A DNA stretch of 64,000 nucleotides, from contig JACPHB010000006.1 of NCBI GenBank assembly GCA_016188835.1, forward strand, positions 1,877 through 65,876. Direction: 5' to 3'. How positions within the stretch are numbered: the first letter of the stretch is position 1; each line of letters begins with the position of its first letter. A program made the translations under genes and the position numbers. Shown piece by piece: positions 1 through 64,000 of this stretch. The notes beneath the pieces were generated by a model. That model saw only the letters and a program-made list of their open reading frames with translations, did not search any database and had not been told where the DNA came from. The stretch comes from Parcubacteria group bacterium. GTDB lineage: Bacteria; Patescibacteriota; Minisyncoccia; UBA10092.

Positions 1-168
1 TCTGCCACCTCTCCGCTTCGGAGTCAATCAAAGTGCGCCCGTTGAAAGCAAATATTTTTACTTTCAACCCACTCGGCCACGCCTCCAGTAATGGCAATAT
101 TCTACATAAAAATTGGCGGTTTGTAAAATTAAATCAGGCAAAAAATAACGGCCGCAAAAGCCGTATAT

Positions 169-357
169 TTAAAAATATGTTTTTCTCAAAATTTCCTTTA
201 AGGAAATTTTGGCTTGATTTTTATGATTTTTATAAAAATTCACGATTAAAACCGGAAGCCCGATAATTAAAAGAGCAAAACCAATAATGGCAAAAATTAC
301 AATCATCACAATGAGCAGAGTCGCCGGCGCGCCGATTAAAACTTCCCAGATTGTCAT
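169..357 (-). CDS. small hydrophobic membrane peptide (62 aa); start overlaps stop of upstream 43-aa peptide (ATGA)
   Basis: ORF track; single strongly hydrophobic helix; translationally coupled to a second small TM peptide. Confidence 0.35.
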   Translation of the reverse strand: MTIWEVLIGAPATLLIVMIVIFAIIGFALLIIGLPVLIVNFYKNHKNQAKISLKEILRKTYF

Positions 358-485
358 TTGTCATTATCCTTTTCCCGCAATTTCGCGTTTCTGATATTTG
401 TTTTTCTAATATCTGAAGATATAAATAAACTAAGTAAAATTATAGCGGTTAAAACCAATATTTCAAAAATCCGCATCATGTCCAT
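354..485 (-). CDS. small hydrophobic membrane peptide (43 aa, MDMMRIFEILVLTAIILLSLFISSDIRKTNIRNAKLREKDNDK)
   Basis: Translated by hand from the minus strand (below the 60-aa ORF cutoff); one TM helix; ATGA stop/start overlap with 169..357. Confidence 0.3.
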   Translation of the reverse strand: MDMMRIFEILVLTAIILLSLFISSDIRKTNIRNAKLREKDNDK

Positions 486-587
486 CGCGCCGCTTCCCGA
501 TTTGAATCCGTAAATGTAAAAGGTCTTTAATAATATATTGCGCTTTTTTAATTAATTTATCAAACTATATATTGATTAGCGACTAGT

Positions 588-616
588 TTGCAAGTTTTAC
601 AAAATATGTTATAATA
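588..616 (+). promoter_or_regulatory. sigma70-like promoter: TTGCAA, 16 bp spacer, TGtTATAAT
   Basis: Near-consensus -35 and extended -10 about 60 bp upstream of the GTG-initiated ORF at 675. Confidence 0.4.
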
Positions 617-674
617 AAGTTAAGAATTGGGTCTTTAAATTCAATAAAATAAAAGCAGAGATAGGGGGCGACTA

Positions 675-911
675 GTGGCTGAGGAAATCTTTGTTGAGGA
701 AGTTTCGGATAATAGGTGCCGAGTTTCTCTTAGGGTTATGAATGTAAGATTTGTATTTATTCGTAAACCCGGCGGCGGCATAAAACTTTTTCCTAAAAGT
801 AAACCCGGGGCGCAAGTCCATGATCCTGACGTCTGCTGGGTGCCCGATCACATGTTTCGCGCCGCCTATCGGCAAGCGGCGGCGATTCTTACGGAAAAAC
901 GAAATAAGTAA
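675..911 (+). CDS. hypothetical protein (78 aa), GTG start with strong GGGGG Shine-Dalgarno
   Basis: ORF track; SD agGGGGGcg 7 nt upstream; GC content higher than surroundings; no recognisable family. Confidence 0.4.
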   Translation: MAEEIFVEEVSDNRCRVSLRVMNVRFVFIRKPGGGIKLFPKSKPGAQVHDPDVCWVPDHMFRAAYRQAAAILTEKRNK

Positions 912-980
912 GATAAATTAGTTGCTTTTTTATGGCTCCATTTGCGGAGCCTTTTTAAATTGGCAGGATTTTTATGGGCC

Positions 981-1030
981 CAAAAAAAAGCCCCGACAGC
1001 GCGCGAGGCGAAACCTCGCACGCTGTCGGG
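981..1030 (-). terminator. rho-independent terminator for 1036..1542 (GC hairpin cccgacagcg..cgctgtcggg followed by U-run on minus strand)
   Basis: Perfect 17-bp GC-rich stem, then A8 on the plus strand (U8 in the minus transcript), immediately 3' of the gene. Confidence 0.6.
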
Positions 1031-1035
1031 TACAA

Positions 1036-1542
1036 CTAGGCGCCGTCTCGTGAGAAGCGCCTGAAAGTGAACGTGCCGCTATCGTACTGGTTCCGGTACG
1101 TCCCTTTCAGGGTCAGCGGCCCATCCATCCAAAACTTCATCTCGCTTCCGCCGCCTTCGATGCCGCTCGAGGCGGCATCGATGATCAGATTCCCACTCTC
1201 ATTTACCTTCCCGATGGAAAGCGACGAGAATGCCGGTGCCGGAGGGGCCGGTACCTGGAACATGACTATCATCACAAGATCGTCGGTCACCGTGGTGATG
1301 GCGCGCATCGGCGCGCTATCACCCTTGTCCGACTTCCACTGGCCGGTCCAGGCGCCGGCGAACAACCCGATGTCACTTCCTCCGGCAATTGCCGGAGAGA
1401 CCACAATAATGATGCTGTCGCCCTTACCCGACTTCCACTCGCCGGTCCAGGCGCCGGCGAACAACCCGATGTCACTTCCTCCGGCAATTGCCGGAGAGAC
1501 CACAAGAATGATTGAGAACAGAACCGCGACCATAGTTCTCAT
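1036..1542 (-). CDS. secreted protein with N-terminal signal peptide and two tandem 33-aa repeats (VVSPAIAGGSDIGLFAGAWTGEWKSGKGDS); GC-rich
   Basis: ORF track; hydrophobic N-terminus ending AIAGG; internal exact repeat; about 58% GC versus an AT-rich genome. Confidence 0.6.
   Translation of the reverse strand: MRTMVAVLFSIILVVSPAIAGGSDIGLFAGAWTGEWKSGKGDSIIIVVSPAIAGGSDIGLFAGAWTGQWKSDKGDSAPMRAITTVTDDLVMIVMFQVPAPPAPAFSSLSIGKVNESGNLIIDAASSGIEGGGSEMKFWMDGPLTLKGTYRNQYDSGTFTFRRFSRDGA
1331..1528. repeat. tandem direct repeat 2 x 99 bp (1331-1429, 1430-1528) inside the secreted-protein gene
   Basis: Near-identical 99-nt units seen directly in the sequence; they encode the 33-aa protein repeat. Confidence 0.8.
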
Positions 1543-1692
1543 TGCTTTGTCCTCCTATAGGGACGGTTTAGAGAGTTTTAAGCTACTGTCCGATGCTACA
1601 ATAATATCATAATTAACGTATTTTGTCAAATCTTGCTTTTTTCATAAATATATCGTATAATTCAATTACTGTAAAACAAGAGGAGATGCGAA

Positions 1693-2103
1693 ATGACAAA
1701 GTCGTTTATAGTTCTTTGTTTTGCTGTAATTATCGCTCTTTTTTGTGCTATCGCTGTTGAGGCAAATGAAGCCAATAATTCCAACGAAGTTGTTAATATA
1801 ACTGAATGGCTCGGGTGTTGGAAAGGCGAATGGACGTTTCTTGAAGCAAATATGAGCGGCAAGCTTGTGCTGACCATAATGGAAATAACCAGCGAAGGAA
1901 AAGGAAAAGCTATACTTTATACTGAAGGGCCAGCATCATATCACAATAAAAACCAGCCAGCGCGCATAGAAGTAGTCGGAAATCGCTTAACAGTTGAAGT
2001 TTTCAAATTTATCGTTTATCAGTTTGTGCGCGAAGGTGATGAGTTGCAGGGAGATGGAATTGGAGGTGTGCGCGTTACAGCAAAATTGCGAAAAAATAAA
2101 TAA
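1693..2103 (+). CDS. secreted hypothetical protein (signal peptide; shares a G-x-W-x-G-E-W motif with the 1036..1542 protein)
   Basis: ORF track; RBS aggag 8 nt upstream; cleavable signal peptide ...AIAVEA. Confidence 0.55.
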   Translation: MTKSFIVLCFAVIIALFCAIAVEANEANNSNEVVNITEWLGCWKGEWTFLEANMSGKLVLTIMEITSEGKGKAILYTEGPASYHNKNQPARIEVVGNRLTVEVFKFIVYQFVREGDELQGDGIGGVRVTAKLRKNK

Positions 2104-2106
2104 ATT

Positions 2107-2140
2107 AATCGCCCTATTTATTGGGCGTTTTTTTATTTTT
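2107..2140 (+). terminator. rho-independent terminator (cgccc-tatttatt-gggcg then T-run)
   Basis: Hairpin plus T7 directly after the stop at 2103. Confidence 0.55.
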
Positions 2141-2162
2141 TAAAATATAGTATGCTTTCAAT

Positions 2163-2561
2163 ATGGATTTTTTCGAAAAACCAATAACCGAGGACGAAAA
2201 AGCAATCGCCGAAGTATTAGAAAAGATGAATAACGCGGTACGCTTGAAAAATGTTGATATTTTAGAATCAATAGTATCAGATAATGCCCAGATTGCCATA
2301 TTCGATAAAAATTGGCAGCCTATTTGTGTAAACAAAAAATCTTACCTTGAGCACATGAAAGCAATAATGCCGGAGATAATAAAATTTGATTATAAAGATG
2401 CGCTGATTAGAGTAGTGAGTGATACAACGGCGGAAGTTACTTGCAGTCGTCTACTAATATTCTCCGATCCCATGAGAAACATGCTTCATGGCCGCTATTT
2501 TAAATTTCAGAAGGAGAACGAAGAATGGCATTTAACAAAAGCTGACTATATTGGTTCATGA
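2163..2561 (+). CDS. NTF2-like / SnoaL-like fold protein (DUF4440-like), hypothetical
   Basis: Size and sequence pattern are typical of NTF2-like proteins; weak assignment. Confidence 0.35.
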   Translation: MDFFEKPITEDEKAIAEVLEKMNNAVRLKNVDILESIVSDNAQIAIFDKNWQPICVNKKSYLEHMKAIMPEIIKFDYKDALIRVVSDTTAEVTCSRLLIFSDPMRNMLHGRYFKFQKENEEWHLTKADYIGS

Positions 2562-3394
2562 AAAGATTTCTTAAAAAAATTAATTTTTCAAAACTTTCAT
2601 ATCGACTTCCAATAATTTTATTTTCTAGCGCGACTGCTAAAAATATAGCAGAAGCGCTTACTTCAATATACAATAATGCAGGCGCGAAGTCGGATGCCGC
2701 GCGGGCTCTCGCGAAACAAACTATATTGGAAGTAAAAAAAATATTGCCGCTCACGCATAAAGAAAACCAGATAAGAAAAAAAATTGATTTTTTGCGCGAG
2801 ACAATCATAAAAAATCTTGGTGGTCGGACTGATGCGATTTATGAAAATATCAAACAGTGGATAATGGGTGATAGAATTCTCGATCTCGGCAGTGGGGCGG
2901 GAGATGTCGGAGAAAAAATTAAAACAAAAATGGACAAAAATGTAGTTCTCGCCGATACAAATAATTTTAATAAAGCCAGTCTTCCATTTTTATTATATGA
3001 TGGGAATAAATTGCCATTTGGCGACGGATCTTTTGATACGGTACTTCTTATAACCGTCCTACATCACGCTTCCAATTACACTAATGTATTAGGGGAAGCA
3101 AGGCGGGTCGCATCCAGAATTATTGTTATTGAAACAATTTATGGAGGAGAAACGGCCAGTGAGCTTAATGAAAACTTAAATCGCACAATTTTTCTTGATT
3201 GGTTTTACAATAGAGTGCTCCTGAATTATGATATCGATATCCCGTGCAATTTTGCCACTGAACAGGAGTGGCGCGCGAGGTTTAATAATTTTGGTCTGGT
3301 GATGGTTTATTCAAGAAAAATAGAATTTGGTGCCCTGGTTCCATTTTTAAGCCACCAGCTATTTGTATTAAATTCAGGCGGAGCGCAGATGTAA
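2558..3394 (+). CDS. class I SAM-dependent methyltransferase
   Basis: Motif I ILDLGSGAGDVG and motif post-II FDTVLLITVLHH; 4-bp start/stop overlap with upstream gene. Confidence 0.75.
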   Translation: MKRFLKKINFSKLSYRLPIILFSSATAKNIAEALTSIYNNAGAKSDAARALAKQTILEVKKILPLTHKENQIRKKIDFLRETIIKNLGGRTDAIYENIKQWIMGDRILDLGSGAGDVGEKIKTKMDKNVVLADTNNFNKASLPFLLYDGNKLPFGDGSFDTVLLITVLHHASNYTNVLGEARRVASRIIVIETIYGGETASELNENLNRTIFLDWFYNRVLLNYDIDIPCNFATEQEWRARFNNFGLVMVYSRKIEFGALVPFLSHQLFVLNSGGAQM

Positions 3395-3396
3395 TC

Positions 3397-4164
3397 ATGA
3401 TAAATGACATACTAAATATAAGCGGGAAAACCGCCCTAGTCACCGGCTCTACGCAAGGCATCGGCCGTTCAATCGCCGAAAAGCTTTGCCGGCATGGGTC
3501 GCATGTTTTCGTCAACTCTCGTGAAAATAATGAAGTAATAAAATGCATTGACGAGCTTCGAAATGCAGGATGTTCTGTCGATGGCCTGTCGGGGGACGGC
3601 ACGATTGAAGAATTTGTTGTTGAAAGCGTTAAAAAAATCTGCAATGAGCGGAGCAAAATTGATATTCTAGTAAATAATATAGGCGCGTATGAGCAACTGG
3701 AAATTGAGGATATTTCTCTTGACCATTGGCATCAATATATTGATGCCAATCTCACGAGCGCTTTCTTATGGATTCGCGAGGTTGTGCCATATATGAAAAA
3801 AAATGGGGGAGGAAAAATTATAAATATTGCTTCTATTGCAGGAATCATTGGAAGAGAGCGGAACGCGCATTATAACGCCGCCAAAGGAGGCCTTATTGCT
3901 TTTTCGAAAGGGCTTTCAAAAGATCTCGGCCCATTTAACATTAGAATAAATATTGTTGCTCCGGGATTAATTCTTACGCAAACAGTCCAAAAAATTGCTA
4001 ACGGAAATAAAATTTTTTTAAATTCCAATTTAGAAAAAACGCCTCTCCAAAGGTTGGGGACTCCGGATGACGTTGCTAATGCGGTTTTGTTTTTTGCCTC
4101 CGATTTATCCGATTTTATTACGGGGCAGGTGCTCATAATAGACGGCGGATTTTCAAGCACATAA
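3397..4164 (+). CDS. SDR family oxidoreductase (FabG-like 3-oxoacyl reductase fold)
   Basis: TGSTQGIGRSIA cofactor motif, NNIG, catalytic Y-x3-K (AHYNAAKGG). Confidence 0.85.
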   Translation: MINDILNISGKTALVTGSTQGIGRSIAEKLCRHGSHVFVNSRENNEVIKCIDELRNAGCSVDGLSGDGTIEEFVVESVKKICNERSKIDILVNNIGAYEQLEIEDISLDHWHQYIDANLTSAFLWIREVVPYMKKNGGGKIINIASIAGIIGRERNAHYNAAKGGLIAFSKGLSKDLGPFNIRINIVAPGLILTQTVQKIANGNKIFLNSNLEKTPLQRLGTPDDVANAVLFFASDLSDFITGQVLIIDGGFSST

Positions 4165-4167
4165 AAA

Positions 4168-4200
4168 GGTTCCCAAAGGGGGAACCTGATTTATTTCTTT
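4168..4200. terminator. bidirectional terminator hairpin ggttccc-aaag-ggggaacc flanked by A/T runs
   Basis: Lies between convergent genes 3397..4164(+) and 4191..4373(-). Confidence 0.5.
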
Positions 4201-4373
4201 TTTTCAAACCGTAAAACCGGAAAAAATTTAGCGTCTTCGTAATCTGAAGCGAATTTTTCATCAACTAAAATAAATTTTTCCTCTAAACAAGAAAATATTT
4301 CTTCTTTTGTCTGCGCCGTCCAGTCGGTGCGGTTTTTGCAGCGCGAAAAAAGTTCTTCTATAAAGCCTCGCAA
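4191..4373 (-). CDS. small hypothetical protein (60 aa)
   Basis: ORF track only; positioned downstream of the 4405..5070 gene on the same strand. Confidence 0.25.
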   Translation of the reverse strand: MRGFIEELFSRCKNRTDWTAQTKEEIFSCLEEKFILVDEKFASDYEDAKFFPVLRFEKKK

Positions 4374-4404
4374 GAATTCGTCACTGGTTTCTGAAATAAT
4401 TTTT

Positions 4405-5070
4405 TCAAATACGGGAATAGCTGTTTTTATGTTTTTTTATGTTTAATCTTTTGGTATTAAAATCGGCTGTCGCGTCAACAATTTTAGCTATGATCATTTC
4501 GCGCAATTGCGGCCTATTGCTATTATCGCGATGCAAGCGGAGCAAATTCGTTTTTATTATCTCTTCTATGTTTTGGTCGGCTCGCACCAAGTCGCAAAAA
4601 TGAACACGAGAAACAAAATTTCTTCCCGGTTTTAAAATTCGCGCTATTTGGTCGCGAAGGATTTTTTGCCGCGGCACGGAAAGCAGCCACCACATAAAAT
4701 CTCCGATCACTAAATCAAAATAATCTGAAAAGAAAGGCATTTCGCACCAATCAGCTATAATCCACGTTTCATTTTTTGGATTTGAGTAACGAAGGAATTT
4801 AGTGGCCGCCCCAACCATTTCCGGGCAGATATCGATTAAAACTATGTTCCCGCCGTTCTGCGCGATTAAATCTCTCAACTCGGGTGTTGCGCCAAACAGG
4901 AGTACTCGACCACTTAACTTTTCTCCGGCCAGCGTTTGGTATATATCAATGTCTCCCGATGATGGCCGCCAGGGAGACCACCGGTCGCCCCATCCTTTAG
5001 CGTATCCGCTCCATATATTCCTTATATCATTAAGAGAGCCGAGAAATCCAAGTTGAGTATTTATGAGCAT
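4405..5070 (-). CDS. putative class I SAM-dependent methyltransferase
   Basis: Rossmann-like VLLFGATPEL ... IVLIDICPEMV pattern; moderate confidence. Confidence 0.45.
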   Translation of the reverse strand: MLINTQLGFLGSLNDIRNIWSGYAKGWGDRWSPWRPSSGDIDIYQTLAGEKLSGRVLLFGATPELRDLIAQNGGNIVLIDICPEMVGAATKFLRYSNPKNETWIIADWCEMPFFSDYFDLVIGDFMWWLLSVPRQKILRDQIARILKPGRNFVSRVHFCDLVRADQNIEEIIKTNLLRLHRDNSNRPQLREMIIAKIVDATADFNTKRLNIKKHKNSYSRI

Positions 5071-5149
5071 TTCTCCTTATTTTAAGGAACTTATTATGTA
5101 TTTTGTATGTTAACAAGTTATAATTTATAATCAACCTGTTTTTCGTATT

Positions 5150-6523
5150 ATGCAAATGGAAAAAATGACGCTTGTTAAAAATTTAGCTAAAAAAATAATT
5201 TGCGCTGCACCGCTTTCAGTTGAACTAAGCGGAAATTTTAAGCTTTTGTTTGAATTATTTTCGCCTTCGGATAAAATTATTCAAGATTGGGTTCTACGCC
5301 AGACGGATTTTTTTTCGGAAAATGATTGGGAAGAAATTCAGCTTATAAAACTTAAAAAAATTTTAATTCACGCCGGAGAAAATGTTTCTTATTGGCAAAA
5401 ACTTTTTAAAGAAATCAATTTCAACCCCGAAACATTTAAAGATTTTTCGCAGTTGCAAAAAATTTCTCCGATTACTAGAGCGGAAATAAAAAAAAATCCA
5501 ATCGAAGAGTTTACTGCTGAAAATATTTCCCGATGGCGTTTTAGAGAAGCGATTACCTCCGGTTCAACCGGCGAGCCGCTGAAATTCTTTCAAGACCTTC
5601 GCGATAATCTGCGGCGGGAAGTAAATACTTTTCACGAATTAAGATACGCTGGCGCTTCATATCGCGACCATATAGCGGTGTTGGGAATGGAATCGCACCA
5701 CGATTTAAATAATTTTGGCAGGCGATTCGGCAGCGCCGAGTGGGGCGATGACAAGTTCCGGCAGTCGGTTATTTATCCTTACCTGAAATTAAAACCAGCA
5801 ACGCTTATTGCCAATGGAAGCGATTTGCGAAGGTTTTTATTTTTAACCCGAAAGGAAGCTCCGGATGTAATTTTTAAAACTTTAATGTACCGGGGCGAAC
5901 ACATAAGAGAGTCGGAACGCGATAACATTTCTAGATTTTTCAAATGCCCGATTTTTACCAATTATGGCAGTCGTGAGTGTTCGCTTTTAGGAATTGAATG
6001 CGAATATCACAAGTTGCATTTGGCGCCGTGGATGAATTATTTTGAAATTGTATCAGATGATGGCAAGGCGGTTCCCGATGGCCAGGAAGGCAATGCGGTT
6101 GTAACTTTTTTTGAAAATTTTGTTGTGCCTTTTATAAGATATAAAATTGGCGACAAGGCGGCAATAAATTCGGAATTGTGTTTTTGCGGCCGAAAATCAA
6201 AAATCATTGCCTTTTCCGGCCGGGAATCGGATTTTATCAAGTTTCCGGATTCAAGTAAAAGCTTGTCAATTCTTGATTTGGCGCGGCGCATTGATGAAAA
6301 TTACTATAATGAGATCAGGCAATATCAATTTGAATTGAGGAGTGAAAAACTGATAGTATTTCGTTATATTCCAAATGCAGATTTAACTGAAACGGAAAAG
6401 AAACGTTTAAGCGGTTTGCTGGAGGAAGCCCTGGAATGCCAATTTCACGTTGTGCTGGAAGAAACTGCGGCAATAAATCCATCTGCCGGCGGTAAAACCC
6501 AGATTTTAATAAGAAATTTATAA
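5150..6523 (+). CDS. adenylate-forming enzyme, phenylacetate-CoA ligase / coenzyme F390 synthetase (CapK/PaaK) family
   Basis: AMP-binding P-loop TSGSTGEPLKF; about 450 aa, typical of CapK-like enzymes in capsule/glycan loci. Confidence 0.7.
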   Translation: MQMEKMTLVKNLAKKIICAAPLSVELSGNFKLLFELFSPSDKIIQDWVLRQTDFFSENDWEEIQLIKLKKILIHAGENVSYWQKLFKEINFNPETFKDFSQLQKISPITRAEIKKNPIEEFTAENISRWRFREAITSGSTGEPLKFFQDLRDNLRREVNTFHELRYAGASYRDHIAVLGMESHHDLNNFGRRFGSAEWGDDKFRQSVIYPYLKLKPATLIANGSDLRRFLFLTRKEAPDVIFKTLMYRGEHIRESERDNISRFFKCPIFTNYGSRECSLLGIECEYHKLHLAPWMNYFEIVSDDGKAVPDGQEGNAVVTFFENFVVPFIRYKIGDKAAINSELCFCGRKSKIIAFSGRESDFIKFPDSSKSLSILDLARRIDENYYNEIRQYQFELRSEKLIVFRYIPNADLTETEKKRLSGLLEEALECQFHVVLEETAAINPSAGGKTQILIRNL

Positions 6524-6541
6524 CGCCATAATACACTGGGT

Positions 6542-7642
6542 ATGAACGAACTATTTCTAAAATTAAAAATTATCAACGCTTTGGCCGGAATTGTTTTGAA
6601 AGGAAAAAATGTTGGCGATTTCATATTGGGCAAGTCGGTAAGAATTTTTGAACGCGCGCTCGCGGAATATGCCGGTTCCAAATATGCTTTCGGAGTGGCG
6701 AGCGGCACCGATGCCTTGATTCTTTCTCTTAAGGCCTGCGGTATCGGGCCGGGGGATGAAGTAATTGTGCCGGCGGTGGGTTTTTACTCAAGCGCCGGCG
6801 CCGTTTCTTGGGTTAACGCCAAACCGGTGTTTGTAGATGTAAGTCCAAAAGACCACAATATTGACGTTTTAAAAATAGAAAAAGCGATAAGCCCGAAAAC
6901 CAAAGCCATTATCATTGTCCATTTAAATGGTCGGATGGCGGATATGGATGAAATTTTGCGGATTGCCGAGAAAAGATCTCTTAAAGTCATCGTTGACGCT
7001 TCTCATGCCATCGGTTCGCGCTATAGAGAAAAACCCATTGGTAATTTCGGAGATTTAATTTGCCTAAGTTTGAATCCCACTAAAACGCTCGGCGGTTGCG
7101 GTGATGGAGGAGTAATATTGGCGAACGACGAAGCGCTGGCTCAAAAAATTTCCCGGTTAAGAATCTATGGCGCTTCGCGGTGGATAGAAGTTTATTGGAA
7201 CAACGCTATAGTTGGAACAGCCAGCCGGCTCGGCACGCTTGAGGCCGCGGTTTTAAATGAAAAATTGCCATATCTTGATTCTTTTATAAATCGCCAACGA
7301 GAAAATTATTTTATATATAAAGAAATTTTAGGAAATATCAAAGATTTGGAATGGCCAGAAGAATATCAAGATTATTTTATAAACGGCTACCGCTTGCCGA
7401 TTCTTACAAAAAGAAGAGATGACCTGATAAATTATCTTTCAAATAAGGGCGAAAAATTGTACAATATGTATCCCGTACCCCTGCCTTACCTGCCGGTTTT
7501 TAAAAATTTAGGATATAAAGAAGGCGACTTCAAAGTCGCCGAAAAAATTGCGGGGGAGTGCAAGAACTATATCGTGAGGATCTGCTTTCCAATGTCCTCG
7601 GTCATAAATGACATTCCCTACAAGATGAGTGTTTTGGTATAG
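6542..7642 (+). CDS. DegT/DnrJ/EryC1/StrS family PLP-dependent sugar aminotransferase
   Basis: GVASGTDAL, GDEVIVPA, SLNPTKTLGGCGDGG (PLP-lysine region); C-terminal ...GDFKVAEKIAGE motif. Confidence 0.85.
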   Translation: MNELFLKLKIINALAGIVLKGKNVGDFILGKSVRIFERALAEYAGSKYAFGVASGTDALILSLKACGIGPGDEVIVPAVGFYSSAGAVSWVNAKPVFVDVSPKDHNIDVLKIEKAISPKTKAIIIVHLNGRMADMDEILRIAEKRSLKVIVDASHAIGSRYREKPIGNFGDLICLSLNPTKTLGGCGDGGVILANDEALAQKISRLRIYGASRWIEVYWNNAIVGTASRLGTLEAAVLNEKLPYLDSFINRQRENYFIYKEILGNIKDLEWPEEYQDYFINGYRLPILTKRRDDLINYLSNKGEKLYNMYPVPLPYLPVFKNLGYKEGDFKVAEKIAGECKNYIVRICFPMSSVINDIPYKMSVLV

Positions 7643-7978
7643 CGTTAAAGTATAAAGACCGCCGTAATAATCCATCATTTCTAATGTTATCGCGTTACCG
7701 TCAATATAGATCTTAATGTATTCAAGCGATTGCCAGTTTAGATTCGCGTTAATTGCCCAACCGCTTCTTTCTTTACGGATTTCAGAAATTTGCAAAGCTA
7801 CATCGCGATTATTCATTTTATACCAAGTAGAATCCTTGATATAACCATACCAATTTCCAATTAAAAACTTCTGAACTCGCTCTTCCTGTTTTTCGGAAGA
7901 GGAATAAGGGATGGCGGTGGCGGAGGCGCACCCGGTTGTCAACGCCGCGATTAAAAGAACAAGCAAGTGTCTTTTCAT
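7508..7978 (-). CDS. lipoprotein (signal peptide with lipobox LTTGC), hypothetical
   Basis: MKRHLLVLLIAALTTGCASATA; its 3' end overlaps the DegT 3' end by 135 nt. Confidence 0.55.
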   Translation of the reverse strand: MKRHLLVLLIAALTTGCASATAIPYSSSEKQEERVQKFLIGNWYGYIKDSTWYKMNNRDVALQISEIRKERSGWAINANLNWQSLEYIKIYIDGNAITLEMMDYYGGLYTLTLYQNTHLVGNVIYDRGHWKADPHDIVLALPRNFFGDFEVAFFIS

Positions 7979-8042
7979 TTCTATCTCCTCGGTGATTTTG
8001 GGCTACTGTGTTGTGATATAATCATATCATAAATAAAATAAT

Positions 8043-9998
8043 ATGTCAACAGAACCTCAATATTCTATAATCATTCCGACTTATAATAGAGCCAAAACTC
8101 TCGCCTTAACTTTAAATTCTGTTTGCAATCAAACAATATCAGCTGAAAAATACGAGATTATTGTCGTTGACGACGACTCAACGGATGAAACCGAATTAAG
8201 AATTAAGAATTATGAATTAATAATTAAGAAACCGGAAATCAGGTATTTTAAAATTAAAAACGGGGGACCAGCCAAAGCCAGAAACTTCGGCATAATACAA
8301 TCCAAGGGAGAGATTATTTTTTTTACCAATGATGACTATATTGTCCCCAAAAATTGGATGGAAACAATTTTAGACGGCTACAAAAGATATCCTGAAGTTG
8401 GCGGAGTGGGGGGGTGGCACGAAACCATCTCTAATGAGGCGGGTTTTTGGCAAAGATGCGTCGATACGATGGATAACAAATTCGGCGGCGGTATTTTAGA
8501 CGCGGAGATAAAAACAAATTTATATTTTTCCCCATATATAGGCGCCCAATCGGCCAATTTATCTTATAAAAAATCGATACTCCAAGAATGCGGCGGGTTT
8601 GACGAAAATTTGCGTTCTAGTAGGTGGCCGCTTAAAGTAAAAATAATAAAAAAATCCAGACTAAAAGATTTCTTTTATAAACATATCGGAGAGGGGAAGG
8701 ACTTGTTTTATCTGCATAAAAAATATCCCAAGCTGATAAATGATATTTACGGAAATCTTCTAAATAATTTTTTAGGACTTCTTGCTTATGCCGGAGCAAG
8801 TCGTTTTTATACTGCTTATTTTTTTTCTGTTTTATGTCGCATTGGAGGGAGAATTTTTGCCAAATACTTGGAACGGCCTGTCATTGAGGGGGTCGATCTT
8901 TTGCCAAACGAAACTTTTGAAATTTCAAAAAAACTGTCTGGAGAAGAAAAGTTCATTAAAACTAGTGGTCGACTGTTTAGCAAATCCATTTTTCGAATCA
9001 AAGAATCGGAGACGGATTTTTGTTCCGTTGTTATTCCGACATACAACAGAGCGGAAAGTTTAATAAAAGCCCTTGAAAATTTAATAAATCAAACAATTTC
9101 GCCTGAGAAATATGAAATTATTATTATCGACGATGGCTCAACGGATGACACCGAATTAAGAATTAGGAATTATGAATTAAGAATTAGGAAGCCGGAAATT
9201 AAATATTTCAAAATTGAAAACGGCGGGCCGGCTAAAGCTCGAAATTTTGGCATAGAAAAAGCGTGGGGAGAACTTGTTTTTTTCACTGACGACGATTGTA
9301 CGGTGCCGCCGGATTGGATGGAAACGCTTCTTTCGGGATTTAAAAAATATCCCGAAGCCGCGGGAGCGGGAGGATGGATTGTGCCGCCGGATGGAGAATT
9401 AGAAAAAAGCGCCATTTCCCGCTTTTTGCATTTTGAAAGTTTTTCTGGGCATCCTATTGTCAAGAGTTATATAAGGAGCCACGAAATATTAAGTAATGAT
9501 CCTCTGATGTGTTTTGGAAATTTTGCCTACAATACTGCAAATATCTGCTATAAAAAAGAAGTACTAAAAGCTATCGGCGGATTTAGAGAGGATTTTTACT
9601 GGCCAGGGAGCGAAGATAACGATCTGGCTTTTAGAATCGCGCAAGCCGGACATTACCTACTTTATCTGCCGTTTCATGTTACTCATCCAAAAGCTATGAC
9701 CTTATCGGAATTTGTAAAACTTCATTTTCACCGGGGAGCAAACGGTTATCTTTTAAGGATAATACATCAGAAATTATTGGAAAAATTAAAACCTGGCTTT
9801 GTAAGAGATTACGGTTCAATGGCAAGTTTTGTTTTCCGATTCAGTGGACCGGAAAAATTTTTGGCGTTGGTTCAATGGTTAAGCATCAACGCTGGCATTA
9901 GATATATGAAACGTGCCCTCAAACGGAATCCAATATCTTCCGAACCAATAGCAGAGGTTGCTGATAATTGCGAGAAAAGAAAATCCAATTATGTCTGA
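8043..9998 (+). CDS. tandem-duplicated family 2 glycosyltransferase (two GT2 catalytic modules in one ORF)
   Basis: Two copies of IIPTYNR...NQTIS.EKYEII..DD.STD.TELRI.NYEL.I.KPEI.YFKI.NGGPAKARNFGI; DXD motifs; the two modules are highly similar at the DNA level (8100-8290 versus 9040-9250). Confidence 0.8.
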   Translation: MSTEPQYSIIIPTYNRAKTLALTLNSVCNQTISAEKYEIIVVDDDSTDETELRIKNYELIIKKPEIRYFKIKNGGPAKARNFGIIQSKGEIIFFTNDDYIVPKNWMETILDGYKRYPEVGGVGGWHETISNEAGFWQRCVDTMDNKFGGGILDAEIKTNLYFSPYIGAQSANLSYKKSILQECGGFDENLRSSRWPLKVKIIKKSRLKDFFYKHIGEGKDLFYLHKKYPKLINDIYGNLLNNFLGLLAYAGASRFYTAYFFSVLCRIGGRIFAKYLERPVIEGVDLLPNETFEISKKLSGEEKFIKTSGRLFSKSIFRIKESETDFCSVVIPTYNRAESLIKALENLINQTISPEKYEIIIIDDGSTDDTELRIRNYELRIRKPEIKYFKIENGGPAKARNFGIEKAWGELVFFTDDDCTVPPDWMETLLSGFKKYPEAAGAGGWIVPPDGELEKSAISRFLHFESFSGHPIVKSYIRSHEILSNDPLMCFGNFAYNTANICYKKEVLKAIGGFREDFYWPGSEDNDLAFRIAQAGHYLLYLPFHVTHPKAMTLSEFVKLHFHRGANGYLLRIIHQKLLEKLKPGFVRDYGSMASFVFRFSGPEKFLALVQWLSINAGIRYMKRALKRNPISSEPIAEVADNCEKRKSNYV

Positions 9999-11024
9999 TA
10001 AAGATTTCCTAAAAAGAAGTTGGTCTTTTGGGTTGGATAATATCGCTCTTATTTCCTTTCCGGCGCGTTTCATGAAATAAAGAAAAGAAATATTTTTCCA
10101 GATATTCGGGTACAATAAATGGAGCAGATAAAGATCTGTGCCTATTATTAGAGATTTGCGGAAATAATCTTTAAATGAAAAAGATGCCCTGTGTTTTACC
10201 ATTCGCGGCTCGTATATTAAAGATAATCCCGATTTATGTACGCGAACTGGAAAGTCATAAAAGCCGATATGTTGAAAATAAAAATTAAAACCGCCGATTT
10301 TCTTAAAACTTTCTTTGTGGCAACAGAAATTAGCCGTATATCCGCTGCGAATAGAATAGGAGGTGTTTTTAGAAGGGGAAGGAAAAAATTTGTGCGTCCA
10401 AAACGCGAACCGATGATAAAAATCCAAATCGCCATTACCGGAATACGGCTCTTTCCATCCGCCGACGCCAATAACCTCCGGATTTTTATCAAGAACCCGT
10501 TTAAACCATGAAAGCCAATCGGGGGGCACTAGACAATCATCGTCGGTAAAGGCGAGTAAAGATCCTTGGGAATGCAATACGCCAACATTCCGCGCGAAAT
10601 CAGCGCCATAGTTTTTTTTTAATTTAATATAAACAATGCCTATTCTGTTTTTTTGGAAATTAGCTATCATTTCTTCAGTTTTGTCCGTTGATCCGTTATC
10701 AACTATAATTATCTCAAACGTATTGCTCGGAATGTTTTTTTGGGAAACTGCTGCTTGGAGAGTGCCCGCGAGCAATTCACGGCGGTTGTGCGTGGGAATG
10801 ATTACGCTAAAAAGCGGCTTGCCCTGAGCTTGTCGAAGTGGTTTTGTGGCTTGATTCGCGTTGAACCGAGAAATTTTACCGATGTGAGGAGCGTAATTGT
10901 AATTCAAAAAATTATGGTCGTAAGGCGGCGTTTCTTTATATAAAAATTCTATCAATTCGCGATAGGAAACGCTGTCTTGCTCTATGTGGCAAATAACGCG
11001 CAGAGTTTTTAAAAAATTATACAT
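9879..11024 (-). CDS. family 2 glycosyltransferase
   Basis: FSVIIPTHNR ... IIIVDNGSTD ... DDDC; its 3' end overlaps the convergent GT2 gene by 120 nt. Confidence 0.8.
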   Translation of the reverse strand: MYNFLKTLRVICHIEQDSVSYRELIEFLYKETPPYDHNFLNYNYAPHIGKISRFNANQATKPLRQAQGKPLFSVIIPTHNRRELLAGTLQAAVSQKNIPSNTFEIIIVDNGSTDKTEEMIANFQKNRIGIVYIKLKKNYGADFARNVGVLHSQGSLLAFTDDDCLVPPDWLSWFKRVLDKNPEVIGVGGWKEPYSGNGDLDFYHRFAFWTHKFFPSPSKNTSYSIRSGYTANFCCHKESFKKIGGFNFYFQHIGFYDFPVRVHKSGLSLIYEPRMVKHRASFSFKDYFRKSLIIGTDLYLLHLLYPNIWKNISFLYFMKRAGKEIRAILSNPKDQLLFRKSLSDIIGFSFLAIISNLCYWFGRYWIPFEGTFHISNASVDA

Positions 11025-11877
11025 AATTATAGTAATTTTCGTAGTCTTCTTTTAATCCTTTAATAAGCGGGGTAAACTTAATTCCCATTTTTTTTATTTT
11101 TTCATTACTGACAATGAAATTTTCATTGGCGAACGGAAATTCTAGAAAATTCCATTTCGCGCCGTCAGCCGAGGGGTTATATTCAATAATAGGTTTTTTG
11201 CCGATAATTTTTCCCATTTCTTCCGTAAGCTCGCGCAAAGTTATTACATCGTCTCCGGCGCAGTTAAACGCGCCTCCGATCTTTTTTTCGGCAAGAAAAG
11301 CCAAAGAATCAGCCACTTCATCCGCAAAAACAAAATGAATAAGCGCTTGCCCGTTTCCCGGCAAAACAAGCGGCGGTCCATTTTTAATTCTTGAATATAT
11401 AAACGCTTCTCGGTTACAATAATTTCGCGGGCCGAGAATGTAAACCGGACGCAGGACGGCGAATTCAACTCCGCTTTTTGCCAAAACATTCTCGCATTCT
11501 GCCTTTCCTCTGTTATAATCGCTCCAAAGCGGCCAGCCGCCAAGAGGCGAATCTTCGGTAAGCGGAAAATTTTTTGGTTTTTGGTACGCAGCGGCGGTGC
11601 TCATATGCAAGAAAAAATCGAAATTCAGTTCTTTAAGCGCGCATTTTGTTTGCGCTCCGCTGTAAGCGCACATATCTATAACCGCGTCAAAATGTTCCGG
11701 CATATTAAAACCGGCGTTTCTATCGCCTTTTATAAAACGAACGGCGCTAGGATAATCAGAACTTACTAAACCGCGGTTGAATACCGTAATTGAATGGTCC
11801 CCAGAAAGCAGTTTTTGGATAAGCAATGGCCCCACAAATCGCGAACCGCCGATGATCAATATGTTTTGTTTTCTCAT
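11017..11877 (-). CDS. NAD-dependent epimerase/dehydratase family protein
   Basis: N-terminal Rossmann ILIIGGSRFVGPLL; extended SDR fold. Confidence 0.8.
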   Translation of the reverse strand: MRKQNILIIGGSRFVGPLLIQKLLSGDHSITVFNRGLVSSDYPSAVRFIKGDRNAGFNMPEHFDAVIDMCAYSGAQTKCALKELNFDFFLHMSTAAAYQKPKNFPLTEDSPLGGWPLWSDYNRGKAECENVLAKSGVEFAVLRPVYILGPRNYCNREAFIYSRIKNGPPLVLPGNGQALIHFVFADEVADSLAFLAEKKIGGAFNCAGDDVITLRELTEEMGKIIGKKPIIEYNPSADGAKWNFLEFPFANENFIVSNEKIKKMGIKFTPLIKGLKEDYENYYNYV

Positions 11878-11925
11878 AACCCCAGTTTAAAACATACGGA
11901 GGTCATCTGTAAATTCCATCAACAA

Positions 11926-13407
11926 ATGTATAAAACCAATAAAAATGAATTTTTAAAAGGAGTTGGGCTGGCCGATTACTTTGATGAGTATTTTGACGCG
12001 CTGGAAAATCCTTTCTCCGAAGATACGGCTGTTTTGCCAATTCTTAAAAAAATCGGAGAAAAATTCGCTTATTCCTTGGAAAGTTTTATCGGAAATCAAA
12101 TATACATCAAAAAACAAATCTCGCCGCTTGACCATGTACCGCCGAAATTCCGCAGAGTTGTCGCGCGGCTTGCCAAAGAGGGAATTATTACCGACTGTTA
12201 TCGCCCAAAGCCGATTCCCGATTGGCCCAATATTCCGGCGTTAAGAATTACCTGCGGCGGATTAAGTCCTTCCGGTTGTTCGCTAAGCTACGAAGAAGCG
12301 GCAAAAAAAGCGGTTGCCGAATGTTTTGAAAGACACTCGTTTACCATATATGATAATAAAAAATTTATCTATGGATCCTACGCGGAATTTGAATTAAACG
12401 GCGCCCTTGATCCAAAACTTTTTAGCGGGTTTTCAAAGAATCAGCTGCAAAAAGAAAATTATGCCCGGCATCGCTTGGATGACAACTCAAAATTTATGTG
12501 GACGGAGGCAAAATCACTTTTTGATAATAAAAAATGTCTTGTTCCCGCTCAGTTAATTTATCTTGGGTATAAAAACGAAAAAGAAGAGCCCGTCATCAGG
12601 CAAACCACTACCAGCGGAGCTGCGGCGGGGAGCAGTTACGATATGGCTTTATACAATGCTCTTTGCGAAGCGGTGGAGCGCGATTCTTTTGTCATCCATT
12701 GGTTAAATAAAATTACTCCCCCCAGAATCAATCTGGACAATATTGCCAATGAGCCCATAAGGCGTCTGCTGTCGGAATATAAAAAATTCAACATTGATTT
12801 TGCCGTATTTGATATAACCACGGATCTTAATATTCCGGCCGTTCTTACCGTAATCCGGGATAACGCGCCGAAAAGATTAAAAGTATACGCGGCGCCTCGG
12901 GCAGATCTTGATATAGAAAACGCCATAAAATCTTCTCTTTCCGAAGCTCTCGTGGCGGGATTTATAAATGAAAGCGCGACGGAAGAGGTAAAAATATTAA
13001 ACGACAATGAGGGGGAAAATATAAAGAATATAAAAGATAGAATAATCTATTGGAGTGATCTGAAAAGAATCGGCGAAGCGGATTTTCTTTATGGAGACGG
13101 CTTTAGAACTCTTGCCGATAATAAATATCGGGGGGCGGGCGCGAAAGAAAAACTGCCGGTTCTTAAAGAAATTTTAAAAAACTCGGGGCTTGACGCTTAC
13201 GTTGTTGACGCAACCACGCCTCTTGCCAAAGAATTCGGTCTTACCGTTTTAGCGTCGCTTATACCCCGGCTCTGTCCGCTTTACCTTAACGAACACTATA
13301 AATGCCTTGGTGTAAGAAGATTGTATGAAGCTCCGGCGCGGATGGGAATTTTTAAAAATTCGAAAAAAGAAGAAGAAATGAACTTGGTACCACACCCGAT
13401 GCTTTAA
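11926..13407 (+). CDS. ycaO: YcaO-domain protein (ATP-dependent amide-backbone activating enzyme / cyclodehydratase family)
   Basis: YcaO hallmarks CGGLSPSGCSLSYEEAAKKAVAECFERHS, TTTSGAAAGSSYDMALYNALCEAVERDSF and C-terminal Pro-rich end NLVPHPML; start moved to the in-frame ATG at 11926 to avoid overlapping the convergent epimerase gene. Confidence 0.8.
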   Translation: MYKTNKNEFLKGVGLADYFDEYFDALENPFSEDTAVLPILKKIGEKFAYSLESFIGNQIYIKKQISPLDHVPPKFRRVVARLAKEGIITDCYRPKPIPDWPNIPALRITCGGLSPSGCSLSYEEAAKKAVAECFERHSFTIYDNKKFIYGSYAEFELNGALDPKLFSGFSKNQLQKENYARHRLDDNSKFMWTEAKSLFDNKKCLVPAQLIYLGYKNEKEEPVIRQTTTSGAAAGSSYDMALYNALCEAVERDSFVIHWLNKITPPRINLDNIANEPIRRLLSEYKKFNIDFAVFDITTDLNIPAVLTVIRDNAPKRLKVYAAPRADLDIENAIKSSLSEALVAGFINESATEEVKILNDNEGENIKNIKDRIIYWSDLKRIGEADFLYGDGFRTLADNKYRGAGAKEKLPVLKEILKNSGLDAYVVDATTPLAKEFGLTVLASLIPRLCPLYLNEHYKCLGVRRLYEAPARMGIFKNSKKEEEMNLVPHPML

Positions 13408-13416
13408 TCAAAAAAA

Positions 13417-14919
13417 ATGGCTAGACATATAAATTATAATAAAAAAACGGAAGAACGGCTGAAACAGGAAATAAAATGGCTTCTGGAAGAAAAATATGGA
13501 AACAAAATTACTGCGGAAGCAAACCAAGATATAGAAAAGATAAAGAACGGCGAACCGGTTGATTATGTCATCGGTCGGACTGATTTTTGCGGGGCAAAAA
13601 TCGACTTGTCTTTGCGTCCGCTAATCCCACGGCCGGAAACAGAATGTTGGGTAGCGGAAGCAATAGACGATATTAAAAGCCGGGGGAATATCGGTGAAAT
13701 TAAATGCCTTGATTTATTTTCCGGCTCGGGGTGCATAGGCATCGCGATTTTAAAAAACATTCCGGAAGCGCGCGTTGATTTTGTGGATATAGACGACATC
13801 GTTCTAAAACAAATAGCGATAAATCTTAAATTAAATGGTATTCACGAAAATCGTTTTTCCATAATAAAATCGGATATTTTTGAAAATGTAAGCGGGGCGT
13901 ATGATTATATTTTCGCCAACCCGCCGTATATTCCGACTAAATATCCGGTTGCCCAATCAGCCATTGAATATGAACCCCATCACTCCTTTTTGGCGGGAGA
14001 TAGCGGTCTTTTATTTATAAAGCCGTTTCTTGATGGATCAAAAAAATATTTGAAGAGCGGCGGCAAATTGTGGATGGAGTTTTATGCCGGAGAAAGAATG
14101 GAAATTGAAAATATCCTCCAAAAAAACAACTATGATTTTTATTTTAACGAACTCGGCGATTGCGGAGTTTTGTCGGCCAAACTGCGCGCGGAAAAAGCAT
14201 ATGCCGATCCGTTTTTTGAATACTTTGATAAAGAAATGCCTCTGATCAATCTTAATTCTTCGGAGTGGGGGACAATAACCTATAAAGAATATCCCTGCTC
14301 TTCCAAAATTATACTGCCCAATCCCGCTCCGCTTCCAACAAAAACAATAGAAGATGTTTTGTGTCGGAGAAAAACGGAAAGAAATTTCTCCAAAAAGCCG
14401 CTTTCCAAAGAAATACTGGGGCGATTGCTTTACTTTAGCGCAGGGCTGATAAGCAAAACGGTTGGCGCGGCAAACGAATTCCGCCGTTTTTACCCTTCCG
14501 GCGGCGCGAGATATCCGATAGAAATTTATATTGCGAATTTCACCCCCGGCGAGCTTGATGCGGGAGTTTATCATTATAACGTCAGGAACCATATATTGGA
14601 AAAATTGTCTTTTTCCTCCGCCGAAAAGATAAAACACGCCCTTTTTTATGATTTTGCCAAAGACGCCGCCGCGCTTATACTTCTTTCTTTTGTCGGTGAG
14701 CGAACAACGAAAAAATACGGTAATTTAGGATACAAATTAGGAATGATTGAAGCGGGACATATCGGACAAAATATTTATCTGGTAGGAACGGCGCTCGGGC
14801 TTGGAACGCTTGCCCTTGGAGGAATGAATTATGAAGTGGCGCAAAGGGAGTTAAATCTGGGAGAAGATGAAACGGTATTTTATCAGCTTGCCGTGGGACA
14901 ACCGGAAGAAAACAAATAA
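13417..14919 (+). CDS. fusion protein: N-terminal PrmC/HemK-type protein-(glutamine-N5) methyltransferase (about aa 1-280) plus C-terminal SagB-type (nitroreductase-fold, TOMM) dehydrogenase domain (about aa 300-500)
   Basis: PrmC motifs GRTDFCGAKIDLSLRPLIPRPETE, LDLFSGSGCIG, FANPPYIP; SagB-type motif RRFYPSGGARYPIEIY plus GMIEAGHIGQN nitroreductase core; 9 bp downstream of ycaO. Confidence 0.75.
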   Translation: MARHINYNKKTEERLKQEIKWLLEEKYGNKITAEANQDIEKIKNGEPVDYVIGRTDFCGAKIDLSLRPLIPRPETECWVAEAIDDIKSRGNIGEIKCLDLFSGSGCIGIAILKNIPEARVDFVDIDDIVLKQIAINLKLNGIHENRFSIIKSDIFENVSGAYDYIFANPPYIPTKYPVAQSAIEYEPHHSFLAGDSGLLFIKPFLDGSKKYLKSGGKLWMEFYAGERMEIENILQKNNYDFYFNELGDCGVLSAKLRAEKAYADPFFEYFDKEMPLINLNSSEWGTITYKEYPCSSKIILPNPAPLPTKTIEDVLCRRKTERNFSKKPLSKEILGRLLYFSAGLISKTVGAANEFRRFYPSGGARYPIEIYIANFTPGELDAGVYHYNVRNHILEKLSFSSAEKIKHALFYDFAKDAAALILLSFVGERTTKKYGNLGYKLGMIEAGHIGQNIYLVGTALGLGTLALGGMNYEVAQRELNLGEDETVFYQLAVGQPEENK

Positions 14920-15007
14920 GCAATTGCCGGGCAACAAATTGTGGATAAAATTACTTGCCAACAATCTGATTCCGATAGATACTTGATTTAGTTAATAAAA
15001 TTTTTTT

Positions 15008-16471
15008 ATGAAAAAAATATTAAATTCCTTCGCATTTTTATTTAAGGCCTTTATTCTCGTGCTCATTCTTCTCGTTGGCTGGGCATTTATAAATATTACC
15101 AATTTAATTAAAGGAAAAAAATCGTCGGATAAGGACTCTTTGTCTAAAAATATGTTTGGCGCGGATGAAGCGTCTGCCGATGCGGGTGGAAAGGCCACTA
15201 CTCCATTTCTTGCCTGTTTTGACGGCAAGGAATATAAACTGGAAAATGACATTCTTTTTGGCAGGCCGAACAGCTTTTATCACCAATACGATACGGCTAA
15301 GGCGCTTTACGAGGATGGAAGAATTTTCCCCGATCTTTATAAAATTACTTCGCCCGTAAAATCTTACAGCGGGAAAATTCTTTTCCAAATTCAGGAAATT
15401 GAGCCGGAAGAGAGCTTTTTCAAGTGGCTGGAGTTGACTCGGGTGGCGCATCCGGAAAACACGGAAGTTGTGGTTGACTCCGACTTCAAAAAATTTTATG
15501 TGCTCGAAAAAGATCGGCTTGAGAAAAAAATAGTTTTGCCCTCGTCGGTCATTGATAATCGCGGGAGGGATCGCGGCAAAGAAATTTCTAGTCAAGATCT
15601 TTTGTGGCAATATGACGCTACTTCTGTCGGGAATATACTCTTTAACGTCAATGAGAGTGTGGAGATAACTTTTAGAAATCTAAAGAGAGGAGAAATCCCG
15701 CATCTTATTACAAAAACGTGGTTTAGAGATTGGGTGGCCGGAGAAGCGCATGCGCATATTGCCGATAAAAAAATAAGCGTTCTTGATTTTTTCACCATTT
15801 TCGGGCTTAAAAAAGCGGCTACGATTGCCGTACTGTTTATTTTTGGCTGGGCGTATTATAAATTCGGATTTGCGCCGGGATCTCTTACTTTTCTTCCGCT
15901 ATTTGCGGGAGTCCAATGCGGCTGCAGTTGCGCGTGTCTGACTTATAGTTATAAAAATGAAGAGGGAAATTATCAGTGGATTAACATAAGCGATGTGCGG
16001 TCGTGGAAACATAACAATGAAATGGTTGAATTGCCGCGCGAAGCCGTAAATTCCAAAGGTGAATTAACGCTTCGCGTTGCCGCGACCAAAAAACACGCCC
16101 TGGGATTTATCGGGGTGGTGCAGGAAGACGATTTGGCCGCCGCGAGCCATAGAAATTATCGGACGGAAAATCTAAATCTGCGGCAGGCATATCACAGCCG
16201 TTTGCAAAAAGACGCGAGCGGAGCGCTTAAAAAGGGATACTGGAAAGAATATTTACACACGATTCCTGGCGACAAGGTTGATATTGAGTTTGACGCGCCG
16301 AATTCCGAATTGGGCAAAAATGAAAAAGAAACTTATCTTCTGCGTTCTTCGGGATTTTATACTTCGCTAAGACCGGAATATAAAAAGCTTGCCGGAAACT
16401 GGCAGGAAAAAATAAGCGAAGAAGCAAAATCGCGATTAACTTCTTTAAAATCGCTTGAAAATTACAAATGA
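15008..16471 (+). CDS. membrane protein with Cys/Ser-rich motif GVQCGCSCACLTYSY next to the second TM helix; hypothetical
   Basis: N-terminal TM; internal TM; alternating Cys motif reminiscent of azole core peptides; immediately downstream of the YcaO/SagB genes. Confidence 0.5.
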   Translation: MKKILNSFAFLFKAFILVLILLVGWAFINITNLIKGKKSSDKDSLSKNMFGADEASADAGGKATTPFLACFDGKEYKLENDILFGRPNSFYHQYDTAKALYEDGRIFPDLYKITSPVKSYSGKILFQIQEIEPEESFFKWLELTRVAHPENTEVVVDSDFKKFYVLEKDRLEKKIVLPSSVIDNRGRDRGKEISSQDLLWQYDATSVGNILFNVNESVEITFRNLKRGEIPHLITKTWFRDWVAGEAHAHIADKKISVLDFFTIFGLKKAATIAVLFIFGWAYYKFGFAPGSLTFLPLFAGVQCGCSCACLTYSYKNEEGNYQWINISDVRSWKHNNEMVELPREAVNSKGELTLRVAATKKHALGFIGVVQEDDLAAASHRNYRTENLNLRQAYHSRLQKDASGALKKGYWKEYLHTIPGDKVDIEFDAPNSELGKNEKETYLLRSSGFYTSLRPEYKKLAGNWQEKISEEAKSRLTSLKSLENYK

Positions 16472-17547
16472 CCGCTTTATTTGGGGAAAACAAAAAATTT
16501 TTTTTGGGTGTTGCGGCTCTTATTGTGATTCTTGCCGGAGCTTTTTTTGGAGCGCGCTTTGCCGCCTCTTATTATTACAAAAAAGGCACAGAAACATATT
16601 TACAGAATAATTTTGCCGTTGCAAAAAATAATTTTGACATTTCTCTCATATTTGGCCCTAAAAATTCTCGGGCTCACTTTTGGCTTGGAAAAATAGCTTT
16701 AGGCCAGCCGGCTCCCAACCAGAATGTTTATTATCCCCAAGCCGATTATAAAGAAGCGGCTAAACATTACGAAAAAGCGATTTTACTCGGTCTTGAACAA
16801 AATAATGAAAATTTATACAAGGTTGCCCTTGATGATTTGGGCAATGCCTTTTGGAATTTAAACGAATTAGACAGGGCGCGTGAAAAATATTTCGAAAAGC
16901 TATCAAAATTTCCCGATGCGTCTTTTTGGGCGAGATATTTTATCGCTTGGCATGATTTTAATTATCTCAACAAACCGGATGAAGCGTTAGAAGTTCTATT
17001 GCCGGCATTAAATCTTGCTTCGTCTGACAACGATCGTTTTAATCTTTTTAAAATCAATCTGATGCTTGCCCGTCTTTATATTTATAAAAACGATTACGCG
17101 AGCGCGGTAAAATACGCAGAGAGCGTCATAGAAAGCGGCGGGCCGCAAAATAAAAGCTGGGAAGTTCAGGCCGCTCATGGGCTTTTGGCGATTGATTACG
17201 GCCGCCAGAAAAAATTTGCTTTAGCCGAAAGCGAAATTAAAAAAGCCAACGATTTGGCAGAATCGGCCGGCGCTAATAATTGTATTCTTGCGGCGGCTTA
17301 TGTCGCCGGAGAAAATTATCCGAAAGCGATTTCTGTTGCCGAAAAAATCGATATGGCCACTCAAACTTATATGAATTCCGTCTGCGTTCAGATATTGGCC
17401 ATTTCTTATTTGGCGAAAGGCGATAAAATCAATGCACGAAAGTATCTGGAAGAATATTTGAGTTTTACCGAAAAATTCACGGAGAAAAATATTTTTGTGA
17501 TGCGTAATCGCCAAGAGTTCGCCGAAGAGCTTTTAAAACTGAAGTAG
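16468..17547 (+). CDS. TPR-repeat protein with N-terminal TM anchor
   Basis: Repeated A/Y/L-rich 34-aa helical pattern; ATGA overlap with upstream gene. Confidence 0.55.
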   Translation: MTALFGENKKFFLGVAALIVILAGAFFGARFAASYYYKKGTETYLQNNFAVAKNNFDISLIFGPKNSRAHFWLGKIALGQPAPNQNVYYPQADYKEAAKHYEKAILLGLEQNNENLYKVALDDLGNAFWNLNELDRAREKYFEKLSKFPDASFWARYFIAWHDFNYLNKPDEALEVLLPALNLASSDNDRFNLFKINLMLARLYIYKNDYASAVKYAESVIESGGPQNKSWEVQAAHGLLAIDYGRQKKFALAESEIKKANDLAESAGANNCILAAAYVAGENYPKAISVAEKIDMATQTYMNSVCVQILAISYLAKGDKINARKYLEEYLSFTEKFTEKNIFVMRNRQEFAEELLKLK

Positions 17548-17580
17548 CCAATTCGAAATCAATTCCATCAAAAGTAAATA

Positions 17581-17610
17581 TTGACTACGGATAGGATTAG
17601 GAAATATAAT
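17581..17610 (+). promoter_or_regulatory. sigma70-like promoter TTGACT, 18 bp spacer, TATAAT upstream of hicB
   Basis: Near-consensus hexamers 11 nt upstream of the ATG at 17621. Confidence 0.4.
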
Positions 17611-17620
17611 AAATAAAATT

Positions 17621-17869
17621 ATGGTTAAAAGACCGCAACAATTTAAGGCCATTATTGAACAAGATGAAGACGGTTATTTTATAGGTTCAGTTCCGGCGCT
17701 TCCCGGCTGTTATACTCAAGCCAAAACACTTTTGGAACTTAAAAAGCGGCTTCAAGAGGCAATTTTGCTTTGTCTTGAAACGGCTCGCCTTGATCCACAA
17801 TATCGTCAGCGCTTAAAAATTTTTTCCTATATTCCGGCATTTGTAGGATTGGAATCGGTGGAAGTATAA
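17621..17869 (+). CDS. hicB: HicB-family antitoxin (UPF0150)
   Basis: FKAIIEQDEDGYFIGSVPALPGCYTQAKTLLE is the HicB/UPF0150 signature; 82 aa. Confidence 0.6.
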   Translation: MVKRPQQFKAIIEQDEDGYFIGSVPALPGCYTQAKTLLELKKRLQEAILLCLETARLDPQYRQRLKIFSYIPAFVGLESVEV

Positions 17870-17873
17870 ATCT

Positions 17874-18101
17874 ATGAATCAAAGATTGTCGATATTAAAG
17901 GCTCGCGACGTAATTCGCGTTTTAAAATCATTGGGATTTTTTGAAGTGCGCCAGAAAGGGGCGCATATTTGTTTTAAACACCGTGATGGCAGATTTACAT
18001 TAGTTCCTCGGCACAGTGGCGAAGACATAAGCCGCGGTTTATTGCGGCAAATCTTTCGGGAAATTAATATTTCGGCGGATGATTTCTCGAAATTTCTTTA
18101 G
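17874..18101 (+). CDS. hicA: HicA-family mRNA interferase toxin
   Basis: VLKSLGFFEVRQKGAHICFKHRDGRFTLVPRH matches the HicA (YcfA-like) fold motif; 75 aa; 4 bp after hicB. Confidence 0.7.
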   Translation: MNQRLSILKARDVIRVLKSLGFFEVRQKGAHICFKHRDGRFTLVPRHSGEDISRGLLRQIFREINISADDFSKFL

Positions 18102-18126
18102 AAGTTTTTAATTAAACGGTTTTATT

Positions 18127-18984
18127 GTGGAATATATTGTGATTGTGATAAAGAAAAAACTAAATAGCTTATCAAAAGTCCTTATTCAAAATTTCTGGGC
18201 GGTTGGGTTTTTGGTTATCGTGTCTTTGATTTTAATTTTTGTTGCAAAGCAAGACACTTTGGCAAAATTATTGTGGCAGAAATATCGTTTGCCAAAAACC
18301 GCGCTATTGCTTGTGAATCGCGACACCGATTTAGCGATGTTTATCGGCAATTATTATTTTAACGGCGTAATCGGCGGCGGAAAATATGATCTCAATATTG
18401 CGGAGAAGGCATATAAAAAAGCGGTTTTAATAAATCCTAAAATTCTCTGGGGGCACTATCAGCTTGCGCGGATTTATTTTGTAAAAGGGGATTACAAACA
18501 AGCGCTTGAAGAAATCGCCAAAGAACTTGAAGCCAATCCGGAAAACCTGCGCTCGCTTTATGTTCGCGGTCTAATTTATGGCTATAGAAATCAGGCAGGC
18601 GATTTGGAAAAAGCCGAAGCCGATTTCCTTCGTTTTACTTTATGGGCGCCGAAAGAATGGGCGGGCTATAACGATTTGGCGTGGATTTTGTCAAAACAGG
18701 GAAAATATAAAGAAGCGAAAGAAGCGATAAACGCGGCTTTTCGCGAGATTAAAGAATCGGAAAATAACCCCTGGCTTTGGAACGCGCTTGGCGTGGCGGA
18801 GCTGAATCTGAAAGAATATAAAAACGCCGCGATATCTTTTGAAAAGGCCAAGCAATTGGCGGAAAAATTGACCAATGAAGACTGGTTTCATTCCTATCCG
18901 GGAAATAATCCGGTGTCCGCCGAAGAAGGACTTTCAGCTTTTATCGCCGCGATAGAAAAAAATCTCCGCCGCGCCAGCCAATGA
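18127..18984 (+). CDS. TPR-repeat protein with N-terminal TM anchor
   Basis: TM segment FWAVGFLVIVSLILIFV; multiple TPR-like units. Confidence 0.55.
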   Translation: MEYIVIVIKKKLNSLSKVLIQNFWAVGFLVIVSLILIFVAKQDTLAKLLWQKYRLPKTALLLVNRDTDLAMFIGNYYFNGVIGGGKYDLNIAEKAYKKAVLINPKILWGHYQLARIYFVKGDYKQALEEIAKELEANPENLRSLYVRGLIYGYRNQAGDLEKAEADFLRFTLWAPKEWAGYNDLAWILSKQGKYKEAKEAINAAFREIKESENNPWLWNALGVAELNLKEYKNAAISFEKAKQLAEKLTNEDWFHSYPGNNPVSAEEGLSAFIAAIEKNLRRASQ

Positions 18985-19035
18985 TTGTGGATAACGGATA
19001 AAGAGTTTTAATAAATATTTGGTATACTTTAATAA

Positions 19036-20355
19036 ATGGCAAACAAATTTTTATCTAGAAAGATAATTATTCCAGCGGTTATATTTTTCGGCGGGTTAGC
19101 AGTTGCTTCCAGTGTTTTTATTTTGGCAAATTTTACTGATGCCAAATTATTTACCGCTTCTCAAGTTTCCAAATGGACGCAGAATACCGGAGAGGGGATT
19201 TCAATTCCGGCCTGCTCTGCCACAGGTATATCCACAACTTGCTCAAACGGTGCGCCAGTGATTACTGTGACCGGCGATTGCGGTCATTTGACCACACAAG
19301 AAGCTGTGGTATGGCCAAGTGGCGAGGTCATGAATACCAGTCAGGGCTACGTATTTGTTATTGTGGGGGGCGGCTGTGGTTCCGTTGGTGAGTGGAGCGC
19401 ATCTGTCCCAAGAGTTATCGTCGGCAGTGGAAGCCCTGATCCCGTCCCGCCCCTACCGGGCAAAACCTACGCCTGGGACGTAGCAGCCCCCAGTGGTCAT
19501 AATGCACCTTTTTCTTCTGGCGCTTTCACCACCCCGAATTGCTCTACCGGCACCTTACAGCTTCGAGCCACTCTTAATGGCGTGCCATGGTCGGGAATTA
19601 TAACTTATAATGTCTCTTCTCCGCTGGGGGTCACTACTACAACGAGAATTCTGCCGTATGATAACTCAAGTGCTCCCACCGGCGATTATACTTATACTTA
19701 TATATCCGGAGGTCCGCCCGGCGCAACATTTACTGGTATTACCCCTTCGTCAAGCCAGACGCTTTCTCTTGGTGAGACAATTACCTTTACTTTCAATTTT
19801 GTCACTCTTCCGGGAGATTTTACTCTAAGCGTTGGAGGCGGGCTTGCCTGCAATTCGGTGCCGCTTAGCTGGACGGCTTCATCCGGCGCCGACGGTTATA
19901 GAATTTTAAAAGGAGCGGCGCGGGTTGATATTACTCCTTACAATCCCTATACCGCCTTAAATTTTACTGACACGGATGTCGTTCAAAACACTACTTATAA
20001 ATATCAAATTGAGGCCTATAACGAAAGCGGCACCAACCGTTCCAATTCTCTAAATATTACTACTCCTTATTGCCCGCCAACACTTAATTTTTCAGGAGAC
20101 CCGACAACAATTTATGAAGGAGGAAGCTCTACATTAACTTGGCTTTCAACCTACACCACTTCTTGCATTGCTTCTGGCGCTTGGAGCGGTTCTAAATCAT
20201 TAAATGGTGATCAAGTTGTCATTCCGTTGCCACCGCCAAGCGTAACTTATACCATGACTTGTACTGGCCTCGGCGGCAGCACCGGTCCGCAATCGGTAAT
20301 CATAAACGTTACGCCTTTGGGCTTGCCTCAGTGGAAAGAAATCATCCCTCGTTAA
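19036..20355 (+). CDS. cell-surface protein with N-terminal anchor and fibronectin type III-like domain
   Basis: N-terminal TM; S/T/G-rich; FN3-like LSWTASSGADGYRI...YKYQIEAYNESG. Confidence 0.5.
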   Translation: MANKFLSRKIIIPAVIFFGGLAVASSVFILANFTDAKLFTASQVSKWTQNTGEGISIPACSATGISTTCSNGAPVITVTGDCGHLTTQEAVVWPSGEVMNTSQGYVFVIVGGGCGSVGEWSASVPRVIVGSGSPDPVPPLPGKTYAWDVAAPSGHNAPFSSGAFTTPNCSTGTLQLRATLNGVPWSGIITYNVSSPLGVTTTTRILPYDNSSAPTGDYTYTYISGGPPGATFTGITPSSSQTLSLGETITFTFNFVTLPGDFTLSVGGGLACNSVPLSWTASSGADGYRILKGAARVDITPYNPYTALNFTDTDVVQNTTYKYQIEAYNESGTNRSNSLNITTPYCPPTLNFSGDPTTIYEGGSSTLTWLSTYTTSCIASGAWSGSKSLNGDQVVIPLPPPSVTYTMTCTGLGGSTGPQSVIINVTPLGLPQWKEIIPR

Positions 20356-21146
20356 CCCTTCGCTATAACCAATCCATAAACTTCTTTTACTCCCGCTTGT
20401 TTTAAAACGCGAGCTGCTTCTTCCAAGGTGGCGTCGCTCGTTGCCACATCGTCAATCAAAATAACTTTTTTAATATTTCCAAACTGTCCCATTAACTGAC
20501 GATCGTCTGAAACTGGGATAATTTTGAGATTGAGGTTAAGGGTGAAGGCGCCGGAAATGTTTTCTTTTCTCTGTTGCCAATCCTTTATTTTCGCTTGAGG
20601 CGCGCTGAATTTTTGCCTTTTTAGTAAATTAATTACTGGGCAGCTTAAAGCGGGGGACAGCTCTTTAGCTAAAAGTTCGCTTTGATTAAAACCCCGGCTT
20701 AGTTTTCGGCGCCGCGAAAGGGGAATCGGCGCCAAAACAGTTGAAAATGTTGGAAACCGAGCTTCCAACATTTGGAGTTTCTCAATCAAGTTTTCTTTTT
20801 TGAGATATTTAATTAACAGTTCGGCCAGCGGTTTTTTTAATGATTCAACTGATTGGTATTTGAATTGATGAATCGCTTCTCTTAAAATCGGATCCTGGTA
20901 TTTTCCGGCAGCGAATAAACCGTTTAAAAATGTTTTTTTTCGGCATCTGCAGCAGATAATGTTGGAAACTCGGTTTCTAACATTTTTATTTCTTAAGCCG
21001 CAGACGTGGCACTCTACTCCGGAATTTAAAACGATATTATTTAAACAGGCCTCGCAGATAAACGAGGCCTGTTTTAAACTCAATTCTTTTTTACAGCCAA
21101 GGCAGAATCTCGGAAAAATCAAATCAAGTAAAAAGTTTTTTATCAT
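20352..21146 (-). CDS. comFC: ComF-family competence protein (zinc-ribbon plus phosphoribosyltransferase domain)
   Basis: N-terminal LLDLIFPRFCLGC..CEAC double zinc ribbon; PRTase motif VILIDDVATSDATL; start set at the MIKNF Met. Confidence 0.75.
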   Translation of the reverse strand: MIKNFLLDLIFPRFCLGCKKELSLKQASFICEACLNNIVLNSGVECHVCGLRNKNVRNRVSNIICCRCRKKTFLNGLFAAGKYQDPILREAIHQFKYQSVESLKKPLAELLIKYLKKENLIEKLQMLEARFPTFSTVLAPIPLSRRRKLSRGFNQSELLAKELSPALSCPVINLLKRQKFSAPQAKIKDWQQRKENISGAFTLNLNLKIIPVSDDRQLMGQFGNIKKVILIDDVATSDATLEEAARVLKQAGVKEVYGLVIAKG

Positions 21147-21160
21147 AGTGTATTGATATA

Positions 21161-21300
21161 ACATAGCCAAACATAATTTTCCTCGCGCTCTCGGTCGCCC
21201 AGCGGCTTCCTCGCTGTCCGATGAAAGCGTTTTATTCGCCTTTGGCGAAACCATGCTAAAACGCTTTCATAAGCTTCGGAAAATTACGTTTGGCTATATT
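21161..21300. repeat. structured repeat element copy A (cgctctcggtcgcccagcg..ctcgctgtccgATGAAAGCGTTTTA..TAAAACGCTTTCATaagcttcgg), also present at 35335-35520
   Basis: About 100 nt shared with the 35.3 kb copy; internal 14-bp inverted repeat. Confidence 0.6.
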
Positions 21301-21308
21301 TTATAGAG

Positions 21309-21425
21309 TTGACAATAATATTGCAAAATAAAATTATAGGTGGGGGCGAGCCGTTCGCCGAAGGCGAATGGGCCTGCCTGCCGGCAGGCAGGGCTAAGGA
21401 ATTTTATTTTGCAATATTATTGTCA
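21309..21425. terminator. long palindromic terminator-like element, copy 1: 26-bp perfect IR arms flanking a GC core containing ccgTTCGCCgaagGGCGAAtgg and ggCCTGCCTGCCGGCAGGCAGGgc
   Basis: Perfect inverted repeat ttgacaataatattgcaaaataaaatt / aattttattttgcaatattattgtca; lies 3' of clpC on the minus strand. Confidence 0.6.
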
Positions 21426-23807
21426 TATTAAATTTATTTTATTATTTTTCACGTCCACGATAATATTTTTCTCTTTTCCATTTTTGAGGACAAAATCCGC
21501 CAGAGAATTAATAATCAGTTTATTAATCAAATGTTTTATTTCTCTTGCGCCATTGCGGCTCGAAACGGCTTTGTCGGCGATAAAATTTATTACCGCGGGC
21601 CTTATTTTCAGGCGGCAGTTAATTGAATCATTAGTGAGAATATTTTTAAGTTCAAGCTCGGCAATATACCTCATTTGCTGGCGTCCCAAAGGGTTAAAAA
21701 CCACTATTTCATCAAGGCGCGATAAAAGTTCCGGTATAAAATGGCGGCGCAAGGACTTTAAGCTGGCATTTTTAATTTCATCAAATTTTTCCGCAAACGT
21801 TTTTGAGGCGGCTATAAAACCGAATTTTTTTGCCTCGCGGCTGAATTCTCTTGAGCCGAGGTTGGAGGTTAGAATAACAATGGCGTTTTTAAAATTAGCC
21901 CGTCGGCCGCGATTGTCGGTTAGAACTCCTTCCTCCAAAATTTGGAGCAAAATATTGGCGACTTGGGGGTGCGCTTTTTCTATTTCATCAAAAAGCACTA
22001 CCGAGTGGGGCTCCCTCCGTATTTTTTCGGTTAAATTGCCCGGCTCTTCATAGCCGATGTATCCCGGCGGCGCTCCTATTAATTTAGATATGCTGTGGGG
22101 TTCTGAAAATTCCGACATGTCAATTTTTATTAAAGGCGACCTCAAAATTTCCTTGCTCAAAACTTTTGCCAAATTTGTTTTGCCGACTCCGGTCGGCCCG
22201 ATAAATAAAAATGAACCGAGGGGCTTTTCTCTATTAGATAAGCCGGCGTAAGATCGAGCCAGGGCGGCGGAGAGCGTTTCAATCGCCTCATCCTGTCCGA
22301 TTATATTTTGTTTTAATTTTCGACTGATTTGCTCCGAGCCGAGCTGAGCGGTTGTCTTGCCTGCCTGCGCAGGCAGGCCAAAAACAATATTTGGAATTCC
22401 TGTCATTAAATTCAGTGTCTTAACAACATCTTCTATTTGGAGTTCTAAATCGGTTTTTTCCGTTTCGGTTTCCAAATTTTTCAAAGCGCAGGCCTCGTCG
22501 AGCAGGTCTATCGCTTTATCGGGCAAAAACCTTTCGGTTAAATATTGATTTGACAATTTAACGGCGGCGCTTATGCATTCATTCGAAATTTTTATTTTAT
22601 GGTGATTTTTTAAGGATGGCAAAAGGCCCAGTAGAATTTCTTCGGTTTGGCTTTCTGTCGGTTCGCTAATCATAACCTGCTGGAATCGTCTTTCCAGGCC
22701 GCCGTCTCTTTCCACATATTTTCGCCATTCGGCCAAAGTGGTGGCTCCGATTATTTGTACTTTATTAAGCGACAAGAGCGGCTTAATAATGTTTGAGGCG
22801 TCTAAAGAACCCTGGGCGGCGCCGGCGCCGATAACGGTATGGAATTCATCTATAAAAATTATGGCGTTTTTTTCTTCGGCTTCATATAGCACATCTTTTA
22901 ACCGCTCCTCGAACTCGCCGCGGAAAGTGGCGCCCGAAACGATAGCGCCCAAATCAATCTGAAAAATATTTTTATTCTTTAAATTTTTTGGAACTTCATC
23001 TTTGGCTATTTTTTGCGCCAAACCATATACTATAGCTGTCTTGCCAACACCCGGCTCGCCGATTAGTATTGGATTATTTTTTGTCCTCCGGCTCATTATC
23101 GCGGTCATTCTTTGCATTTCTTTTTTTCTGCCGATTATGGGATCAAATTTTCCGTCTTTAGCCATTGCTACGAGTTCGGCTCCGAAAATTTCAAGTGGCG
23201 CTTTCTCCGGTTCTTCTTCGGATATATTTTTATAAACATCGGCGATCAGTTTATCCAAAATATTCGGGCTATTTTTAGCGGCGGTCACGGGACTGTTAAT
23301 TTTCCCCGAAAGATAAAAAATTTCTTTTAAGTGATTTTCTACATCAACAGCCAGCCGGTGTTTTTGAGCTGAAATCCTGCTTTTAAATTCAGAAATTAAG
23401 CCCCAAAGCAAATGCTCGGTGCCGATGTGCCGGTAACCGTATTTCATTGCTTCTTCGAGTGCCGATGCCAAAACATCGCGGAAAGAAATAACGCTCGGCA
23501 GAGATAAATTTAAGTCATTAATATCCAACCCGTGGTTTTTCAAAATATTGTAAGCCAAACTGCCGCGAGCTTCAAAAACCGCTTTGATTAAATGGCTTCC
23601 GCCAATTTCGCCCCGTAGCTGCGGGGCGGAATTTTCTGCCGCTAAAATGACGCTTTTGGCGCGAGCCGTCAAACGATTCTCAAGAGATGGGGATAACTTC
23701 ATATTTATAATGAATATTTTATGATATAATAAAATTAAATTTAAATTTTGTCTATTTTTATTTATGGCATTGCCTTTTAACATATTCAGCATTGGAAAAG
23801 AACCCAA
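21423..23807 (-). CDS. clpC: ATP-dependent Clp protease ATP-binding subunit (ClpC/ClpB-like, two AAA+ modules, Clp_N repeats)
   Basis: Two Walker A motifs GEPGVGKT and GPTGVGKT; Clp_N N-domain; 794 aa. Confidence 0.85.
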   Translation of the reverse strand: MGSFPMLNMLKGNAINKNRQNLNLILLYHKIFIINMKLSPSLENRLTARAKSVILAAENSAPQLRGEIGGSHLIKAVFEARGSLAYNILKNHGLDINDLNLSLPSVISFRDVLASALEEAMKYGYRHIGTEHLLWGLISEFKSRISAQKHRLAVDVENHLKEIFYLSGKINSPVTAAKNSPNILDKLIADVYKNISEEEPEKAPLEIFGAELVAMAKDGKFDPIIGRKKEMQRMTAIMSRRTKNNPILIGEPGVGKTAIVYGLAQKIAKDEVPKNLKNKNIFQIDLGAIVSGATFRGEFEERLKDVLYEAEEKNAIIFIDEFHTVIGAGAAQGSLDASNIIKPLLSLNKVQIIGATTLAEWRKYVERDGGLERRFQQVMISEPTESQTEEILLGLLPSLKNHHKIKISNECISAAVKLSNQYLTERFLPDKAIDLLDEACALKNLETETEKTDLELQIEDVVKTLNLMTGIPNIVFGLPAQAGKTTAQLGSEQISRKLKQNIIGQDEAIETLSAALARSYAGLSNREKPLGSFLFIGPTGVGKTNLAKVLSKEILRSPLIKIDMSEFSEPHSISKLIGAPPGYIGYEEPGNLTEKIRREPHSVVLFDEIEKAHPQVANILLQILEEGVLTDNRGRRANFKNAIVILTSNLGSREFSREAKKFGFIAASKTFAEKFDEIKNASLKSLRRHFIPELLSRLDEIVVFNPLGRQQMRYIAELELKNILTNDSINCRLKIRPAVINFIADKAVSSRNGAREIKHLINKLIINSLADFVLKNGKEKNIIVDVKNNKINLI

Positions 23808-24861
23808 AAGCTATTTAGGCGTTGATATCGGCACTTTATCAATAAAAATAGTGGAGCTTTCAAGTGAAAACGGCCGGCCAAAACTTCAAAATTATGCCAT
23901 TTTATCGAACTATAATCTGATTGAAAATAAAACTCCAAAAGTATTCGGCGGAGAAGCGTCAATGATGTTAAGACGGATGTTAAAAGAATCGGGCATAGTT
24001 GCGAAAGAAATTAATATGTCGGCGCCGATTTTTTCAAGTTTTCTTACTATTATGGAGTTACCGCCGATGTCAGAATCGGAAGTCGCGAGTGCTATTCAGT
24101 TTGAGGCGAAAAAATACATTCCGGTTCCTCTTGATAGCGTTTTGATTGATTGGTCTTTAATAGGAACCAGCGCCGAAGGCCCCTCGACTACGTTCGGGGC
24201 AGGCCTGCCTGCCGGTCAGGCAGGCAAAATTTTAATTCTTTTAATCGCCATACCCAAGGATTTGGTAAATGAGTACCAATTTATCGCTAGAGAATCCGAT
24301 TTAAAACTTAATAATTTGGAACTAGAAACCACGTCGGCGACTCGCGCCCTTATCGGCAATGATCCGGTCCCGGCGGTGTTAATGGACATGGGTTCGCGAG
24401 ATACTACAATCAGCGTGGTTGATGGCGGATATTTGCGGATCAGCCATTCAATTGAGGCCTCCGGTGAGGATTTAACCAGAGCTTTAGCGAATAGTTTAAA
24501 TATCAGTTGGCGCCGAGCCGAAGAATTAAAAAAAGAACAAGGCCTTAAAGTTATGGATAATAACAATCAAATTAACGATGTTCTTGCGCCTCTTTTAGAC
24601 ACTATTGTTAACGCCGCGAAAAATATTATTGATCTTTATTTTAGTAAAACCAATAAGAAAGTTGAAAAGCTGATTATTTACGGCGGGGCGGCTAAAATGC
24701 CCGGATTTTCGCAGTATCTTGGCAAGGGCCTCGGCATCGACGCCCTTATCGGAAATCCTTTTAGTAAAATCATTTACGATGAAAAATTAAATCCAATCAT
24801 GGAAGAAATAGGTCACGAGTTTACAATAGCGACCGGACTCGCCCTAAAAGCTATACAATAA
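23764..24861 (+). CDS. pilM: type IV pilus assembly protein PilM (actin-like ATPase fold)
   Basis: SYLGVDIGTLSIKIVEL N-terminus and overall PilM architecture; first gene of pilMNO. Confidence 0.85.
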   Translation: MALPFNIFSIGKEPKSYLGVDIGTLSIKIVELSSENGRPKLQNYAILSNYNLIENKTPKVFGGEASMMLRRMLKESGIVAKEINMSAPIFSSFLTIMELPPMSESEVASAIQFEAKKYIPVPLDSVLIDWSLIGTSAEGPSTTFGAGLPAGQAGKILILLIAIPKDLVNEYQFIARESDLKLNNLELETTSATRALIGNDPVPAVLMDMGSRDTTISVVDGGYLRISHSIEASGEDLTRALANSLNISWRRAEELKKEQGLKVMDNNNQINDVLAPLLDTIVNAAKNIIDLYFSKTNKKVEKLIIYGGAAKMPGFSQYLGKGLGIDALIGNPFSKIIYDEKLNPIMEEIGHEFTIATGLALKAIQ

Positions 24862-24862
24862 T

Positions 24863-25393
24863 ATGGTGGAAATTACGCCTCAAAAACCAAAATTAATTTT
24901 ACCAAACTGGTCTTGGCCGCTGTGGCTTTCCCTTGCCCTTTTCTTTTTAAGCGTTTTTGCTTTTGTATTTTTAAAAGTTTATTTTGCCAGAATTCAGGAG
25001 GAAATTGTAAGCATTAATAATCAAATTAAAACCGAGGTCGGCAAAGTAAGCGTTGATGATGAAAACACGGTAATCCGCTTAAGCGATTCTTTAGCCGCTT
25101 TAGACGGCATCGTTTCAAACCACAGTTATTTTTCCAATGTTTTTAGTTTAATCGGCTCTCTCACTTATTCAAAGGCGGTTTTTACCAAATTTGACGCCGA
25201 TCGCGACAACGGCGTCATTAATCTTAGAGGATCGGCTCAGAATTACACGGCATTAGCCAAACAAATGGTTGCTCTCAGAGAAAATGACTACGTCAAGACA
25301 CTGGAAGTTAGAGGAATAAATTTTGGAAGTACGGGATTGGATTTTGATCTGATGCTTGGTATTGATGGTAAAATTTTCATAAAACAGCAATAA
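24863..25393 (+). CDS. pilN: PilN-like pilus assembly protein (single N-terminal TM)
   Basis: Position after pilM; TM plus coiled-coil periplasmic domain. Confidence 0.55.
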   Translation: MVEITPQKPKLILPNWSWPLWLSLALFFLSVFAFVFLKVYFARIQEEIVSINNQIKTEVGKVSVDDENTVIRLSDSLAALDGIVSNHSYFSNVFSLIGSLTYSKAVFTKFDADRDNGVINLRGSAQNYTALAKQMVALRENDYVKTLEVRGINFGSTGLDFDLMLGIDGKIFIKQQ

Positions 25394-25397
25394 ATTT

Positions 25398-25943
25398 ATG
25401 AACTTAAACCTTTTTAAATATATTATTTTGCCGTTTATTCTTTTTTTTGCCGCTCTTGCAATAGGTTTTTGGGTTTTATGGCCGCTTTACGGCGATATTC
25501 AAGCTGCCATGCTTTTAAAGGAACAAAATCAAGACAATTTAACGCAGCGGAAAAAACTCACGGAGAATCTGGAGCGTTTGATAAGCCAATATAATGAACG
25601 CGGTGGCGATATCGCGTCTTTAAATAAAGCTATTCCAAGCGGCCAAAACGTCCCGGAGCTTTTGGTAAATCTTGAAGCGATAGCTTCCGAAAGCGGGTTA
25701 ATTTTTAAAGGCGTGAATTTTAAACCTAAGGACTTGAAAGCTCCGGGCATTAAAACTTTAATAGCGGAAATAAGAGTCACGGGGTCTTATCCGGATTTTC
25801 TAAATTATCTTAAGGCGATGGAAAAAAGTTTGCGGATTTTTGATGTAACCAGTATTTCTTTTGCCGGAGTTTCACCCGGTCAAATTAGCGCGAGAACGGA
25901 TAACATAGATTTTAGTTTAACAGTAAATACTTATTATTATTAA
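25398..25943 (+). CDS. pilO: PilO-like pilus assembly protein
   Basis: Position and TM plus coiled-coil architecture. Confidence 0.55.
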   Translation: MNLNLFKYIILPFILFFAALAIGFWVLWPLYGDIQAAMLLKEQNQDNLTQRKKLTENLERLISQYNERGGDIASLNKAIPSGQNVPELLVNLEAIASESGLIFKGVNFKPKDLKAPGIKTLIAEIRVTGSYPDFLNYLKAMEKSLRIFDVTSISFAGVSPGQISARTDNIDFSLTVNTYYY

Positions 25944-25946
25944 ATT

Positions 25947-26294
25947 ATGGTTAACATTTCTCCAACATTGCCGCCATCAGGCACTTTCGGCGCTTTTAAG
26001 CCCCAAGCCCCCCAAAAAAGATCTCTTTTGCCATATTTAGTTATTGGTGCGGTAATTTTAATTTTGGCCGCCGGTTATTATTTTTTTATTTATCAAGGGA
26101 TTGGTTTTTCTCTAGCTACTCCAGTTATTCCGGGGGCTTCTCCTTTAACCTCAATTGAAATTAAAGTAGCTCAATTACCGAGCTTTCAATTTAATGTCTT
26201 TAATAGTTCTCTTTACAAATCGCTTAAAAGCTATGGTGCTCTGCCGGTTGTAGCCGATTCGCTCGGAAGAACAAATCCTTTTATTCCATATTAA
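25947..26294 (+). CDS. small membrane protein in the pilus locus (possible PilP-like), hypothetical
   Basis: TM helix; sits between pilO and pilB. Confidence 0.35.
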   Translation: MVNISPTLPPSGTFGAFKPQAPQKRSLLPYLVIGAVILILAAGYYFFIYQGIGFSLATPVIPGASPLTSIEIKVAQLPSFQFNVFNSSLYKSLKSYGALPVVADSLGRTNPFIPY

Positions 26295-26297
26295 AGC

Positions 26298-27854
26298 ATG
26301 GCGATTGACATAGACAAAAAAATACCGCCTGATGTTCTGGTTCTCATTTCGGAAGAAGCGGCCAGGTATTATAAGATGATCCCGCTCAACCTTTCCGGCA
26401 ATGTTTTAGATGTCGGATTGGTTAATCCGGGTGATGTCAGGGCGCAGGAAGCGCTCAGTTTTTTAACTTCCAGAAACGGCTTGGCGGCCAGAGTTTTTAA
26501 AATCAGCGAAGAAGATTGGCTGGTTTTGATTAAACAATATGCGGGGATTAAAGAGGAAGTAGGAGAGGCGCTGGAGGGCTTAAGAAAAGAACTGGCGGAA
26601 GAAAAACTTTTATTGCCGGAAATACCAAAAAGTAAAAAAGAAGAAGCGGCGCCGATAATAAGAATGATGGAAACGATTTTAAAGCACGGTATTGAATCCA
26701 AGGCCTCAGATATTCACATTGAGCCGACAATGAAAAAATTAAGAGTCCGTTTTCGTCTTGACGGCACATTGCAAACAGTTGTGGTTTTACCGGTAGAAAT
26801 TGCGCCGGCCATTGTGGCGCGAGTAAAAATTCTCTCAAATCTTCAGATTGACGAGACGCGGAGGCCTCAAGACGGCCGTTTTACCACCAAGTTGGGCGAA
26901 AAAGAAGTTGATTTCAGAGTGGCAATTTTGCCAACGGCCAGAGGCGAAAAAGCGGCGCTTAGAATTTTAGATCCCACCATTGGGCTAAGAACATTGCCGG
27001 AACTCGGCATTATCGGCCGCAACTTGGAGGTTGTTGAAAGGGGAATAAAAAAACCTTTTGGCATGGTACTTATGACAGGGCCGACCGGTTCCGGGAAATC
27101 CACGACTATTTACGGGATTCTCCAAATTCTTAATACTGAATTGGTAAATATTGTCAGCTTGGAGGATCCGGTTGAATATTACGTTGATGGCGTAAATCAA
27201 TCGCAAATCAGACCGGAACTCGGCTATACTTTTGCTTCCGGTTTGCGGCAAATTTTGCGCCAGGATCCGAATATTATTGTTGTTGGAGAAATGCGCGACA
27301 GCGAAACCGCCGGGCTTGCGGTGCAATCGGCTTTGACCGGCCACTTAGTTTTATCTACTTTACACACCAATGATGCCATAGGCGTTATTCCTCGCTTGAT
27401 AGATATGGGAGTTGAACCATTTCTTTTACCCTCGGCTTTAAATGTGGCTTTGGCCCAGCGCTTGGTTAAAAGGTTATGCCCCGATTGCAAAAAAGAGACA
27501 GAACCTTCGGAACCGGTGAAAAAAATTATTTTGGAAGCCATAAATTCCATGCCGGAAATAAACCGGCCAAAGATAAAGTCCGACAAATTTCAAATTTACA
27601 AGCCCCAAGGTTGTCCCAAATGCGGCAATAAGGGCACCAAAGGCCGAATTGCGGTTTTTGAAATTTTAGAGGTGACTCCCCAGATTGAAGAAATAATTAT
27701 TTCCGGGCCTACCGAATCAAAAATTTTAGCCGAGGCTAAGAGGCAGGGGATGGTAACAATGTTTCAAGATGGAATTTTAAAGGTTTTAGATGGTATAATT
27801 GGTTTTGAAGAATTAACTCAAGTTGTCAGTGTCAACGCCGAGGAATCAAAATAA
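26298..27854 (+). CDS. pilB: type IV pilus assembly ATPase PilB (GspE family)
   Basis: N-terminal T2SE_N domain; Walker A VLMTGPTGSGKSTT; C-terminal CPDC..CPKC zinc motif. Confidence 0.9.
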   Translation: MAIDIDKKIPPDVLVLISEEAARYYKMIPLNLSGNVLDVGLVNPGDVRAQEALSFLTSRNGLAARVFKISEEDWLVLIKQYAGIKEEVGEALEGLRKELAEEKLLLPEIPKSKKEEAAPIIRMMETILKHGIESKASDIHIEPTMKKLRVRFRLDGTLQTVVVLPVEIAPAIVARVKILSNLQIDETRRPQDGRFTTKLGEKEVDFRVAILPTARGEKAALRILDPTIGLRTLPELGIIGRNLEVVERGIKKPFGMVLMTGPTGSGKSTTIYGILQILNTELVNIVSLEDPVEYYVDGVNQSQIRPELGYTFASGLRQILRQDPNIIVVGEMRDSETAGLAVQSALTGHLVLSTLHTNDAIGVIPRLIDMGVEPFLLPSALNVALAQRLVKRLCPDCKKETEPSEPVKKIILEAINSMPEINRPKIKSDKFQIYKPQGCPKCGNKGTKGRIAVFEILEVTPQIEEIIISGPTESKILAEAKRQGMVTMFQDGILKVLDGIIGFEELTQVVSVNAEESK

Positions 27855-27923
27855 CGAGTACGAATTACAAATCTGCTACGAATATACAAATTAGTATATT
27901 AGTAAAAATTAGTAATTAGTATT

Positions 27924-28991
27924 ATGTCAACAATAGAACAAGAATTAGAAGATTTACTTTTAAACACCCTAAAGCTTAATGCGTCAGATTTGCATTTAAG
28001 CGTCGGCTATAAACCGGCCGTGAGAGTTGACGGAAATCTTTTGCCGCTTGAGGACTTTTCGGTTTTAACGGCCGAACACGCGGGAGAATTGGCTTTTTCG
28101 CTTTTAGGGGAAAGAAAAGATGTTTTCCTTGAAAAAAAGGAAATCGATTTTTCTTACGCTTTTCGCGATCTGGCCCGTTTTCGCGTCAATGTTTTTTTGG
28201 AAAAAGGGTTTATAAGCAGCGCTTTAAGATTGATACCTTCAAAAATAAGAACCCTGGGAGAGCTTAATCTGCCCCCGGCGCTTCATAAAATTTCTAAATT
28301 AAAACAGGGCTTCATTTTGTTAACCGGTCCGTCCGGCCATGGCAAATCAACCACCTTGGCGGCGTTAATTGACGAAATTAACCACGAGCGAGCTGAACAC
28401 ATTATAACCATTGAAGATCCGATTGAATATCTTTTTGTCGGAAATAAATCAATTGTTAATCAAAGAGAAATCGGTAACGACACAAAAAGTTTCCATAATG
28501 CTTTAAGCTCTATTTTGAGAGAAGATCCTAACGTTATTATGATTGGAGAAATGCGGGATCCGGAAACTATCGCTGTTGCTTTGACAGCGGCCGAAACTGG
28601 TCATCTTGTGCTTTCATCTCTTCATACAAATAATGCCAGCCAGACCGTTGATCGGATTATTGACGTTTTCCCTCCGGAGCAGCAAAATCAAATTCGGCTT
28701 CAGCTCGCCAACACTCTTTCGGCCATAATTTCCCAGCGGCTTTTGCCCCGCATTTCCGGCGGCCGCATACCGGCGACCGAAATTATGTTCAGCAATAGCG
28801 CCGTCAGCAACTTAATTCGCGAGGCCAAGGCCCATCAAATTGATTTGGTTATTGAAACATCGCTTGAAAACGGCATGATGTCTTTAAATCGCAATTTAGA
28901 TGAATTGATACGCCGAGGCGAAATAACGTCGGAAGTGGCCATGGCCTACACTCTTAATCCGACCGAACTTCAAACACGAATTAATCAATAA
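27924..28991 (+). CDS. pilT: twitching-motility / pilus-retraction ATPase PilT
   Basis: Walker A LLTGPSGHGKSTT; 355 aa PilT architecture. Confidence 0.9.
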   Translation: MSTIEQELEDLLLNTLKLNASDLHLSVGYKPAVRVDGNLLPLEDFSVLTAEHAGELAFSLLGERKDVFLEKKEIDFSYAFRDLARFRVNVFLEKGFISSALRLIPSKIRTLGELNLPPALHKISKLKQGFILLTGPSGHGKSTTLAALIDEINHERAEHIITIEDPIEYLFVGNKSIVNQREIGNDTKSFHNALSSILREDPNVIMIGEMRDPETIAVALTAAETGHLVLSSLHTNNASQTVDRIIDVFPPEQQNQIRLQLANTLSAIISQRLLPRISGGRIPATEIMFSNSAVSNLIREAKAHQIDLVIETSLENGMMSLNRNLDELIRRGEITSEVAMAYTLNPTELQTRINQ

Positions 28992-29007
28992 TTTTAAATA
29001 TTTCAAA

Positions 29008-30237
29008 ATGGCGAAATTTCAATATACCGCAAGGAATAAAGAAGGAAAATCGGAATCCGATATCGCGGAGGCTTCGTCGCTTGAAGCGGCTATTTCAATG
29101 CTGCAGAACCAGCAATTAGTTATTATTGAAATCAAGCCGTTTATAGAAGCGGAATATCTGAATTTGAATATATTTACAAAACAGATTGCTGCTTTTTTTA
29201 ATAGGATTAAAAGCGAAGATATTGTTCTTTTTAGTAAGCAATTAGCAATTTTAATTCAGGCAAAGGTTCCTTTGGTCCAATCGCTTAGGGTTTTAACAAA
29301 ACAGACCGAAAATCCAAATTTTTCCAATATTATTAACGCTGTGGCTGACGATGTCGATGCCGGAATGATATTTTCAAGAGCTTTATCAAAATATCCCGCG
29401 GTCTTTTCTAATTTTTTTATTCAAATGACACGATCGGGTGAAATTTCCGGCCGCTTGGAAGAGACCTTAACTTATCTTTCCGATTATATTAATAAACAAT
29501 ATCTTTTAAATTCTAAGGCCAAAGGAGCGATGATTTATCCGGCTTTTATTGTTGGCGCGTTTATTATCGTTGGCGTATTGATGCTGATTTTTGTCGTTCC
29601 TAATTTAACTTCAATTTTGGTGGAGTCGGGCCAACAACTACCTTTTGTTACCCGTCTTCTAATAGGGACGGCCAATTTTACCAAAAACTGGGGCTGGATC
29701 GTATTTATAATTTTAGGCGCTATGATTTATTTTATTCGGGCTTCTATTAAAAAATCTCCGGAATGGCGATATACTTATGATGGGTTAAAATTGCGTTTTC
29801 CGATTTTTGGCGAACTCTTAAAAAAAATATATCTGGCGCGTTTTTCAGAAACATTGTCAACGCTTTCTTCGGCCGGTATTGCCATTAGTCAGTCGCTTGA
29901 AATAACGGCTGACGTAGTCGGCAATTCGGTTTATAAACGGATTATCCTTGAAGCCGATGAAGCGGTTCGCAAAGGAAGTAATATCAGTGTGGTTTTTGCC
30001 CGTTATCAGCAAATCCTGCCGATGGTTACCCAAATGATATCAATCGGCGAGCAAACCGGAAAACTTGACTCCATTCTTAAACAAATATCGGCTTTTTTTA
30101 CCGAAGAAGTTAATAGGGCTTTCGATAATATCGTCAATCTTATTGAACCAATTTTAATTGTAGTGTTAGGGGCGGGTGTGGGTATCTTAGTTGCGGCGAT
30201 TTTGCTTCCGATATATAATTTAGTTAATGCGTTTTAA
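29008..30237 (+). CDS. pilC: type IV pilus inner-membrane platform protein PilC (GspF family)
   Basis: Two T2SSF repeats; 3-4 TM helices; 409 aa. Confidence 0.85.
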   Translation: MAKFQYTARNKEGKSESDIAEASSLEAAISMLQNQQLVIIEIKPFIEAEYLNLNIFTKQIAAFFNRIKSEDIVLFSKQLAILIQAKVPLVQSLRVLTKQTENPNFSNIINAVADDVDAGMIFSRALSKYPAVFSNFFIQMTRSGEISGRLEETLTYLSDYINKQYLLNSKAKGAMIYPAFIVGAFIIVGVLMLIFVVPNLTSILVESGQQLPFVTRLLIGTANFTKNWGWIVFIILGAMIYFIRASIKKSPEWRYTYDGLKLRFPIFGELLKKIYLARFSETLSTLSSAGIAISQSLEITADVVGNSVYKRIILEADEAVRKGSNISVVFARYQQILPMVTQMISIGEQTGKLDSILKQISAFFTEEVNRAFDNIVNLIEPILIVVLGAGVGILVAAILLPIYNLVNAF

Positions 30238-30261
30238 AAAATCCTATAAGCCCTATAGGTC

Positions 30262-30290
30262 GTATAGGTCGTATAGGTCGATTAAAATTA
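30262..30290. repeat. tandem repeat (tataggtcg) x3 preceded by palindrome cctata-agccc-tatagg, upstream of the major pilin gene
   Basis: Seen directly in the sequence; lies in the pilC-pilin intergenic region. Confidence 0.7.
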
Positions 30291-30306
30291 ATTAAAAATA
30301 AAATTT

Positions 30307-30855
30307 ATGTTTAAAAATAAAAAAGAAAAAGAGCTTGCCCTGAGTTCATCGAAGGGTTTCACTCTTTTGGAACTTTTAGTTGTTATAGGCATTATTGGGC
30401 TTTTAGCATCAATTCTGGTGCTTAATTTAACTAGCGCCAGAAGAAGAGCCAGGGACACAAAAAGAGTTGCCGATGTCAGAAATCTTCAGACCGCGACAGA
30501 GGATTATTTTGGCAAGAACGGCAAATATCCCGCTACAATTGCCAATTTGGTTTCCGATGGCCATATACCTGTATGGCCGCTTGATCCTTTGGCTCCGACG
30601 GGGACAAGCTGTTCCGGGAACAATGATAACTGTTATTACTATGCCATTTATCCGGCAACAAATCCCTATTCATACCACTTTGGAGCAAGTATGGAAGATA
30701 CGGGCAGTCAGCTTTTAAATCAGGACCGGGATTGCAATTCTATTACCGGCGCCGGCTGTCCTTACACCAGTCCTTACACCAACAACTTTAACGGCGGTGA
30801 TACAACAGGATGCGGCGGGGCGACAAACAGATACTGTTATGATATTGCTCAGTAG
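30307..30855 (+). CDS. pilA: type IV major pilin (prepilin with class III signal peptide KGFTLLELLVVIGIIGLLA)
   Basis: Prepilin cleavage/methylation motif G|FTLLE; Cys-rich C-terminal D-region. Confidence 0.8.
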   Translation: MFKNKKEKELALSSSKGFTLLELLVVIGIIGLLASILVLNLTSARRRARDTKRVADVRNLQTATEDYFGKNGKYPATIANLVSDGHIPVWPLDPLAPTGTSCSGNNDNCYYYAIYPATNPYSYHFGASMEDTGSQLLNQDRDCNSITGAGCPYTSPYTNNFNGGDTTGCGGATNRYCYDIAQ

Positions 30856-31669
30856 TTTTGTATTCGGGCTTGTTTTTGGAAGTTTTTTGAACGTTGTGAT
30901 TTATCGCCTTAAGAGCGGTCGGAATATAGTTTTCGACCGCTCTTTCTGTTCCGATTGTCTAACTCAATTAAAATGGCACGATTTAGTGCCAATTTTAAGT
31001 TTTATTTGGCTTCTGGGACGATGCCGTTATTGTAAGAAAAAAATTTCTTGGCAATACCCTGTTGTTGAAATTTTATCAGGGCTGATTTGGGTTGGTGTTT
31101 TTTATCAAAATTTCAACAATTTACAATTGTTTAATATTTTTTATCAAATTTTCACTTTTTCCATTTTTCTGGTTATTGCAGTTTATGATTTTAAATGGAA
31201 AATAATTCCTGATAAAATCGTCTATCCGGCGATTATTATTGTTTTTTTATATAATATTTTTAACTCTGTAAATGTTGGAAATGTAAATGTTGGAAACCGA
31301 GTTTCTAACATTTTTAAATATATAAATATTGAAATATTTATATATCCGCTTTTAACCGCCATTATCGTATTTTTGTTTTTTTTCGCAATCTATTATTTTT
31401 CTTCCGGCCGTGCCATGGGCCTCGGCGACGCTAAGCTAGCGTTTTTAATTGGTTTGTTTTTTAGTCCAGTATCCACAGTCGCGGCCTTAATTGCGGCTTT
31501 TGTTATTGGCGCCGTTTTTGGTATAATCTTATTAGCGCTTGGCGCAATCTTTCCTCGTTATAAAAAATGGGGGATGAAAAGCCAAATCGCTTTCGGCCCC
31601 TTTTTAGTTATCGGCGCTACTATTGCTTTTTTCTTTTCAAACTTTATTTATAAGTTTATAAATTTTTAA
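30839..31669 (+). CDS. pilD: prepilin peptidase PilD (A24 family) with N-terminal zinc-binding CxxC..CxxC
   Basis: FGSFLNVVIYRL..CSDC..CRYC; polytopic; start at MILLSSF overlaps the last 17 nt of the pilin gene. Confidence 0.85.
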   Translation: MILLSSFVFGLVFGSFLNVVIYRLKSGRNIVFDRSFCSDCLTQLKWHDLVPILSFIWLLGRCRYCKKKISWQYPVVEILSGLIWVGVFYQNFNNLQLFNIFYQIFTFSIFLVIAVYDFKWKIIPDKIVYPAIIIVFLYNIFNSVNVGNVNVGNRVSNIFKYINIEIFIYPLLTAIIVFLFFFAIYYFSSGRAMGLGDAKLAFLIGLFFSPVSTVAALIAAFVIGAVFGIILLALGAIFPRYKKWGMKSQIAFGPFLVIGATIAFFFSNFIYKFINF

Positions 31670-31671
31670 AT

Positions 31672-32181
31672 ATGTTTCAACGAAATCAAGAAGGATTCAC
31701 ATTAATAGAACTTCTGGTGGCTGTTGGCATCATTGGCCTTCTGGCGGCCATTATTACGATAAATATCCAATCTGTCCGTCAGAAAGCCCGTTGCGCCAAA
31801 CGCCGCGCCGATATAACTTCAGTCCAGGTTCCTTTGGAGGCCTATTACGATGCTCAAATCCCAAAAGCCTATCCCAACACCGCCGGTGAATGGTGGGGCA
31901 TTAATCCCTCTTATGGCGGCCACGATGTTACCGGCAGTGACGGCTGGATTCCCAATCTGGCTCCGACATATATTAAGCGCCTTCCAAGCGACCCGAATGA
32001 TAGTGGTACTACAAGAACATATCTTTATAAATCGGATGCGTCAAACTATAAAGTTTTATCATATTATCCCAACACCGATGGCTGTACTTTGGGTGATTCA
32101 AAAGACACTCTTTATGATCCGGTAAGAACCACTTATGCTTGGATGGTTTGCTCCGGCGAACCTGCCTGTAGCACTTGGTAA
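31672..32181 (+). CDS. prepilin-type N-terminal cleavage/methylation domain protein (minor pilin / pseudopilin)
   Basis: EGFTLIELLVAVGIIGLLAAI. Confidence 0.7.
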   Translation: MFQRNQEGFTLIELLVAVGIIGLLAAIITINIQSVRQKARCAKRRADITSVQVPLEAYYDAQIPKAYPNTAGEWWGINPSYGGHDVTGSDGWIPNLAPTYIKRLPSDPNDSGTTRTYLYKSDASNYKVLSYYPNTDGCTLGDSKDTLYDPVRTTYAWMVCSGEPACSTW

Positions 32182-32205
32182 AAAACATTTAGTATAATTT
32201 AAAAT

Positions 32206-32628
32206 ATGAAAAAAAATAAAAAAAAAGATGATTATATTTTGATAATTTCAGCTGTTTTCCTTTTGATTTTAAGCGGATTTTTGATTTTTTCATTTTCATC
32301 TAATCGATTTTTTCCGCCATTACCAACCGCAAATATTATCGGCGAAGCATCTTTAACTATAGATTTTGGCAATGGTGAAAGGCGCGCCTTTAAAGGCGAA
32401 ATAGTTGAGAATGAAAATCTTATGAGCGTTTTAAATCAGGCCGCAAAAGCGGGAAATCTGCGTTATAAATTGGATGAAGGGAATAATGTTGCTACTATTG
32501 AAAATTTTACTGCGAATAAAACAAAAACATGGCAATGGCATATCAATGGTAAAAAAGTTGAAAAACCATTTTATGAAATTATTGTAAATCCTAGTGATGA
32601 AATTTTGATAAAATATGCTCAAAAATAA
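32206..32628 (+). CDS. small membrane-anchored protein in the pilin cluster, hypothetical
   Basis: N-terminal TM; no clear G|FT motif. Confidence 0.4.
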   Translation: MKKNKKKDDYILIISAVFLLILSGFLIFSFSSNRFFPPLPTANIIGEASLTIDFGNGERRAFKGEIVENENLMSVLNQAAKAGNLRYKLDEGNNVATIENFTANKTKTWQWHINGKKVEKPFYEIIVNPSDEILIKYAQK

Positions 32629-33151
32629 TATCCCAAAAGGATTTACTCTCATTGAGATACTGGTTGTTTTAGCGATCATTGTTATTATTACGAGCGTTGT
32701 TATTTTTAATATCGGATCAGAGCGGCAAAATTCGGCGCTTTTAAGATCAGTTCAAAAACTTTCTTTAGATTTGCGCCGAGCCCAATCTTTCGCGCTTTCT
32801 TCAAAAGTTTTTAAGACCATTGGTATTCCCTGCGGTTGGGGCGTACACTTTAACGGTATGGGTTCAGATAATTATGTAATTTTTGCCGATTTAGCTTTAA
32901 ATCCGAATTGTTCTGACAGAGATTTTATAAGAGCCGCTGATGGTTCCGAAGATTTTGAAACCATATATTTAGAATCAGGAATAACGGTTAACAGTTTAAG
33001 CAGTGGTCTTAGCGACATTGTTTTCACGCCTCCGGAACCAACTGTAACATTTACTCCAGCTCAAACGTCATCGAGTATCACTTTAATCAACATAAATTCT
33101 GTAACTCGCGCGATTAATATTAATAAAACCGGATTTATTTCATCACCATGA
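32615..33151 (+). CDS. prepilin-type minor pilin
   Basis: KGFTLIEILVVLAIIVIITS. Confidence 0.7.
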   Translation: MLKNNIPKGFTLIEILVVLAIIVIITSVVIFNIGSERQNSALLRSVQKLSLDLRRAQSFALSSKVFKTIGIPCGWGVHFNGMGSDNYVIFADLALNPNCSDRDFIRAADGSEDFETIYLESGITVNSLSSGLSDIVFTPPEPTVTFTPAQTSSSITLININSVTRAININKTGFISSP

Positions 33152-33612
33152 GGGGATTTACTTTAATCGAGACCATAGTAGCGGTTGGCATTATTGTAAT
33201 TGGATTAGTTGCGGCTTTAACGTTAATAACTAATTCTCTTTTTTACGTTTCCAATATTGGCGATCGTTTAATTGCCGCCAATTTAACAGCCGAAGGCTTA
33301 GAGGTGGTTAGAAATATCAGAGATAACAACTGGCTTCAAAGTTTGTCTTGGAATAATGGTCTTGCTAATGGAGATTACCAGGCCTCGTATAATTCAATTG
33401 CTCTCTTTCCATATACCGGCGATTCGCTTTTATTTGATTCCGCCAGCGGACTTTATAGTTATAGTTCTGGTATAAATACTCCCTATATAAGGAAAATTTC
33501 TATCTCCAATCTTTCGGGTTATGAAATTCGCATTATTTCTACCGTAACTTGGCAAAGGAGAGGTATTACTTACAGTAATTCTGCGGAAAACCATCTTTTT
33601 AATTGGAAATAA
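33148..33612 (+). CDS. prepilin-type minor pilin
   Basis: MRGFTLIETIVAVGIIVIGL; overlapping start/stop. Confidence 0.7.
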   Translation: MRGFTLIETIVAVGIIVIGLVAALTLITNSLFYVSNIGDRLIAANLTAEGLEVVRNIRDNNWLQSLSWNNGLANGDYQASYNSIALFPYTGDSLLFDSASGLYSYSSGINTPYIRKISISNLSGYEIRIISTVTWQRRGITYSNSAENHLFNWK

Positions 33613-33613
33613 A

Positions 33614-34123
33614 ATGCCTAAAATTAAAAATTACAATAAAGAAAACGGTTTGACGATGATAGAACTAATAGTCGCTATCGGTGTTTTTGGTTTAGTTGTT
33701 GGAATGACCGTCGGTATTTTTGTATTGTCAATTATTAGCCAGCGCCGCATTATTGCTTTGAGAAACGCAGAAGATAATATTCGGTTTGCTGTTGAGGCAA
33801 TGGCAAGAGAAATGAAAACGGGAAAAAATTTCAGCGGAGGAGGCAGTTCGGTTTCTTTTACCAATGCCAAAGGAGAGGCGACTGTTTACCGTTTAAATAG
33901 CAATATTATTGAAAAATCTTCTGATGGGGGAGTAAGTTATTCAGCTGTTAGCGGCGCCGAAGTAATAGTTGATTATTTAAATTTTTATTTAATGGGCCAG
34001 GCAATTAGCGATGGTTTAGAACCGAGGGTTACTATTGCGATTGGCGTTACAAGTATTGTTGGCAGTCAAACTGCTAATTTAAAAATTCAAACAACAATTA
34101 GCGAAAGATTATTGCAGAATTAA
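33614..34123 (+). CDS. prepilin-type minor pilin
   Basis: NGLTMIELIVAIGVFGLVVG. Confidence 0.6.
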   Translation: MPKIKNYNKENGLTMIELIVAIGVFGLVVGMTVGIFVLSIISQRRIIALRNAEDNIRFAVEAMAREMKTGKNFSGGGSSVSFTNAKGEATVYRLNSNIIEKSSDGGVSYSAVSGAEVIVDYLNFYLMGQAISDGLEPRVTIAIGVTSIVGSQTANLKIQTTISERLLQN

Positions 34124-34500
34124 TGGCATTTTTTTCAATATTATTTATGAAAAAATTTCAAAACAATAAACAGAATATCGCTCAAAATGGTATCGCGCTT
34201 CTTTTAACAGTAGTAATTTTGTCTATTGTAACCCTAATTGCTGTTTTAATCGCTAATATTGTGATCGTTCAACTAAAGTTAGCTAAAGATATCGGCGATT
34301 CTCAAGTGGCAATTTATGCCGCTGATTCCGGGGTTGAATGGCAATTATATCAAATTAAAAAAGGCGTTTCAGTTGCTTCTCCGGTAATGTTAAATGGATC
34401 TACTGTTGTTACTACGGTTACCGGTGTAGCGCCCAGTTTTACTATAAAATCTCTCGGCTCATACCAATCAGTAAAACGTCAATTTGAGGTAAGTTTTTAG
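34123..34500 (+). CDS. PilX-like / pilin-like membrane protein, hypothetical
   Basis: Hydrophobic N-terminus QNGIALLLTVVILSIVTLIA; last gene of the pilin cluster. Confidence 0.4.
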   Translation: MAFFSILFMKKFQNNKQNIAQNGIALLLTVVILSIVTLIAVLIANIVIVQLKLAKDIGDSQVAIYAADSGVEWQLYQIKKGVSVASPVMLNGSTVVTTVTGVAPSFTIKSLGSYQSVKRQFEVSF

Positions 34501-34592
34501 CTTATCCACAGTTCAATAGCTGCGAAGCGTTTTTATTTTTGGTATAATAAAACAGTGTTTTTACATATCGCAACTGCGATAACTCTCACATT

Positions 34593-35162
34593 ATGATCGA
34601 AAACGAAAATAAATATTTATCGCTTAAAACCGCGGCCGGATTATATGGCTATACCCGGGATCATTTAGGCCTTATGATAAGACAAGGCAAGCTTCAAGGA
34701 CTAAAATTGGGGAGCTATTATGTTACAACGAATGATTGGATGATAGACTACCTAAAAAAATATGCCGATTTGGATCACTCTCATGTTAAAGGTAAATTTT
34801 CAAATAAATTTTTAACACAAGTTTTTAACGCGAAAGAAAATAAAAAAAATAAAGAAAATAAAATTTCTTCCGGTGGTATTAGTGAAGAAAAAAACAAAGC
34901 GCTTCAAAAAAACATTTCAAATAAACTCGAAGACGATTTTTTTGGAAATATAAACAAAGAATTATTGCCTTCTCTGCGAGAATTATCCGCGGCTCAAGTA
35001 AAAACCAGCATCTCTTCTGTTTCTTCTGCTGTAAGCTATATAAATTCTGGCAATCCATATGTAATTTTACCGATAAGACAAATGGAAGAATCGGAGCGAG
35101 AAAATATTCTTAAAAAAATTTCTGATTGCGATAGATCAAAAAACGAACAAGAAGCAGTATAA
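34593..35162 (+). CDS. HTH_17-like (excisionase-type) DNA-binding domain protein; paralogue of the partial gene at 63379
   Basis: N-terminal YLSLKTAAGLYGYTRDHLGLMIRQGKLQGLKLGSYYVTTNDWMIDYLKKY aligns with the 63379 ORF; low-complexity K/N/E-rich tail. Confidence 0.5.
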   Translation: MIENENKYLSLKTAAGLYGYTRDHLGLMIRQGKLQGLKLGSYYVTTNDWMIDYLKKYADLDHSHVKGKFSNKFLTQVFNAKENKKNKENKISSGGISEEKNKALQKNISNKLEDDFFGNINKELLPSLRELSAAQVKTSISSVSSAVSYINSGNPYVILPIRQMEESERENILKKISDCDRSKNEQEAV

Positions 35163-35334
35163 GTGGTCTAAGCGGCAAAAATAATAAATACAACTGAAAT
35201 AATAAAATATATAAAAATTTTTCGGAATACATCCATCAATGAACAAGCCGGAAAATGGCTACCATGGCTAAATTTTATCCGTCCAACCGGCGAATTGCGG
35301 TTATTGCTACGGTAGATTCAAAATAATAAATAAA

Positions 35335-35520
35335 TCATTTTCCTCGCCCCGCATACAACTTGTTGTTGTGCGGGGCTCGCGCTCTCGGTCGCCCAGCGAC
35401 TCCCTCGCTGTCCGATGAAAGCGTTTTATTCAAAATGCAGGTATAATTCCGATCGGAATTAAACATGCATTTTGAAACCATGCTAAAACGCTTTCATAAG
35501 CTTCGGAAAATAATTTATTT
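35335..35520. repeat. structured repeat element copy B (homologous to 21161-21300) with two extra internal hairpin inserts; part of an 866-bp ORF-free island
   Basis: Shared blocks attttcctcgc / cgctctcggtcgcccagcg..ctcgctgtccgatgaaagcgttttattc / aaaccatgctaaaacgctttcataagcttcggaaaat. Confidence 0.6.
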
Positions 35521-36124
35521 GTCATTTCTAGGAACTCTCGGAGCTCTGCGAGCTGGTATCGTTAGAGATTTATCTCTGATGATATTGGTCTCGCCGTAGG
35601 CGAGTCGCAGAGCGAGAGTGAATGCGATTCGCCGCTGGAGCGAAGTGACATGTTTCTAAGAAATGATATTGGCAGGCGAAAAAACACATTTAGTGTTTAT
35701 AAGTTGTTAACAGAATGTTTAAAGATTGTTAAGAAGATGTTATTAAGTCCGACGCAAGGTTGGACTCCGATTCTTACTTTGTGAGACGTCGGAGTTATCC
35801 ACAGATGACGAATTTAATGTAAAATCAAAAACGGTGTCAAGATCAAATTTTAGCGGCAATTTTTGGTTAAATAATATCAAACAAAAATTTTCATAATTTA
35901 AAATAATATATCGCAAATTTTCGGCTTAATAACGAAATTATTTCGCGAGATGCGTTATGCTGGTTGAAGTATTAAATTGATTTTAAATTTTTAATATTTT
36001 CCAATAATTAATTGAAATTATACACAATTTGATTTTGATACTTTTATTAGTTATGATAAATAATCATCTTATGACTAAGAAGAAACATTTATTAAAAGAA
36101 ACTGCCACCGAGCATTATTCCCAC

Positions 36125-36736
36125 ATGAAGTATAAGATTTGCGTTTCGGGGGCGGCGGAGATCGAACATTGTGGCCAAAACGCTCTGGAATTAGCCGAAC
36201 AAATGGGGCGTGAGATTGTGTGCAATAACGGCGTGGTTTTAACGGGCGCCACTACTGGTATTCCTTACTTTGCAGCGCGCGGCGCCAAAGAAGCTGGCGG
36301 GATTTCTATAGGTTTGTCGCCGGCGGCTACAGAGAGAGCTCACGTCAGAAGTTATCATTTGCCCACCGATTTTTTTGATTTGATTATTTATACCGGTTTT
36401 GATTATTCCGGACGCAACCTGCTTCTCACTCGTAGCGCCGATGCCGTAATTTTAATTTGCGGCCGCATGGGCACTTTGAATGAATTTACCATCGCTTTTG
36501 AAGACAAAAAGCCAATCGGAATTCTCGAAGGAACCGGTGGCACTGCCGATATGATAAGAGAGATTGTTAAAAAATCTCATCGTGGTTTCGGAAAAATTGT
36601 TTATGATTCGGATCCTAAACGACTTTTAGAAAAACTTCTGAAGTTAATTAAAAAAGAAAAAGTTGTTCTTGTGAAAGAAGAGTTAAAGAACCATAACGCT
36701 AAACACGGAAAAAATAACAGTTATGGCCGAGAATAA
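36125..36736 (+). CDS. LOG/TIGR00725-family Rossmann-fold nucleotide-binding protein (lysine-decarboxylase-like)
   Basis: KICVSGAAE ... GGISIGL ... PGGTGTLNE-like pattern (GRMGTLNEF); ORF opens at 36029 but the conserved domain starts at the Met at 36125. Confidence 0.6.
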   Translation: MKYKICVSGAAEIEHCGQNALELAEQMGREIVCNNGVVLTGATTGIPYFAARGAKEAGGISIGLSPAATERAHVRSYHLPTDFFDLIIYTGFDYSGRNLLLTRSADAVILICGRMGTLNEFTIAFEDKKPIGILEGTGGTADMIREIVKKSHRGFGKIVYDSDPKRLLEKLLKLIKKEKVVLVKEELKNHNAKHGKNNSYGRE

Positions 36737-37865
36737 ACAAAACGGTAATTTTTGGCTGGCGGTTTTTTCTCTTGTCGGCACCACTATCGGCGCCGGCATT
36801 TTTAGTTTGCCTTACGCTTTTTTTAAATCCGGCTTTCTTATTGGATTTTTAGAGTTTGTCGCTCTTGTTGCCGCGGTTTTATTGATCCAACTAATTATTG
36901 GCGAAATTGCTTTAAGAACCAAAGGGAAAAAACGCTTTATCGGATATGCCGAGCAGTATCTCGGCTACAGGTGGAAATTATTTGTAACCATTTCAACTCT
37001 TTTAGGAGGAATTGGCGTTATTTTGGTTTACATAATTTTAGCCGGCAATTTTCTTTCATTTATTATCGGTAAAAGCGCTGTCTCAAGTTCTTTAATTTTT
37101 TTTGCTGTTTGGTTTTTATTTATCTTGACTAAACCAAGAATATTCGGCAAAACCGAATTAATTTTTAGTTTTTCAATAATTTCAATTATTATATTGATTT
37201 CATCGTTTAATATCGGTTATATAAATTTTAATAATTTTAAAGATTTTAATGTCGATAATGTTCTTTTGCCTTACGGCGTTATTTTATTCGCCATTTCTGG
37301 TTATTATGTAATACCGGAAATGGAAGATATAATAGGAACTTCAAAACGAAAATTAAAAAAAGCCATAATTTTTGGCACTCTCATTCCCGCAGCTGTATAC
37401 TTGTTTTTTATTTTTATCGTTTTGGGTGTCTCTGGCAGTTTAACTTCGCCCGACGCCATTTCTGGTCTGGCCGGCGCTTCAAATTCAAAAATAACTCTTT
37501 TGCTCGGATCGTTTTTAGGGCTTTTAGCGGTTTCTGAAGCTTCGCTGAGTTATGGAATATATATCAAAGAAACGCTTTGGTACGACTTTAAAATTAACAA
37601 ATGGCTGGCATGGTTTCTAACCGGAGCGGCTCCTTTAGCGTTGTTTTTAATGGGGGCAAGAAATTTAATAATGATCATCGGTATTGTCGGCGCTTTATTT
37701 TTCGCTTTTCATGCCATTGTCGTTTTATTGATCCATAAAAAATCAAAATCGTCGGAAATTAAACCTGATTATGAGATAAAACTGCCGAATTTTGTTTATT
37801 ATTTAGTCGGGCTCGCGGCGATTTTTGGAGCTTTGCTTGAGGTTTGGTATAGTTTGTCCCTATAG
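36723..37865 (+). CDS. amino acid permease (aromatic amino acid / Trp-Tyr permease-like, about 11 TM)
   Basis: N-terminal FWLAVFSLVGTTIGAGIFSLPYAF signature; polytopic. Confidence 0.7.
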   Translation: MAENKQNGNFWLAVFSLVGTTIGAGIFSLPYAFFKSGFLIGFLEFVALVAAVLLIQLIIGEIALRTKGKKRFIGYAEQYLGYRWKLFVTISTLLGGIGVILVYIILAGNFLSFIIGKSAVSSSLIFFAVWFLFILTKPRIFGKTELIFSFSIISIIILISSFNIGYINFNNFKDFNVDNVLLPYGVILFAISGYYVIPEMEDIIGTSKRKLKKAIIFGTLIPAAVYLFFIFIVLGVSGSLTSPDAISGLAGASNSKITLLLGSFLGLLAVSEASLSYGIYIKETLWYDFKINKWLAWFLTGAAPLALFLMGARNLIMIIGIVGALFFAFHAIVVLLIHKKSKSSEIKPDYEIKLPNFVYYLVGLAAIFGALLEVWYSLSL

Positions 37866-37927
37866 CTCAACGGACAGAGCGCAACCCTCCGAAGGTTGAG
37901 ATCAAGGTTCAATTCCTTGTAGGGGCA
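37856..37927 (+). tRNA. tRNA-Arg (anticodon CCG)
   Basis: Cloverleaf folded by hand: acceptor gtcccta/taggggc (one G-U), D-arm gctc-aacggaca-gagc, anticodon arm caacc-cuCCGaa-gguug, T-arm caagg-TTCAATT-ccttg, discriminator A; CCA not encoded. Confidence 0.8.
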
Positions 37928-37949
37928 CAAATATGTTAAAATAAAATGT

Positions 37950-38564
37950 ATGTTTTCAATATTCATTAATAAGGTCATAAGGGTTTTGGTGATGGGCGAT
38001 ATTATGTTTTTTTCCGCCTTCGGGTTAATCGGCCCGATTTTTGCCGTTTTCGTTACCCAGCAGATTACTGGCGCTACTATTGCCACTGCCGGATTTGCCG
38101 CCACAATAAATCTTTTAACCAGAGCTTTGCTACAAATGCCTATTGCTCGATATATAGATCGCCATAAAGGCGAAAAAGACGATTTTCTTTTTATGGTTGC
38201 CGGATCGGTTTTAATCAGCATCGTGCCCTTTGTTTATTTATTCATAACAACGCCCACTCATTTATATATAGCGCAAGTTATCTTGGGTATTGGAGGGGCA
38301 TTAGCTAACCCGGGTTGGTACGCGATTTTTACGCGCCATATTGATAAAGAAAAAGAAGGCACCGAATGGACTTTAGAAAACGTTGGGATAGGCCTTGCTT
38401 CCGCAGGAGCTGCTGCCTTGGGTGGCATTATGGCGGAACGTTTTGGTTTTCAGAATCTTTTTTTGATCGTCGGTGTCTTGTCTTTAGTCGGCTTAATAAT
38501 CCAGATTTCACTTTACAGTACGGTTATTGAATTGGATCACGGCGGGAATCCGGAGAAAAAATAA
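37950..38564 (+). CDS. half-size MFS-like protein (single 6-TM MFS domain with motif A-like IARYIDRHKGEK); possibly truncated
   Basis: Six predicted TM helices; DRxGRK-like loop between TM2 and TM3; PolX starts 7 nt after its stop, so no second half. Confidence 0.5.
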   Translation: MFSIFINKVIRVLVMGDIMFFSAFGLIGPIFAVFVTQQITGATIATAGFAATINLLTRALLQMPIARYIDRHKGEKDDFLFMVAGSVLISIVPFVYLFITTPTHLYIAQVILGIGGALANPGWYAIFTRHIDKEKEGTEWTLENVGIGLASAGAAALGGIMAERFGFQNLFLIVGVLSLVGLIIQISLYSTVIELDHGGNPEKK

Positions 38565-38570
38565 ATTTTC

Positions 38571-40328
38571 ATGATCAGCAACCGTGAAATTTCAAAAATA
38601 CTCTACGAAATAGGAGAATATCTTGAAATAAAAGGAGTAATGTTTAAACCTCGGGCTTATGAAAAAGCGGGTTATTCCGTTGAAAATTTAGAAGAGGAGG
38701 TCGCAGAGATTTATAAAAAAAACGGCTTAAAAGCGGTAGAAGACATTCCCGGCATCGGTGTTTCTATAGCTCTTAAAGTTGAAGAACTTTTAAAAACCGG
38801 CCGTTTAAAATATTATGAAAAATTAAAAAAATCTTTTCCGGTTAAAATTGGAGAACTTTCAGCTATTGAAGGCATGGGGCCGAAAATGATTTTTAAGCTT
38901 TACAAGAAACTTAAAATTCGTAGCATAAAAGATTTAGAAAAAGCGGCCGGGGCTGGGAAAATCGCTGTGATTGCCGGTTTTGGGAAAAAAACCGAAGAAA
39001 AGATTTTAAAAGGCATTGAATTTTTAAGAAAATCAGGCGGCCGATTTTTACTTGGTGTTGTTTTGCCGCAAGCCAGATCAATTGAAAATCGTCTTAAAGA
39101 ATTAAAGCATGTAAACAGGGTCGCGATTGCCGGTTCGCTCCGGAGAATGCAGGAAACAATCGGCGACCTTGATTTTTTAGTAACTTCAAAAAAACCGAAA
39201 GAAGTAATGAAATTTTTTGTTTCTATGCCAGAAATATCGCATATTTATTCGCAGGGGCAAACCAAAACAATGGTTCGACTAAAAAGTGGAATTGATGCCG
39301 ACTTGCGAGTTATACCAGATATTAGTTTTGGCGCTGCTTCACAGTATTTTACCGGAGACAAACGCCACAATATAACCATTCGCGCTTTAGCCGAGCGCAA
39401 AGGTTTTAAACTAAACGAATACGGTCTGTGGCGGGGTGAAAAACTTATTGCGGGGGAAACGGAAGAGGAAATTTACAAGTCGCTCGGCATGGTGACACCA
39501 TCGCCGGAAATAAGAAACGATTCTGGAGAAATTCAAGTAGCACTGCAAAATAAACTTCCAAAACTTATCGGATACGGCGATGTGAGAGGGGATTTGCAAG
39601 TTCAAACAAACTGGACCGATGGCGAAAATTCCATTGAGGAAATGGCAGAAAGCGCGAAAAGCGCAGGCTTGGAATATATCGCCATAACTGATCACACCAA
39701 AAGTTTGGCGATGACCGGCGGTGCCGATGAAAAGAAATTATTAAAGCAGATGGCCGAGATTGATCAGTTAAATTCTAAATTTCAAGCTCTAAATTCCAAG
39801 TTCCGAATATTAAAAGGTGCCGAAGTTAATATTTTAAAAGACGGCATGCTCGATATAAAAGATGAGGTTTTGGCAAAACTGGATGTTGTTGGCATAGCGG
39901 TTCATTCACATTTTAATCTTTCTCGGGCTGAACAAACCAAAAGAATTATTAAAGCGATGAAAAACAAAAACGCCGATATATTGTTTCACCCGACCGGCCG
40001 TTTGATCCAAAAACGGGAACCTTACGATGTTGATGTTGAAGAAATCATAAAAGTAGCGAAAGAAACAGGAACGATTTTGGAAATTGATGCCGATCCGTAC
40101 CGTTTGGATTTAAAAGATGAATATATAAGGAAAGCGGTTGCGGCCGGCGTTAAACTGTCTATTAATACCGATGCTCACTCTAAAAATAGTTTTCACTATC
40201 TGGAATTTGGCATTGCCCAGGCGCGCCGCGGCTGGGCGGGTAAAAACGACATTATAAATACTCGGCCATGGCCGGAGATGTTAAAATTATTAAAAACAAA
40301 ACAAAATATAAAAAATAAAATTGCTTAG
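38571..40328 (+). CDS. polX: DNA polymerase X family protein with C-terminal PHP phosphoesterase domain
   Basis: N-terminal HhH/pol-beta-like domain, GDLD-type nucleotidyltransferase region, PHP His-rich motifs (ITDHT, HSHF, NTDAHS). Confidence 0.85.
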   Translation: MISNREISKILYEIGEYLEIKGVMFKPRAYEKAGYSVENLEEEVAEIYKKNGLKAVEDIPGIGVSIALKVEELLKTGRLKYYEKLKKSFPVKIGELSAIEGMGPKMIFKLYKKLKIRSIKDLEKAAGAGKIAVIAGFGKKTEEKILKGIEFLRKSGGRFLLGVVLPQARSIENRLKELKHVNRVAIAGSLRRMQETIGDLDFLVTSKKPKEVMKFFVSMPEISHIYSQGQTKTMVRLKSGIDADLRVIPDISFGAASQYFTGDKRHNITIRALAERKGFKLNEYGLWRGEKLIAGETEEEIYKSLGMVTPSPEIRNDSGEIQVALQNKLPKLIGYGDVRGDLQVQTNWTDGENSIEEMAESAKSAGLEYIAITDHTKSLAMTGGADEKKLLKQMAEIDQLNSKFQALNSKFRILKGAEVNILKDGMLDIKDEVLAKLDVVGIAVHSHFNLSRAEQTKRIIKAMKNKNADILFHPTGRLIQKREPYDVDVEEIIKVAKETGTILEIDADPYRLDLKDEYIRKAVAAGVKLSINTDAHSKNSFHYLEFGIAQARRGWAGKNDIINTRPWPEMLKLLKTKQNIKNKIA

Positions 40329-40385
40329 CCCCACCCCGCCTGCGGCGGGGCGGCTCGCCCCCACCTACAATTTTATTTTTTATAT
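40326..40385 (+). terminator. rho-independent terminator (ccccgcc-tgc-ggcgggg hairpin, then T-rich tail)
   Basis: GC hairpin immediately after the polX stop, followed by ttttatttttt. Confidence 0.55.
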
Positions 40386-40410
40386 TTTGTTTCTTAACAT
40401 TATTATCACC

Positions 40411-40662
40411 ATGATTCATTTTAAGAAAAAAGTTTTTGAAGCGGTTAAAAAAATTCCCCAAGGGAAAACCGCGACTTATAAAGAAGTCGCGGTTTTGGCC
40501 GGCCGACCGCGCGCTTGGCGCGCGGTCGGTAATATTTTAAGCAAGAATTTTAACCCCAAAATTCCTTGCTATCGGGTAATCCGTTCTGATGGCAAAATCG
40601 GCGGCTACAACCGCGGCGTTTCAAATAAGAAGTTACTACTTAAAAAAGAGGGAGCAAAATAA
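40411..40662 (+). CDS. minimal MGMT-family protein (methylated-DNA-protein-cysteine methyltransferase DNA-binding/active-site domain only, 83 aa)
   Basis: TYKEVA..GRPRAWRAVGNIL..NPKIPCYRVIRSDGKIGGY = Ogt C-terminal domain with the PCxRV active-site Cys; the longer ORF from 40321 would run through the upstream terminator. Confidence 0.7.
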   Translation: MIHFKKKVFEAVKKIPQGKTATYKEVAVLAGRPRAWRAVGNILSKNFNPKIPCYRVIRSDGKIGGYNRGVSNKKLLLKKEGAK

Positions 40663-40755
40663 AACCAAGTAAAATTTTTAAAATTGTAGGCGGGGTCGTG
40701 CCGTTCGCCGAAGGCGAATGGGGCTACGACAATTTTAAAAATTTTACTTGGTTTT
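40661..40755. terminator. long palindromic terminator-like element, copy 2: perfect 27-bp IR arms (aaaaccaagtaaaatttttaaaattgt) around the core aggcggggtcgtgccgTTCGCCgaagGGCGAAtggggctacg; the right arm is the 3' end of rplT
   Basis: Perfect inverted repeat; shared core with 21336-21400 and 52598-52638; lies between the convergent MGMT and rplT genes. Confidence 0.65.
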
Positions 40756-41088
40756 ATTTATTATCTCTTTAAAAATTTCCGGATACTCGCGCGCCAATTC
40801 CGATAAAACTTTTCTATCAAGCTCTATATTTGATTTTTTTAAGCCATGCATAAATTTGCTGTAATTTAATCCATGTTCACGGGCGGCGGCGTTGAGCTGG
40901 ATTTGCCACAAGCCTCTTGCGGTTCTTTTTTTAACCCGCCGATCACGATATGCGTGAGTCCACGCGTGAAGCAAAGCTTCTTTAGCAGCCCGTTCTTTTG
41001 ACTTACGGCCCCACTTGAAACCTTTCGTGTATTTTAAAATTTTTTCCCGCCTTTTTAAGGCGATTTTTCCTCGTTTAACTCTAGGCAT
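40744..41088 (-). CDS. rplT: 50S ribosomal protein L20
   Basis: MPRVKRG..KRRE.ILK..KGF.G highly conserved L20 N-terminus. Confidence 0.9.
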   Translation of the reverse strand: MPRVKRGKIALKRREKILKYTKGFKWGRKSKERAAKEALLHAWTHAYRDRRVKKRTARGLWQIQLNAAAREHGLNYSKFMHGLKKSNIELDRKVLSELAREYPEIFKEIINKTK

Positions 41089-41275
41089 AAGGTATATATT
41101 GTTTAAATAATTTTGTATCCGATTTTTTAATTAACGCGCTTCTGTGCTTTAAACGACCTTTTTTACCCGAATCTTTAGCATTAAAATGCGATTGATTAGT
41201 TGCTCGTCTTATTAATTTGCCTTTTCCGCTTATTTTTAACCGGCTGAGTATTGATTTGTTGGTTTTTTGTTTCAT
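41081..41275 (-). CDS. rpmI: 50S ribosomal protein L35
   Basis: MKQKTNKS...KGRLKHRSAL; 64 aa; position within infC-rpmI-rplT. Confidence 0.85.
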   Translation of the reverse strand: MKQKTNKSILSRLKISGKGKLIRRATNQSHFNAKDSGKKGRLKHRSALIKKSDTKLFKQYIPYA

Positions 41276-41303
41276 TTTGGGTTTTCATTTTAATAAATCT
41301 TTA

Positions 41304-41814
41304 TTATTGTTTTATTATGGCAACATTCCATCCTCGCGGATGTTTTTTCAGTTCAGAAATAATTTTTACTGGTATGGTTATTATTTTTAAAAAATCTTCT
41401 ATTTTTTTCTTTGCTAAATCAGAAAAAGTTTTTTGATATTTGGCGCGGCCCTTTAGGACTAAATCTATCTGAACCCGCAATCCTTCGTTTAAGAATTCAT
41501 CGGTTTTTTTAGCTTTAATTTTCATATCGTTTAACCCGGTATTTAAATTTAACCGGATAACTTTCAGTAAATCCTTTTTCTGTTTAGCCCTTTGCTTTCG
41601 CCATTCTTTTTCTTCGCGGTAAAGATATTTGCCGTAATCCATAATTCTTGCGACCGGCGGTTTAGCCATTGGCGCCACTTCAATTAAGTCAAGATCTTTA
41701 CTCCCCGCCAACTTCAAAGCTTCTTCACGGCTCATTATTCCGACTTGATTGCCTTCTTCATCAGCTACTCGTAATTCCGGCGCGGTTATTTGATTGTTTA
41801 CTTTGAGTTTTTTG
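41304..41814 (-). CDS. infC: translation initiation factor IF-3; probable non-AUG (AUC/AUA) start upstream of the annotated Met
   Basis: C- and N-domain motifs (VARIMDYGK...); the conserved N-terminal residues KKLKVNNQITAPELRVADEEGNQVGI are in frame upstream of the first ATG and bounded by a stop, as in canonical autoregulated infC. Confidence 0.75.
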
Positions 41815-42016
41815 ATAGAATATTTTGATTAAATTTAATATGCTGAATATTAATTGGTTTCTATAAAAAAGTCAAACATTTGAGAGATTTTTGTTGTGCC
41901 CCTCGACTATCGCTCAGGGCACTCGTCTCAAAACAAAAACCAGAAACAAGTTTCTGGTTTTTGTTTTCGCTGTGGTTTACCACGAGCGAACATTGCCAAA
42001 AGCAATGTGAGTCGAG

Positions 42017-42456
42017 TGGAAGTGGCGAGAGTTGAACTCGCATCTAGAATTTAGCAATTAAACATATCTACAGGCGATAGGCTATTTATTGTTTTAGAAA
42101 TCTTTCTTAAAACAGCCAAAATAAAAGATTCCCGTTTCTTCTTTGGTTCTATCCGAATCGAAGAATTTTCGGATTAAAGCCTAATGGTTGACACCGGTAT
42201 TGTCCTATTAGACATCAGACAGCCGATGCCCTCCTACGTTAAAACTTCGGAGGGTGAAACCCGCTTAAGCAAAAGCGAAAGCAGGAGTTAGATTTGTTTT
42301 GGCAGTTATTTTCTGCTTTGCCCTCCATAGCTTTACGCGAAGGAGGGCAATCTCGGGGATTGTCGCATCCCGCTGAGCGGGACGGAATTTCGAGGTTACG
42401 AGATATCCTCGGCCTGCATATTTAATTTTAAAATTCTATCGAAGCCCATCACCCCC
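42017..42456 (-). ncRNA. ssrA: tmRNA (ssrA): tRNA-like 5' GGGGGUGAUGGGCUUCGA.., 3' GCGAGUUCAACUCUCGC-CACUUCC-A; predicted tag reading frame at 42265-42303 (AKTNLTPAFAFA*)
   Basis: Minus-strand 5' end and T-arm/acceptor 3' end match tmRNA consensus (E. coli GGGGCUGAUUCUGGAUUCGAC.. / GCGGGUUCAACUCCCGCCAGCUCCACCA); AUAACU-GCC resume context like E. coli AUAGUC-GCA; directly adjacent to smpB. Confidence 0.75.
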
Positions 42457-42457
42457 A

Positions 42458-42901
42458 TTATTGTTTCAACTCGCGTTCTATTTTTCTTGCGGCTTCTCTT
42501 TTTGAAATTACCGCTCTTTTGTCATATTGCTTTTTTCCCCTGACCAAGCCAATTTCAATTTTGATTCTTCGGCCTTTATTATAAACCTTTAATGGCACCA
42601 AAGTCAACCCCTTTTGTTTTGTTTTACCGGAAATGTAATCAATTTCTTTTTTATTCAAAAGCAATTTTCTGGTGCGAGACGGATCATAGTCAGACGGCTG
42701 ATTTTTTGGCTGATAAGGAGCAATTGAGGCGCCAATCAGGTGAGGTTCGCCATTATGAAAATTAACATAAGATCCGGCTAGATTCATCCGTCCTCCCCTT
42801 ATTGATTTAACCTCGGCGCCGGACAACACCAAACCGGCCTCGAATTTTTCAAGGATTTCATAATCAAAATAAGCTTTTCTGTTTTCAGCAAGTGCGCTCA
42901 T
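42458..42901 (-). CDS. smpB: SsrA-binding protein SmpB
   Basis: YFDYEILEKFEAGLVLSGAEVKS, GASIAPY motifs. Confidence 0.9.
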   Translation of the reverse strand: MSALAENRKAYFDYEILEKFEAGLVLSGAEVKSIRGGRMNLAGSYVNFHNGEPHLIGASIAPYQPKNQPSDYDPSRTRKLLLNKKEIDYISGKTKQKGLTLVPLKVYNKGRRIKIEIGLVRGKKQYDKRAVISKREAARKIERELKQ

Positions 42902-42957
42902 AAAGTAAATATATCAGATACTTCTAATTTTTCCCAAATTTAGTTAATATTATATTA

Positions 42958-44580
42958 ATGATAGAACTAATTAAAACGCTATTAGCCGACATAACGAGAA
43001 AAATAGCTCCCAATTTCACTGGCGAAATTGTTGTTAAAATAACGGAAAATAAAAATCAAGGCGATTACACTTCAAACGTTGCTTTTGCTTTGTCAAAAAT
43101 TCTAAAAAAATCATCGCAAATAGCGGCAGAGGAATTGGTAAAAAAGCTCAAGTTTTCTACAGCGGGCAAGAAAGAATTTTCTAAAATTGAAGCTCAAAAC
43201 GGTTTTATAAACTTTTTTCTTTCAGAAAATTGTTTAAAGCATCAACTTGAGGAAATTTTAAGGTTAAAAAATAAATACGGAAATTCCAATATTGGCAAAA
43301 ATTGTAAAACTCAAATCGAGTTCATTTCCGCTAATCCAACTGGGCCTTTAACTATCGGTAATGGCCGGGGTGGATTTTACGGCGATGTTCTGGCGAATGT
43401 TTTGAAAACACAAGGGTATAAGATTACCAGAGAATTTTATATAAACGACAGGGGCGGCCAAATTTTGGCTCTTGGCAGGTCAATTAAATTGGCGCGGGGT
43501 GAGAAGTTAGATTTAGAAAAAACCGAATCAGAAAATTTATATAGGGGCGATTATATAAATGCCTTGGCGGAACAGATAGATAAAAATTTAAGCGTTGAAG
43601 AAACGGGGCAAAGAGCAGTTGATTTAATTTTAAGTACACACATAAAACCGGTTATAAAAAAATTGGGGATAAAATACAATGTTTGGTTTTCCGAGAAATC
43701 TTTATACAAGAACGGAATCTATCAAAGAGTAATGGGTGATTTAATGCAAAAAGATTTAATTTATGAAGCGGACGGAGCGACTTGGATGAAAACATCAGAA
43801 TTGGGCGACAGCGAAGACAGGGTCTTGATAAAAAGTAATGGCGACGAAACATATTTTATGTCCGACATTCTTTATCATTTGAATAAATTTGAAATAAGGA
43901 AGTTTGATAAGGTTATTGATGTTTGGGGGGCCGATCATCATGGCGATATGCTACGGTTATCTGGTGTTTTAAAGGTTTTAGGTGTTGATTTGGGACGACT
44001 TATAATATTGCTTAATCAATTTGTGCGTCTTGTTTTGGGCGGAAAAGAATTTAAGTTTTCAAAGCGCGCCGGAACTTTTATAACCCTTGAAGAATTAGTT
44101 GATGAAGTGGGGCTTGATGCCACCAGATTTTTCTTTTTGATGTACTCGATCAATACCCATATGGATTTTGATCTGGCGCTTGCAAAGGAACGATCGCAGA
44201 AAAATCCGGTTTATTACGTTCAATACGCTCATGCGAGAATCACGAGTATTCTCGTTAAAATCAAAAATCAAAAATCAAAAATCAAAATTACAAATCAAAA
44301 TTTAAAATTATTAAATACCGAACCGGAATTAAATTTAATGAGAAAATTAATAGAGTTGCCCGAAATTTTAATTGATATCTCAAAAAATTACGAAGTCCAC
44401 CGACTGCCGCGATACGCGTTGGAGTTGGCACGGGAATTCCACAATTTTTACGAAAAAGAACGGGTAATTACCGAAGATAAAAACTTAACAATAGCTCGTT
44501 TGTCATTAGTCATGGCGACAAAAATTGTTTTGGCAAATACGTTAAACTTGATGGGTATTAAATCTCCTGATAAGATGTAA
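42958..44580 (+). CDS. argS: arginyl-tRNA synthetase
   Basis: ISANPTGPLTIGNGRGG (HIGH-region analogue); C-terminal DALR anticodon-binding domain (YVQYAHAR). Confidence 0.9.
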   Translation: MIELIKTLLADITRKIAPNFTGEIVVKITENKNQGDYTSNVAFALSKILKKSSQIAAEELVKKLKFSTAGKKEFSKIEAQNGFINFFLSENCLKHQLEEILRLKNKYGNSNIGKNCKTQIEFISANPTGPLTIGNGRGGFYGDVLANVLKTQGYKITREFYINDRGGQILALGRSIKLARGEKLDLEKTESENLYRGDYINALAEQIDKNLSVEETGQRAVDLILSTHIKPVIKKLGIKYNVWFSEKSLYKNGIYQRVMGDLMQKDLIYEADGATWMKTSELGDSEDRVLIKSNGDETYFMSDILYHLNKFEIRKFDKVIDVWGADHHGDMLRLSGVLKVLGVDLGRLIILLNQFVRLVLGGKEFKFSKRAGTFITLEELVDEVGLDATRFFFLMYSINTHMDFDLALAKERSQKNPVYYVQYAHARITSILVKIKNQKSKIKITNQNLKLLNTEPELNLMRKLIELPEILIDISKNYEVHRLPRYALELAREFHNFYEKERVITEDKNLTIARLSLVMATKIVLANTLNLMGIKSPDKM

Positions 44581-44584
44581 ACCT

Positions 44585-47500
44585 ATGGAATTATTTTCTC
44601 CGAAAACTGAAGAAAAGATTTTGGATTTTTGGCAAAAAAATCAAATTTTTGAGAAATTAAGACAAAAAATCAGAGGCCAAAAACACTGGTCTTTTTTGGA
44701 TGGGCCGATTACCGCTAACAATCCCATGGGCGTTCATCACGCGTGGGGCCGGACTTATAAAGACCTATTTCAGAGATATAAAGCGATGAGAGGGTTTGAC
44801 CAGAGATTTCAAAACGGTTTTGACGCTCAAGGTCTTTGGGTGGAAGTAGAGGTGGAAAAAGAACTGGGTTTTAAATCCAAAAAAGACATTGAGAAGTATG
44901 GAATTGCCAAATTTGTTGAAAAATGCAAAGAGCGCGTAAGAAAATATTCCGAAATCCAAACGAATCAATCGATCAGATTAGGCCAATGGATGGACTGGAA
45001 AAACAGTTATTACACGATGTCTAATGAAAATAATATCGCCATCTGGCACTTTCTAAAAAAATGCCGGGAAAAAGGATTGCTTTATAAAGGACACGATGTT
45101 GTCCCCTGGTGTTGGCGTTGCGGTACGGCTATTTCCCAACATGAAATATTAACCGAAGATTACAAAGAAGTTACCCACGACTCGGTTTATATAGAATATC
45201 CCATTGTTGGAAACCGAGCTTCAAACATTTTCAATAAAAAAAATACCTATCTTTTAGTTTGGACCACAACTCCTTGGACTCTTCTCGGCAATGCGGCGAT
45301 AGCTATTGACCCAGAAAAGATTTATGCGGAAGCGACGGGGGAAATTAAAGGCAATTCGTATTATCTTATAAAAACTGCGGCGGAAAAATTAAACCTCAAA
45401 ATTATCAGAACGTTTAAGGGAAAGGAGTTAGTCGGTTTAATTTATAAATCGCCGTTTGATAATTTGCCGACTGTTAAAAAAACTTTATCAGGGTTTGTCC
45501 ATAAAGTTGTTGCTACTGATTCTCGCATTTTACCGGTTAGCGAGGAAGAAGGAACAGGGTTAGTTCATATAGCGCCCGGCCAAGGTGTTGAAGATTATCG
45601 ATTGGCCAAAAAATTAAAAATTCCTGCGGTTAATTTAATTGACGATGCGGCAGTTTACTTAAAAGACCTTGGACAATTCAGCGGCAAAAATGCGAAAGAA
45701 CATCCGGAAATAATTATCAATTATTTAAAAACTGCGGATTTTCTTTTTGACGCTCCAAAATATACCCACCGCTATCCCATCTGTTGGAGGTGTAAAACCG
45801 AGTTGGTATGGAAAATTGCCGACGAGTGGTATATATCAATGGATAAATTGAGGAAGCCATTAATGGAAATAGCCAAAAAAATAAAATGGATTCCTTCTTT
45901 TGGTTTAGGAAGAGAGATCGATTGGCTGAAAAATATGTCCGACTGGCTGATTTCAAAGAAAAGATATTGGGGGCTGGCGCTGCCTATTTTTGAGTGCCGA
46001 TGCGGGAACTTTGAAGTTGTCGGTTCACTTGCCGATTTTGACAAATATTCACTAAGAAAACCAAATCATTACATATTATTGCGCCACGGCGAAGCGGAAA
46101 ACAACCGTCTTAAAATCACCTCTTCTTATCCAGAGAAGGAAAAATACCCCTTAACAATAAAAGGTATTGGAGAAATTGAAAAACTTATTCCATGGTTTAA
46201 GAAAAAAAGAGTTGATTTGGTATTTTCTTCCGATATTTTACGGGCGCGGGAAACCGCTCAAATTATTGCCGGCGCTTTGGGGAAAACCGTAACTTATGAA
46301 AAGCGGCTTCGCGAGCATAACTTTGGCGATTACAACGGGCGTACTCATAAAGAATGGCATTCGCTTTTTGGCAGTAATAAAACGAATCAGTATGCAACTA
46401 AACCGCTGGGCGGCGAAAATCTGAAAGACGTTCAAAAAAGAATGACCAGTTTTCTCAAGGAATTGGATAAAAAATACGAAGGCAAAACAATTTTAATTGT
46501 AAGCCATGCCAATCCAATAGTGGCGGCCGCCAGCGCCTATAATGGTTACAAAAATGAAGAAACATTTGAAAAATTTAATATTGACGAAACTACCGGTTCT
46601 GTCGTTGAAATATATGGCCATAACTGGCCATATAATAATGACGGCGATTTGGATTTGCACCGGCCCTACGTTGATGAAATCAGAATCAAATGTTCTAAAT
46701 GTGGCAAAATGGTCTCTCGTGTTTTAGATGTCGGCAATCCTTGGCTAGATGCCGGAATTGTGCCTTATTCAACCATAGGATACTTTGAGGAGCACGTAAA
46801 ACTGCCTGACGGCAGTAACGTGCCAGGTAAAAAATTTTGGCGCAAGTGGTTTCCCGCCGAGCTTGTTTGTGAGTCATTTCCCGGCCAGTTTAAAAATTGG
46901 TTTTATTCTTTGATTGTAATGAGCGCGGTTTTAGAAAAAGTTCCGCCAATGAAAACGGTTTTTGGTTATGCTTCGGTTCGAGACGACAAAGGTGAAGAGA
47001 TGCACAAATCAAAGGGGAATGCCATTTGGTTTGACGAAGCGGCGGAAAAAATAGGAGTTGACGTGATGCGCTGGATGTATGTTAAACAGAATCCGGCCGA
47101 TAATTTAAAATTCGGATATGCGCCGGCTAAAGAGCACGAAAGAAAACTAATGAATCTTTGGAACAGTTTCACTTTTTTTAAAACTTATGCTTCGCATAAA
47201 CCAAGCTCCAAGCTCTCCTTCGACAAGCTCAGGATCCCGAGCGGCGTCGAGGGACAAGCTCCAAGCTCTTTATTAGACCAGTGGATTTTGTCGCGTCTTA
47301 ATAATCTTATAGAAAAAGTCACCAAAGATTTGGATAAATATGATTCTGCTTCTGCCAGTAGAGCGATTGAAGAGTTTTTTATAGAAGATCTTTCTTTGTG
47401 GCATATCCGCCGTTCGCGGGTAAGGTTTCAAATGCCGAAATCAGAAAAAGAAAAACAAGAAGCTGTCGAAATGCTTTATCTGGTATTATTTAGTTTATCA

Positions 47501-48163
47501 AAACTTATTGCTCCATTTCTGCCGTTTTTATCTGAGGAAATTTACTTATACTTAACCCGCTTCGCTAAAGCTCCAGCGAGGCGAGAAGACAAAACAATGC
47601 CGGATTCGGTGCATCTCTGCGACTGGCCGAAATCCGACAAAAAATTTATCAATCAGAAATTGGAAGAACAAATGGATTTAGTTAGGGAGATGGCCGCCAA
47701 AGGGTTGGCGCTTCGAGCGGAGGCGGGAATTAAAGTGAGGCAACCGCTCGCTTCGCTCCAATTTCCAATTTCTAATTTTAAATTTTCAAAAAATAAAGAA
47801 CTTTTGGAGTTGATTAAAGACGAGGTAAACGTGAAAAAAATTATTTTTGGCAATAAGTTTAAATTGGACGCAAAAATCACACCAGAATTAAAAGAAGAGG
47901 GAATTATAAGGGATTTGGCGCGGCAAATTCAGGAAATGAGGCGTGACGGGGGATTGGTGCCGAAAGATTTTATAAAAATTTATTTTAAAATTAACGATGT
48001 CGAATTGGAAAACACTGTTAAAAAACGGCAAAAAAATCTCATGATTAACGTAGGCGCAAAAACCATTGAACTTATTGACGTCGCAAAAGAAGGTCTTTTA
48101 ATCGACCGGCACTTTGAACGCGGCGGGGAAGATGTGTGGATAGGATTTGAAAAAATAAAATGA
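44585..48163 (+). CDS. ileS: isoleucyl-tRNA synthetase (type 2) with an inserted histidine-phosphatase (PGAM-like) domain of about 200 aa between the Zn-ribbon and the LHRPYVD motif
   Basis: HIGH-type P..HHAWG, CP1 editing TTTPWTL, KMSKS as EMHKSKGN; the insert about 46050-46650 has the RHG catalytic motif LLRHGEAENN and SHANPIV (histidine phosphatase branch 1). Confidence 0.9.
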   Translation: MELFSPKTEEKILDFWQKNQIFEKLRQKIRGQKHWSFLDGPITANNPMGVHHAWGRTYKDLFQRYKAMRGFDQRFQNGFDAQGLWVEVEVEKELGFKSKKDIEKYGIAKFVEKCKERVRKYSEIQTNQSIRLGQWMDWKNSYYTMSNENNIAIWHFLKKCREKGLLYKGHDVVPWCWRCGTAISQHEILTEDYKEVTHDSVYIEYPIVGNRASNIFNKKNTYLLVWTTTPWTLLGNAAIAIDPEKIYAEATGEIKGNSYYLIKTAAEKLNLKIIRTFKGKELVGLIYKSPFDNLPTVKKTLSGFVHKVVATDSRILPVSEEEGTGLVHIAPGQGVEDYRLAKKLKIPAVNLIDDAAVYLKDLGQFSGKNAKEHPEIIINYLKTADFLFDAPKYTHRYPICWRCKTELVWKIADEWYISMDKLRKPLMEIAKKIKWIPSFGLGREIDWLKNMSDWLISKKRYWGLALPIFECRCGNFEVVGSLADFDKYSLRKPNHYILLRHGEAENNRLKITSSYPEKEKYPLTIKGIGEIEKLIPWFKKKRVDLVFSSDILRARETAQIIAGALGKTVTYEKRLREHNFGDYNGRTHKEWHSLFGSNKTNQYATKPLGGENLKDVQKRMTSFLKELDKKYEGKTILIVSHANPIVAAASAYNGYKNEETFEKFNIDETTGSVVEIYGHNWPYNNDGDLDLHRPYVDEIRIKCSKCGKMVSRVLDVGNPWLDAGIVPYSTIGYFEEHVKLPDGSNVPGKKFWRKWFPAELVCESFPGQFKNWFYSLIVMSAVLEKVPPMKTVFGYASVRDDKGEEMHKSKGNAIWFDEAAEKIGVDVMRWMYVKQNPADNLKFGYAPAKEHERKLMNLWNSFTFFKTYASHKPSSKLSFDKLRIPSGVEGQAPSSLLDQWILSRLNNLIEKVTKDLDKYDSASASRAIEEFFIEDLSLWHIRRSRVRFQMPKSEKEKQEAVEMLYLVLFSLSKLIAPFLPFLSEEIYLYLTRFAKAPARREDKTMPDSVHLCDWPKSDKKFINQKLEEQMDLVREMAAKGLALRAEAGIKVRQPLASLQFPISNFKFSKNKELLELIKDEVNVKKIIFGNKFKLDAKITPELKEEGIIRDLARQIQEMRRDGGLVPKDFIKIYFKINDVELENTVKKRQKNLMINVGAKTIELIDVAKEGLLIDRHFERGGEDVWIGFEKIK

Positions 48164-48642
48164 ATTATTATCAAACTAAAGCCATAGTTTTGAAAAGAGA
48201 AGACATTTTTGAGGCCGATCGCATTTACAATTTATATACTGAAGAATTTGGAAAAGTTAGGGCGATTGCCGGCAGTGTTCGTAAAATCAATGCCAAACTT
48301 TCCGGACACTTAGAACCGTTTAATATTATTTGGGTTGAACTGGCGACCAAAAAAAACGGCGATTTATTTATTACCACCGCTTTGTCTTTTAAAAAACTTT
48401 TAAGTCATAATATTTTGCCTGCTCAAACCGCTCTTTTTGCCAAAATGGCAGATTTTTCCTGTTTAATGCTAAAAGGTCCGCAAAAAGACGAAATGTTATG
48501 GAGTTATATTTTAGAAAGTTTTGTAAAAGCCAGTATAGTTGGAACGGACACTGATAAATTTTTAGGCGCTTATAAAACCGGCTTCATTAAAATAATGGGA
48601 TTTGGGGATAATTTAGAAGAGGCCTTATGGTATAATTATTGA
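48160..48642 (+). CDS. recO: DNA repair protein RecO (short form, OB-fold N-domain plus helical domain, no zinc finger)
   Basis: KAIVLKREDIFEADRIYNLYTEEFGKVRAIAGSVRKINAKLSGHLEPFN matches the RecO N-terminal domain. Confidence 0.6.
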   Translation: MNYYQTKAIVLKREDIFEADRIYNLYTEEFGKVRAIAGSVRKINAKLSGHLEPFNIIWVELATKKNGDLFITTALSFKKLLSHNILPAQTALFAKMADFSCLMLKGPQKDEMLWSYILESFVKASIVGTDTDKFLGAYKTGFIKIMGFGDNLEEALWYNY

Positions 48643-50429
48643 CAATGATTCAAATTCCAACACCTACGACGTCGCCGAAATTTTCCGGCCCGTCGTTGCC
48701 TCAAGCAGTTCGTTTTTTTAGTCCCCGGCAAAAAAAAATCCTGATTATCGCCAGTATCATTTTTCTTATAGTTGTTATTTTAAGTGGCATCGGTTTTTAT
48801 TTTTGGCTGACCTCGTTTAAAAAATCACGGGTTGATTTTAATATTTCTGGACCGACTCAAGCAGCCAGCGGAGAGCAAATTACCTATCAAATTTCTTATT
48901 GGAATAACACCAATCAAATTCTTCAAAACGCCAATTTAACAGTTCGTTATCCGCAAGAAGCGGTGGTTGCCGGTGGCAAGATTATTCAAAATGTTGATTT
49001 GGGCAATATCGGTATTGGCGGTGGCGGTAAAATCGAAGTTAATTTGGCTTTTGTTGGTTCGGATAAAAGTATCCAGAAACTTCAAGCAGTTTTAAGTTAT
49101 AAACCGCAAAATACCGTCTCAACTTTTGAAAATGAGGCCGTTAAAGAAGTGGCTATAAATGGTTCGGCGTTGACCGTTGATTTTAAAGCGCCGGAAACTG
49201 TTTTGCCGAACATTAGAAATGTTTATATAATCCATTATAAAAACAATACTGAAGAAGTTTTAAAGAACGTTTCAATTGAAGCAAGCTATCCGCAAGATTT
49301 CAATTTTGTGTCTTCGGATCGTGTGCCGGCAAAAAGCAATAATGTTTGGAATTTAGGCGATTTAAATCCCAATGAAGAAGGTAATATCACTGTTTTGGGA
49401 ATTTTAAGAAATACCGAAAGCGCTAACTTCGAATTGGCCATCGGCATTCGGGAAAGTGATAAATTTTTTAAGTTTAGTCGCAGTTCGGCTCAAATCAATT
49501 TAACTGCTTCGCCCATTGCTGTAGACATATCGGTAAATAATCAGTCAAGCATCACTATTAATCCGGGCGATTTTCTGCAATTTAAAATCAGCTACAAAAA
49601 TAATACCAGTATTACCTTGTCCGATATTGTTTTAAAGGCCAAGCTCGACGGTTTAATGTATGATTTTTCTTCCCTTAAGACCAAGGGTTTTTACAATGGT
49701 TCGGATAATGCCATTACTTGGAATGCCGGAAATACGGCAGAATTTAAGAATTTAGAACCAGCCGCTACGGGTGAGGTGGAATTTCAAATCACTGTTAAAC
49801 CGCAATATATTATTAGAACTTTCAGGGACAAGAATTTTTTGCTTCAGGTTTTAGCGACAATGGAAACGCCGACCGTACCGCCATCTTTAGCGGTTAAGTT
49901 GCTTTCGGTTTCAAGCGATTTAGCTTTGAAAGTTAATACTAAAGCGGAACTTAAAACCAAAGGTTATTATTATGATACGGTTATTAAAAATTCCGGGCCT
50001 TTACCGCCGAAGGTGAGTAAAACCACCACTTACACTATTCATTGGCAGGTTGCCAATTATTCTAATGATCTTGATAAAGTTATTGTCAAAACAGTTTTAC
50101 CGGAAGGCGTCAGTTGGCAGAGTAAAAAAGCCGGCGCCGGCGCCGCCACCTTAGAATACAACGATCGAACTAGCGAACTTACCTGGAACATCGGTAAATT
50201 GCCGGCTGGAACCGGACTACTGCTTGATCCGTATGAAGTGATTTTTCAAGTGGCTTTAACGCCTTCAATAAAAAATGTAAACACTATTATGCCGGTTATA
50301 AGCGATTCAAATTTAACCGCCGAGGACATTTTTACCGGTATCGGTGTCACAGCATCAGCGCCGGCGCTAAAAACCGATATGCCGGACGACCTCGGTGTCG
50401 GTTTTACTAAAAGCCGCATCCAACCTTGA
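48639..50429 (+). CDS. large membrane-anchored surface protein with repeated beta-rich (DUF11-like) domains, hypothetical
   Basis: N-terminal TM; N/T/S-rich repetitive beta pattern. Confidence 0.45.
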   Translation: MTMIQIPTPTTSPKFSGPSLPQAVRFFSPRQKKILIIASIIFLIVVILSGIGFYFWLTSFKKSRVDFNISGPTQAASGEQITYQISYWNNTNQILQNANLTVRYPQEAVVAGGKIIQNVDLGNIGIGGGGKIEVNLAFVGSDKSIQKLQAVLSYKPQNTVSTFENEAVKEVAINGSALTVDFKAPETVLPNIRNVYIIHYKNNTEEVLKNVSIEASYPQDFNFVSSDRVPAKSNNVWNLGDLNPNEEGNITVLGILRNTESANFELAIGIRESDKFFKFSRSSAQINLTASPIAVDISVNNQSSITINPGDFLQFKISYKNNTSITLSDIVLKAKLDGLMYDFSSLKTKGFYNGSDNAITWNAGNTAEFKNLEPAATGEVEFQITVKPQYIIRTFRDKNFLLQVLATMETPTVPPSLAVKLLSVSSDLALKVNTKAELKTKGYYYDTVIKNSGPLPPKVSKTTTYTIHWQVANYSNDLDKVIVKTVLPEGVSWQSKKAGAGAATLEYNDRTSELTWNIGKLPAGTGLLLDPYEVIFQVALTPSIKNVNTIMPVISDSNLTAEDIFTGIGVTASAPALKTDMPDDLGVGFTKSRIQP

Positions 50430-50667
50430 TTGGTTTTCATTTTATAATTTATAAAAATTTTATAAATTATAAAATGATAATAAAAAATGATGTCAAAATT
50501 TATTTCATCCTCAATTCCTTGCTATAGTTAGGAATTGAGGATATTACTATATTAGTAATACATTAACGATGAAAATATGATTATTGACAAAAACACGCCC
50601 ATTATTTAATGTATAGAGAAGATAGCATTGTACTTTTATAGTATTATCCAAGGCAAGGAGGGCTATA

Positions 50668-51150
50668 ATGTTGAAATCGGTTCTTTTGGGTTTTACTGCT
50701 TTGCTTCTCGTTGTTAGTGTTCAATTGTCAGCAGTTTCTGCAAATCAATGTGTTCCTTTGTCTGATGGCGCTGTGCCAGATGAATCAAGTGCGGGTTGGA
50801 AAGAACGCGGGTTTTCGCGGGCCGATCTTGTGATTGATGTGGAAACGAAAAGTGGAGAGCGCGTAGTTGTTGGCAATCGAAAATATTATATCCACGACAA
50901 CGGAATGAAGCTTGGAGTTTATTCATATTTTGGTAAAGTAGGATTTAAGGCCTGGTCGTGCGACAAAAATCGCGATCCGGTTACGCGCGATGCTCAAGAT
51001 CATATGATTGCTGTATCGCAGTCAGATGGTAGTTGGCTAATCCGTCACGCCCAAAGTCCTGATGTAGAGGTAGCCTTCGGTGCTGACGGAAAGCCCATGG
51101 GTGTTACGATTACACTCAACGGGATTGAAACGTGGTTCAGTAATCAGTAA
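50668..51150 (+). CDS. secreted hypothetical protein (signal peptide), relatively GC-rich
   Basis: RBS aaggaggg 7 nt upstream; signal peptide ...SAVSA; about 48% GC against AT-rich flanks. Confidence 0.55.
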   Translation: MLKSVLLGFTALLLVVSVQLSAVSANQCVPLSDGAVPDESSAGWKERGFSRADLVIDVETKSGERVVVGNRKYYIHDNGMKLGVYSYFGKVGFKAWSCDKNRDPVTRDAQDHMIAVSQSDGSWLIRHAQSPDVEVAFGADGKPMGVTITLNGIETWFSNQ

Positions 51151-51165
51151 ATGGATATTGTTTGA

Positions 51166-51205
51166 TAAATAACCCTTATGAGGCTGGAAATCCCAGCCTA
51201 TTTTT
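51166..51205 (+). terminator. rho-independent terminator (aggctggg-aaat-cccagcct then T9)
   Basis: Perfect 8-bp stem followed by a T-run. Confidence 0.65.
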
Positions 51206-51246
51206 TTTGTTTATTGGTTAGAAATATGTTATTCTAACTTTTAGTT

Positions 51247-52599
51247 ATGGCGCAAACAAAAGATAAAAAAGAAAATTTAATGGAAAAAATTGTGTCGCTT
51301 TGTAAAAGGCGGGGGTTTATTTTTCCCGGCAGTGAAATTTACGGCGGTCTCTCCGGCACTTGGGATTATGGCCCGGTGGGCGCGCTTTTTAAAAAAAATA
51401 TTAAAGATTTGTGGTGGCGCGACACGGTTCAGTTGCGGGACGATGTTGTTGGCGTTGATGCGGCAATCATGATGAATCCGAAAGCTTGGGAGGCATCGGG
51501 TCATACCGAGGCTTTTAGCGATCCACTTGTGGAATGTAAAATTTGTCATGAAAGATTTCGCGCCGATAAGGAAATGGAAATTAAAAATCACGAAAAAACT
51601 CATAATAAAACAATAGAATGGACCAAATCAAAGAAATTTAATTTACTAGTTAAAGCTTACCTCGGTGTTTTAGAAGGCGAGGAGTCCCAAATTTATCTTC
51701 GCGGTGAAATAACTAATGGCGTTTCTGTAAATTTTAAAAACATCATTAATTCAACTCGGGTAAAAATTCCTTTCGGCGTCGCTCAAATCGGCAAGGCATT
51801 CAGAAATGAAATCACGCCGGGCAATTTTACTTTCCGATCGCGCGAATTTGAACAAATGGAAGTCCAATTTTACATTAAGCCCGAAGAAAAAGAAGGAAAA
51901 AAATGGTTTGACTACTGGAAAAAAAACCGGATGGATTGGTATCTTTCTTTGGGCATAAAAAAAGAAAACCTAAGATTCAGAGATCATGCCTTAAATGAGC
52001 GGGCTCATTATGCCCGAATGGCAACCGATATTGAATATAAAAGTCCTTGGGGCTGGCAGGAGTTTATGGGCATTCATCACCGGGGCGACTGGGATTTGAA
52101 AAGGCACCAGCAATTTTCTGGCGAAGACATGTCTTTTAGCGACCCCCAAACCGGTGAAAAATATTTGCTGTGGGATATAGAAACTTCTGCTGGAGTTGAC
52201 CGCTCGATCCTTTTTTTATTAATTGACGCTTATCGGGAGGAGGGCGGCAGAGTTTATCTTAAACTTCATCCGGCGCTTTCGCCCTATAAAGCGGCGGTTT
52301 TTCCGCTTTTAGCCAACAAGCCCGAACTTGTAAAATTGGCGAGAAAAATTTATGATGATTTGCGGCCGCAATTTATGACGGCTTGGGATGATCGTGGCAA
52401 CATCGGCAAGCGTTACTACAGCCAGGACGAATTGGGGACGCCGTTTTGCGTTACGGTTGATTTTGACTCCCTTGAAGACAAAAAAGTTACGGTTCGCGAC
52501 AGAGACACGATGAAACAGGAAAGAATCTCAATTTTAAAATTAGCGGAATATTTAAAAAATAAATTAAATGAAGATGAAAATAAAATTTTAAAATTGTAG
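51247..52599 (+). CDS. glyQS: glycyl-tRNA synthetase (alpha2 dimeric type)
   Basis: RRGFIFPGSEIYGGLSGTWDYGPVG N-terminus; class II motifs. Confidence 0.9.
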   Translation: MAQTKDKKENLMEKIVSLCKRRGFIFPGSEIYGGLSGTWDYGPVGALFKKNIKDLWWRDTVQLRDDVVGVDAAIMMNPKAWEASGHTEAFSDPLVECKICHERFRADKEMEIKNHEKTHNKTIEWTKSKKFNLLVKAYLGVLEGEESQIYLRGEITNGVSVNFKNIINSTRVKIPFGVAQIGKAFRNEITPGNFTFRSREFEQMEVQFYIKPEEKEGKKWFDYWKKNRMDWYLSLGIKKENLRFRDHALNERAHYARMATDIEYKSPWGWQEFMGIHHRGDWDLKRHQQFSGEDMSFSDPQTGEKYLLWDIETSAGVDRSILFLLIDAYREEGGRVYLKLHPALSPYKAAVFPLLANKPELVKLARKIYDDLRPQFMTAWDDRGNIGKRYYSQDELGTPFCVTVDFDSLEDKKVTVRDRDTMKQERISILKLAEYLKNKLNEDENKILKL

Positions 52600-52663
52600 G
52601 CGGGGTCGTGCCGTTCGCCGAAGGCGAATGGGGCTACGACAATTTTTAAATTTTATTTTCATC
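52573..52663. terminator. long palindromic terminator-like element, copy 3: the left arm is the last 8 codons of glyQS (gatgaaaataaaattttaaaattgt), the right arm is its inverted copy, around the same GC core
   Basis: Inverted repeat with one indel; core identical to copy 2. Confidence 0.65.
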
Positions 52664-52680
52664 TGAATTCGAACAAATCA

Positions 52681-53946
52681 ATGTACAAAAAAACCACATT
52701 ATCTAATGGCTTAAGAATTATTACTGTGCCGATGACCGATACCAAAACGGTTACAATTTTAGTGCTTGTGGCGACCGGTTCAAAATACGAAACCAAAGAA
52801 ATAAACGGAATTTCTCATTTTTTAGAGCATATGACTTTTAAAGGCACCGACAAGCGACCAACGCCCTTGGCCATTGTTGAACCTCTTGACAGGATTGGCA
52901 GCCAGTATAATGCGTTTACCGGACAGGAATATACTGGATACTACGCCAAAGCCAATGGCCGCCACTTAGATTTATTGCTCGACATTGTGTCCGATATTAC
53001 TTTGAATCCAAAGTTCAAACAGGAGGAAATCAATAAAGAAAGAGGAGTAATTATTGAAGAGATAAATATGTATGAAGACAATCCGGCTAGAAAACTTGGC
53101 GATATTTGGACGGATCTTTTATATGGCGATCAGCCGGCCGGTTGGGATACAGCAGGCAAAAAAGAGATTATTGCTAAACTAATGCGCGATGACTTTATAC
53201 GGTATCACAGCGATCATTACGTCGCGTCTAAAACTGTCGTGGTTGTTTCGGGGAATATTGAAAATGACAATATTGCTAGTAAAATAAAAAAACTTTTTAA
53301 GTCAATTAGTGACGCTAAAGGAAAAGAAAAAGTTCCGGTCAAAGAATTCCAAAAAAAGCCCGAAATTAAAGTTTTTTATAAAAAAACTGATCAAACCCAT
53401 ATTGCACTGGGAGTAAGATCTTACAATATTTTTGATAAGCGACGCTACGCGGCCGATGTTTTAGCAACGATTTTGGGCGGTGGCATGTCTTCGCGCCTAT
53501 TCCAATTGCTTCGAGACAAAATGGGCGCGGCTTATTACGTAAGAACGTTTTCCGACGAGTCAACTGATACAGGTAATCTGGCTACGTGGGCTGGAATAGA
53601 CAATCGGCGGACGGAAGAAATTATTAGAGCAATTCTTAAAGAATACAAAAAAATTAAGAGCGTTAAGGTGAGTTCGGCGGAACTGACTAAAGCGAAAGAA
53701 CACTTGGAAGGCAGTTTGATTTTAGGAATTGAAACATCCGACGAACTTGCCAGTTTTTACGGTTTTCAGGAAATTTTAAAAAGAGAAATTTTAAAACCGG
53801 AAGAGGTAATAAAAAAAATCAGAGCTGTTACCATTGATGATGTTTTAGCGATAGCTCAAAATGTTTTCAAGTCCGAAAAATTAAACCTGGCCATTATCGG
53901 TCCATATAAAGAAAAAAAACAATTTGAAAATTTACTAAGAATATAA
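52681..53946 (+). CDS. M16 family (insulinase-like) zinc peptidase
   Basis: Inverted zincin motif HFLEHMTFKGT; 421 aa. Confidence 0.8.
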   Translation: MYKKTTLSNGLRIITVPMTDTKTVTILVLVATGSKYETKEINGISHFLEHMTFKGTDKRPTPLAIVEPLDRIGSQYNAFTGQEYTGYYAKANGRHLDLLLDIVSDITLNPKFKQEEINKERGVIIEEINMYEDNPARKLGDIWTDLLYGDQPAGWDTAGKKEIIAKLMRDDFIRYHSDHYVASKTVVVVSGNIENDNIASKIKKLFKSISDAKGKEKVPVKEFQKKPEIKVFYKKTDQTHIALGVRSYNIFDKRRYAADVLATILGGGMSSRLFQLLRDKMGAAYYVRTFSDESTDTGNLATWAGIDNRRTEEIIRAILKEYKKIKSVKVSSAELTKAKEHLEGSLILGIETSDELASFYGFQEILKREILKPEEVIKKIRAVTIDDVLAIAQNVFKSEKLNLAIIGPYKEKKQFENLLRI

Positions 53947-53994
53947 TATAATAATAAAGAGAATAAAATTTAAAATAATTTCATTCTCTTTATT

Positions 53995-55074
53995 ATGGCT
54001 TTATCCAATCGAAAAATTATAGAAATTTCACCCAAAACAATGCTTTGGGCGCTTTTAATCGGCGCCTTGGTTGCTTTGCTTTTTATGGTTCGCGACATTA
54101 TAGCGGTTTTAATTTTTGCCATAATCATTTCTTCGGCGCTTGAACCATTGCTCAGGTATTCTGAAAACAAAAAAATTCCTCGCCTCTTATCTTTAATTGT
54201 AATTTATCTTTTATTTTTTGTATTTTTTGCGGCCCTTATTTACATTCTTTTGCCGCTTATGCTTGATCAGCTCCGTGATTTTTCAGAAAATTATCCGACT
54301 TATTTCGGCAAAATAGAAGAAGCTGCCGGCACTATAACATTTTTACCCGGACTTTCCGCGAATCTTCATGATTTATTAATTCAATTGACCGGTCAAATAC
54401 CAAGTTTTACTTCGCTGATTTCTTATGCTTCATCAATATTCGGCGGCGTTATTTCTTTTATAGTAGTTTTGGTGGTTTCTTTTTATCTGTCTTTATCCAA
54501 AGGCGCCTTAGATGATTTTTTAAGTTCGGTAATGCCGCCTCAATTTGAGGCCTATGCTCACGGCTTATGGATTCGGGCTCAGAAAAAAATGGGCCGTTGG
54601 CTTCAGGCCCAGTTGCTTCTAAGTATTTTTATGGCGGTAGTTGTCGGCTTTGGCCTTTGGATTTTAGGAGTAAAGTACGCTTTTTTGATCGCTATAGTTG
54701 TCGGCATGCTTGAGGTCGTTCCTTTTGTTGGGCCGATAGTATCCGGGGGCCTCGCGACCATTTTAGCGTTATCTCAATCAGCGGTTTTGGGACTTTGGAC
54801 TCTTATTTTTTTCATTGTGGTTCAGCAGCTGGAAAATCATATTTTAGTGCCTATTTTAATAAAAAAGCTGGTGGGACTTAATCCAGTGACGGTTATTCTT
54901 GCTATTTTAGTCGGTGCCAAATTGGGAGGAATTTTAGGAATTCTTTTAGCCGTGCCTTTAGCAGCGGTTGTTGACGAATTTTTTACCGATATAGCGAAAA
55001 AACGACCGGCCAACTCCCCGATTGGATTTACGTCTGCGCTCGCAGAAGATATAAAACCAGAAAAATTAATATAG
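53995..55074 (+). CDS. AI-2E family transporter (PerM/UPF0118)
   Basis: 8-TM topology with conserved GMLEVVPFVGPIVSG motif. Confidence 0.8.
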   Translation: MALSNRKIIEISPKTMLWALLIGALVALLFMVRDIIAVLIFAIIISSALEPLLRYSENKKIPRLLSLIVIYLLFFVFFAALIYILLPLMLDQLRDFSENYPTYFGKIEEAAGTITFLPGLSANLHDLLIQLTGQIPSFTSLISYASSIFGGVISFIVVLVVSFYLSLSKGALDDFLSSVMPPQFEAYAHGLWIRAQKKMGRWLQAQLLLSIFMAVVVGFGLWILGVKYAFLIAIVVGMLEVVPFVGPIVSGGLATILALSQSAVLGLWTLIFFIVVQQLENHILVPILIKKLVGLNPVTVILAILVGAKLGGILGILLAVPLAAVVDEFFTDIAKKRPANSPIGFTSALAEDIKPEKLI

Positions 55075-55502
55075 TGATAATAAAATTTCTACTTTTACTA
55101 TTTTTAGGAGGCCTTATTGTTCTGGTTTCTTTTTTATTTGGTTGGTATTCTGACTTAACATCACTACTCAGTTGGTGGGTAGCTAACAGTCTTCATTTTC
55201 TCGGCGGAATTTACGCTTTTTTCTTTGTTAAGTTTGTTTTTAACGCTACGCACAAGTATCACAAAACAGAAACCGCATTTTTAATGAAAATTATAATTTT
55301 TACCGGCGGCGCTTTAGTATTAGGAGTATTGTGGGAGTGGTATGAATTTATTTTTATTTATAATTATGGAAATGGAGTTTTTAGATTGCTTCCAAAAAGT
55401 ATCACCATTTATCATGACACCATGACCGATTTAATGTTTGATTTACTCGGTGCCGCATCAGTTGGAGTTTATTTAATTGTTAAAAATGGCAAAAACAAAT
55501 AA
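55074..55502 (+). CDS. small polytopic membrane protein, hypothetical
   Basis: 4 predicted TM helices; ORF track. Confidence 0.4.
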   Translation: MIIKFLLLLFLGGLIVLVSFLFGWYSDLTSLLSWWVANSLHFLGGIYAFFFVKFVFNATHKYHKTETAFLMKIIIFTGGALVLGVLWEWYEFIFIYNYGNGVFRLLPKSITIYHDTMTDLMFDLLGAASVGVYLIVKNGKNK

Positions 55503-57003
55503 AAAATTTTACGTAACAACTTCTATTCCATATGTTAACGCCGACCCTCATATTGGATTTGCCTTGGAAGCAATTCAGGCCGATGTTTTGGCGCGTTATC
55601 ACAGATTAAAGGGAGAGGATGTTTTCTTTCTTACGGGGACAGATGAACACGGCGTTAAAGTTGTAAGGGCGGCCGAAGCGGTTGGGGAAACCCCGAAAGA
55701 ATTTGTTGATGAAATTTCAGGGAAATTTAAGGCGCTCAAAAAAACACTGATTTTATCTTGGGATGATTTTATTAGAACTTCGGACCAAAAAAGGCACTGG
55801 CCCGGTGCCCAGAAATTATGGCTGAAACTTTATAATGCCGGTAAACTTTATAAGAAACCTTACAAAGGCCTTTATTGCATCGGGCATGAAGCATTTATTA
55901 CGGAAAAAGATTTGATAGACGGGAAATGTCGTGACCATCAAAAAGATCCGGAAGTCGTTGAAGAAGAGAATTGGTTTTTTAAATTATCTGAATATAGTAA
56001 TGATATAAAATCAAAAATTGAAAGCGGCGAATTAACAATAGTCCCAGAAGGACGCAAAAACGAAATTATTTCGCTTATTAACGAAGGACTTGAGGATGTC
56101 AGTTTTTCTCGTCCGGCAAAAGATTTAAGTTGGGGTATTCCGGTGCCAAACGATCCGAAACATACGATGTATGTTTGGTGCGACGCGCTTTCAAACTATA
56201 TTTCTGCTCTTGGCTATGGGAGTACTCAAAATATCGATATATCGAAATTTCAGAAATACTGGCCGGCCGATATTCATATTATCGGAAAAGATATTTTACG
56301 TTTCCATGCCGCCATCTGGCCTGGCATGCTTTTAGCGGCTGAATTACCTTTGCCGAAAACTATTTTTGTTCACGGATTTATAACGGTTGGCGGAGAAAAG
56401 ATGTCAAAAACAATAGGCAATGTCATTAACCCGGTGGAAATTGTTAATAAATATGGCGCCGATGCCTTGCGTTATTATCTTTTGTGGGATATTACACCCA
56501 CTGGCGATGGCGATTTTACTTATGAAAAATTTGAGGAAAGATATAACAGCGGCCTTGCTAATGGTATCGGCAATCTGGTGGCGCGCGTTGCGAAATTGGG
56601 CGAAACGATTTCTCCCATTGTCTATTCGGAAGATGATATCGCGGAGTGGAATAGGAATACCAAGAAAAATATCCATAATCTGTACGATAAGTTGGTTGAC
56701 GATATCAAACTCAATGAAGCATTGGCCGTGGCCTTTTCCCTTGTTTATTCCGCAGACAAATATAATGATATTGTAGGAAACATTAAAGGCGGAGATAAGT
56801 ATATTGATGAAACACAGCCATGGACTTTAAGGGGTGACGATTTGAAAAAAGTTATTATCAATGCCTCATTCTTAATCAATTCGTTTTCCGAGTTAATTGA
56901 GCCGTTTTTGCCAGAGACCGCGGGAAAAATTAGAGAGCAAATAAAATTTGTGGGGAACAAAATAGAAATCACAAAAGGTGATAATATTTTCCCGAGAAAA
57001 TGA
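55486..57003 (+). CDS. metG: methionyl-tRNA synthetase
   Basis: TTSIPYVNADPHIGF (HIGH), KMSKTIGNV (KMSKS). Confidence 0.9.
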   Translation: MAKTNKKFYVTTSIPYVNADPHIGFALEAIQADVLARYHRLKGEDVFFLTGTDEHGVKVVRAAEAVGETPKEFVDEISGKFKALKKTLILSWDDFIRTSDQKRHWPGAQKLWLKLYNAGKLYKKPYKGLYCIGHEAFITEKDLIDGKCRDHQKDPEVVEEENWFFKLSEYSNDIKSKIESGELTIVPEGRKNEIISLINEGLEDVSFSRPAKDLSWGIPVPNDPKHTMYVWCDALSNYISALGYGSTQNIDISKFQKYWPADIHIIGKDILRFHAAIWPGMLLAAELPLPKTIFVHGFITVGGEKMSKTIGNVINPVEIVNKYGADALRYYLLWDITPTGDGDFTYEKFEERYNSGLANGIGNLVARVAKLGETISPIVYSEDDIAEWNRNTKKNIHNLYDKLVDDIKLNEALAVAFSLVYSADKYNDIVGNIKGGDKYIDETQPWTLRGDDLKKVIINASFLINSFSELIEPFLPETAGKIREQIKFVGNKIEITKGDNIFPRK

Positions 57004-57791
57004 CATTATTCGATTCTCACTGCCATCTTCACTTTCGTCAGTTTGACAACGACCGCGAAGAAATTATAAAAAAACTTCGTGATTTTAATATTAAGATTAT
57101 AAATGTTGGAACTGATTTTAAAGAATCTGAAAAAGCTGTAGCGCTCGCTAAACAATACCCAGATTTAATGTGGGCATCGGTCGGGTTGCATCCAAATGAT
57201 AATTTGGAAGAAAATTTTGATATTAACAAATACAGAGAACTGGCAAAACTCCAAAATGTTGTCGCTATAGGTGAGTGCGGGCTGGATTATTTTCGTTCGC
57301 CAAGCGAAACAGAAATTAAAAGGCAAAAAGAGATTTTTGTTAAACAAATTGGATTGGCGAAAGAATTAAAAAAGCCATTGATTTTACACTGCAGGCCTCC
57401 TAAAGGAAGCCAAGATGCCTATGAAGACGCGATTGAGATTTTGAAATATGAAAATTTTAATATTTCAACCGGCAATGGAGTAGCTCATTTTTTTTCCGAT
57501 TTAAAGGAAACGGCCAAAAAATTTTTGGAATTAGGATTTTATATTTCTTTTGCCGGGCCAATAACGTTTGCGCCAGAATATAAAGAAATTGTGGAATTCG
57601 TCCCAATGAATAGGATTTTAATTGAAACCGACGCGCCGTTCGCGGCGCCGGCGCCCCATAGGGGCAGACGCAACGAACCGGCTTATGTTGAATTTGTGGC
57701 GCACAAAATCGCCGAATGGAAAAGATTAAGTATTGAAGAGGTGGCGGAACAAACTACAAAAAACACTTTGCGACTTTTTCAAATAAAATAA
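57000..57791 (+). CDS. tatD: TatD-family metal-dependent hydrolase (DNase)
   Basis: LFDSHCHL N-terminus, GECGLDY, ETDAPF motifs. Confidence 0.9.
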   Translation: MTLFDSHCHLHFRQFDNDREEIIKKLRDFNIKIINVGTDFKESEKAVALAKQYPDLMWASVGLHPNDNLEENFDINKYRELAKLQNVVAIGECGLDYFRSPSETEIKRQKEIFVKQIGLAKELKKPLILHCRPPKGSQDAYEDAIEILKYENFNISTGNGVAHFFSDLKETAKKFLELGFYISFAGPITFAPEYKEIVEFVPMNRILIETDAPFAAPAPHRGRRNEPAYVEFVAHKIAEWKRLSIEEVAEQTTKNTLRLFQIK

Positions 57792-57883
57792 ATTACGTAT
57801 TTAAAATCGATCACTTTTTTATACGTAATTCAAATACTGATTAATTATTGCCTTGAGCAATTTTTTTAGTTAAACTGAACAAT

Positions 57884-60373
57884 ATGTACGATGCTAAAAA
57901 AATAGAATCCAAATGGCAGAAAATCTGGGAAAAGGCGAAACTTTATAAGACGAAAGACAAAGTTGCTGGCAAAAAGAATTTTTATCATCTTGTAATGTTT
58001 CCATATCCGTCGGGCGATCTTCATATCGGGCACTGGTATAATTTCGCGCCCGCCGATGTTTACGCGCGTCTTAAGAGAATGCAAGGGTTTAACGTTTTAA
58101 GTCCAATCGGATTTGATGCTTTTGGCTTGCCGGCGGAAAATGCCGCTATAAAAAATAAAATTCATCCGAAAATTTGGACCTATAAAAATATCGATAAAAT
58201 GAGGCATCAGCTTAAGTCAATGGGCAATGTCTACGACTTTTCGCGCGAGGTAATTACTGCTGACTCGGAATACTACAAATGGACTCAATGGATGTTTTTA
58301 AAAATGTATGAAGCTGGCCTGGCTTATCGCAAGAAAGCTTTAGCTAATTGGTGCCCGAAAGATCAGGCGATTTTAGCCAACGAGCAGGTTATTGATGGCA
58401 AATGCTGGCGACATCCCGATACTCTGGTGATTCAAAAAGAAATTGAGCAATGGATGTTTAAAATTACCGATTACGCTGAAGATCTTATTGATGGTTTGGA
58501 GAAATTAAACTGGCCGGAACGCACGAAACTAATGCAAAAAAACTGGATAGGGAAATCTGTCGGCGCTATTGTTCAATTCAAAATACCAAATACTAAATAC
58601 CAAATACCGGTTTTCACTACTAGACCGGACACGCTTTTTGGTGCTACCTACTTAGTGCTTTCTCCGGAACATCCGCTTGTTGAAACAGTAATCGCAAAAG
58701 AACAAAAAGAAAAGGTTCGTCACTATATTACCAATGCACATTTAAAATCCGAACTTGAAAGAACTGTTTTGGAAAAAGAAAAAACCGGAATTTTCACTGG
58801 AGCTTTTGCTGTTAACCCCGTGAATGGAGAAAAAATTCCTATTTGGATTTCCGATTATGTTTTAATAAACTATGGCACGGGCGCCATTATGGCTGTGCCA
58901 GCGCACGATGAACGCGATTTTGAATTCGCTAAAAAATTCAATCTTTCAATAATTAAAGTGATTAATCCCGGCTGCGATTGGCCGGAAGACAAGCCCTACA
59001 CCGAAGGCGGGTTGATGGTTAATTCCGGAGAGTTTACCGGTCTTAATTCGGTTGATGGAAGAAAAAAAATTATCGAATGGCTAAAAATAAAAAGACTCGG
59101 CGATTTTTCTATTCAATATAAAATGCGCGACTGGATTATTTCCCGCCAAAGGTATTGGGGCGCGCCAATCCCGATAGTTTACTGTAAAAAATGCGGCATA
59201 ATACCTGTTTCAGAAAGCAAATTGCCGATTAAATTACCGCCACTTAAAAATTTTAAGCCTGTAGCTGGAGGGAAATCGCCGTTAGCTAGTGCAAAGTCAT
59301 TTATTAATGCCAAGTGTCCTAAGTGCAAAGGAAGAGCGGCGCGGGAAACCGACACGATGGACACGTTTGTTGATTCTTCGTGGTACTTTTTGCGCTACGC
59401 CGATCTGAAAAACAAAAAACAATTTGCTTCAAAAGACAAATTAAAGGCCTGGCTGCCGGTTGATATGTACGTCGGAGGCGCCGAGCATGCGGTTTTACAC
59501 CTCCTTTATTCAAGATTTTTTGTTAAAGCGTTAAAAAGCATGGGACACTTGGAATTTACTGAACCTTTTACGGCTTTGCGCCATCAGGGAATTATTTTAG
59601 GAAGCGACGGGCAGAAAATGAGTAAGTCCCGCGGTAATATCGTTGACCCGGACGAATTGGTTAAAAAATACGGCGCCGATACGATTAGAATGTATCTTTG
59701 TTTTATGGGCGAATACAGCCAGGGCGGACCGTGGAATTCCAAGGGAATTCTGGGAATTAAAAGATTTTTGGATAGAATCTATGCTAAATTTTTCTCCCTT
59801 CAGGAGATGTCCTACCCGCTTCGCCGAAGCTCCAGCGCGGCGAGCAGGGACACAATTTTGAAGTCCGAAGAAAAATTACAAAGATTATTGCACCAGACCA
59901 TTAAGAAAGTGGGGGATGATATTGAAAACCTTCGCTTTAACACAGCTATCAGCGCGCTGATGATTCTTTTTAACAGTATTGAAAAAGAAAATTTTTCAAA
60001 AGACGAAGCAAAAATATTTCTTAAACTCTTATCACCATTTGCGCCGCATCTTACTGAAGAACTATGGCAAAGAATAGGCAATAACCCCGACGCTATTAAA
60101 GGTCGGGGCTACGACCAAGAGCGTCGGAGGAAATCCATTCATATAGAAACATGGCCGGAATACAATGCCAAGTTCATAGAAGAGGAAGAGTATGAACTTG
60201 TTATCCAAATCAATGGCAAAATGCGCGACAAAATAAAGATTTCAAAAAAGTTAGAGCGACCGGAAGTAGAAAAACTAATTTTAGAACGAGAAATAGTTAA
60301 AAAATATCTCGATGGTAAATTTCCACAGAAAATAATTTTTATTCCTAACAGGTTAATAAACCTAGTGGTTTAA
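57884..60373 (+). CDS. leuS: leucyl-tRNA synthetase
   Basis: [15 protein letters not shown] (HIGH), KMSKSRGN (KMSKS), editing domain. Confidence 0.9.
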
Positions 60374-60412
60374 AGTTAGTATTCATTATTAATATTTAAC
60401 ATATCTTTAATG

Positions 60413-60444
60413 TATAATAAATTAGCTATAGCATAATTATTATA
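60413..60444 (+). repeat. 32-bp direct repeat tataataaattagctatagcataattattata (copy 1; copy 2 at 61033-61064) flanking the PaaX-like gene
   Basis: Exact 32-bp match at both positions; the central gctatagc is palindromic. Confidence 0.8.
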
Positions 60445-60448
60445 TAAT

Positions 60449-61003
60449 ATGAGGACAAGTAATAAAATTAGCAAAGATTTATTAAAGTATCTCGCAATGG
60501 GAGGCCTTGTTACTTTTGCTATGTTGTCGCCAGTTGGCGGTCCAAAAATTATTAAAGCACTATTTAAACAATTAAAATACAAAATTAAACAAATAAGAAG
60601 TAGTGCTTATTACCTTAAGAAAAGGGGATTAGTTCAATTCGTTAAAGAAGATAAAAATAATGTTACGATAAAAATCACCAGTAAAGGTGAAAAATATTTC
60701 AGAACTTTTGATATTGATAATATGCTATTAAACAGACCGGCCCAATGGGACGGCAGATGGCGTTTAGTGATTTTTGATATTCCGGAAAAATATAAAAAGG
60801 CAAGAGAGGCGCTGCGGCGTAAACTTAAAGATTTAGATTTTGTTAGATTACAGGATAGCGTTTGGGTTACTCCATACCCCTGCGATGATGAAATACGATT
60901 TTTAAGGGAAATTTTTTTTATTTCATTTAATGTTGATGTCATTGAAACAGATGATTTAAAACATCACGAAATAAAACTTAAAAAATATTTTAATATTATT
61001 TAA
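60449..61003 (+). CDS. PaaX-like transcriptional regulator domain protein (WDGRWRLVIFDIPE...LQDSVWV), hypothetical
   Basis: Motif characteristic of the PaaX C-terminal domain; the whole gene is bracketed by 32-bp direct repeats. Confidence 0.45.
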   Translation: MRTSNKISKDLLKYLAMGGLVTFAMLSPVGGPKIIKALFKQLKYKIKQIRSSAYYLKKRGLVQFVKEDKNNVTIKITSKGEKYFRTFDIDNMLLNRPAQWDGRWRLVIFDIPEKYKKAREALRRKLKDLDFVRLQDSVWVTPYPCDDEIRFLREIFFISFNVDVIETDDLKHHEIKLKKYFNII

Positions 61004-61032
61004 AAATCCAGTATTTGAGGTTTTAAAATTTC

Positions 61033-61064
61033 TATAATAAATTAGCTATAGCATAATTATTATA
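61033..61064 (+). repeat. second copy of the 32-bp direct repeat
   Basis: Identical to 60413-60444. Confidence 0.8.
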
Positions 61065-61153
61065 CATTGTGTTAATTTATTAATATAAAAATGTAATATC
61101 ATTGATAGATGGTGTTACTATCTTAATTATAATAATGTTTAAATATTAGAAAT

Positions 61154-63010
61154 ATGTGCGGGATTATAGGATACATAGGCAAACACAAAGCGACACCTAT
61201 TTTAGTAAATGGGTTAAAACGGTTGGAATACCGCGGTTATGATTCAAGCGGAATTGCCATTTTTAACGACGGTAAAATTTATTTGGCAAAGGCCAAAGGC
61301 AGAATTATCGAATTAGAAAAGAAAACTCCATCAAACTGGGATGGAAACATCGGCATTGCTCATACGCGATGGGCGACTCATGGCGAACCAAACGAGCAAA
61401 ATGCTCATCCTCAAGTTGATTGTTCTGGAAAGATTTTTGTTTGCCACAATGGCATTATTGAAAATTATAAAGAATTAAAAGAAGAACTTATTAAAAACGG
61501 ACATAAGTTTAAATCGGACACAGACACCGAAGTTTTGTCGCATCTTATAGAGAAAAATATGCGATATGGTCCGGAATTGGCAATTGCAAAATCATTAAAA
61601 TTAGTAAAGGGAACATATGGCATTGTTGTTCTTTTCGCCAATTATCCCGATAGAATAATTGCTGCGAGAAATAGCAGCCCCTTGGTTATTGGCATAGGCA
61701 ATGGCGAGCGCCTAATAGCTTCTGACGCTTCAGCAATTTTAAACCGGACACGAAATGTAATTTATATGAATGATGGGGAAATGGTGGTTATCAGAAAAGA
61801 CAACATTAAACTCTTTGGTTTTAATAAAAATCAAGACCCCTCAGCATTTCAGGGTTTAAATATTTCAAAAAGAAAAGAAAAAGTAGAATGGACTATTGAT
61901 AGCGCGCAAAAAAATGGCTATCCGCACTTTATGCTTAAAGAAGTTTTTGAACAGCCAGAATCGTTAACAAATAGTTTGCGCGGGCGAATTATTAAAAATA
62001 ATGGTTTTGCTAAATTAGGCGGTCTCGAAGAAATAAAAAACCGACTTAAAAAAATTGATCGCATTATTATATCAGGTTGCGGTACGGCTTATCTTGCCGG
62101 AGCTATTGGAAAATTAATGATTGAAGAGTTAAGTGGTCTTCCTTGTGAGGTAGAATTGGCTTCCGAATTGCGTTATCGTAATTTACCGGCGAGCAGACAA
62201 AATTTAGCCATGGTAGCCATTTCTCAGTCAGGGGAAACAGCTGATACATTAGCTGCTCTACGGCGTTTTAAAGAAAAAAACATCTTAACGCTCGGAATAG
62301 TAAATGTTGTCGGCTCAACTATCTCGCGAGAAACCGATGCGGGCATTTACAATCATGCCGGACCGGAAATAGGGGTGGCTTCAACCAAAGCCTTTACTTC
62401 ACAACTCGCAGTTTTAGCGCTTTTAGCGTTATTTTTGGGGCGGCAACGGAATCTTTTAAAACTTGATGGTAAAAAAATTGCTGAAGAATTAGCACTACTT
62501 CCGCAGCTTTGTCATCATGTATTAATACATAGTAACAAAATGGCAAAAGCAATAGCGGAAAAATATAAAAATTTTAATAATTTTTTATATATGGGGAGAA
62601 AATATAATTTTCCAACAGCTTTTGAAGGTGCGCTTAAACTAAAAGAAATTTCTTATGCTCATGCAGAAGGATGCGGAGCCGGAGAAATGAAACACGGACC
62701 GATCGCCATGATTGATGAAAATTTCCCGACCATAGCTATTGCTCCGTTGGATAGTGTATATGATAAGATGGCTTCCAACATGGAAGAGATAAAATCAAGA
62801 CATGGAAAAATTATTGCTATAACAACAGAGGGGAACAAAAAAATTAAGCATATCGCGGATGATTGGCTTTACATACCTAAAACTTTAGAAATGTTAACGC
62901 CAATTCTTGCAGTTATCCCATTGCAGTTATTTGCTTATTACATGGGAGTTTCCAGAGGTTTAGATGTAGATAAGCCGCGTAATTTAGCAAAAAGTGTCAC
63001 TGTAGAGTGA
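61154..63010 (+). CDS. glmS: glutamine--fructose-6-phosphate aminotransferase (isomerizing)
   Basis: MCGIIGYIG N-terminal nucleophile Cys; two SIS domains; C-terminal KSVTVE. Confidence 0.9.
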   Translation: MCGIIGYIGKHKATPILVNGLKRLEYRGYDSSGIAIFNDGKIYLAKAKGRIIELEKKTPSNWDGNIGIAHTRWATHGEPNEQNAHPQVDCSGKIFVCHNGIIENYKELKEELIKNGHKFKSDTDTEVLSHLIEKNMRYGPELAIAKSLKLVKGTYGIVVLFANYPDRIIAARNSSPLVIGIGNGERLIASDASAILNRTRNVIYMNDGEMVVIRKDNIKLFGFNKNQDPSAFQGLNISKRKEKVEWTIDSAQKNGYPHFMLKEVFEQPESLTNSLRGRIIKNNGFAKLGGLEEIKNRLKKIDRIIISGCGTAYLAGAIGKLMIEELSGLPCEVELASELRYRNLPASRQNLAMVAISQSGETADTLAALRRFKEKNILTLGIVNVVGSTISRETDAGIYNHAGPEIGVASTKAFTSQLAVLALLALFLGRQRNLLKLDGKKIAEELALLPQLCHHVLIHSNKMAKAIAEKYKNFNNFLYMGRKYNFPTAFEGALKLKEISYAHAEGCGAGEMKHGPIAMIDENFPTIAIAPLDSVYDKMASNMEEIKSRHGKIIAITTEGNKKIKHIADDWLYIPKTLEMLTPILAVIPLQLFAYYMGVSRGLDVDKPRNLAKSVTVE

Positions 63011-63142
63011 TTATCATCATCTAATAACGAATATATTATGAATAATCGAATGAAATTGTAAACGAATAACGAATAACGGACAAATATAAAAAAGATAAAA
63101 TTCAAAATTCGCTAATTTGCAACAAGATTCGATATTCGTTGA

Positions 63143-63170
63143 TGAAAATACCCTATATCGGGTATTTTTT
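63143..63170 (+). terminator. rho-independent terminator (ataccc-tata-tcgggtat then T6)
   Basis: Hairpin plus T-run about 130 nt after the glmS stop. Confidence 0.5.
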
Positions 63171-63378
63171 AGCCCAATAAAGGCATATAAACGACTCGGT
63201 TTTTAAGTGCAATTATTGACGAATCTCGATTTTTAGTTAAAAATCGAGATTTTTCTTTATGTTTAGCCAAAATACGCAGGTTGATTTGCTATAATTTAAC
63301 TATGATTGGATACCAGATCAAATGATCTGAAATACGATATAAAAAATAATTTAATTCTATATTGAAATATTTTTTAAA

Positions 63379-64000
63379 ATGCAGAGTGAAATAAAAAACA
63401 CGAACGATAAAAATTTTTCCCTCTTCGAAGGATCTCCCGAAGGGAGACAATACATTCCACTTTCCGAAGCCGGGAAGATTTTGAATACCTCGCGCGACTA
63501 TATGAATGTTTTGGTTCGCAGAGGAAAATTGCGCGCTGTTAAACTTGGCCGCAACTGGGTAACAACTAAAGAATGGGTAGCTGAATATCGCACGAAAGGC
63601 ACACCTGTTTTTGCTAGTGATATGGAGGGCAAGCAAGATTTCAAAAAAGAAGAAGAAAAAGAATTTAAAAATCTTAAGAGTAATTTGATTTTAGAGCGAG
63701 AAAAAGCTTTAGAGATTAAAGCATTAATTCCGGAAATTGCGCTTTCTTCCCGCGAATTGAAAGCTCAGGAAAAAAATCAAATTCTTGAAGCGGTTAAAAA
63801 GCAGTTTAAGATTATTGATGTTTCAGAGTTTCAAAAAGCCAGCAGGCACCTCGGTGTTTTGAAAAGTTTGCGCTGGTGGTCTGGAGGCAAATTTATTGCC
63901 GCTTCGGCAGTTGCGGTATTTCTTCTCGCAATTTTTCTTAATTTAGCAATCGGAGGTTTTGATGTTTCCAAAAGTTTCAAAGTTTCAAAGTTTCAAAGTT
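63379..64000 (+). CDS. HTH_17-like DNA-binding domain protein with C-terminal TM; partial (runs off the window end); paralogue of 34593..35162
   Basis: Translated by hand; YIPLSEAGKILNTSRDYMNVLVRRGKLRAVKLGRNWVTTKEWVAEY aligns with the 34593 ORF; no stop before position 64000. Confidence 0.5.
   Translation, partial: MQSEIKNTNDKNFSLFEGSPEGRQYIPLSEAGKILNTSRDYMNVLVRRGKLRAVKLGRNWVTTKEWVAEYRTKGTPVFASDMEGKQDFKKEEEKEFKNLKSNLILEREKALEIKALIPEIALSSRELKAQEKNQILEAVKKQFKIIDVSEFQKASRHLGVLKSLRWWSGGKFIAASAVAVFLLAIFLNLAIGGFDVSKSFKVSKFQS

What the first reader, a model, noticed from the sequence alone, without database searches (positions are those of the whole stretch)
35163..36028. 866-bp ORF-free, highly structured island sharing a repeat element with the comF upstream region
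In a genome where most intergenic spacers are under 100 bp, no ORF of 60 aa or more occurs here on either strand. The region contains nested hairpins (ccccgcatacaac..tgtgcgggg; agagatttatctct; ctcgccgtaggcgag; ccgacg..cgtcgg). It also contains an element (35335-35520) homologous to 21161-21300. The differences between the two copies are confined to hairpin loops, which is compensatory-like. Candidates are an unannotated structured ncRNA, a decayed mobile element (the region is bounded by inverted repeats gtcatttctagg / ctaagaaatgat around 35517-35665), or a replication/regulatory locus.
Basis: seen in the sequence. Interest (0 to 1): 0.6.

Follow-up and report, generated by a model that had tools for sequence, protein, structure and literature searches.

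The report
Structured repeat elements in intergenic island
The 866-base gene-free stretch is a conserved non-coding locus of a Parcubacteria (candidate phyla radiation) genome, built around two head-to-head copies of an apparently undescribed, multi-copy, strongly structured repeat element, next to a short conserved motif complementary to the glmS gene.

Summary
35163-36028 has no ORF of 60 aa or more, is the largest intergenic gap in the window (median gap 27 nt), and folds far better than shuffles. It is a mosaic, not one object.

The block shared with the comF upstream region is a 135-210 nt element, here called E (35318-35530 and 21156-21304, both on the minus strand).
- I found 85 copies in groundwater metagenomes and in MAGs named Parcubacteria, Azambacteria and "Saccharibacteria".
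- It folds as a three-way junction with a near-invariant core and a 16-34 bp AU-rich closing helix whose sequence differs between copies.
- Covariation is strong: 95% of cells paired, 28 of 49 pairs with double changes, 0 of 500 shuffles as good.
- G·U outnumbers A·C 92:20, which points to the minus strand as the folded strand.
- E abuts gene 3' ends, is almost never found between divergent genes (1 doubtful case of 58), and is present or absent at orthologous sites.

It also holds a motif complementary to glmS codons, and DnaA boxes and promoter-like sequences.

It is not an origin, an inverton or an Rfam family. Function is inferred, not shown.

The parts
35163..35253 (+). Left flank: 3' trailer of the last gene of the type IV pilus operon (34593-35162). 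Conserved in orthologous loci.
   Evidence: aligns at about 69-81% with L112, L089 and L103. The same gene end precedes the island in L024 and L092.
35254..35279 (+). Conserved motif ATGGCTACCATGGCTAAATTTTATCC. It is the reverse complement of glmS codons NLAMVAI at 62196-62222. Candidate antisense seed, or a recombination or relic site.
   Evidence: 27 nt, 96%. (present in window, L112, L103, L089, L024, L092, L126). (the glmS site is the longest run of identical nucleotides among three glmS genes). (both internal changes in the L092 motif give G·U pairs with the unchanged glmS site of the same contig).
35318..35530 (-). Element E, copy B (E1 subfamily). Three-way junction with 5' arm 35505-35530 and 3' arm 35318-35343. 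Enlarged apical hairpin at 35429-35476 and an extra inserted hairpin at about 35347-35379.
   Evidence: covariance model score 100 bits, E = 1e-19.
35521..35667 (+). Element M2, a divergent relative of E lying head-to-head with it. Closing stem GTCATTTCTAGG / CTAAGAAATGAT, inner hairpins 35564-35577 and 35590-35604, and a hairpin with a CGCUGG-type loop at 35633-35651.
   Evidence: plus strand -71.4 kcal/mol, z = -7.1; minus strand -51.6. (5 orthologues; conserved, 8 pairs with compensatory change, wobbles on the plus strand). (orthologues).
35659..35692 (+). Tail 'K' (AGAAATGATATTGGCAGGCGAAAAAACACAT). It spans the 3' arm of M2 and a conserved A-rich tail, and moves together with M2 in rearranged relatives.
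35694..35745 (.). Conserved roughly 50-nt block TGTTTATA.GTTGTTA.CAGAATGTTTAAAG.TTGTTAAGAAGATG. More conserved than the neighbouring coding DNA in the distant relative L052.
   Evidence: 94% identity in L052, against 67-74% for coding flanks..
35746..35794 (.). Hairpin module (ccgacg...cgtcgg). Present only in some orthologues (window, L112, L092) and replaced in L089 and L103.
35795..35803 (+). Perfect DnaA box TTATCCACA, invariant in the four aligned orthologues and present in L092. A second box with one mismatch lies at 36018-36026.
35811..35840 (-). Promoter-like site TTGACA-18-TAAATT pointing leftward towards M2 and E. Both hexamers are invariant in the four close orthologues.
   Evidence: In L092 the -10 hexamer reads TAAAAC. 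Consensus match only; not evidence of function.
36029..36057 (+). Promoter-like site TTGATT-17-TATGAT, upstream of the SLOG cluster4 (LOG-like) gene that probably starts at 36071.
21156..21304 (-). Element E, copy A (minimal form, 135-nt core). It lies between a D2-type hairpin after the Clp ATPase gene and the comF start (about 21149).
   Evidence: 146 bits, E = 1e-29; -65.1 kcal/mol, z = -9.05.
62196..62222 (+). Site inside glmS (61154-63010) that is complementary to the motif at 35254-35279.

Best explanation
The island is a conserved non-coding locus of a Parcubacteria-group genome.

SHOWN: layout
- It follows the type IV pilus operon and precedes a SLOG/LOG-like gene and an amino-acid permease gene.
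- Its structured core (35318-35692) is two head-to-head members of one superfamily of interspersed structured elements: E on the minus strand and M2 on the plus strand.

SHOWN: properties of E
- E is a 135-210 nt three-way junction.
- P1 is a long AU-rich closing helix that ends in a tandem G·A.
- P2 is a 14-bp helix with a conserved 7-nt bulge (GCAUGGU) and a variable apical hairpin.
- P3 is a hairpin with a tandem G·A and a conserved CGCUGG loop.
- E is multi-copy, folds preferentially on one strand, and sits against gene 3' ends.
- It is present or absent at orthologous sites, so it is or was mobile.

INFERRED: mode of action
- E-type elements act as single-stranded nucleic acid, most likely RNA.
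- They behave like the REP/BIME or ERIC class of extragenic repeats: structured modules at transcript boundaries (termination, processing or stabilisation, or binding of a conserved protein). They are not protein-coding and not replication elements.

INFERRED: the flanks
- The left flank carries a conserved 26-nt stretch that would pair with glmS mRNA if the pilus-operon trailer is transcribed.
- The right flank carries the promoter and DnaA-box region of the downstream genes.
For: Family and distribution:
- 3 relatives in named MAGs and 79 metagenome loci.
- 85 pattern copies and 58 distinct full-length copies.
- The covariance model recovers these plus diverged subfamilies E2, E3 and Y.

Structure:
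- 95.2% of cells paired against 82.7% in shuffles, and against 40-50% when partners are slid.
- 28 of 49 pairs have changes on both sides, in 291 cells; 0 of 500 shuffles reach this.
- P2 is fully compensated between subfamilies.

Strand:
- G·U versus A·C is 92:20, or 58:20 without the one conserved wobble column (p = 2e-5).
- The minimum free energy favours the minus strand for E and the plus strand for M2.

Context:
- Distance to the nearest stop codon clusters around 0.
- Neighbour orientations: 27 co-directional with E antisense, 9 co-directional with E sense, 8 convergent, 1 doubtful divergent.

Insertion polymorphism:
- The window is empty where L071, L119 and L081 carry E.
- L124 versus L075 shows a direct duplication of about 12 nt flanking E.

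Conserved architecture:
- The order of parts recurs in L112, L089, L103, L052, L024 and L092.

No known family or record:
- Rfam, phage and plasmid records, IMG/VR, and the literature all gave nothing.
Against: - There is no expression data, so RNA rather than single-stranded DNA is not proven.
- The strand that folds better (the E strand) is antisense to the flanking genes about 3:1. It has negative local GC skew in 26 of 35 scorable loci. Simple read-through from the upstream gene would therefore usually produce the reverse complement. This argues against a plain cis-acting 3'-UTR role and leaves the source of an E-strand transcript unexplained.
- No conserved promoter precedes E; the flanks differ between copies.
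- The scan found no canonical intrinsic terminator in the region.
- Part of the invariance of the core's 5' side is forced by the 21-mer used to fetch the loci. Diverged subfamilies show that P2 can change.
Confidence: 0.6

Rival explanations
1. E and M2 are genes for free-standing small RNAs. They would be a multi-copy family of about 100-150 nt RNAs made from their own promoters and acting in trans, as an RNP component, a protein sponge or a ribozyme.
For: - Strand-specific wobble bias.
- Unpaired motifs (GAAGCUU, GCAUGGU, CGGACA, loop CGCUGG) and tandem G·A pairs are conserved across subfamilies whose helices have fully covaried.
- Orthologous copies persist across divergent genomes.
- The orientation is often antisense to neighbours, which read-through cannot explain.
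- An invariant leftward promoter-like site at 35840-35811 could drive copy B.
Against: - No conserved promoter lies upstream of the copies.
- In many loci the next gene's start codon is only 6-25 nt from the 5' arm.
- In head-to-head pairs the two 5' ends are 0-60 nt apart, which leaves no room for classical promoters.
- The closing helix covaries, so it must be part of the folded molecule. That rules out a start site inside the arm.
Confidence: 0.22
2. E is a selfish, non-autonomous mobile DNA element. It would be MITE-like, or moved in single-stranded form by an HUH/RAYT-type enzyme. Its structure would serve its own propagation, with no host function.
For: - Presence or absence at orthologous sites.
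- A direct duplication of about 12 nt at one insertion.
- Logan assemblies of the same organism break at the element.
- Several copies per contig.
- Elements of the same architecture sit in the apex of pre-existing AT-rich hairpins.
- Orientation correlates with GC skew, as for transposons that move as single-stranded DNA.
- G·T and tandem G·A are also stable in DNA hairpins (my own knowledge, not tested here).
Against: - The conservation pattern is the reverse of a MITE: an invariant interior with terminal arms that differ between copies.
- Three of four usable filled/empty pairs show no clear target duplication.
- Orthologous copies are retained over long divergence, with compensatory evolution in place.
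- No transposase-bearing parent was seen in about 600 kb of flanking DNA, though I did not search for one systematically.
- No copy in phage, plasmid or IMG/VR collections.
Confidence: 0.15
3. The block E-M2-K is an invertible switch (inverton). It would toggle expression of the pilus operon trailer or of the downstream genes.
For: The whole block is inverted in L089 and L103 relative to the window, L052 and L092. E and M2 face opposite ways, so an inversion would swap which one is sense to the upstream operon.
Against: - No inverted repeat of 8 nt or more flanks the block in any of the three genomes checked.
- No recombinase gene is adjacent.
- The distribution fits a single inversion in one lineage: L089, L103 and L112 share the same left junction.
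Confidence: 0.02
4. The island is a replication origin or another DnaA-dependent replication element.
For: - An invariant perfect DnaA box at 35795, and a second box with one mismatch at 36018.
- A well-conserved AT-rich stretch lies between them.
Against: - GC skew is positive across all 64 kb, with no sign change at 35-36 kb.
- Genes on both sides run in the same direction.
- There are only two boxes, and four perfect boxes are scattered across the window.
Confidence: 0.01

Closest known systems
REP / BIME elements of enterobacteria and pseudomonads
   Same: - Multi-copy, extragenic and structured.
- Located at gene 3' ends and between co-directional or convergent genes, rarely between divergent ones.
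- Frequently arranged as pairs in opposite orientation: E/M2, E/Y and E2/Y here.
   Different: - REPs are 20-40 nt simple imperfect palindromes with a conserved GTAG head and are tied to RAYT transposases.
- E is a 135-210 nt three-way junction with conserved unpaired motifs and a closing helix of variable sequence.
- No RAYT link was tested.
ERIC (IRU) elements of Enterobacteriaceae
   Same: - Imperfect palindrome of about 127 nt, lying in intergenic regions that are transcribed.
- Conserved core, with extra hairpins inserted at fixed internal positions in some copies. Compare copy B with copy A.
- Persistence at orthologous sites, and unknown function.
   Different: - No sequence relation.
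- E has a branched fold and strand-biased wobbles.
- E occurs in Parcubacteria with genomes of about 1 Mb (genome size from my own knowledge).
MITEs (for example Correia, RUP, BOX, and Rickettsia RPE)
   Same: - No ORF, 100-300 nt, and AT-rich ends.
- Insertion polymorphism, with one insertion showing a direct target duplication.
- Related GC-rich mini-hairpins appear to insert in frame in GlmS homologues, as Rickettsia RPEs do (comparison from my own knowledge).
   Different: - MITEs keep their terminal inverted repeats and let the interior drift.
- E keeps its interior and lets the arms vary; only the inner TTTTCC/GGAAAA is fixed.
- No parent transposon was found.
Large or multi-copy structured bacterial ncRNAs in Rfam (OLE, GOLLD, ROOL, HEARO, raiA, 6S, Y RNA)
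   Same: A covariation-supported multi-helix fold with conserved junction and loop nucleotides.
   Different: - No Rfam 15 model matches E, E2, Y or M2, even at E-values of 5-10.
- E is dispersed in many copies per genome and in both orientations relative to its neighbours.
RNA-based control of glmS (glmS ribozyme; GlmY/GlmZ sRNAs). Relevant only to the motif at 35254-35279.
   Same: It would be an RNA acting on glmS mRNA. The 26-nt motif is complementary to a nucleotide-frozen site in glmS.
   Different: - The site lies in the middle of the coding sequence (codons 349-356), not in the leader.
- There is no structural or sequence relation to the ribozyme or to GlmY/GlmZ.
- Expression and effect are untested.

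Membership tests
Any Rfam 15 family | Covariance-model score at or above the family's gathering threshold | tested here: not met
   - the whole window gives only tmRNA and one tRNA.
- 35000-36200 at E up to 10 gives only chance miRNA and snoRNA hits far below threshold.
- the same for subfamilies E2 and Y in L058.
REP/BIME | Short (20-40 nt) imperfect palindrome with a conserved GTAG head | tested here: not met
   E is a 135-210 nt three-way junction. Its conserved 5' motif is TTTTCCGAAGC, not GTAG.
REP/BIME | Extragenic, at gene 3' ends, often in inverted pairs | tested here: met
   - stop-codon distances cluster at 0, with 1 doubtful divergent context of 58.
- head-to-head pairs.
REP/BIME | Associated RAYT (Y1/HUH) transposase in the same genomes | not tested
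   I made no systematic protein search of genomes that carry E.
MITE | Conserved terminal inverted repeats shared by all copies | tested here: not met
   Only the inner 6-9 bp are shared. The outer 10-25 bp differ between copies while staying complementary.
MITE | Direct target-site duplication of fixed length | tested here: inconclusive
   - L124 versus L075: duplication of about 12 nt.
- L071 versus the window: possible 6-9 nt duplication.
- L119/L081 versus the window, and L063 versus L122: none visible.
MITE | Presence/absence polymorphism at orthologous sites | tested here: met
   five filled copies at four sites, each with an orthologous empty site.
Inverton (phase-variable invertible segment) | Flanking inverted repeats and a nearby site-specific recombinase | tested here: not met
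   - no inverted repeat of 8 nt or more at the block borders in the window, L089 or L103.
- Neighbouring genes are pilus, SLOG and permease genes.
Bacterial oriC | Cluster of DnaA boxes next to an AT-rich unwinding element, at a GC-skew sign change | tested here: not met
   (no sign change). (one perfect box plus one with a single mismatch in the region).
Canonical intrinsic terminator | GC-rich stem directly followed by a U tract | tested here: not met
   0 sites in 34900-36300, against 1.6 expected. The 3' arms of E are U-rich but base-paired.
Trans-acting antisense sRNA (motif at 35254-35279 only) | Extended complementarity to a target mRNA, conserved on both sides | tested here: met
   - 26 of 27 nt complementary.
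- The motif is kept in at least 7 loci.
- The target is the longest identical-nucleotide run in glmS.
- The L092 changes preserve wobble pairing.
Trans-acting antisense sRNA (motif at 35254-35279 only) | The motif is transcribed and alters expression of the target | not testable with these tools
   No transcriptome data are available here.

The most novel reading that the evidence does not exclude
E, M2, E2, E3 and Y would form a new class of structured RNA specific to Parcubacteria and related CPR bacteria. Its features are a three-way junction, tandem G·A motifs, and invariant GCAUGGU and CGCUGG motifs. It would be made from the strand that is usually antisense to the neighbouring genes, and would work with a dedicated protein or as a catalytic or processing RNA. 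Separately, the same island would encode a trans-acting antisense regulator of glmS in the trailer of the pilus operon. That would be a third, independent RNA solution to glmS control.
Probability: 0.25. Interest if true: 0.8.

Novelty: new variant of a known kind. Interest (0 to 1): 0.6.

Why it matters
CPR/Patescibacteria have tiny genomes with very short intergenic spacers, and almost nothing is known about their non-coding RNA or repeat content.

- These genomes still carry many copies of a 135-210 nt element with a near-invariant core and a rigorously covarying fold. That implies either a function worth its cost or an unusually successful parasite of streamlined genomes. Either would be informative.
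- The element breaks short-read assemblies of these organisms, so knowing it helps MAG finishing.
- The covariance model built here gives a direct handle for a census, for phylogenetic profiling to find a partner protein, and for mapping metatranscriptomes.
- The glmS-complementary motif, if functional, would make RNA-based regulation in an uncultivated lineage directly testable.

Tried and rejected
Known families and records:
- Rfam at gathering and permissive thresholds found nothing relevant.
- I considered 6S, SRP, RNase P, Y RNA, hammerhead/twister-type ribozymes, K-turn/box C/D, retron, attC and TIGR-array readings by inspecting motifs. None fits. There is no Rfam support. The tandem G·A in P1 lacks the 3-nt bulge of a K-turn. 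There is no adjacent RT or Tas-type ORF, and the copies are dispersed, not arrayed.
- IMG/VR, phage and plasmid searches found no copies.
- Literature searches found no description. One search failed on syntax.

Specific readings rejected:
- oriC: rejected on GC skew and box count.
- Inverton: rejected for lack of flanking inverted repeats and because the distribution fits one event.
- Small ORFs: the 23-codon frame that starts at the motif is not conserved as protein. The MKAF mini-ORF in P2 is lost in subfamilies E2 and E3.
- Wobble bias as a mutational artefact: cytosine deamination on the sense or leading strand should produce the opposite bias (my reasoning from established knowledge).

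Steps that led nowhere:
- My first genome-collection pattern was palindromic and mostly fetched chance terminator hairpins; only 3 of 45 loci were true hits.
- Exact-protein look-ups for the SLOG gene failed for two candidate start codons.
- My first two gene-context scripts were noisy. I replaced them with a greedy gene set.
- I could not pair the L089 motif variant with its own glmS, because no suitable contig is held.

Full report
**1. Observation**

Region 35163-36028 lies between the last ORF of a type IV pilus operon and a SLOG cluster4 (LOG-like) gene followed by an amino-acid permease.
- The pilus operon carries T2SSF, prepilin peptidase and N-methyl pilin genes; its last ORF is 34593-35162.
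- The downstream genes were identified.
- The region has no ORF of 60 aa or more; the longest is 57 aa.
- It is the largest intergenic gap in a window whose median gap is 27 nt.
- The region folds with z = -9.6 on the plus strand and z = -8.2 on the minus strand against dinucleotide shuffles.
- The repeat shared with 21161-21300 is real: 56 nt at 96% and 38 nt at 100%.

**2. Source organism**

The window's GlmS is 100% identical to a protein of a MAG named 'Parcubacteria group bacterium', on a 67,969-nt contig. The nearest named relatives are Candidatus Azambacteria.

**3. The shared block is a widespread element, E**

How the copies were found:
- A scan of species-representative genomes gave three true relatives. 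One is in Candidatus Azambacteria GW2011_GWA2_42_9. Two are in MAGs labelled Saccharibacteria.
- A scan of metagenome contigs with an invariant 21-mer gave 79 loci. Many carry Hainich aquifer record names, which I take to be groundwater.
- In total there are 85 pattern matches and 58 distinct full-length copies.

The fold, written on the window's minus strand (derived by hand):
- P1 is an AU-rich closing helix of 16-34 bp. Only its inner TTTTCC/GGAAAA is fixed. It runs through a tandem G·A into two G-C pairs.
- P2 is AUGAAAGCGUUUUA/UAAAACGCUUUCAU, with a conserved 7-nt bulge (GCAUGGU) and an apical hairpin of variable sequence and length.
- P3 is a hairpin with a tandem G·A, a covarying 7-bp stem and a conserved CGCUGG loop.

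Support for the fold on 56 copies:
- 95.2% of cells are paired, against 82.7% in column shuffles and 40-50% when partners are slid.
- 28 of 49 pairs have changes on both sides, in 291 cells.
- 0 of 500 shuffles reach any of the measures.
- The 5' strand of P2 was fixed by my search pattern. However, diverged subfamilies found with the covariance model (E2, E3, Y) replace P2 by fully compensated sequences. They keep the unpaired motifs GAAGCUU, GCAUGGU and CGGACA (Y keeps only related forms of these) and the CGCUGG loop.

Copies in the window:
- Only two true copies occur in the window: 146 and 100 bits.
- Copy B differs from copy A by an inserted 33-nt hairpin, a larger apical hairpin and entirely different arms.

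**4. Which strand folds**
- In the helices, G·U cells outnumber A·C cells 92:20. Without the one conserved wobble column the count is 58:20 (p = 2e-5).
- Deamination bias on the sense or leading strand would give the opposite bias, so I read this as selection for folding of the strand shown (my inference).
- The minimum free energy agrees. Copy A gives -65.1 kcal/mol on the minus strand and -56.4 on the plus strand.

**5. Genomic behaviour of E**

Position and orientation:
- E abuts stop codons; the distances cluster around 0.
- Neighbour orientations are: 27 co-directional with E antisense, 9 co-directional with E sense, 8 convergent, and 1 doubtful divergent case.
- The E strand has negative local GC skew in 26 loci and positive skew in 9.

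Gain and loss:
- The window is empty (TAAagcATG) where L071 has E, between the orthologues of 25947..26294 and 26298..27854.
- The window is also empty (overlapping TTAA stop codons) where L119 and L081 have E, at the comF 3' end.
- L124 compared with L075 shows E flanked by a direct duplication of about 12 nt. The duplication restores an overlapping stop and start codon.
- The other pairs show no clear duplication.

Related observations:
- Public short-read contigs of this organism break at the element.
- A second family (D2) with the same plan, a GC-rich core inside a perfect AT-rich stem, sits at 40657-40759. The orthologous site in L120 has only a short AT-rich hairpin.

**6. Anatomy of the island**

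Orthologous loci from related genomes are L112/L120/L121, L089, L103, L052, L024 and L092. From left to right they show these parts:
- (a) The pilus-gene trailer.
- (b) The motif ATGGCTACCATGGCTAAATTTT (35254-35279).
- (c) E (35318-35530, minus strand).
- (d) M2 (35521-35667, plus strand), with its tail K to 35692.
- (e) A roughly 50-nt block (35694-35745), 94% identical even in L052, whose coding flanks are about 70% identical.
- (f) A hairpin module present only in some genomes (35746-35794).
- (g) About 235 nt of AT-rich sequence at 86% mean column identity. It holds an invariant DnaA box (35795), a leftward promoter-like site (35840-35811) and a second DnaA-like box (36018). The promoter-like site for the downstream gene follows at 36029-36057.

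M2:
- M2 has the same plan as E: an AU-rich closing stem, a tandem G·A in orthologues, a long helix with a CUGGUA bulge, and a hairpin with a CGCUGG loop.
- It folds much better on the plus strand (-71.4 against -51.6 kcal/mol).
- Five orthologues support the fold.

Pairing and rearrangement:
- Head-to-head pairs recur elsewhere: E/Y in L112 and E2/Y in L058.
- In L089 and L103 the block E-M2-K is inverted.
- No inverted repeat of 8 nt or more flanks the block.
- L089, L103 and L112 share one left junction.
- This therefore looks like one evolutionary inversion, not a switch.

**7. The glmS-complementary motif**
- The motif is the reverse complement of codons NLAMVAI of glmS (61154-63010), just before SQSGETADT.
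- It is kept in at least seven loci, while its surroundings diverge.
- Three glmS genes share only 41% codon identity at conserved residues. Even so, their longest run of identical nucleotides is exactly this site: 24 nt, against 14 for the next longest.
- In L092 the motif has two internal A-to-G changes. Both would give G·U pairs with the unchanged glmS site on the same contig.
- This fits an antisense RNA carried in the pilus-operon trailer.
- A DNA-level role is not excluded. In L093 a glmS pseudogene begins exactly at the motif.

**8. What it is not**
- No Rfam family matches.
- It is not an origin: GC skew is positive throughout.
- There are no matches in phage, plasmid or IMG/VR collections.
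- I found no description in the searchable literature.

**9. Interpretation and limits**

Shown:
- The family exists, and its fold, strand bias, genomic context and insertion polymorphism are as described.
- The island is a mosaic whose architecture is conserved.

Inferred:
- The elements act as RNA at transcript boundaries, in the manner of REP/BIME or ERIC elements.

The main difficulty is that the better-folding strand is usually antisense to its neighbours and has no visible promoter. For that reason a free-standing sRNA family and a selfish element mobilised as single-stranded DNA remain serious rivals. Strand-specific transcript data and a genome-wide census would decide between them.

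Noticed in passing
window 35254-35279 and 62196-62222; L092 and L129 (same contig); L093 1202-1285: A 26-nt motif in the island is antisense to glmS codons 349-356. The glmS site is the longest nucleotide-identical run among three glmS genes. The L092 motif variant keeps pairing through G·U. In L093 a glmS pseudogene begins exactly at the motif.
   Followed up: partly
window 21310-21425, 40299-40392, 40657-40759, 52567-52669: The 'D2' family has a GC-rich core (GTAGGCGGGGTCGTGCCGTTCGCCGAAGGCGAATGGGGCTAC) closed by a perfect 25-31 bp AT-rich stem of site-specific sequence, at gene 3' ends. The orthologue of the 40657 site in L120 has only a short AT-rich hairpin, so the core seems to have entered a pre-existing hairpin apex.
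   Followed up: partly
window 41840-42017: A 177-nt insertion relative to L120, directly at the 3' end of the tmRNA gene (42014-42456, minus strand). It contains a long AT-rich-stemmed hairpin (AAACAAAAACCAGAAAC...).
   Followed up: no
GlmS homologues P0002, P0004, P0012, P0014, P0036 and P0035: Several Parcubacteria GlmS proteins carry in-frame inserts such as FSAKGGSASGGKEK, consistent with GC-rich mini-hairpin elements inserted in coding DNA. P0035 has a 25-residue insert right after NLAMVA, which is at the motif site.
   Followed up: no
L093 2034-2178 and L126 about 4941: In L093 the element E is cut short inside P2 by a sequence starting CAGATCATTTGATCTG. This palindrome also flanks E in L126 and occurs twice in L093. 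It may be the end of another mobile element that targets E.
   Followed up: partly
L071 7530-12273, compared with window 24861-24863: The relative carries about 4.7 kb inserted between the orthologues of two adjacent window genes (23764..24861 and 24863..25393).
   Followed up: no
window 20742, 20954, 31282, 45199: Four copies of the small hairpin AATGTTGGAAACCGAGCTTCCAACATTT (family D5), probably terminator-like.
   Followed up: no
window 1315-1512 and 8127-9377: A tandem 99-nt direct repeat (94% identity) inside ORF-rich sequence, and a 291-nt repeat at 960-nt spacing inside ORF 8043-9998 (75% identity).
   Followed up: no
L092 about 8830-8850 (M2 orthologue) and window 21370-21394: The mini-palindrome CCTGCCTGCCGGCAGGCAGG is inserted in the CGCUGG hairpin of the L092 copy of M2. 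It also occurs next to copy A of E in the window.
   Followed up: no
L001 and L002 (Logan assemblies of the same organism): Public short-read contigs end about 197 nt after the 189-aa gene, at the edge of element E. This is consistent with a repeat that breaks assemblies.
   Followed up: yes

What the first reader, a model, noticed from the sequence alone, without database searches (positions are those of the whole stretch)
46050..46650. Histidine-phosphatase (PGAM-like) domain inserted inside isoleucyl-tRNA synthetase
In type 2 IleRS the Zn-ribbon (C-x2-C ... VIGS) is normally followed within about 15 aa by the LHRPxVD element. Here about 200 aa intervene. They contain the branch-1 histidine phosphatase catalytic signature LLRHGEAENN ... 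SSDILRARETAQII ... ILIVSHANPIV. The reading frame is continuous with no stops and no intein motifs. A phosphatase grafted onto the IleRS editing/CP region could hydrolyse a phosphorylated intermediate, for example an Ap4A-like by-product. It could also be a moonlighting fusion. I do not know of this arrangement being reported.
Basis: partly seen in the sequence, partly recalled or inferred. Interest (0 to 1): 0.75.

Follow-up and report, generated by a model that had tools for sequence, protein, structure and literature searches.

The report
Phosphatase domain nested inside IleRS
The enzyme that loads isoleucine onto tRNA in this ultra-small (CPR/Patescibacteria) bacterium carries a complete, apparently active phosphatase folded into one of its surface loops. 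The same phosphatase is either nested there or encoded just upstream of the gene in hundreds of related species, so it probably serves this enzyme in a way no paper I could find describes.

Summary
ORF 44585-48163 (1192 aa) is a full isoleucyl-tRNA synthetase. A branch-1 histidine phosphatase domain (Pfam PF00300, E 1.3e-39, aa 497-681) is nested in frame between the two Cys pairs of the CP3 zinc knuckle.

It is not a misassembly:
- All 80 examined best hits, out of 559 in species-representative genomes, carry the insert in one ORF at the same site.
- The catalytic residues are essentially invariant in about 199 sequences.
- dN/dS is 0.12.
- AlphaFold folds the insert confidently.

In other Patescibacteria the same phosphatase subfamily is a free 189-aa gene packed between argS and an insert-free ileS. 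It was never seen alongside the insert. The IleRS-core tree needs at least 8 fused/unfused switches, this window's clade acquired the insert independently, and one close relative carries a swapped cassette.

The best reading is an active small-molecule-type phosphomonoesterase physically dedicated to IleRS. Its substrate is unknown.

I found no paper describing it. I class it as a new variant of a known kind, of moderately high interest.

The parts
44585..48163 (+). ileS: complete 1192-aa isoleucyl-tRNA synthetase with a nested phosphatase domain
   Evidence: Continuous ORF. TIGR00392 gives 648 bits, above the 621.4 cutoff. Pfam finds tRNA-synt_1 (two stretches), Anticodon_1 and DUF5915. The closest solved structures are T. 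thermophilus IleRS 1ILE and P. megaterium IleRS2 8C8U-W. An exact copy exists in an NCBI Parcubacteria MAG (P0001).
44585..46036 (+). IleRS N-terminal part (aa 1-484): first half of the Rossmann fold, CP core, CP1 editing domain, CP2, CP2-3 linker and first half of CP3
   Evidence: Aligns to 1ILE residues 11-476. The editing motif WTTTPWT (aa 226-232) and GTG.VH.AP/ED are invariant in alignment A1. 'MSDWLISKKRYWG' (aa 451-463) corresponds to the yeast CP2-3 linker that lines the tRNA-CCA / reveromycin pocket (PMC7955072).
45995..46003 (+). First Cys pair of the CP3 zinc knuckle (C471-R-C473)
   Evidence: Invariant in A1. By alignment it corresponds to the 'CQACG' Cys pair of T. thermophilus IleRS just before residue 476. 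PMC7191050 states that Tt CP3 has a zinc motif.
46028..46072 (+). N-terminal linker (aa 482-496, 'LADFDKYSLRKPNHY')
   Evidence: It replaces the 'KEELKKKAI' linker of insert-free relatives. The clade-specific 'DFDK' part is retained in P0022 although its domain was swapped.
46073..46627 (+). Histidine phosphatase (branch 1) domain, aa 497-681
   Evidence: PF00300, E 1.3e-39. AF2 block-mean pLDDT is mostly 86-97 in the full-length model (one block 72, two 81), and the insert-only model has mean pLDDT 87.4. Foldseek against PDB gives TM about 0.77 to 4IJ6, 6S2Q, 4QIH and 1EBB. dN/dS is 0.12 against P0004.
46082..46087 (+). Catalytic R500-H501 (RHG motif; H501 is the predicted phospho-acceptor)
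   Evidence: R is present in 194 of 194 and H in 194 of 194 ungapped fused or long sequences.
46241..46243 (+). Phosphate-binding R553 ('LRARETA')
   Evidence: Present in 197 of 199 fused and 65 of 65 standalone sequences.
46313..46315 (+). E577 ('LREHNFG'), predicted general acid
   Evidence: E in 173 and D in 26 of 199 sequences. Its spacing from R553 (+24) equals that of R59 to E83 in PhoE, and the motif matches the dPGM 'LNERHYG' motif (own knowledge of those families).
46415..46441 (+). Conserved 'GGE...R' element (E611 to R619)
   Evidence: E611 in 198 of 199 and R619 in 198 of 199 sequences.
46505..46507 (+). Second catalytic histidine, H641 ('VSHANP')
   Evidence: H in 199 of 199 fused or long sequences.
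46628..46657 (+). C-terminal linker (aa 682-691, 'PYNNDGDLDL') leading into the native HRPYVD
   Evidence: A related 'LP.N..GE.DLHRP' motif recurs in fused IleRS of distant lineages.
46691..46702 (+). Second Cys pair of the CP3 zinc knuckle (C703-S-K-C706)
   Evidence: Invariant in A1. It corresponds to the second Cys pair ('ACACGG') of T. thermophilus IleRS shortly after residue 488.
46658..48163 (+). IleRS C-terminal part (aa 692-1192): rest of CP3, second Rossmann half with the KMSKS-equivalent loop, anticodon-binding and C-terminal domains
   Evidence: Aligns to 1ILE residues 488-821. Pfam finds Anticodon_1 and DUF5915.
42958..44580 (+). argS (540 aa), 4 nt upstream of ileS; the conserved operon partner
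   Evidence: ORF. Homologous argS lies upstream on the same strand in about 45 of 80 fused loci and in at least 63 of the 74 standalone loci, and in L001-L004 and L086.

Best explanation
Layer 1 (well supported). The 206-aa segment is a folded, catalytically intact branch-1 histidine phosphatase of the small PhoE / phosphoserine-phosphatase / GpgP-like type. It is nested in the loop between the two Cys pairs of the CP3 zinc knuckle of an otherwise complete, probably functional IleRS.

It is the covalent form of a two-gene module that is widespread in Patescibacteria: argS, then a 189-aa phosphatase, then ileS. Those genes are packed tightly enough (median 4-5 nt between them, often overlapping) to suggest translational coupling. 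In many lineages the phosphatase has left the upstream slot and sits inside CP3 instead. This happened more than once, and the nested cassette can be exchanged. The free gene and the insert were never seen together, so they appear to be two ways of delivering one function.

Inference: the free phosphatase docks on IleRS near CP3. The same subdomain is the partner-docking surface of human IARS1. That would explain why fusion always lands in this one loop.

Layer 2 (inferred, weak). The phosphatase removes a terminal phosphate from a small ligand handled at IleRS. My leading guess, at roughly 30%, is an adenosine-type phosphomonoester: free AMP or 2'/3'-AMP, or the phosphorylated 3'-terminal A76 of tRNA-Ile. 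Removing it would keep charging from being blocked or reversed. Pyrophosphate clearing is about 10%.

Shown: domain identity, insertion site, conservation, selection, operon form, recurrence. Inferred: enzymatic activity, docking, substrate.
For: - Domain and host enzyme: PF00300 E 1.3e-39 and TIGR00392 above its cutoff.
- Site: between 1ILE residues 476 and 488, which lies in CP3.
- Not an artefact: 22 related clusters from NCBI, ENA, JGI and Logan carry the insert. An identical P0004 protein occurs on 6 contigs. All 80 best genome loci have one ORF with IleN-insert-IleC.
- Intact catalytic set in about 199 fused or long sequences: R500, H501, R553, E/D577, E611, R619, H641.
- Purifying selection: dN/dS is 0.12 in the insert, against 0.04 and 0.13 in the IleRS halves.
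- Confident fold: block-mean pLDDT mostly 86-97. Structural neighbours are small phosphomonoesterases.
- Operon form: 74 of 80 metagenome loci have the free gene. ileS lies downstream on the same strand in about 66 of them and argS upstream in at least 63. Median gaps are 5 and 4 nt, and 18 of 66 overlap.
- Never seen together: no free copy lies within 6 kb of any fused ileS, and no insert occurs where the free gene is present.
- Recurrence: at least 8 state changes on the IleRS-core tree. In 99 of 100 bootstraps this clade groups with IleRS that have the free gene upstream and excludes all other fused IleRS.
- Cassette swap in P0022: flanks are 80-100% identical to the window, the insert only 20-40%.
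- Other IleRS-linked forms: tandem double inserts, and a TsaC-phosphatase fusion overlapping the 3' end of an insert-free ileS.
- CP3 as a docking surface: PMC13439101.
Against: - No enzymatic activity, binding or substrate was measured.
- I could not read coordinates from the AF2 model, so the distance and orientation of H501 relative to the synthetic site, the editing site or the tRNA path are unknown.
- Some close relatives (P0023-P0027; locus L004) have neither the insert nor a free copy within 5 kb, so IleRS does not strictly need it.
- The fold has the usual cap of small-molecule phosphatases, which argues against a tRNA-end substrate. No member of this superfamily is known to act on RNA ends or on pyrophosphate (own knowledge).
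- A canonical family-I pyrophosphatase gene overlaps the start of the fused ileS in four loci, so the insert is not the general pyrophosphatase there.
- Patescibacteria genomes are rich in translation genes and in adjacency-driven fusions; TsaC, for example, is fused to many unrelated domains. Neighbourhood evidence is therefore weaker than in other phyla.
- The trees are neighbour-joining only. The phosphatase tree is unresolved.
Confidence: 0.72

Rival explanations
1. Unrelated housekeeping phosphatase that only hitch-hikes. The domain is an ordinary metabolic enzyme, for example a phosphoserine, sugar-phosphate or phosphoglycerate phosphatase or mutase. Its gene happened to lie in the argS-ileS operon. 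In streamlined Patescibacteria genomes it became fused into a permissive IleRS loop with no mechanistic link to aminoacylation.
For: The best NCBIfam matches are metabolic enzymes: dPGM_arch 101 bits, CobC 91 bits, PspA 63 bits. The structural neighbours are metabolic phosphatases. Patescibacteria fuse neighbouring genes freely; TsaC, for example, is fused to MGMT-type, TruB and glycosylase domains. The ArgRS-phosphatase fusion P0148 looks like simple read-through of adjacent genes. Some relatives lack the module near ileS.
Against: All metabolic family scores are far below their cutoffs. A cofactor-independent phosphoglycerate mutase gene lies beside the fused ileS in L005 and near it in L084, so a glycolytic mutase role is unnecessary there. 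Moving an upstream gene in frame into an internal loop of an essential enzyme is mechanistically hard. Yet it happened at the same loop in separate IleRS lineages, was kept under purifying selection, was duplicated in tandem and was replaced by another cassette rather than lost. Even when fused to TsaC the phosphatase still abuts ileS.
Confidence: 0.2
2. Local pyrophosphate clearing. The domain hydrolyses the PPi released on amino-acid activation and so pulls the reaction forward for an editing synthetase with a high futile ATP turnover.
For: The partners seen (IleRS, ValRS, ArgRS, TsaC) all release PPi from ATP (enzymology from own knowledge). The fusion position varies between partners, as expected for a diffusible substrate. 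A ppa gene overlapping the ileS start in L015, L030, L035 and L073 is at least compatible with PPi removal near IleRS mattering.
Against: Those same four genomes have both a canonical PPase and the insert, so the insert would be redundant. No histidine phosphatase is known as a pyrophosphatase (own knowledge). The ArgRS and TsaC fusions are rare and explained by adjacency.
Confidence: 0.1
3. Protein phosphatase guarding the synthetase. The domain removes an inhibitory phosphate placed on IleRS by a HipA-like toxin kinase, or on a partner protein. The comparison is with SixA, Sts-1 and PGAM5.
For: HipA-type kinases are known to inactivate class I synthetases (GltX, TrpS), and some members of this superfamily are protein phosphatases (own knowledge). 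A tethered phosphatase could act in cis from any attachment point.
Against: The domain has the standard cap of small-molecule enzymes and is structurally closest to them, not to SixA. No kinase gene was seen in the conserved neighbourhood. No evidence exists that IleRS is phosphorylated.
Confidence: 0.05
4. Artefact or dead insert: a misassembly, an intein-like or mobile insertion, or a decaying pseudodomain.
For: The insert has a patchy distribution among close relatives. The cassette swap in P0022 shows that the segment can move.
Against: The same junctions occur in hundreds of independent assemblies. There are no stops. dN/dS is 0.12 and the catalytic residues are invariant. Pfam finds no Hint/intein domain. 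There are no flanking direct or inverted repeats beyond chance 10-12-mers. GC and GC3 of the insert equal those of the flanks.
Confidence: 0.01

Closest known systems
Small branch-1 histidine phosphatases (B. stearothermophilus PhoE/YhfR 1EBB and 1H2E; H. thermophilus phosphoserine phosphatase iPSP 4IJ5/4IJ6; M. tuberculosis GpgP Rv2419c 4PZ9; CobC 6E4B)
   Same: The fold is the same (Foldseek TM 0.72-0.78). The catalytic set is the same: R-H-G, second Arg, Glu, second His. The size is about 190 aa, with the usual cap expected for small-molecule phosphomonoester substrates.
   Different: Sequence identity is only 22-26%, and the domain is below every NCBIfam family cutoff. It has its own subfamily signature, S-S/C-W/Y-P-E, after the RHGE..N motif. 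It is never a lone metabolic gene in the loci seen: it is either wedged between argS and ileS or nested inside ileS.
   Same: Same superfamily and the same catalytic histidine chemistry.
   Different: It scores 101 bits against a cutoff of 225 for archaeal dPGM, and 33-46 bits against cutoffs of 82-316 for three other dPGM models listed. TM normalised to the mutase is lower, 0.56-0.66. Genomes with the fused ileS encode a cofactor-independent mutase next to it.
Type 2 IleRS with the non-canonical G/AXHH signature motif (PMC10485003)
   Same: The host enzyme has GVHH in place of HXGH (aa 49-52). It has the type-2 C-terminal domain (DUF5915) and is closest in sequence to T. thermophilus IleRS and P. 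megaterium IleRS2.
   Different: None of the described IleRS2 enzymes has a catalytic domain in CP3. Neither that paper, in the passages I read, nor a 2026 preprint on IleRS domain evolution (term search) mentions one.
NCBIfam NF040702, 'isoleucine--tRNA ligase, N-acetyltransferase domain-containing'
   Same: It is a precedent for a second enzymatic domain nested inside IleRS.
   Different: The inserted domain is different (GNAT). Judging from profile coordinates, the extra roughly 200 positions lie in the CP1 region (between profile positions 281 and 497), not in CP3. The window protein scores 282 bits against a cutoff of 1999.
Human IARS1 CP3 as docking site for the LARS1 UNE-L domain (PMC13439101)
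   Same: The same subdomain (CP3, together with the catalytic domain) is an exposed, lineage-variable surface used to hold a partner protein.
   Different: The partner is non-covalent and non-catalytic, the setting is the vertebrate multi-synthetase complex, and there is no evolutionary relationship.
Inteins and other insertions in conserved sites of essential genes
   Same: It is nested in frame in an essential gene, has a patchy distribution, occupies the same site in divergent hosts, and shows evidence of lateral exchange.
   Different: There is no Hint domain, no Cys/Ser/Thr splice junctions and no homing endonuclease. The segment is a conserved enzyme under purifying selection and is presumably retained in the mature protein.

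Membership tests
Histidine phosphatase superfamily, branch 1 (Pfam PF00300) | Profile match above the Pfam gathering score | tested here: met
   136.3 bits against a cutoff of 21.7, E 1.3e-39. Protein aa 497-681 cover profile positions 2-186 of 194.
Histidine phosphatase superfamily, branch 1 (Pfam PF00300) | Catalytic core: the RHG histidine, two arginines, a second histidine and an acidic proton donor | tested here: met
   R500, H501, R553, E577 and H641 are present. They are invariant or nearly so in about 199 fused and 65 standalone relatives.
Histidine phosphatase superfamily, branch 1 (Pfam PF00300) | The alpha/beta fold of the superfamily | tested here: met
   The AF2 insert model has pLDDT 87.4. 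Foldseek gives probability 1.00 and TM 0.72-0.78 to 4IJ6, 6S2Q, 4QIH and 1EBB.
Histidine phosphatase superfamily, branch 1 (Pfam PF00300) | Phosphatase or mutase activity through a phospho-histidine intermediate | not testable with these tools
   This needs an enzyme assay.
2,3-BPG-dependent phosphoglycerate mutase (dPGM) | Score above the NCBIfam equivalog cutoffs | tested here: not met
   NF038349 scores 101 against 225, NF002339 46 against 316, TIGR01258 33 against 82.
Alpha-ribazole phosphatase CobC / phosphoserine phosphatase PspA | Score above the NCBIfam equivalog cutoffs | tested here: not met
   TIGR03162 scores 91 against 163, and NF045917 scores 63 against 350.
Isoleucyl-tRNA synthetase (TIGR00392) | Equivalog score above the cutoff | tested here: met
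   648.4 bits against 621.4 despite the insert. valS and leuS models score far lower.
Isoleucyl-tRNA synthetase (TIGR00392) | Class I signature motifs (HIGH, KMSKS) | tested here: inconclusive
   HIGH is the non-canonical GVHH (aa 49-52), a variant shown to be functional in IleRS2 (PMC10485003). KMSKS is EMHKS (aa 805-809), which is shared by 107 of 140 insert-free relatives in the set. The activity of that variant is untested.
Isoleucyl-tRNA synthetase (TIGR00392) | CP1 editing-domain motifs (Thr-rich WTTTPWT, GTG.VH.AP, ED) | tested here: met
   These are invariant columns W226-T232, G323-G325, H328 and E336-D337 in A1.
Intein | Hint domain, nucleophilic residues at both splice junctions, terminal His-Asn | tested here: not met
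   Pfam finds no Hint or intein family. The junctions read ...GSLADF... and ...DLDLHRP..., with no Cys/Ser/Thr +1 after a His-Asn.
NF040702 IleRS with GNAT domain | Score above the cutoff and presence of a GNAT domain | tested here: not met
   282 bits against 1999. Pfam finds no acetyltransferase domain.

The most novel reading that the evidence does not exclude
Aminoacylation of tRNA-Ile in much of the Patescibacteria involves a previously unknown, dedicated dephosphorylation step. Under this reading IleRS carries, or recruits, a third active site in addition to synthesis and editing. That site removes a phosphate from the 3'-terminal adenosine of tRNA-Ile, or from an adenosine nucleotide bound at the enzyme, for example after damage or modification in inter-bacterial or phage conflict. 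Selection for this coupling would be strong enough to have driven the phosphatase into the same CP3 loop repeatedly.
Probability: 0.15. Interest if true: 0.9.

Novelty: new variant of a known kind. Interest (0 to 1): 0.66.

Why it matters
Aminoacyl-tRNA synthetases are among the best-studied enzymes. The added domains I know of in bacteria serve editing, tRNA binding or resistance.

A conserved, apparently active phosphatase that is either operon-coupled to IleRS or nested in its CP3 zinc knuckle, across hundreds of Patescibacteria species, implies a phosphate-removing step tied to isoleucine charging. Current models do not include such a step.

It also offers three practical things:
- A clean natural experiment in protein evolution: a free subunit and a nested domain, with repeated convergent insertion at one loop and cassette exchange.
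- A ready-made permissive site for engineering IleRS.
- A simple marker, free gene versus insert, for tracing IleRS history in a phylum that cannot be cultured easily.

If the substrate proves to be a tRNA end or a toxic nucleotide, it would link translation to conflict or repair biology in episymbiotic bacteria.

Tried and rejected
1. Misassembly. Rejected. The same architecture occurs in 22 related clusters and in all 80 examined genome loci, and an identical protein occurs on six contigs.

2. Intein or mobile element. Rejected. There is no Hint domain, no flanking repeats and no composition shift.

3. Glycolytic dPGM. Disfavoured. Scores are below cutoff, and iPGM genes lie beside or near fused ileS.

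4. General pyrophosphatase. Weakened.

5. TsaC (Sua5/YrdC) fusion as a Rosetta stone for a t6A or adenylate link. Only five clusters exist, and Patescibacteria TsaC is fused to many unrelated domains, so the signal is weak. In L168 the fusion nevertheless abuts ileS.

6. ArgRS C-terminal fusion (P0148). Best explained as read-through of adjacent genes.

7. Phosphatase-domain tree to find the source of this clade's insert. Unresolved: 181 columns, and the sister group was mixed in 99 of 100 bootstraps. By identity the insert is as close to free proteins (45-50%) as to other inserts (up to 46%).

8. Insert-only word-index protein search. It returned only nine proteins and missed the fusions. The exhaustive representative search was needed.

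9. The first genome scan with a 20-sequence alignment failed for lack of a conserved stretch.

10. The afdb50 fold library was unavailable.

11. I could not obtain model coordinates, so no distance from the phosphatase site to the IleRS sites could be measured.

12. Of eight literature searches, seven targeted the fusion or its CP3 site and found no paper on it; one search concerned the HIGH-motif variant.
Full report
**1. What is in the window**

Nucleotides 44585-48163 (+) form one uninterrupted ORF of 1192 aa.
- NCBIfam calls it isoleucine--tRNA ligase: TIGR00392 gives 648.4 bits against a cutoff of 621.4. valS and leuS models score far lower.
- Pfam finds tRNA-synt_1 in two separate stretches, Anticodon_1 and DUF5915. 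Between the two synthetase stretches it finds His_Phos_1 (PF00300) at aa 497-681, with E 1.3e-39 and 136 bits against a cutoff of 21.7.
- The extra segment is aa 485-690, nt 46037-46654.
- GC content and skew do not change across the insert. GC3 of the insert equals that of the flanks.
- There are no flanking repeats beyond chance 10-12-mers, and there is no intein (Hint) domain.
- argS ends 4 nt upstream. A RecO_N-domain gene overlaps the 3' end. A tmRNA gene lies upstream of argS.

**2. Where exactly the insert sits**

Alignment with insert-free relatives shows what was replaced. About 190 residues stand in place of a 20-residue linker between '...C-x-C-G-N-F-E-V-(I/V)-G-S' and 'H-R-P-(Y/W)-(V/I)-D-...-K-C-x-x-C'.

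Against T. thermophilus IleRS (1ILE), query residue 485 aligns with Tth 476 and query residue 689 with Tth 488. The insert is therefore in the loop between the two Cys pairs of a zinc knuckle. [quoted passage not shown]

It is not in the CP1 editing domain. The sequence 'MSDWLISKKRYWG', about 20 residues upstream, corresponds to the yeast CP2-3 linker that lines the tRNA-CCA / reveromycin pocket (PMC7955072). In human IARS1, CP3 together with the catalytic domain is the docking surface for a partner protein (PMC13439101).

**3. It is real, folded and under selection**

- The exact protein is in an NCBI Parcubacteria MAG. Twenty-one further clusters at 70-84% identity, from NCBI, ENA, JGI and Logan and including Candidatus Azambacteria, have the same architecture.
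- One of them (P0004) occurs as an identical protein on six contigs, with the same order infC-smpB-argS-ileS-recO.
- Between the window and that locus, dN/dS is 0.12 for the insert. It is 0.04 for the N-terminal half of IleRS and 0.13 for the C-terminal half.
- Conservation of the catalytic set was counted in about 199 fused or long sequences:

| Residue | Count |
|---|---|
| R500 | 194 of 194 ungapped |
| H501 | 194 of 194 ungapped |
| R553 | 197 of 199 |
| E577 | E in 173, D in 26 |
| E611 | 198 of 199 |
| R619 | 198 of 199 |
| H641 | 199 of 199 |

- AlphaFold2 folds the insert with block-mean pLDDT mostly 86-97 within the full-length model. The insert-only model has mean pLDDT 87.4.
- Foldseek places it next to small phosphomonoesterases: H. 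thermophilus phosphoserine phosphatase 4IJ6, mycobacterial hydrolase 6S2Q, GpgP Rv2419c, PhoE/YhfR and CobC, with TM about 0.72-0.78. Mutases have lower target-normalised TM, 0.56-0.66.
- All NCBIfam metabolic equivalogs are below their cutoffs.
- The IleRS part keeps the invariant editing motifs.

**4. How widespread it is**

An exhaustive search of 1.84 billion representatives with the 210-aa insert gave the following among the best 150 hits.
- About 30 full-length IleRS of 1096-1419 aa. They are only 30-41% identical to this IleRS, yet the phosphatase lies at the same site.
- Many fragments of such proteins.
- 56 free proteins of 150-250 aa.

A scan of one genome per GTDB species with a single peptide pattern found 559 stretches that encode a relative. 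I examined the best 80 loci, and all are a single IleN-insert-IleC ORF. Three of them (L023, L032, L083) have frameshifts. I did not check the remaining 479.

The taxa named in the records are Terry-, Jorgensen-, Uhr-, Nealson-, Wolfe-, Lipton-, Harrison-, Colwell- and Azambacteria, Paceibacterota, Minisyncoccota and many MAGs labelled Saccharibacteria. Two are complete genomes. A few contigs carry non-Patescibacteria labels, which may reflect binning errors that I could not check.

Variants seen:
- Two tandem phosphatase domains in IleRS (P0163, P0170, P0153, P0277).
- One partial ValRS with three or four copies at a different CP position (P0131).
- One ArgRS with a C-terminal copy (P0148).

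**5. The free-gene form**

The nearest free relatives (40-50% identical, about 189 aa) are encoded between argS and ileS.

A metagenome scan seeded with free proteins returned 80 loci.
- 74 carry the free phosphatase gene. ileS without an insert lies downstream on the same strand in about 66 of them, and argS lies upstream in at least 63.
- The other six are fused.

The median distance from the phosphatase stop to the ileS start is 5 nt, and 18 of 66 pairs overlap. The median from the argS stop to the phosphatase start is 4 nt. These distances rest on my own estimates of start codons.

No fused locus has a free copy within 6 kb. No locus with a free copy has an insert. Within the loci examined, the two forms never occurred together.

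Free and nested forms share a subfamily signature, S-S/C-W/Y-P-E, after the RHGE..N motif.

The free-gene arrangement also occurs with IleRS of this window's own type, at 62-79% identity in the N-terminal part.

Some close relatives have neither form nearby. In L004, argS and ileS lie 5 nt apart with no phosphatase between them.

**6. Evolutionary dynamics**

I built a neighbour-joining tree of the IleRS core with the insert columns removed: 263 sequences and 885 columns.
- It needs at least 8 fused/unfused changes by Fitch parsimony.
- The window's clade (P0001-P0022) is monophyletic with bootstrap 81. It is sister to five insert-free Azambacteria enzymes with bootstrap 100.
- In 99 of 100 replicates it is united with IleRS that have the free gene upstream, to the exclusion of every other fused IleRS.

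This lineage therefore acquired its insert separately from the others.

P0022 belongs to this clade. Its flanks are 80-100% identical to the window, but its insert is only 20-40% identical. Its insert is closest (53%) to that of a distant fused IleRS, P0218. It keeps the clade's own linkers. This indicates that the cassette was replaced.

The phosphatase tree itself is unresolved.

**7. What it probably does**

What the data establish is a catalytically intact phosphatase module tied to IleRS, either by operon coupling or by covalent nesting, and kept by selection.

I infer that the free protein docks on IleRS near CP3. That would explain why independent fusions always land in this one loop.

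The substrate is unknown. The evidence bearing on each candidate is as follows.
- **Small molecule.** The capped, PhoE/PSP-like fold favours a small phosphomonoester.
- **Glycolytic mutase.** Unlikely. Scores are below cutoff, and iPGM genes lie beside fused ileS in L005 and near it in L084.
- **General pyrophosphatase.** Unlikely. Canonical ppa genes overlap the start of fused ileS in L015, L030, L035 and L073.
- **TsaC fusion.** It is rare, and Patescibacteria TsaC fuses with many unrelated domains. In L168, however, it overlaps the end of an insert-free ileS and lies near a CCA-adding enzyme with an HD domain and near tgt.
- **Ap4A.** From general knowledge, this superfamily attacks terminal phosphomonoesters, so Ap4A is an unlikely substrate.

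My leading guess, at about 30%, is an adenosine-type phosphomonoester: free AMP or 2'/3'-AMP, or a phosphorylated A76 of tRNA-Ile. The rivals, with their confidences:

| Rival | Confidence |
|---|---|
| Unrelated metabolic enzyme that merely hitch-hikes | about 20% |
| Pyrophosphate clearing | about 10% |
| Protein phosphatase against inhibitory phosphorylation | about 5% |
| Artefact | under 1% |

**8. Comparison with what is known, and novelty**

The domain is a member of PF00300 by score, catalytic motifs and fold. It is not a member of the dPGM, CobC or PspA equivalogs.

The host is an IleRS2-like enzyme with the non-canonical GVHH motif (PMC10485003).

NCBIfam NF040702 (IleRS with a GNAT domain) shows that catalytic domains can nest in IleRS. 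That one has a different domain at a different site.

Seven of the eight full-text searches targeted the fusion or its site and found no paper on it. A 2026 preprint on IleRS domain evolution contains none of the words phosphatase, CP3 or Patescibacteria.

The sequences are public but generically annotated. I class the finding as a new variant of a known kind: a multi-domain synthetase with an accessory catalytic module.

**9. Limits**

- No activity data exist.
- I had no access to model coordinates.
- The trees are neighbour-joining only.
- The genome scans used single peptide patterns and returned only the best 80 loci each.
- I could not inspect whole genomes for a second ileS or for correlated genes.

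Noticed in passing
window 44729-44740 (aa 49-52): The class I HIGH signature is the non-canonical GVHH, with the first and third positions swapped. In IleRS2 this variant confers mupirocin hyper-resistance (PMC10485003). In the sequences I held, GxHH occurs in 85 of 123 fused and 114 of 140 insert-free IleRS, so it is independent of the insert.
   Followed up: partly
window 46997-47011 (aa 805-809): The KMSKS loop reads EMHKS: the first Lys is Glu and the Ser is His. The variant is shared by 107 of 140 insert-free relatives in the set. Whether it is catalytically equivalent is unknown.
   Followed up: partly
L167:1623-5171 (P0022) compared with window 44585-48163: Mosaic ileS. The flanks are 80-100% identical to the window, but the phosphatase cassette is only 20-40% identical and is closest (53%) to the insert of a distant fused IleRS (P0218). 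The clade-specific linkers are kept. This indicates cassette replacement by recombination.
   Followed up: yes
L167:219-1614; L004:11882-12795: An RVT_1 reverse-transcriptase gene and a bAvd accessory gene, a pairing that (from general knowledge) is typical of diversity-generating retroelements, lie directly upstream of ileS in L167. The same pair lies about 4 kb downstream of ileS in L004. A 594-aa CLIPPER/DUF7927-like protein lies between, and its homologue in the window is 48639-50429. I did not look for a retroelement target.
   Followed up: no
L015:4065-4553, L030:4077-4565, L035:4083-4565, L073:4071-4496: A canonical family-I inorganic pyrophosphatase gene overlaps the start of the fused ileS in one clade. 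It occupies the upstream slot that the free phosphatase holds in other lineages.
   Followed up: partly
P0163, P0170, P0153, P0277 (representative proteins): These IleRS carry two tandem histidine-phosphatase domains in the CP3 site. P0163, for example, is 1419 aa, with domains at about 493-666 and 870-1040.
   Followed up: partly
P0131 (1161 aa, partial): A ValRS-like protein with three or four tandem histidine-phosphatase domains. They are inserted just before the 'DWCISRQ.WWG' CP2-3 linker, a different site from the one in IleRS. It was seen in a single cluster on short contigs.
   Followed up: partly
P0197 (1066 aa, partial): An IleRS that also contains a REP-associated tyrosine-transposase-like segment (aa 326-472). 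A GNAT domain (aa 921-1065) follows the phosphatase (aa 680-854).
   Followed up: no
L168:3116-7179; L169:1964-3292: A TsaC (Sua5/YrdC)-phosphatase fusion gene overlaps the stop of an insert-free ileS in L168. In both loci it lies near a CCA-adding enzyme with an HD domain and near tgt. Only five such clusters were found.
   Followed up: partly
proteins P0290-P0404: Patescibacteria TsaC/YrdC is very often fused to an MGMT-type DNA-binding domain (PF01035). It is sometimes fused to TruB or to a methylpurine-DNA glycosylase domain (PF02245).
   Followed up: no
L023, L032, L083: The fused ileS is split into two overlapping ORFs, which indicates apparent frameshifts. These could be assembly errors or pseudogenes. 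I did not examine them.
   Followed up: no
window 42014-42456 (-) and 37856-37928 (+): A tmRNA gene with tag peptide AKTNLTPAFAFA lies upstream of argS. The only tRNA gene in the 64-kb window is tRNA-Arg(CCG).
   Followed up: no
L013, L016, L022, L040, L048, L067, L074, L083 (record titles): Contigs that carry Patescibacteria-type fused ileS are labelled Binatia, Acutalibacteraceae, Gammaproteobacteria, Elusimicrobia, Caldimicrobium or Pacearchaeota. This probably reflects mis-binned MAG contigs rather than real spread outside the phylum.
   Followed up: no

What the first reader, a model, noticed from the sequence alone, without database searches (positions are those of the whole stretch)
47556..59848. 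Family C: CCGCTTCGC(C/T)(G/A)AAGCTCCAGCG(C/A)GGCGAG in ileS and leuS reading frames and in the non-coding island
Copies at 47556-47588 inside ileS (encoding RFAKAPARRED) and 59815-59848 inside leuS (encoding [12 protein letters not shown]). A related copy sits in the ORF-free island at about 35600-35650 (gattcgccgctggagcgaag). The element is GC-rich and partly self-complementary. It shares TTCGCCGAAG with the terminator core of the previous finding. The evidence is the same element in two different aaRS genes giving different peptides.
Basis: seen in the sequence. Interest (0 to 1): 0.5.

Follow-up and report, generated by a model that had tools for sequence, protein, structure and literature searches.

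The report
Tiny hairpin element inserted in genes
Two essential enzyme genes of this uncultured Patescibacteria genome each carry an exact 30-base GC-rich hairpin repeat spliced in frame, and the same 30-mer turns up in over a hundred other genomes from several phyla, often inside housekeeping genes, without any known name or mobilising enzyme.

Summary
The core observation is confirmed. A 30-nt unit, CCCGCTTCGCYRAAGCTCCAGCGMGGCGAG, lies at 47556-47585 in ileS and at 59815-59844 in leuS. The two copies match at 27 of 30 positions, with none expected by chance. They sit in different codon phases.

Deleting exactly these 30 nt restores the sequence found in the closest orthologues, with no target duplication.

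The claimed third copy in the island near 35620, and the link to the terminator family, are at chance level.

The element belongs to a sharply defined 30-nt imperfect hairpin family. Most are Patescibacteria of all classes, plus WOR-3, Elusimicrobia, proteobacterial MAGs and cultured Chelativorans.

About half the copies lie inside long ORFs, in all six frames. Hosts include IleRS, ArgRS, ProRS, GatB, LigA, a Mur ligase and FtsZ.

Copies are often nested in loops of other mini-hairpins, including the leuS copy, and in one MAG in each other.

I found no match in Rfam, viral contigs, phages, plasmids or the paper library.

The most likely reading is a trans-mobilised miniature hairpin element. 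The mobilisation mechanism is inferred, not shown.

The parts
47556..47585 (+). Family C unit in ileS, CCCGCTTCGCTAAAGCTCCAGCGAGGCGAG. It starts at codon position 2 and encodes (T)RFAKAPARR(E).
   Evidence: It is absent from orthologues P0122, P0124, P0126 and P0128. It is present in P0125 and P0127 at the same site.
59815..59844 (+). Family C unit in leuS, CCCGCTTCGCCGAAGCTCCAGCGCGGCGAG. It starts at codon position 3 and encodes (Y)[10 protein letters not shown]. It carries the rare A24>C change, which weakens the stem.
   Evidence: It is absent from all 120 LeuRS homologues at this site. The empty site is seen in L005 and L007. In 121 family copies, position 24 is A in 117 and C in none.
59790..59814 (+). 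Left part of the older double-hairpin mini-element that hosts the leuS copy (TTTTCTCCCTTCAGGAGATGTCCTA).
   Evidence: The same unit..TCTCCCTkCGG GAGATGTCCCGnAGGGACAnAAT, occurs in at least 55 unrelated metagenome contexts. The empty site folds as TGTCCC/GGGACA with z = -4.0.
59845..59859 (+). Right part of the same host mini-element (CAGGGACACAATTTT).
44585..48163 (+). ileS, the host gene (1192 aa). The unit lies in the loop before the SVHLxDWP motif of the anticodon-binding region.
   Evidence: Pfam. The solved IleRS 8c8u shows a gap at this position.
57884..60373 (+). leuS, the host gene (829 aa). The unit lies in the linker of variable length between the catalytic and anticodon-binding domains.
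   Evidence: Pfam, the alignment of 120 homologues, and the alignment to solved LeuRS 5ah5.

Best explanation
Both segments are copies of a 30-nt, GC-rich, imperfect-hairpin repeat. I read it as a non-autonomous miniature mobile element.

Shown:
- The unit has sharp ends (CCCG...GGCGAG) and a fixed length of 30 nt, which is 10 codons.
- It inserted without target-site duplication and without loss of target bases.
- The consensus with C at position 18 has no stop codon in any of the six frames.
- Copies therefore survive as 10-residue insertions in variable surface loops of essential proteins, as well as in intergenic hairpins.
- Presence at a given site is patchy among close relatives.
- Copies are preferentially preceded by Y-Y-g-R and followed by Y.
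- They are enriched in the loop or centre of other inverted repeats. The leuS copy sits in the loop of a TGTCC/GGACA hairpin that belongs to an older double-hairpin mini-element.
- In one MAG they are nested within each other at one fixed internal site.

Inferred:
- The unit is mobilised in trans as single-stranded DNA by a structure- and sequence-specific enzyme. The closest model is a Y1 HUH transposase of the IS200/IS605 or RAYT type, which leaves no duplication, excises precisely and needs single-stranded targets such as hairpin loops.
- No such enzyme was identified.
- In ileS and leuS the inserts are most likely simply translated and have no function of their own.
For: Exact filled and empty sites:
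- They differ by precisely 30 nt in both genes.

Family-wide properties:
- At least 119 stretches in species-representative genomes carry the pattern.
- The four bases 5' of the searched pattern (CCCG) are 93-98% conserved although the pattern did not require them. Conservation then drops abruptly on both sides.
- Arm-sharing variants with different loops are also 30 nt long.

Copies in genes:
- 58 of 122 copies lie in stop-to-stop ORFs of at least 150 aa, in all six frames.
- The one frame that has a stop in the T variant is used only twice, both times by the C variant.
- Pfam confirms hosts IleRS (twice), LigA, ArgRS, ProRS, GatB, a Mur ligase, FtsZ and a PNP fusion.
- A further copy sits in LeuRS of P0028, inside a different mini-element, after CCCCGA|.

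Target preference:
- The base before the unit is a purine in 109 of 121 copies. The base after is a pyrimidine in 105 of 121.
- Flanks form a perfect stem of at least 5 bp in 15% of copies, against 3.5% when flanks are re-paired among copies.
- Flank duplex energy is lower than at random adjacent sites, p = 6e-7.
- In reconstructed empty sites the junction falls in a hairpin loop in 29 of 102 cases, against 16-20% in controls.

Separate insertion events:
- L043 has a triple nest whose outer copy is the CTCCAG variant and whose inner copies are CTTCAG.

Gain and loss:
- The three element-bearing IleRS are not monophyletic in an NJ tree.
Against: - No transposase or other recurrent gene was found next to copies in 119 loci.
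- No longer element with the same ends was found in 0.83 Mb.
- Orientation relative to GC skew is only weakly biased, 54 to 35, p = 0.056.
- The hairpin-loop preference applies to only about a quarter of sites. The ileS target (TTAA|AAGA) is not a hairpin.
- The element's own fold is only modestly better than shuffles (z = -1.6).
- Copy number is low: 2 in this 64-kb window, and none beyond the ileS-site copies in about 125 kb of relatives' DNA.
- Near-identical 30-mers in distant phyla are hard to explain by an ordinary lineage-bound element, and no vehicle was found (0 hits in 2.9 million viral contigs; no significant plasmid or phage hits).
- The NJ tree has no support values, so a single gain followed by losses cannot be separated from repeated gains.
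Confidence: 0.6

Rival explanations
1. The spread needs no dedicated enzyme. The 30-mer is copied between palindromes by replication template switching, or by repair of cleaved hairpins (for example after SbcCD-type cleavage) using an ectopic hairpin as template.
For: Copies are enriched in the centres of other inverted repeats. No associated gene was found. Nesting occurs within related hairpin elements.
Against: The unit has the same sharp 30-nt ends whatever the host site. Host sites include ones with no homology or palindrome, such as ileS TTAA|AAGA. Flank bases show a sequence preference, with a purine before the unit in 90% of copies. Identical units occur in unrelated phyla.
Confidence: 0.17
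2. The 30-mer is a footprint, or a solo pair of ends, left by excision or internal deletion of a larger mobile element with arms CCCGCTTCGCC / GCGAGGCGAG.
For: The arms are more conserved than the loop, and several variants share the arms but have different 9-10-nt centres. Self-nesting occurs at one internal point.
Against: No case of the two arms separated by cargo was seen in 0.83 Mb around 119 copies. All variants keep a length of 30 nt. No matches were found in viral contigs, plasmids or phages.
Confidence: 0.08
3. The segment is a selected functional module, either a cis-acting RNA or DNA signal (pause site, protein-binding hairpin) or a useful peptide loop in the two synthetases.
For: The three ileS copies differ at only 1-3 of 30 positions, while the genes are about 80-82% identical in DNA. 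The sequence is conserved across phyla.
Against: Copies are read in all six frames and lie in both orientations relative to genes. They sit at different positions in different proteins. The leuS and P0127 copies carry stem-breaking changes. There is no Rfam match at the gathering threshold in the window, or at E<=1 in four loci. Closest orthologues lack the segment.
Confidence: 0.07
4. The match is a chance or compositional similarity, ancestral homology between two class Ia synthetases, or an assembly artefact.
For: IleRS and LeuRS are paralogues. GC-rich patches are common in this window (83 islands).
Against: Zero matches are expected by chance. The two copies are in different frames and at non-homologous positions. 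They are absent from close orthologues. The ileS copy recurs, with substitutions, in two independent assemblies (GCA_964373275, GCA_041643115). The family also occurs in a single-cell genome (L019) and in cultured Chelativorans (L013, L058).
Confidence: 0.01

Closest known systems
Rickettsia palindromic elements (RPE)
   Same: Both are palindromic repeats that insert in frame into protein-coding genes, including housekeeping genes. Both add a peptide segment without destroying the ORF, and both also occur between genes. This comparison rests on established knowledge. The MITE review PMC10969869 appeared in the search but was not read.
   Different: RPEs are about 100-150 bp and confined to Rickettsiales. 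This unit is 30 nt, GC-rich in AT-rich genomes, and found across Patescibacteria and several other phyla. No sequence relation was tested.
REP sequences and REPINs mobilised by RAYT (IS200/IS605-like Y1 transposases)
   Same: Both are imperfect palindromes of 20-40 bp, non-autonomous, and lack target duplications and classical terminal inverted repeats. A conserved flanking or terminal short motif is present in both. Other elements target them (PMC3733652 and PMC1525189, titles and abstracts seen).
   Different: REPs are extragenic, occur in tens to hundreds of copies per genome, are lineage-specific, and carry GTAG or CGTC tags. Here about half the copies are intragenic, copy number is low, the ends are CCCG...CGAG, and the same sequence occurs in many phyla. 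No RAYT was found nearby.
Mitochondrial GC clusters, double-hairpin elements and 'byp' elements of fungi
   Same: Both are short GC-rich hairpin elements in AT-rich genomes. Both insert into each other and into coding sequence, with patchy distribution among close relatives. An example is the yeast mitochondrial mobile GC-cluster family (PMC4478555, abstract seen). The rest of this comparison is from general knowledge.
   Different: Those elements are organellar and eukaryotic and unrelated in sequence. Byp elements are skipped by the ribosome, whereas here simple translation is the economical reading because the unit is 30 nt long and open in frame.
Classical bacterial MITEs (such as Correia and Nezha)
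   Same: Both are small, non-coding, dispersed elements that are sometimes co-transcribed or translated.
   Different: MITEs have terminal inverted repeats, target-site duplications and usually a parent IS. None of these was seen here.

Membership tests
Rickettsia palindromic elements | In-frame insertion into protein-coding genes that keeps the ORF intact | tested here: met
   Exactly 30 nt are added in ileS and leuS relative to orthologues. Other hosts were confirmed by Pfam.
Rickettsia palindromic elements | Length of about 100-150 bp with long palindromic arms | tested here: not met
   The unit is 30 nt with an 8-bp stem.
Rickettsia palindromic elements | Sequence similarity to RPE consensus families and restriction to Rickettsiales | not tested
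   No RPE library was available. The taxonomic range here is Patescibacteria and other phyla.
REP / REPIN (RAYT-associated) | Imperfect palindrome of 20-40 bp | tested here: met
   30 nt, with an 8-bp stem containing one G.T pair and a 10-nt loop.
REP / REPIN (RAYT-associated) | Conserved GTAG or CGTC tetranucleotide at one end | tested here: not met
   The ends are CCCG and CGAG. The flank consensus is Y-Y-g-R before the unit.
REP / REPIN (RAYT-associated) | Extragenic location and high copy number within a genome | tested here: not met
   58 of 122 copies lie in long ORFs. There are 2 copies in this 64-kb window. About 125 kb of relatives' DNA holds none beyond the two ileS-site copies.
REP / REPIN (RAYT-associated) | Cognate RAYT gene in the genome, typically flanked by the repeats | tested here: inconclusive
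   No recurrent transposase-like neighbour was found in 119 loci of up to 8 kb. Whole genomes were not examined.
IS200/IS605-derived non-autonomous elements | No target-site duplication, no terminal inverted repeats, subterminal hairpin | tested here: met
   The empty and filled sites differ by exactly the unit. The hairpin is shown.
IS200/IS605-derived non-autonomous elements | Insertion 3' of a fixed tetra- or pentanucleotide | tested here: inconclusive
   Only a loose motif was found: Y (75%), Y (81%), G (56%), R (90%) before the unit.
IS200/IS605-derived non-autonomous elements | Orientation bias relative to replication (lagging-strand template) | tested here: inconclusive
   54 to 35 with respect to local GC skew, p = 0.056, confounded with gene orientation.
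IS200/IS605-derived non-autonomous elements | Ends shared with a full-length IS that encodes TnpA | tested here: inconclusive
   None was seen in 0.83 Mb around copies. There were no hits in viral contigs, plasmids or phages.
Classical MITE | Target-site duplication and terminal inverted repeats | tested here: not met
   There is no duplication at either window site.
Translationally bypassed inserts (byp, T4 gene 60 type) | The insert is skipped by the ribosome rather than translated | not testable with these tools
   This needs proteomics. The unit is 30 nt long and open in the used frames, so bypass is not required.

The most novel reading that the evidence does not exclude
The 30-mer may be the smallest mobile DNA unit yet described. 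On this reading it is a single 30-nt hairpin that transposes as single-stranded DNA into hairpin loops and coding sequence, excises precisely, and is recognised by an enzyme conserved or exchanged across Patescibacteria, WOR-3, Elusimicrobia, Proteobacteria and possibly DPANN archaea. It would be one member of a wider, undescribed set of nested mini-hairpin elements that remodel surface loops of essential proteins in small-genome bacteria.
Probability: 0.25. Interest if true: 0.8.

Novelty: new variant of a known kind. Interest (0 to 1): 0.6.

Why it matters
- It would explain part of the unexplained length variation and odd low-complexity loops in Patescibacteria housekeeping proteins such as aaRS, FtsZ, LigA and GatB.
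- Such segments should be masked in phylogenomics and structure prediction.
- It would extend intragenic palindromic repeats, so far a curiosity of Rickettsia and of organelles, to a very large part of bacterial diversity.
- It poses a concrete question: what keeps a 30-nt sequence nearly identical across phyla, and what moves it?
- The exact consensus and the exact empty sites make this testable by phylogenetic profiling and by biochemistry.

Tried and rejected
- **Island 'third copy' (35620-35645).** Its local alignment score of 19 lies within the null range of 19-25, so I rejected it.
- **Relation to terminator-like family D2 through TTCGCCGAAG.** The score of 21 is also within the null range, so I rejected it.
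- **Known RNA family.** Rfam at the gathering threshold finds only tmRNA and tRNA-Arg in the window. An E<=1 scan of four loci shows nothing over the element.
- **Vehicles.** There were 0 matches in 2.9 million viral contigs. Only chance-level hits (E about 0.3-0.9) appeared in plasmids and phages.
- **Associated gene.** All-against-all clustering of 981 neighbouring ORFs gave only housekeeping families.
- **Longer parent element with the same ends.** None was found.
- **Replication-strand bias.** It is weak, p = 0.056.
- **CRISPR-like arrays.** No regular arrays were seen. Loci hold one or two copies, or nests.
- **Literature.** Six searches, by sequence strings, encoded peptides and concepts, found no description.
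- **Metagenome scan for filled or empty leuS alleles.** It found no second filled allele. Instead it revealed that the host site is itself a repeat family.
- **More copies in relatives.** A fuzzy search of about 125 kb of related Azambacteria-like DNA found none beyond the ileS-site copies in L001 and L002. That script also failed to list the window's own ileS copy, which one search confirms.
Full report
**1. The observation**

The reported pattern matches exactly twice, at 47557-47585 and 59816-59844 on the + strand. None is expected in dinucleotide shuffles, even with three mismatches allowed.

With the conserved leading C, the units are 47556-47585 (CCCGCTTCGCTAAAGCTCCAGCGAGGCGAG) and 59815-59844 (CCCGCTTCGCCGAAGCTCCAGCGCGGCGAG). 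They are 27/30 identical, and 67% and 77% GC in a window of about 39% GC.

The host ORFs are IleRS (44585-48163) and LeuRS (57884-60373) by Pfam. The unit starts at codon position 2 in ileS and position 3 in leuS, which gives TRFAKAPARR and [11 protein letters not shown].

The organism is an Azambacteria-like member of the Patescibacteria. The IleRS is identical to an NCBI MAG protein labelled Parcubacteria group, and its nearest named relatives are Candidatus Azambacteria.

The third copy claimed in the ORF-free island, and the similarity to the terminator-like repeat, are both within the score range of shuffled sequence.

**2. The segments are insertions, exactly 30 nt long**

- **LeuRS, protein level.** Among 120 LeuRS homologues, none has the segment. 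The closest (79% identity) read [18 protein letters not shown] where the window has [27 protein letters not shown].
- **IleRS, protein level.** Among 120 IleRS homologues, only P0125 and P0127 have the segment, at the same site. Closer relatives (P0122-P0124) lack it.
- **ileS, DNA level.** Deleting the 30-nt unit from ileS leaves TTATACTTAA|AAGACAAAACAATGCC. P0128 reads TTATACTTAAAAGATAAAGCAATGCC.
- **leuS, DNA level.** Deleting it from leuS leaves ATGTCCTA|CAGGGACACA, against ATGTCCCGCAGGGACACA and ATGTCCCATAGGGACATA in orthologues.

There is no target duplication and no loss of target bases.

Both sites fall in variable loops. In ileS, a solved IleRS (8c8u) has a gap at this position. In leuS, the site is the hypervariable linker before the anticodon-binding domain.

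In an NJ tree, the three IleRS that carry the unit are not monophyletic. This implies either repeated gain at the same nucleotide or precise loss. The tree has no support values.

**3. The family**

The record titles cover:
- all major Patescibacteria groups (Saccharibacteria, Microgenomates lineages, many Parcubacteria lineages);
- a WOR-3 MAG with at least six contigs;
- Elusimicrobia and Acidobacteriota MAGs;
- MAGs labelled Gamma-/Pseudomonadota and Bdellovibrionales;
- one Woesearchaeota contig;
- two cultured Chelativorans strains;
- a single-cell genome.

MAG labels were not verified independently. One 'Gammaproteobacteria' IleRS is only 33-35% identical to the Parcubacteria ones, so it is at least a distant organism.

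The consensus is CCCGCTTCGCC(A/G)AAGCT(T/C)CAGCGAGGCGAG. The four bases 5' of the searched pattern are 93-98% conserved although the pattern did not require them. Conservation then falls off sharply on both sides.

The unit folds as single-stranded DNA into an 8-bp stem with one G.T pair and a 10-nt loop. Variants with the same arms and different loops are also 30 nt long. Few diverged copies accompany the near-perfect ones in the 0.83 Mb examined.

**4. Where copies sit**

58 of 122 copies lie in stop-to-stop ORFs of at least 150 aa, in all six frames.

The variant with C at position 18 is open in all six frames. The T variant has one stop, and the frame affected is used only by C-variant copies.

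Pfam confirms the following hosts: two further IleRS at other positions, LigA, ArgRS, ProRS, GatB, a Mur ligase, FtsZ and a phosphorylase fusion.

**5. Target preference and nesting**

- **Flanking bases.** The base before the unit is a purine in 90% of copies. The two bases further upstream (positions -8 and -7 in the matrix) are mostly pyrimidines. The base after the unit is a pyrimidine in 87%.
- **Flank complementarity.** Flanks are more complementary than controls. A perfect stem of at least 5 bp occurs in 15% against 3.5%. Duplex energy gives p = 6e-7. The junction falls in a hairpin loop in 29 of 102 reconstructed sites, against 16-20% in controls.
- **Nesting in other mini-hairpins.** Many copies split other recognisable GC-rich mini-hairpins, such as cattcccgc|gaaagcgggaatcc and ctgcctgccgg|caggcagg.
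- **Self-nesting.** L043 holds three copies nested at one internal point. The outer copy is a different variant from the inner ones, which argues for separate events rather than slippage.
- **The leuS host site.** It is itself a member of a double-hairpin repeat family..TCTCCCTkCGGGAGATGTCCCGnAGGGACAnAAT, seen in at least 55 unrelated metagenome contexts. The empty site folds with z = -4.0.
- **A second LeuRS case.** In a related LeuRS (P0028), another Family C copy sits inside a different double-hairpin mini-element, after CCCCGA|.

**6. How it most likely works**

Shown:
- precise 30-nt insertion without duplication;
- sharp ends and a fixed length divisible by three;
- reading frames that are open;
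- patchy presence among relatives;
- a flank preference, and enrichment in hairpin loops.

Inferred:
- The unit is a non-autonomous element moved in trans.
- The features listed above resemble the single-stranded 'peel and paste' chemistry of IS200/IS605 and RAYT enzymes. In that chemistry hairpin loops would offer single-stranded targets, and the conserved G.T pair would mark one strand.

I found no enzyme, no parent element and no vehicle, and strand bias is weak. The mechanism therefore stays a hypothesis.

Rivals considered:
- Enzyme-free copying between palindromes is possible but fits the sharp ends and the non-palindromic ileS target poorly.
- A footprint of a larger element lacks any example of such an element.
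- A selected RNA or peptide function is contradicted by use of all six frames and both orientations, by stem-breaking changes, and by absence from close orthologues.
- Chance, paralogy and assembly artefact are excluded.

**7. Comparison with known systems, and novelty**

It works like Rickettsia palindromic elements (in-frame intragenic palindromes), like REP/RAYT repeats (short hairpins without duplications), and like mitochondrial GC clusters (nesting GC-rich hairpins in AT-rich genomes).

It is not a member of any of these:
- The length excludes RPE.
- The GTAG/CGTC tag, extragenic location and high copy number of REPs are not met.
- The duplications and terminal repeats of MITEs are absent.

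Rfam, viral, phage and plasmid collections and six literature searches gave no description. The library does not cover subscription journals fully, so prior description cannot be excluded.

I rate it a new variant of a known kind. Interest is moderate to high because of the cross-phylum identity of a 30-mer and its presence inside essential genes.

Noticed in passing
window 46073-46627 (IleRS aa 497-681): A complete histidine-phosphatase domain (His_Phos_1, E = 1e-39) is inserted inside IleRS. About 22 Azambacteria-like IleRS share it, as does the distant IleRS of L071. Relatives of about 960 aa lack it. Some LeuRS relatives carry a NUDIX (PF00293) or PF04266 domain instead.
   Followed up: partly
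window 45199-45230 (in ileS); also 20742-20773, 20954-20985, 31282-31313: This is a second hairpin repeat family, AATGTTGGAAACCGAGCTTCCAACATT. The ileS copy encodes VGNRASNIFNK and is present in only some close orthologues, so it looks like another in-frame mini-insertion.
   Followed up: partly
window 60090-60135 (in leuS); L248 around 5200: A double-hairpin mini-element (CCCCGAC..GTCGGGG / CTACGAC..GTCGGAG, encoding [19 protein letters not shown]) is absent from the closest LeuRS. In P0028 the homologous element carries its own Family C copy.
   Followed up: yes
window 59790-59814 and 59845-59859; metagenome loci L129-L246: The leuS sequence around the Family C copy belongs to a widespread double-hairpin repeat..TCTCCCTkCGGGAGATGTCCCGnAGGGACAnAAT, found in many unrelated groundwater contigs.
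   Followed up: partly
window 47224-47266 (in ileS): A GC-rich patch encoding FDKLRIPSGVEGQ lies at a site that is hypervariable in length among IleRS relatives. The motif ccttcga|caagctcagg also serves as a host for Family C copies in other genomes.
   Followed up: partly
window 21322-21394, 40672-40744, 52582-52654: A terminator-like repeat family, GTAGGCGGGGTCGTGCCGTTCGCCGAAGGCGAATGGGGCTAC, is flanked by perfect AT-rich inverted repeats of 26-31 nt.
   Followed up: no
window 21182-21237 and 35376-35431: A 56-nt segment is repeated at 96% identity. One copy lies at the 5' end of a minus-strand ORF and the other in the ORF-free island (35163-36028), which also holds several unrelated hairpins.
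   Followed up: no
window 24163-24228, 22348-22379, 10810-10843, 30326-30359: Further GC-rich mini-hairpin motifs, CTGCCTGCCGGTCAGGCAGG and GCTTGCCCTGAGCTTGTCGAAG types, lie inside ORFs.
   Followed up: no
window 60409-60447 and 61030-61068: 39-nt AT-rich repeats flank the 184-aa ORF 60449-61003, immediately downstream of leuS.
   Followed up: no
window 42014-42456 (-) and 37856-37928 (+): A tmRNA gene (tag AKTNLTPAFAFA) and a tRNA-Arg(CCG) gene are present.
   Followed up: no
window 1315-1512; 8127-8417 and 9087-9377: There is a 99-nt tandem repeat at 94% identity. There is also a 291-nt internal repeat at 75% identity within ORF 8043-9998.
   Followed up: no
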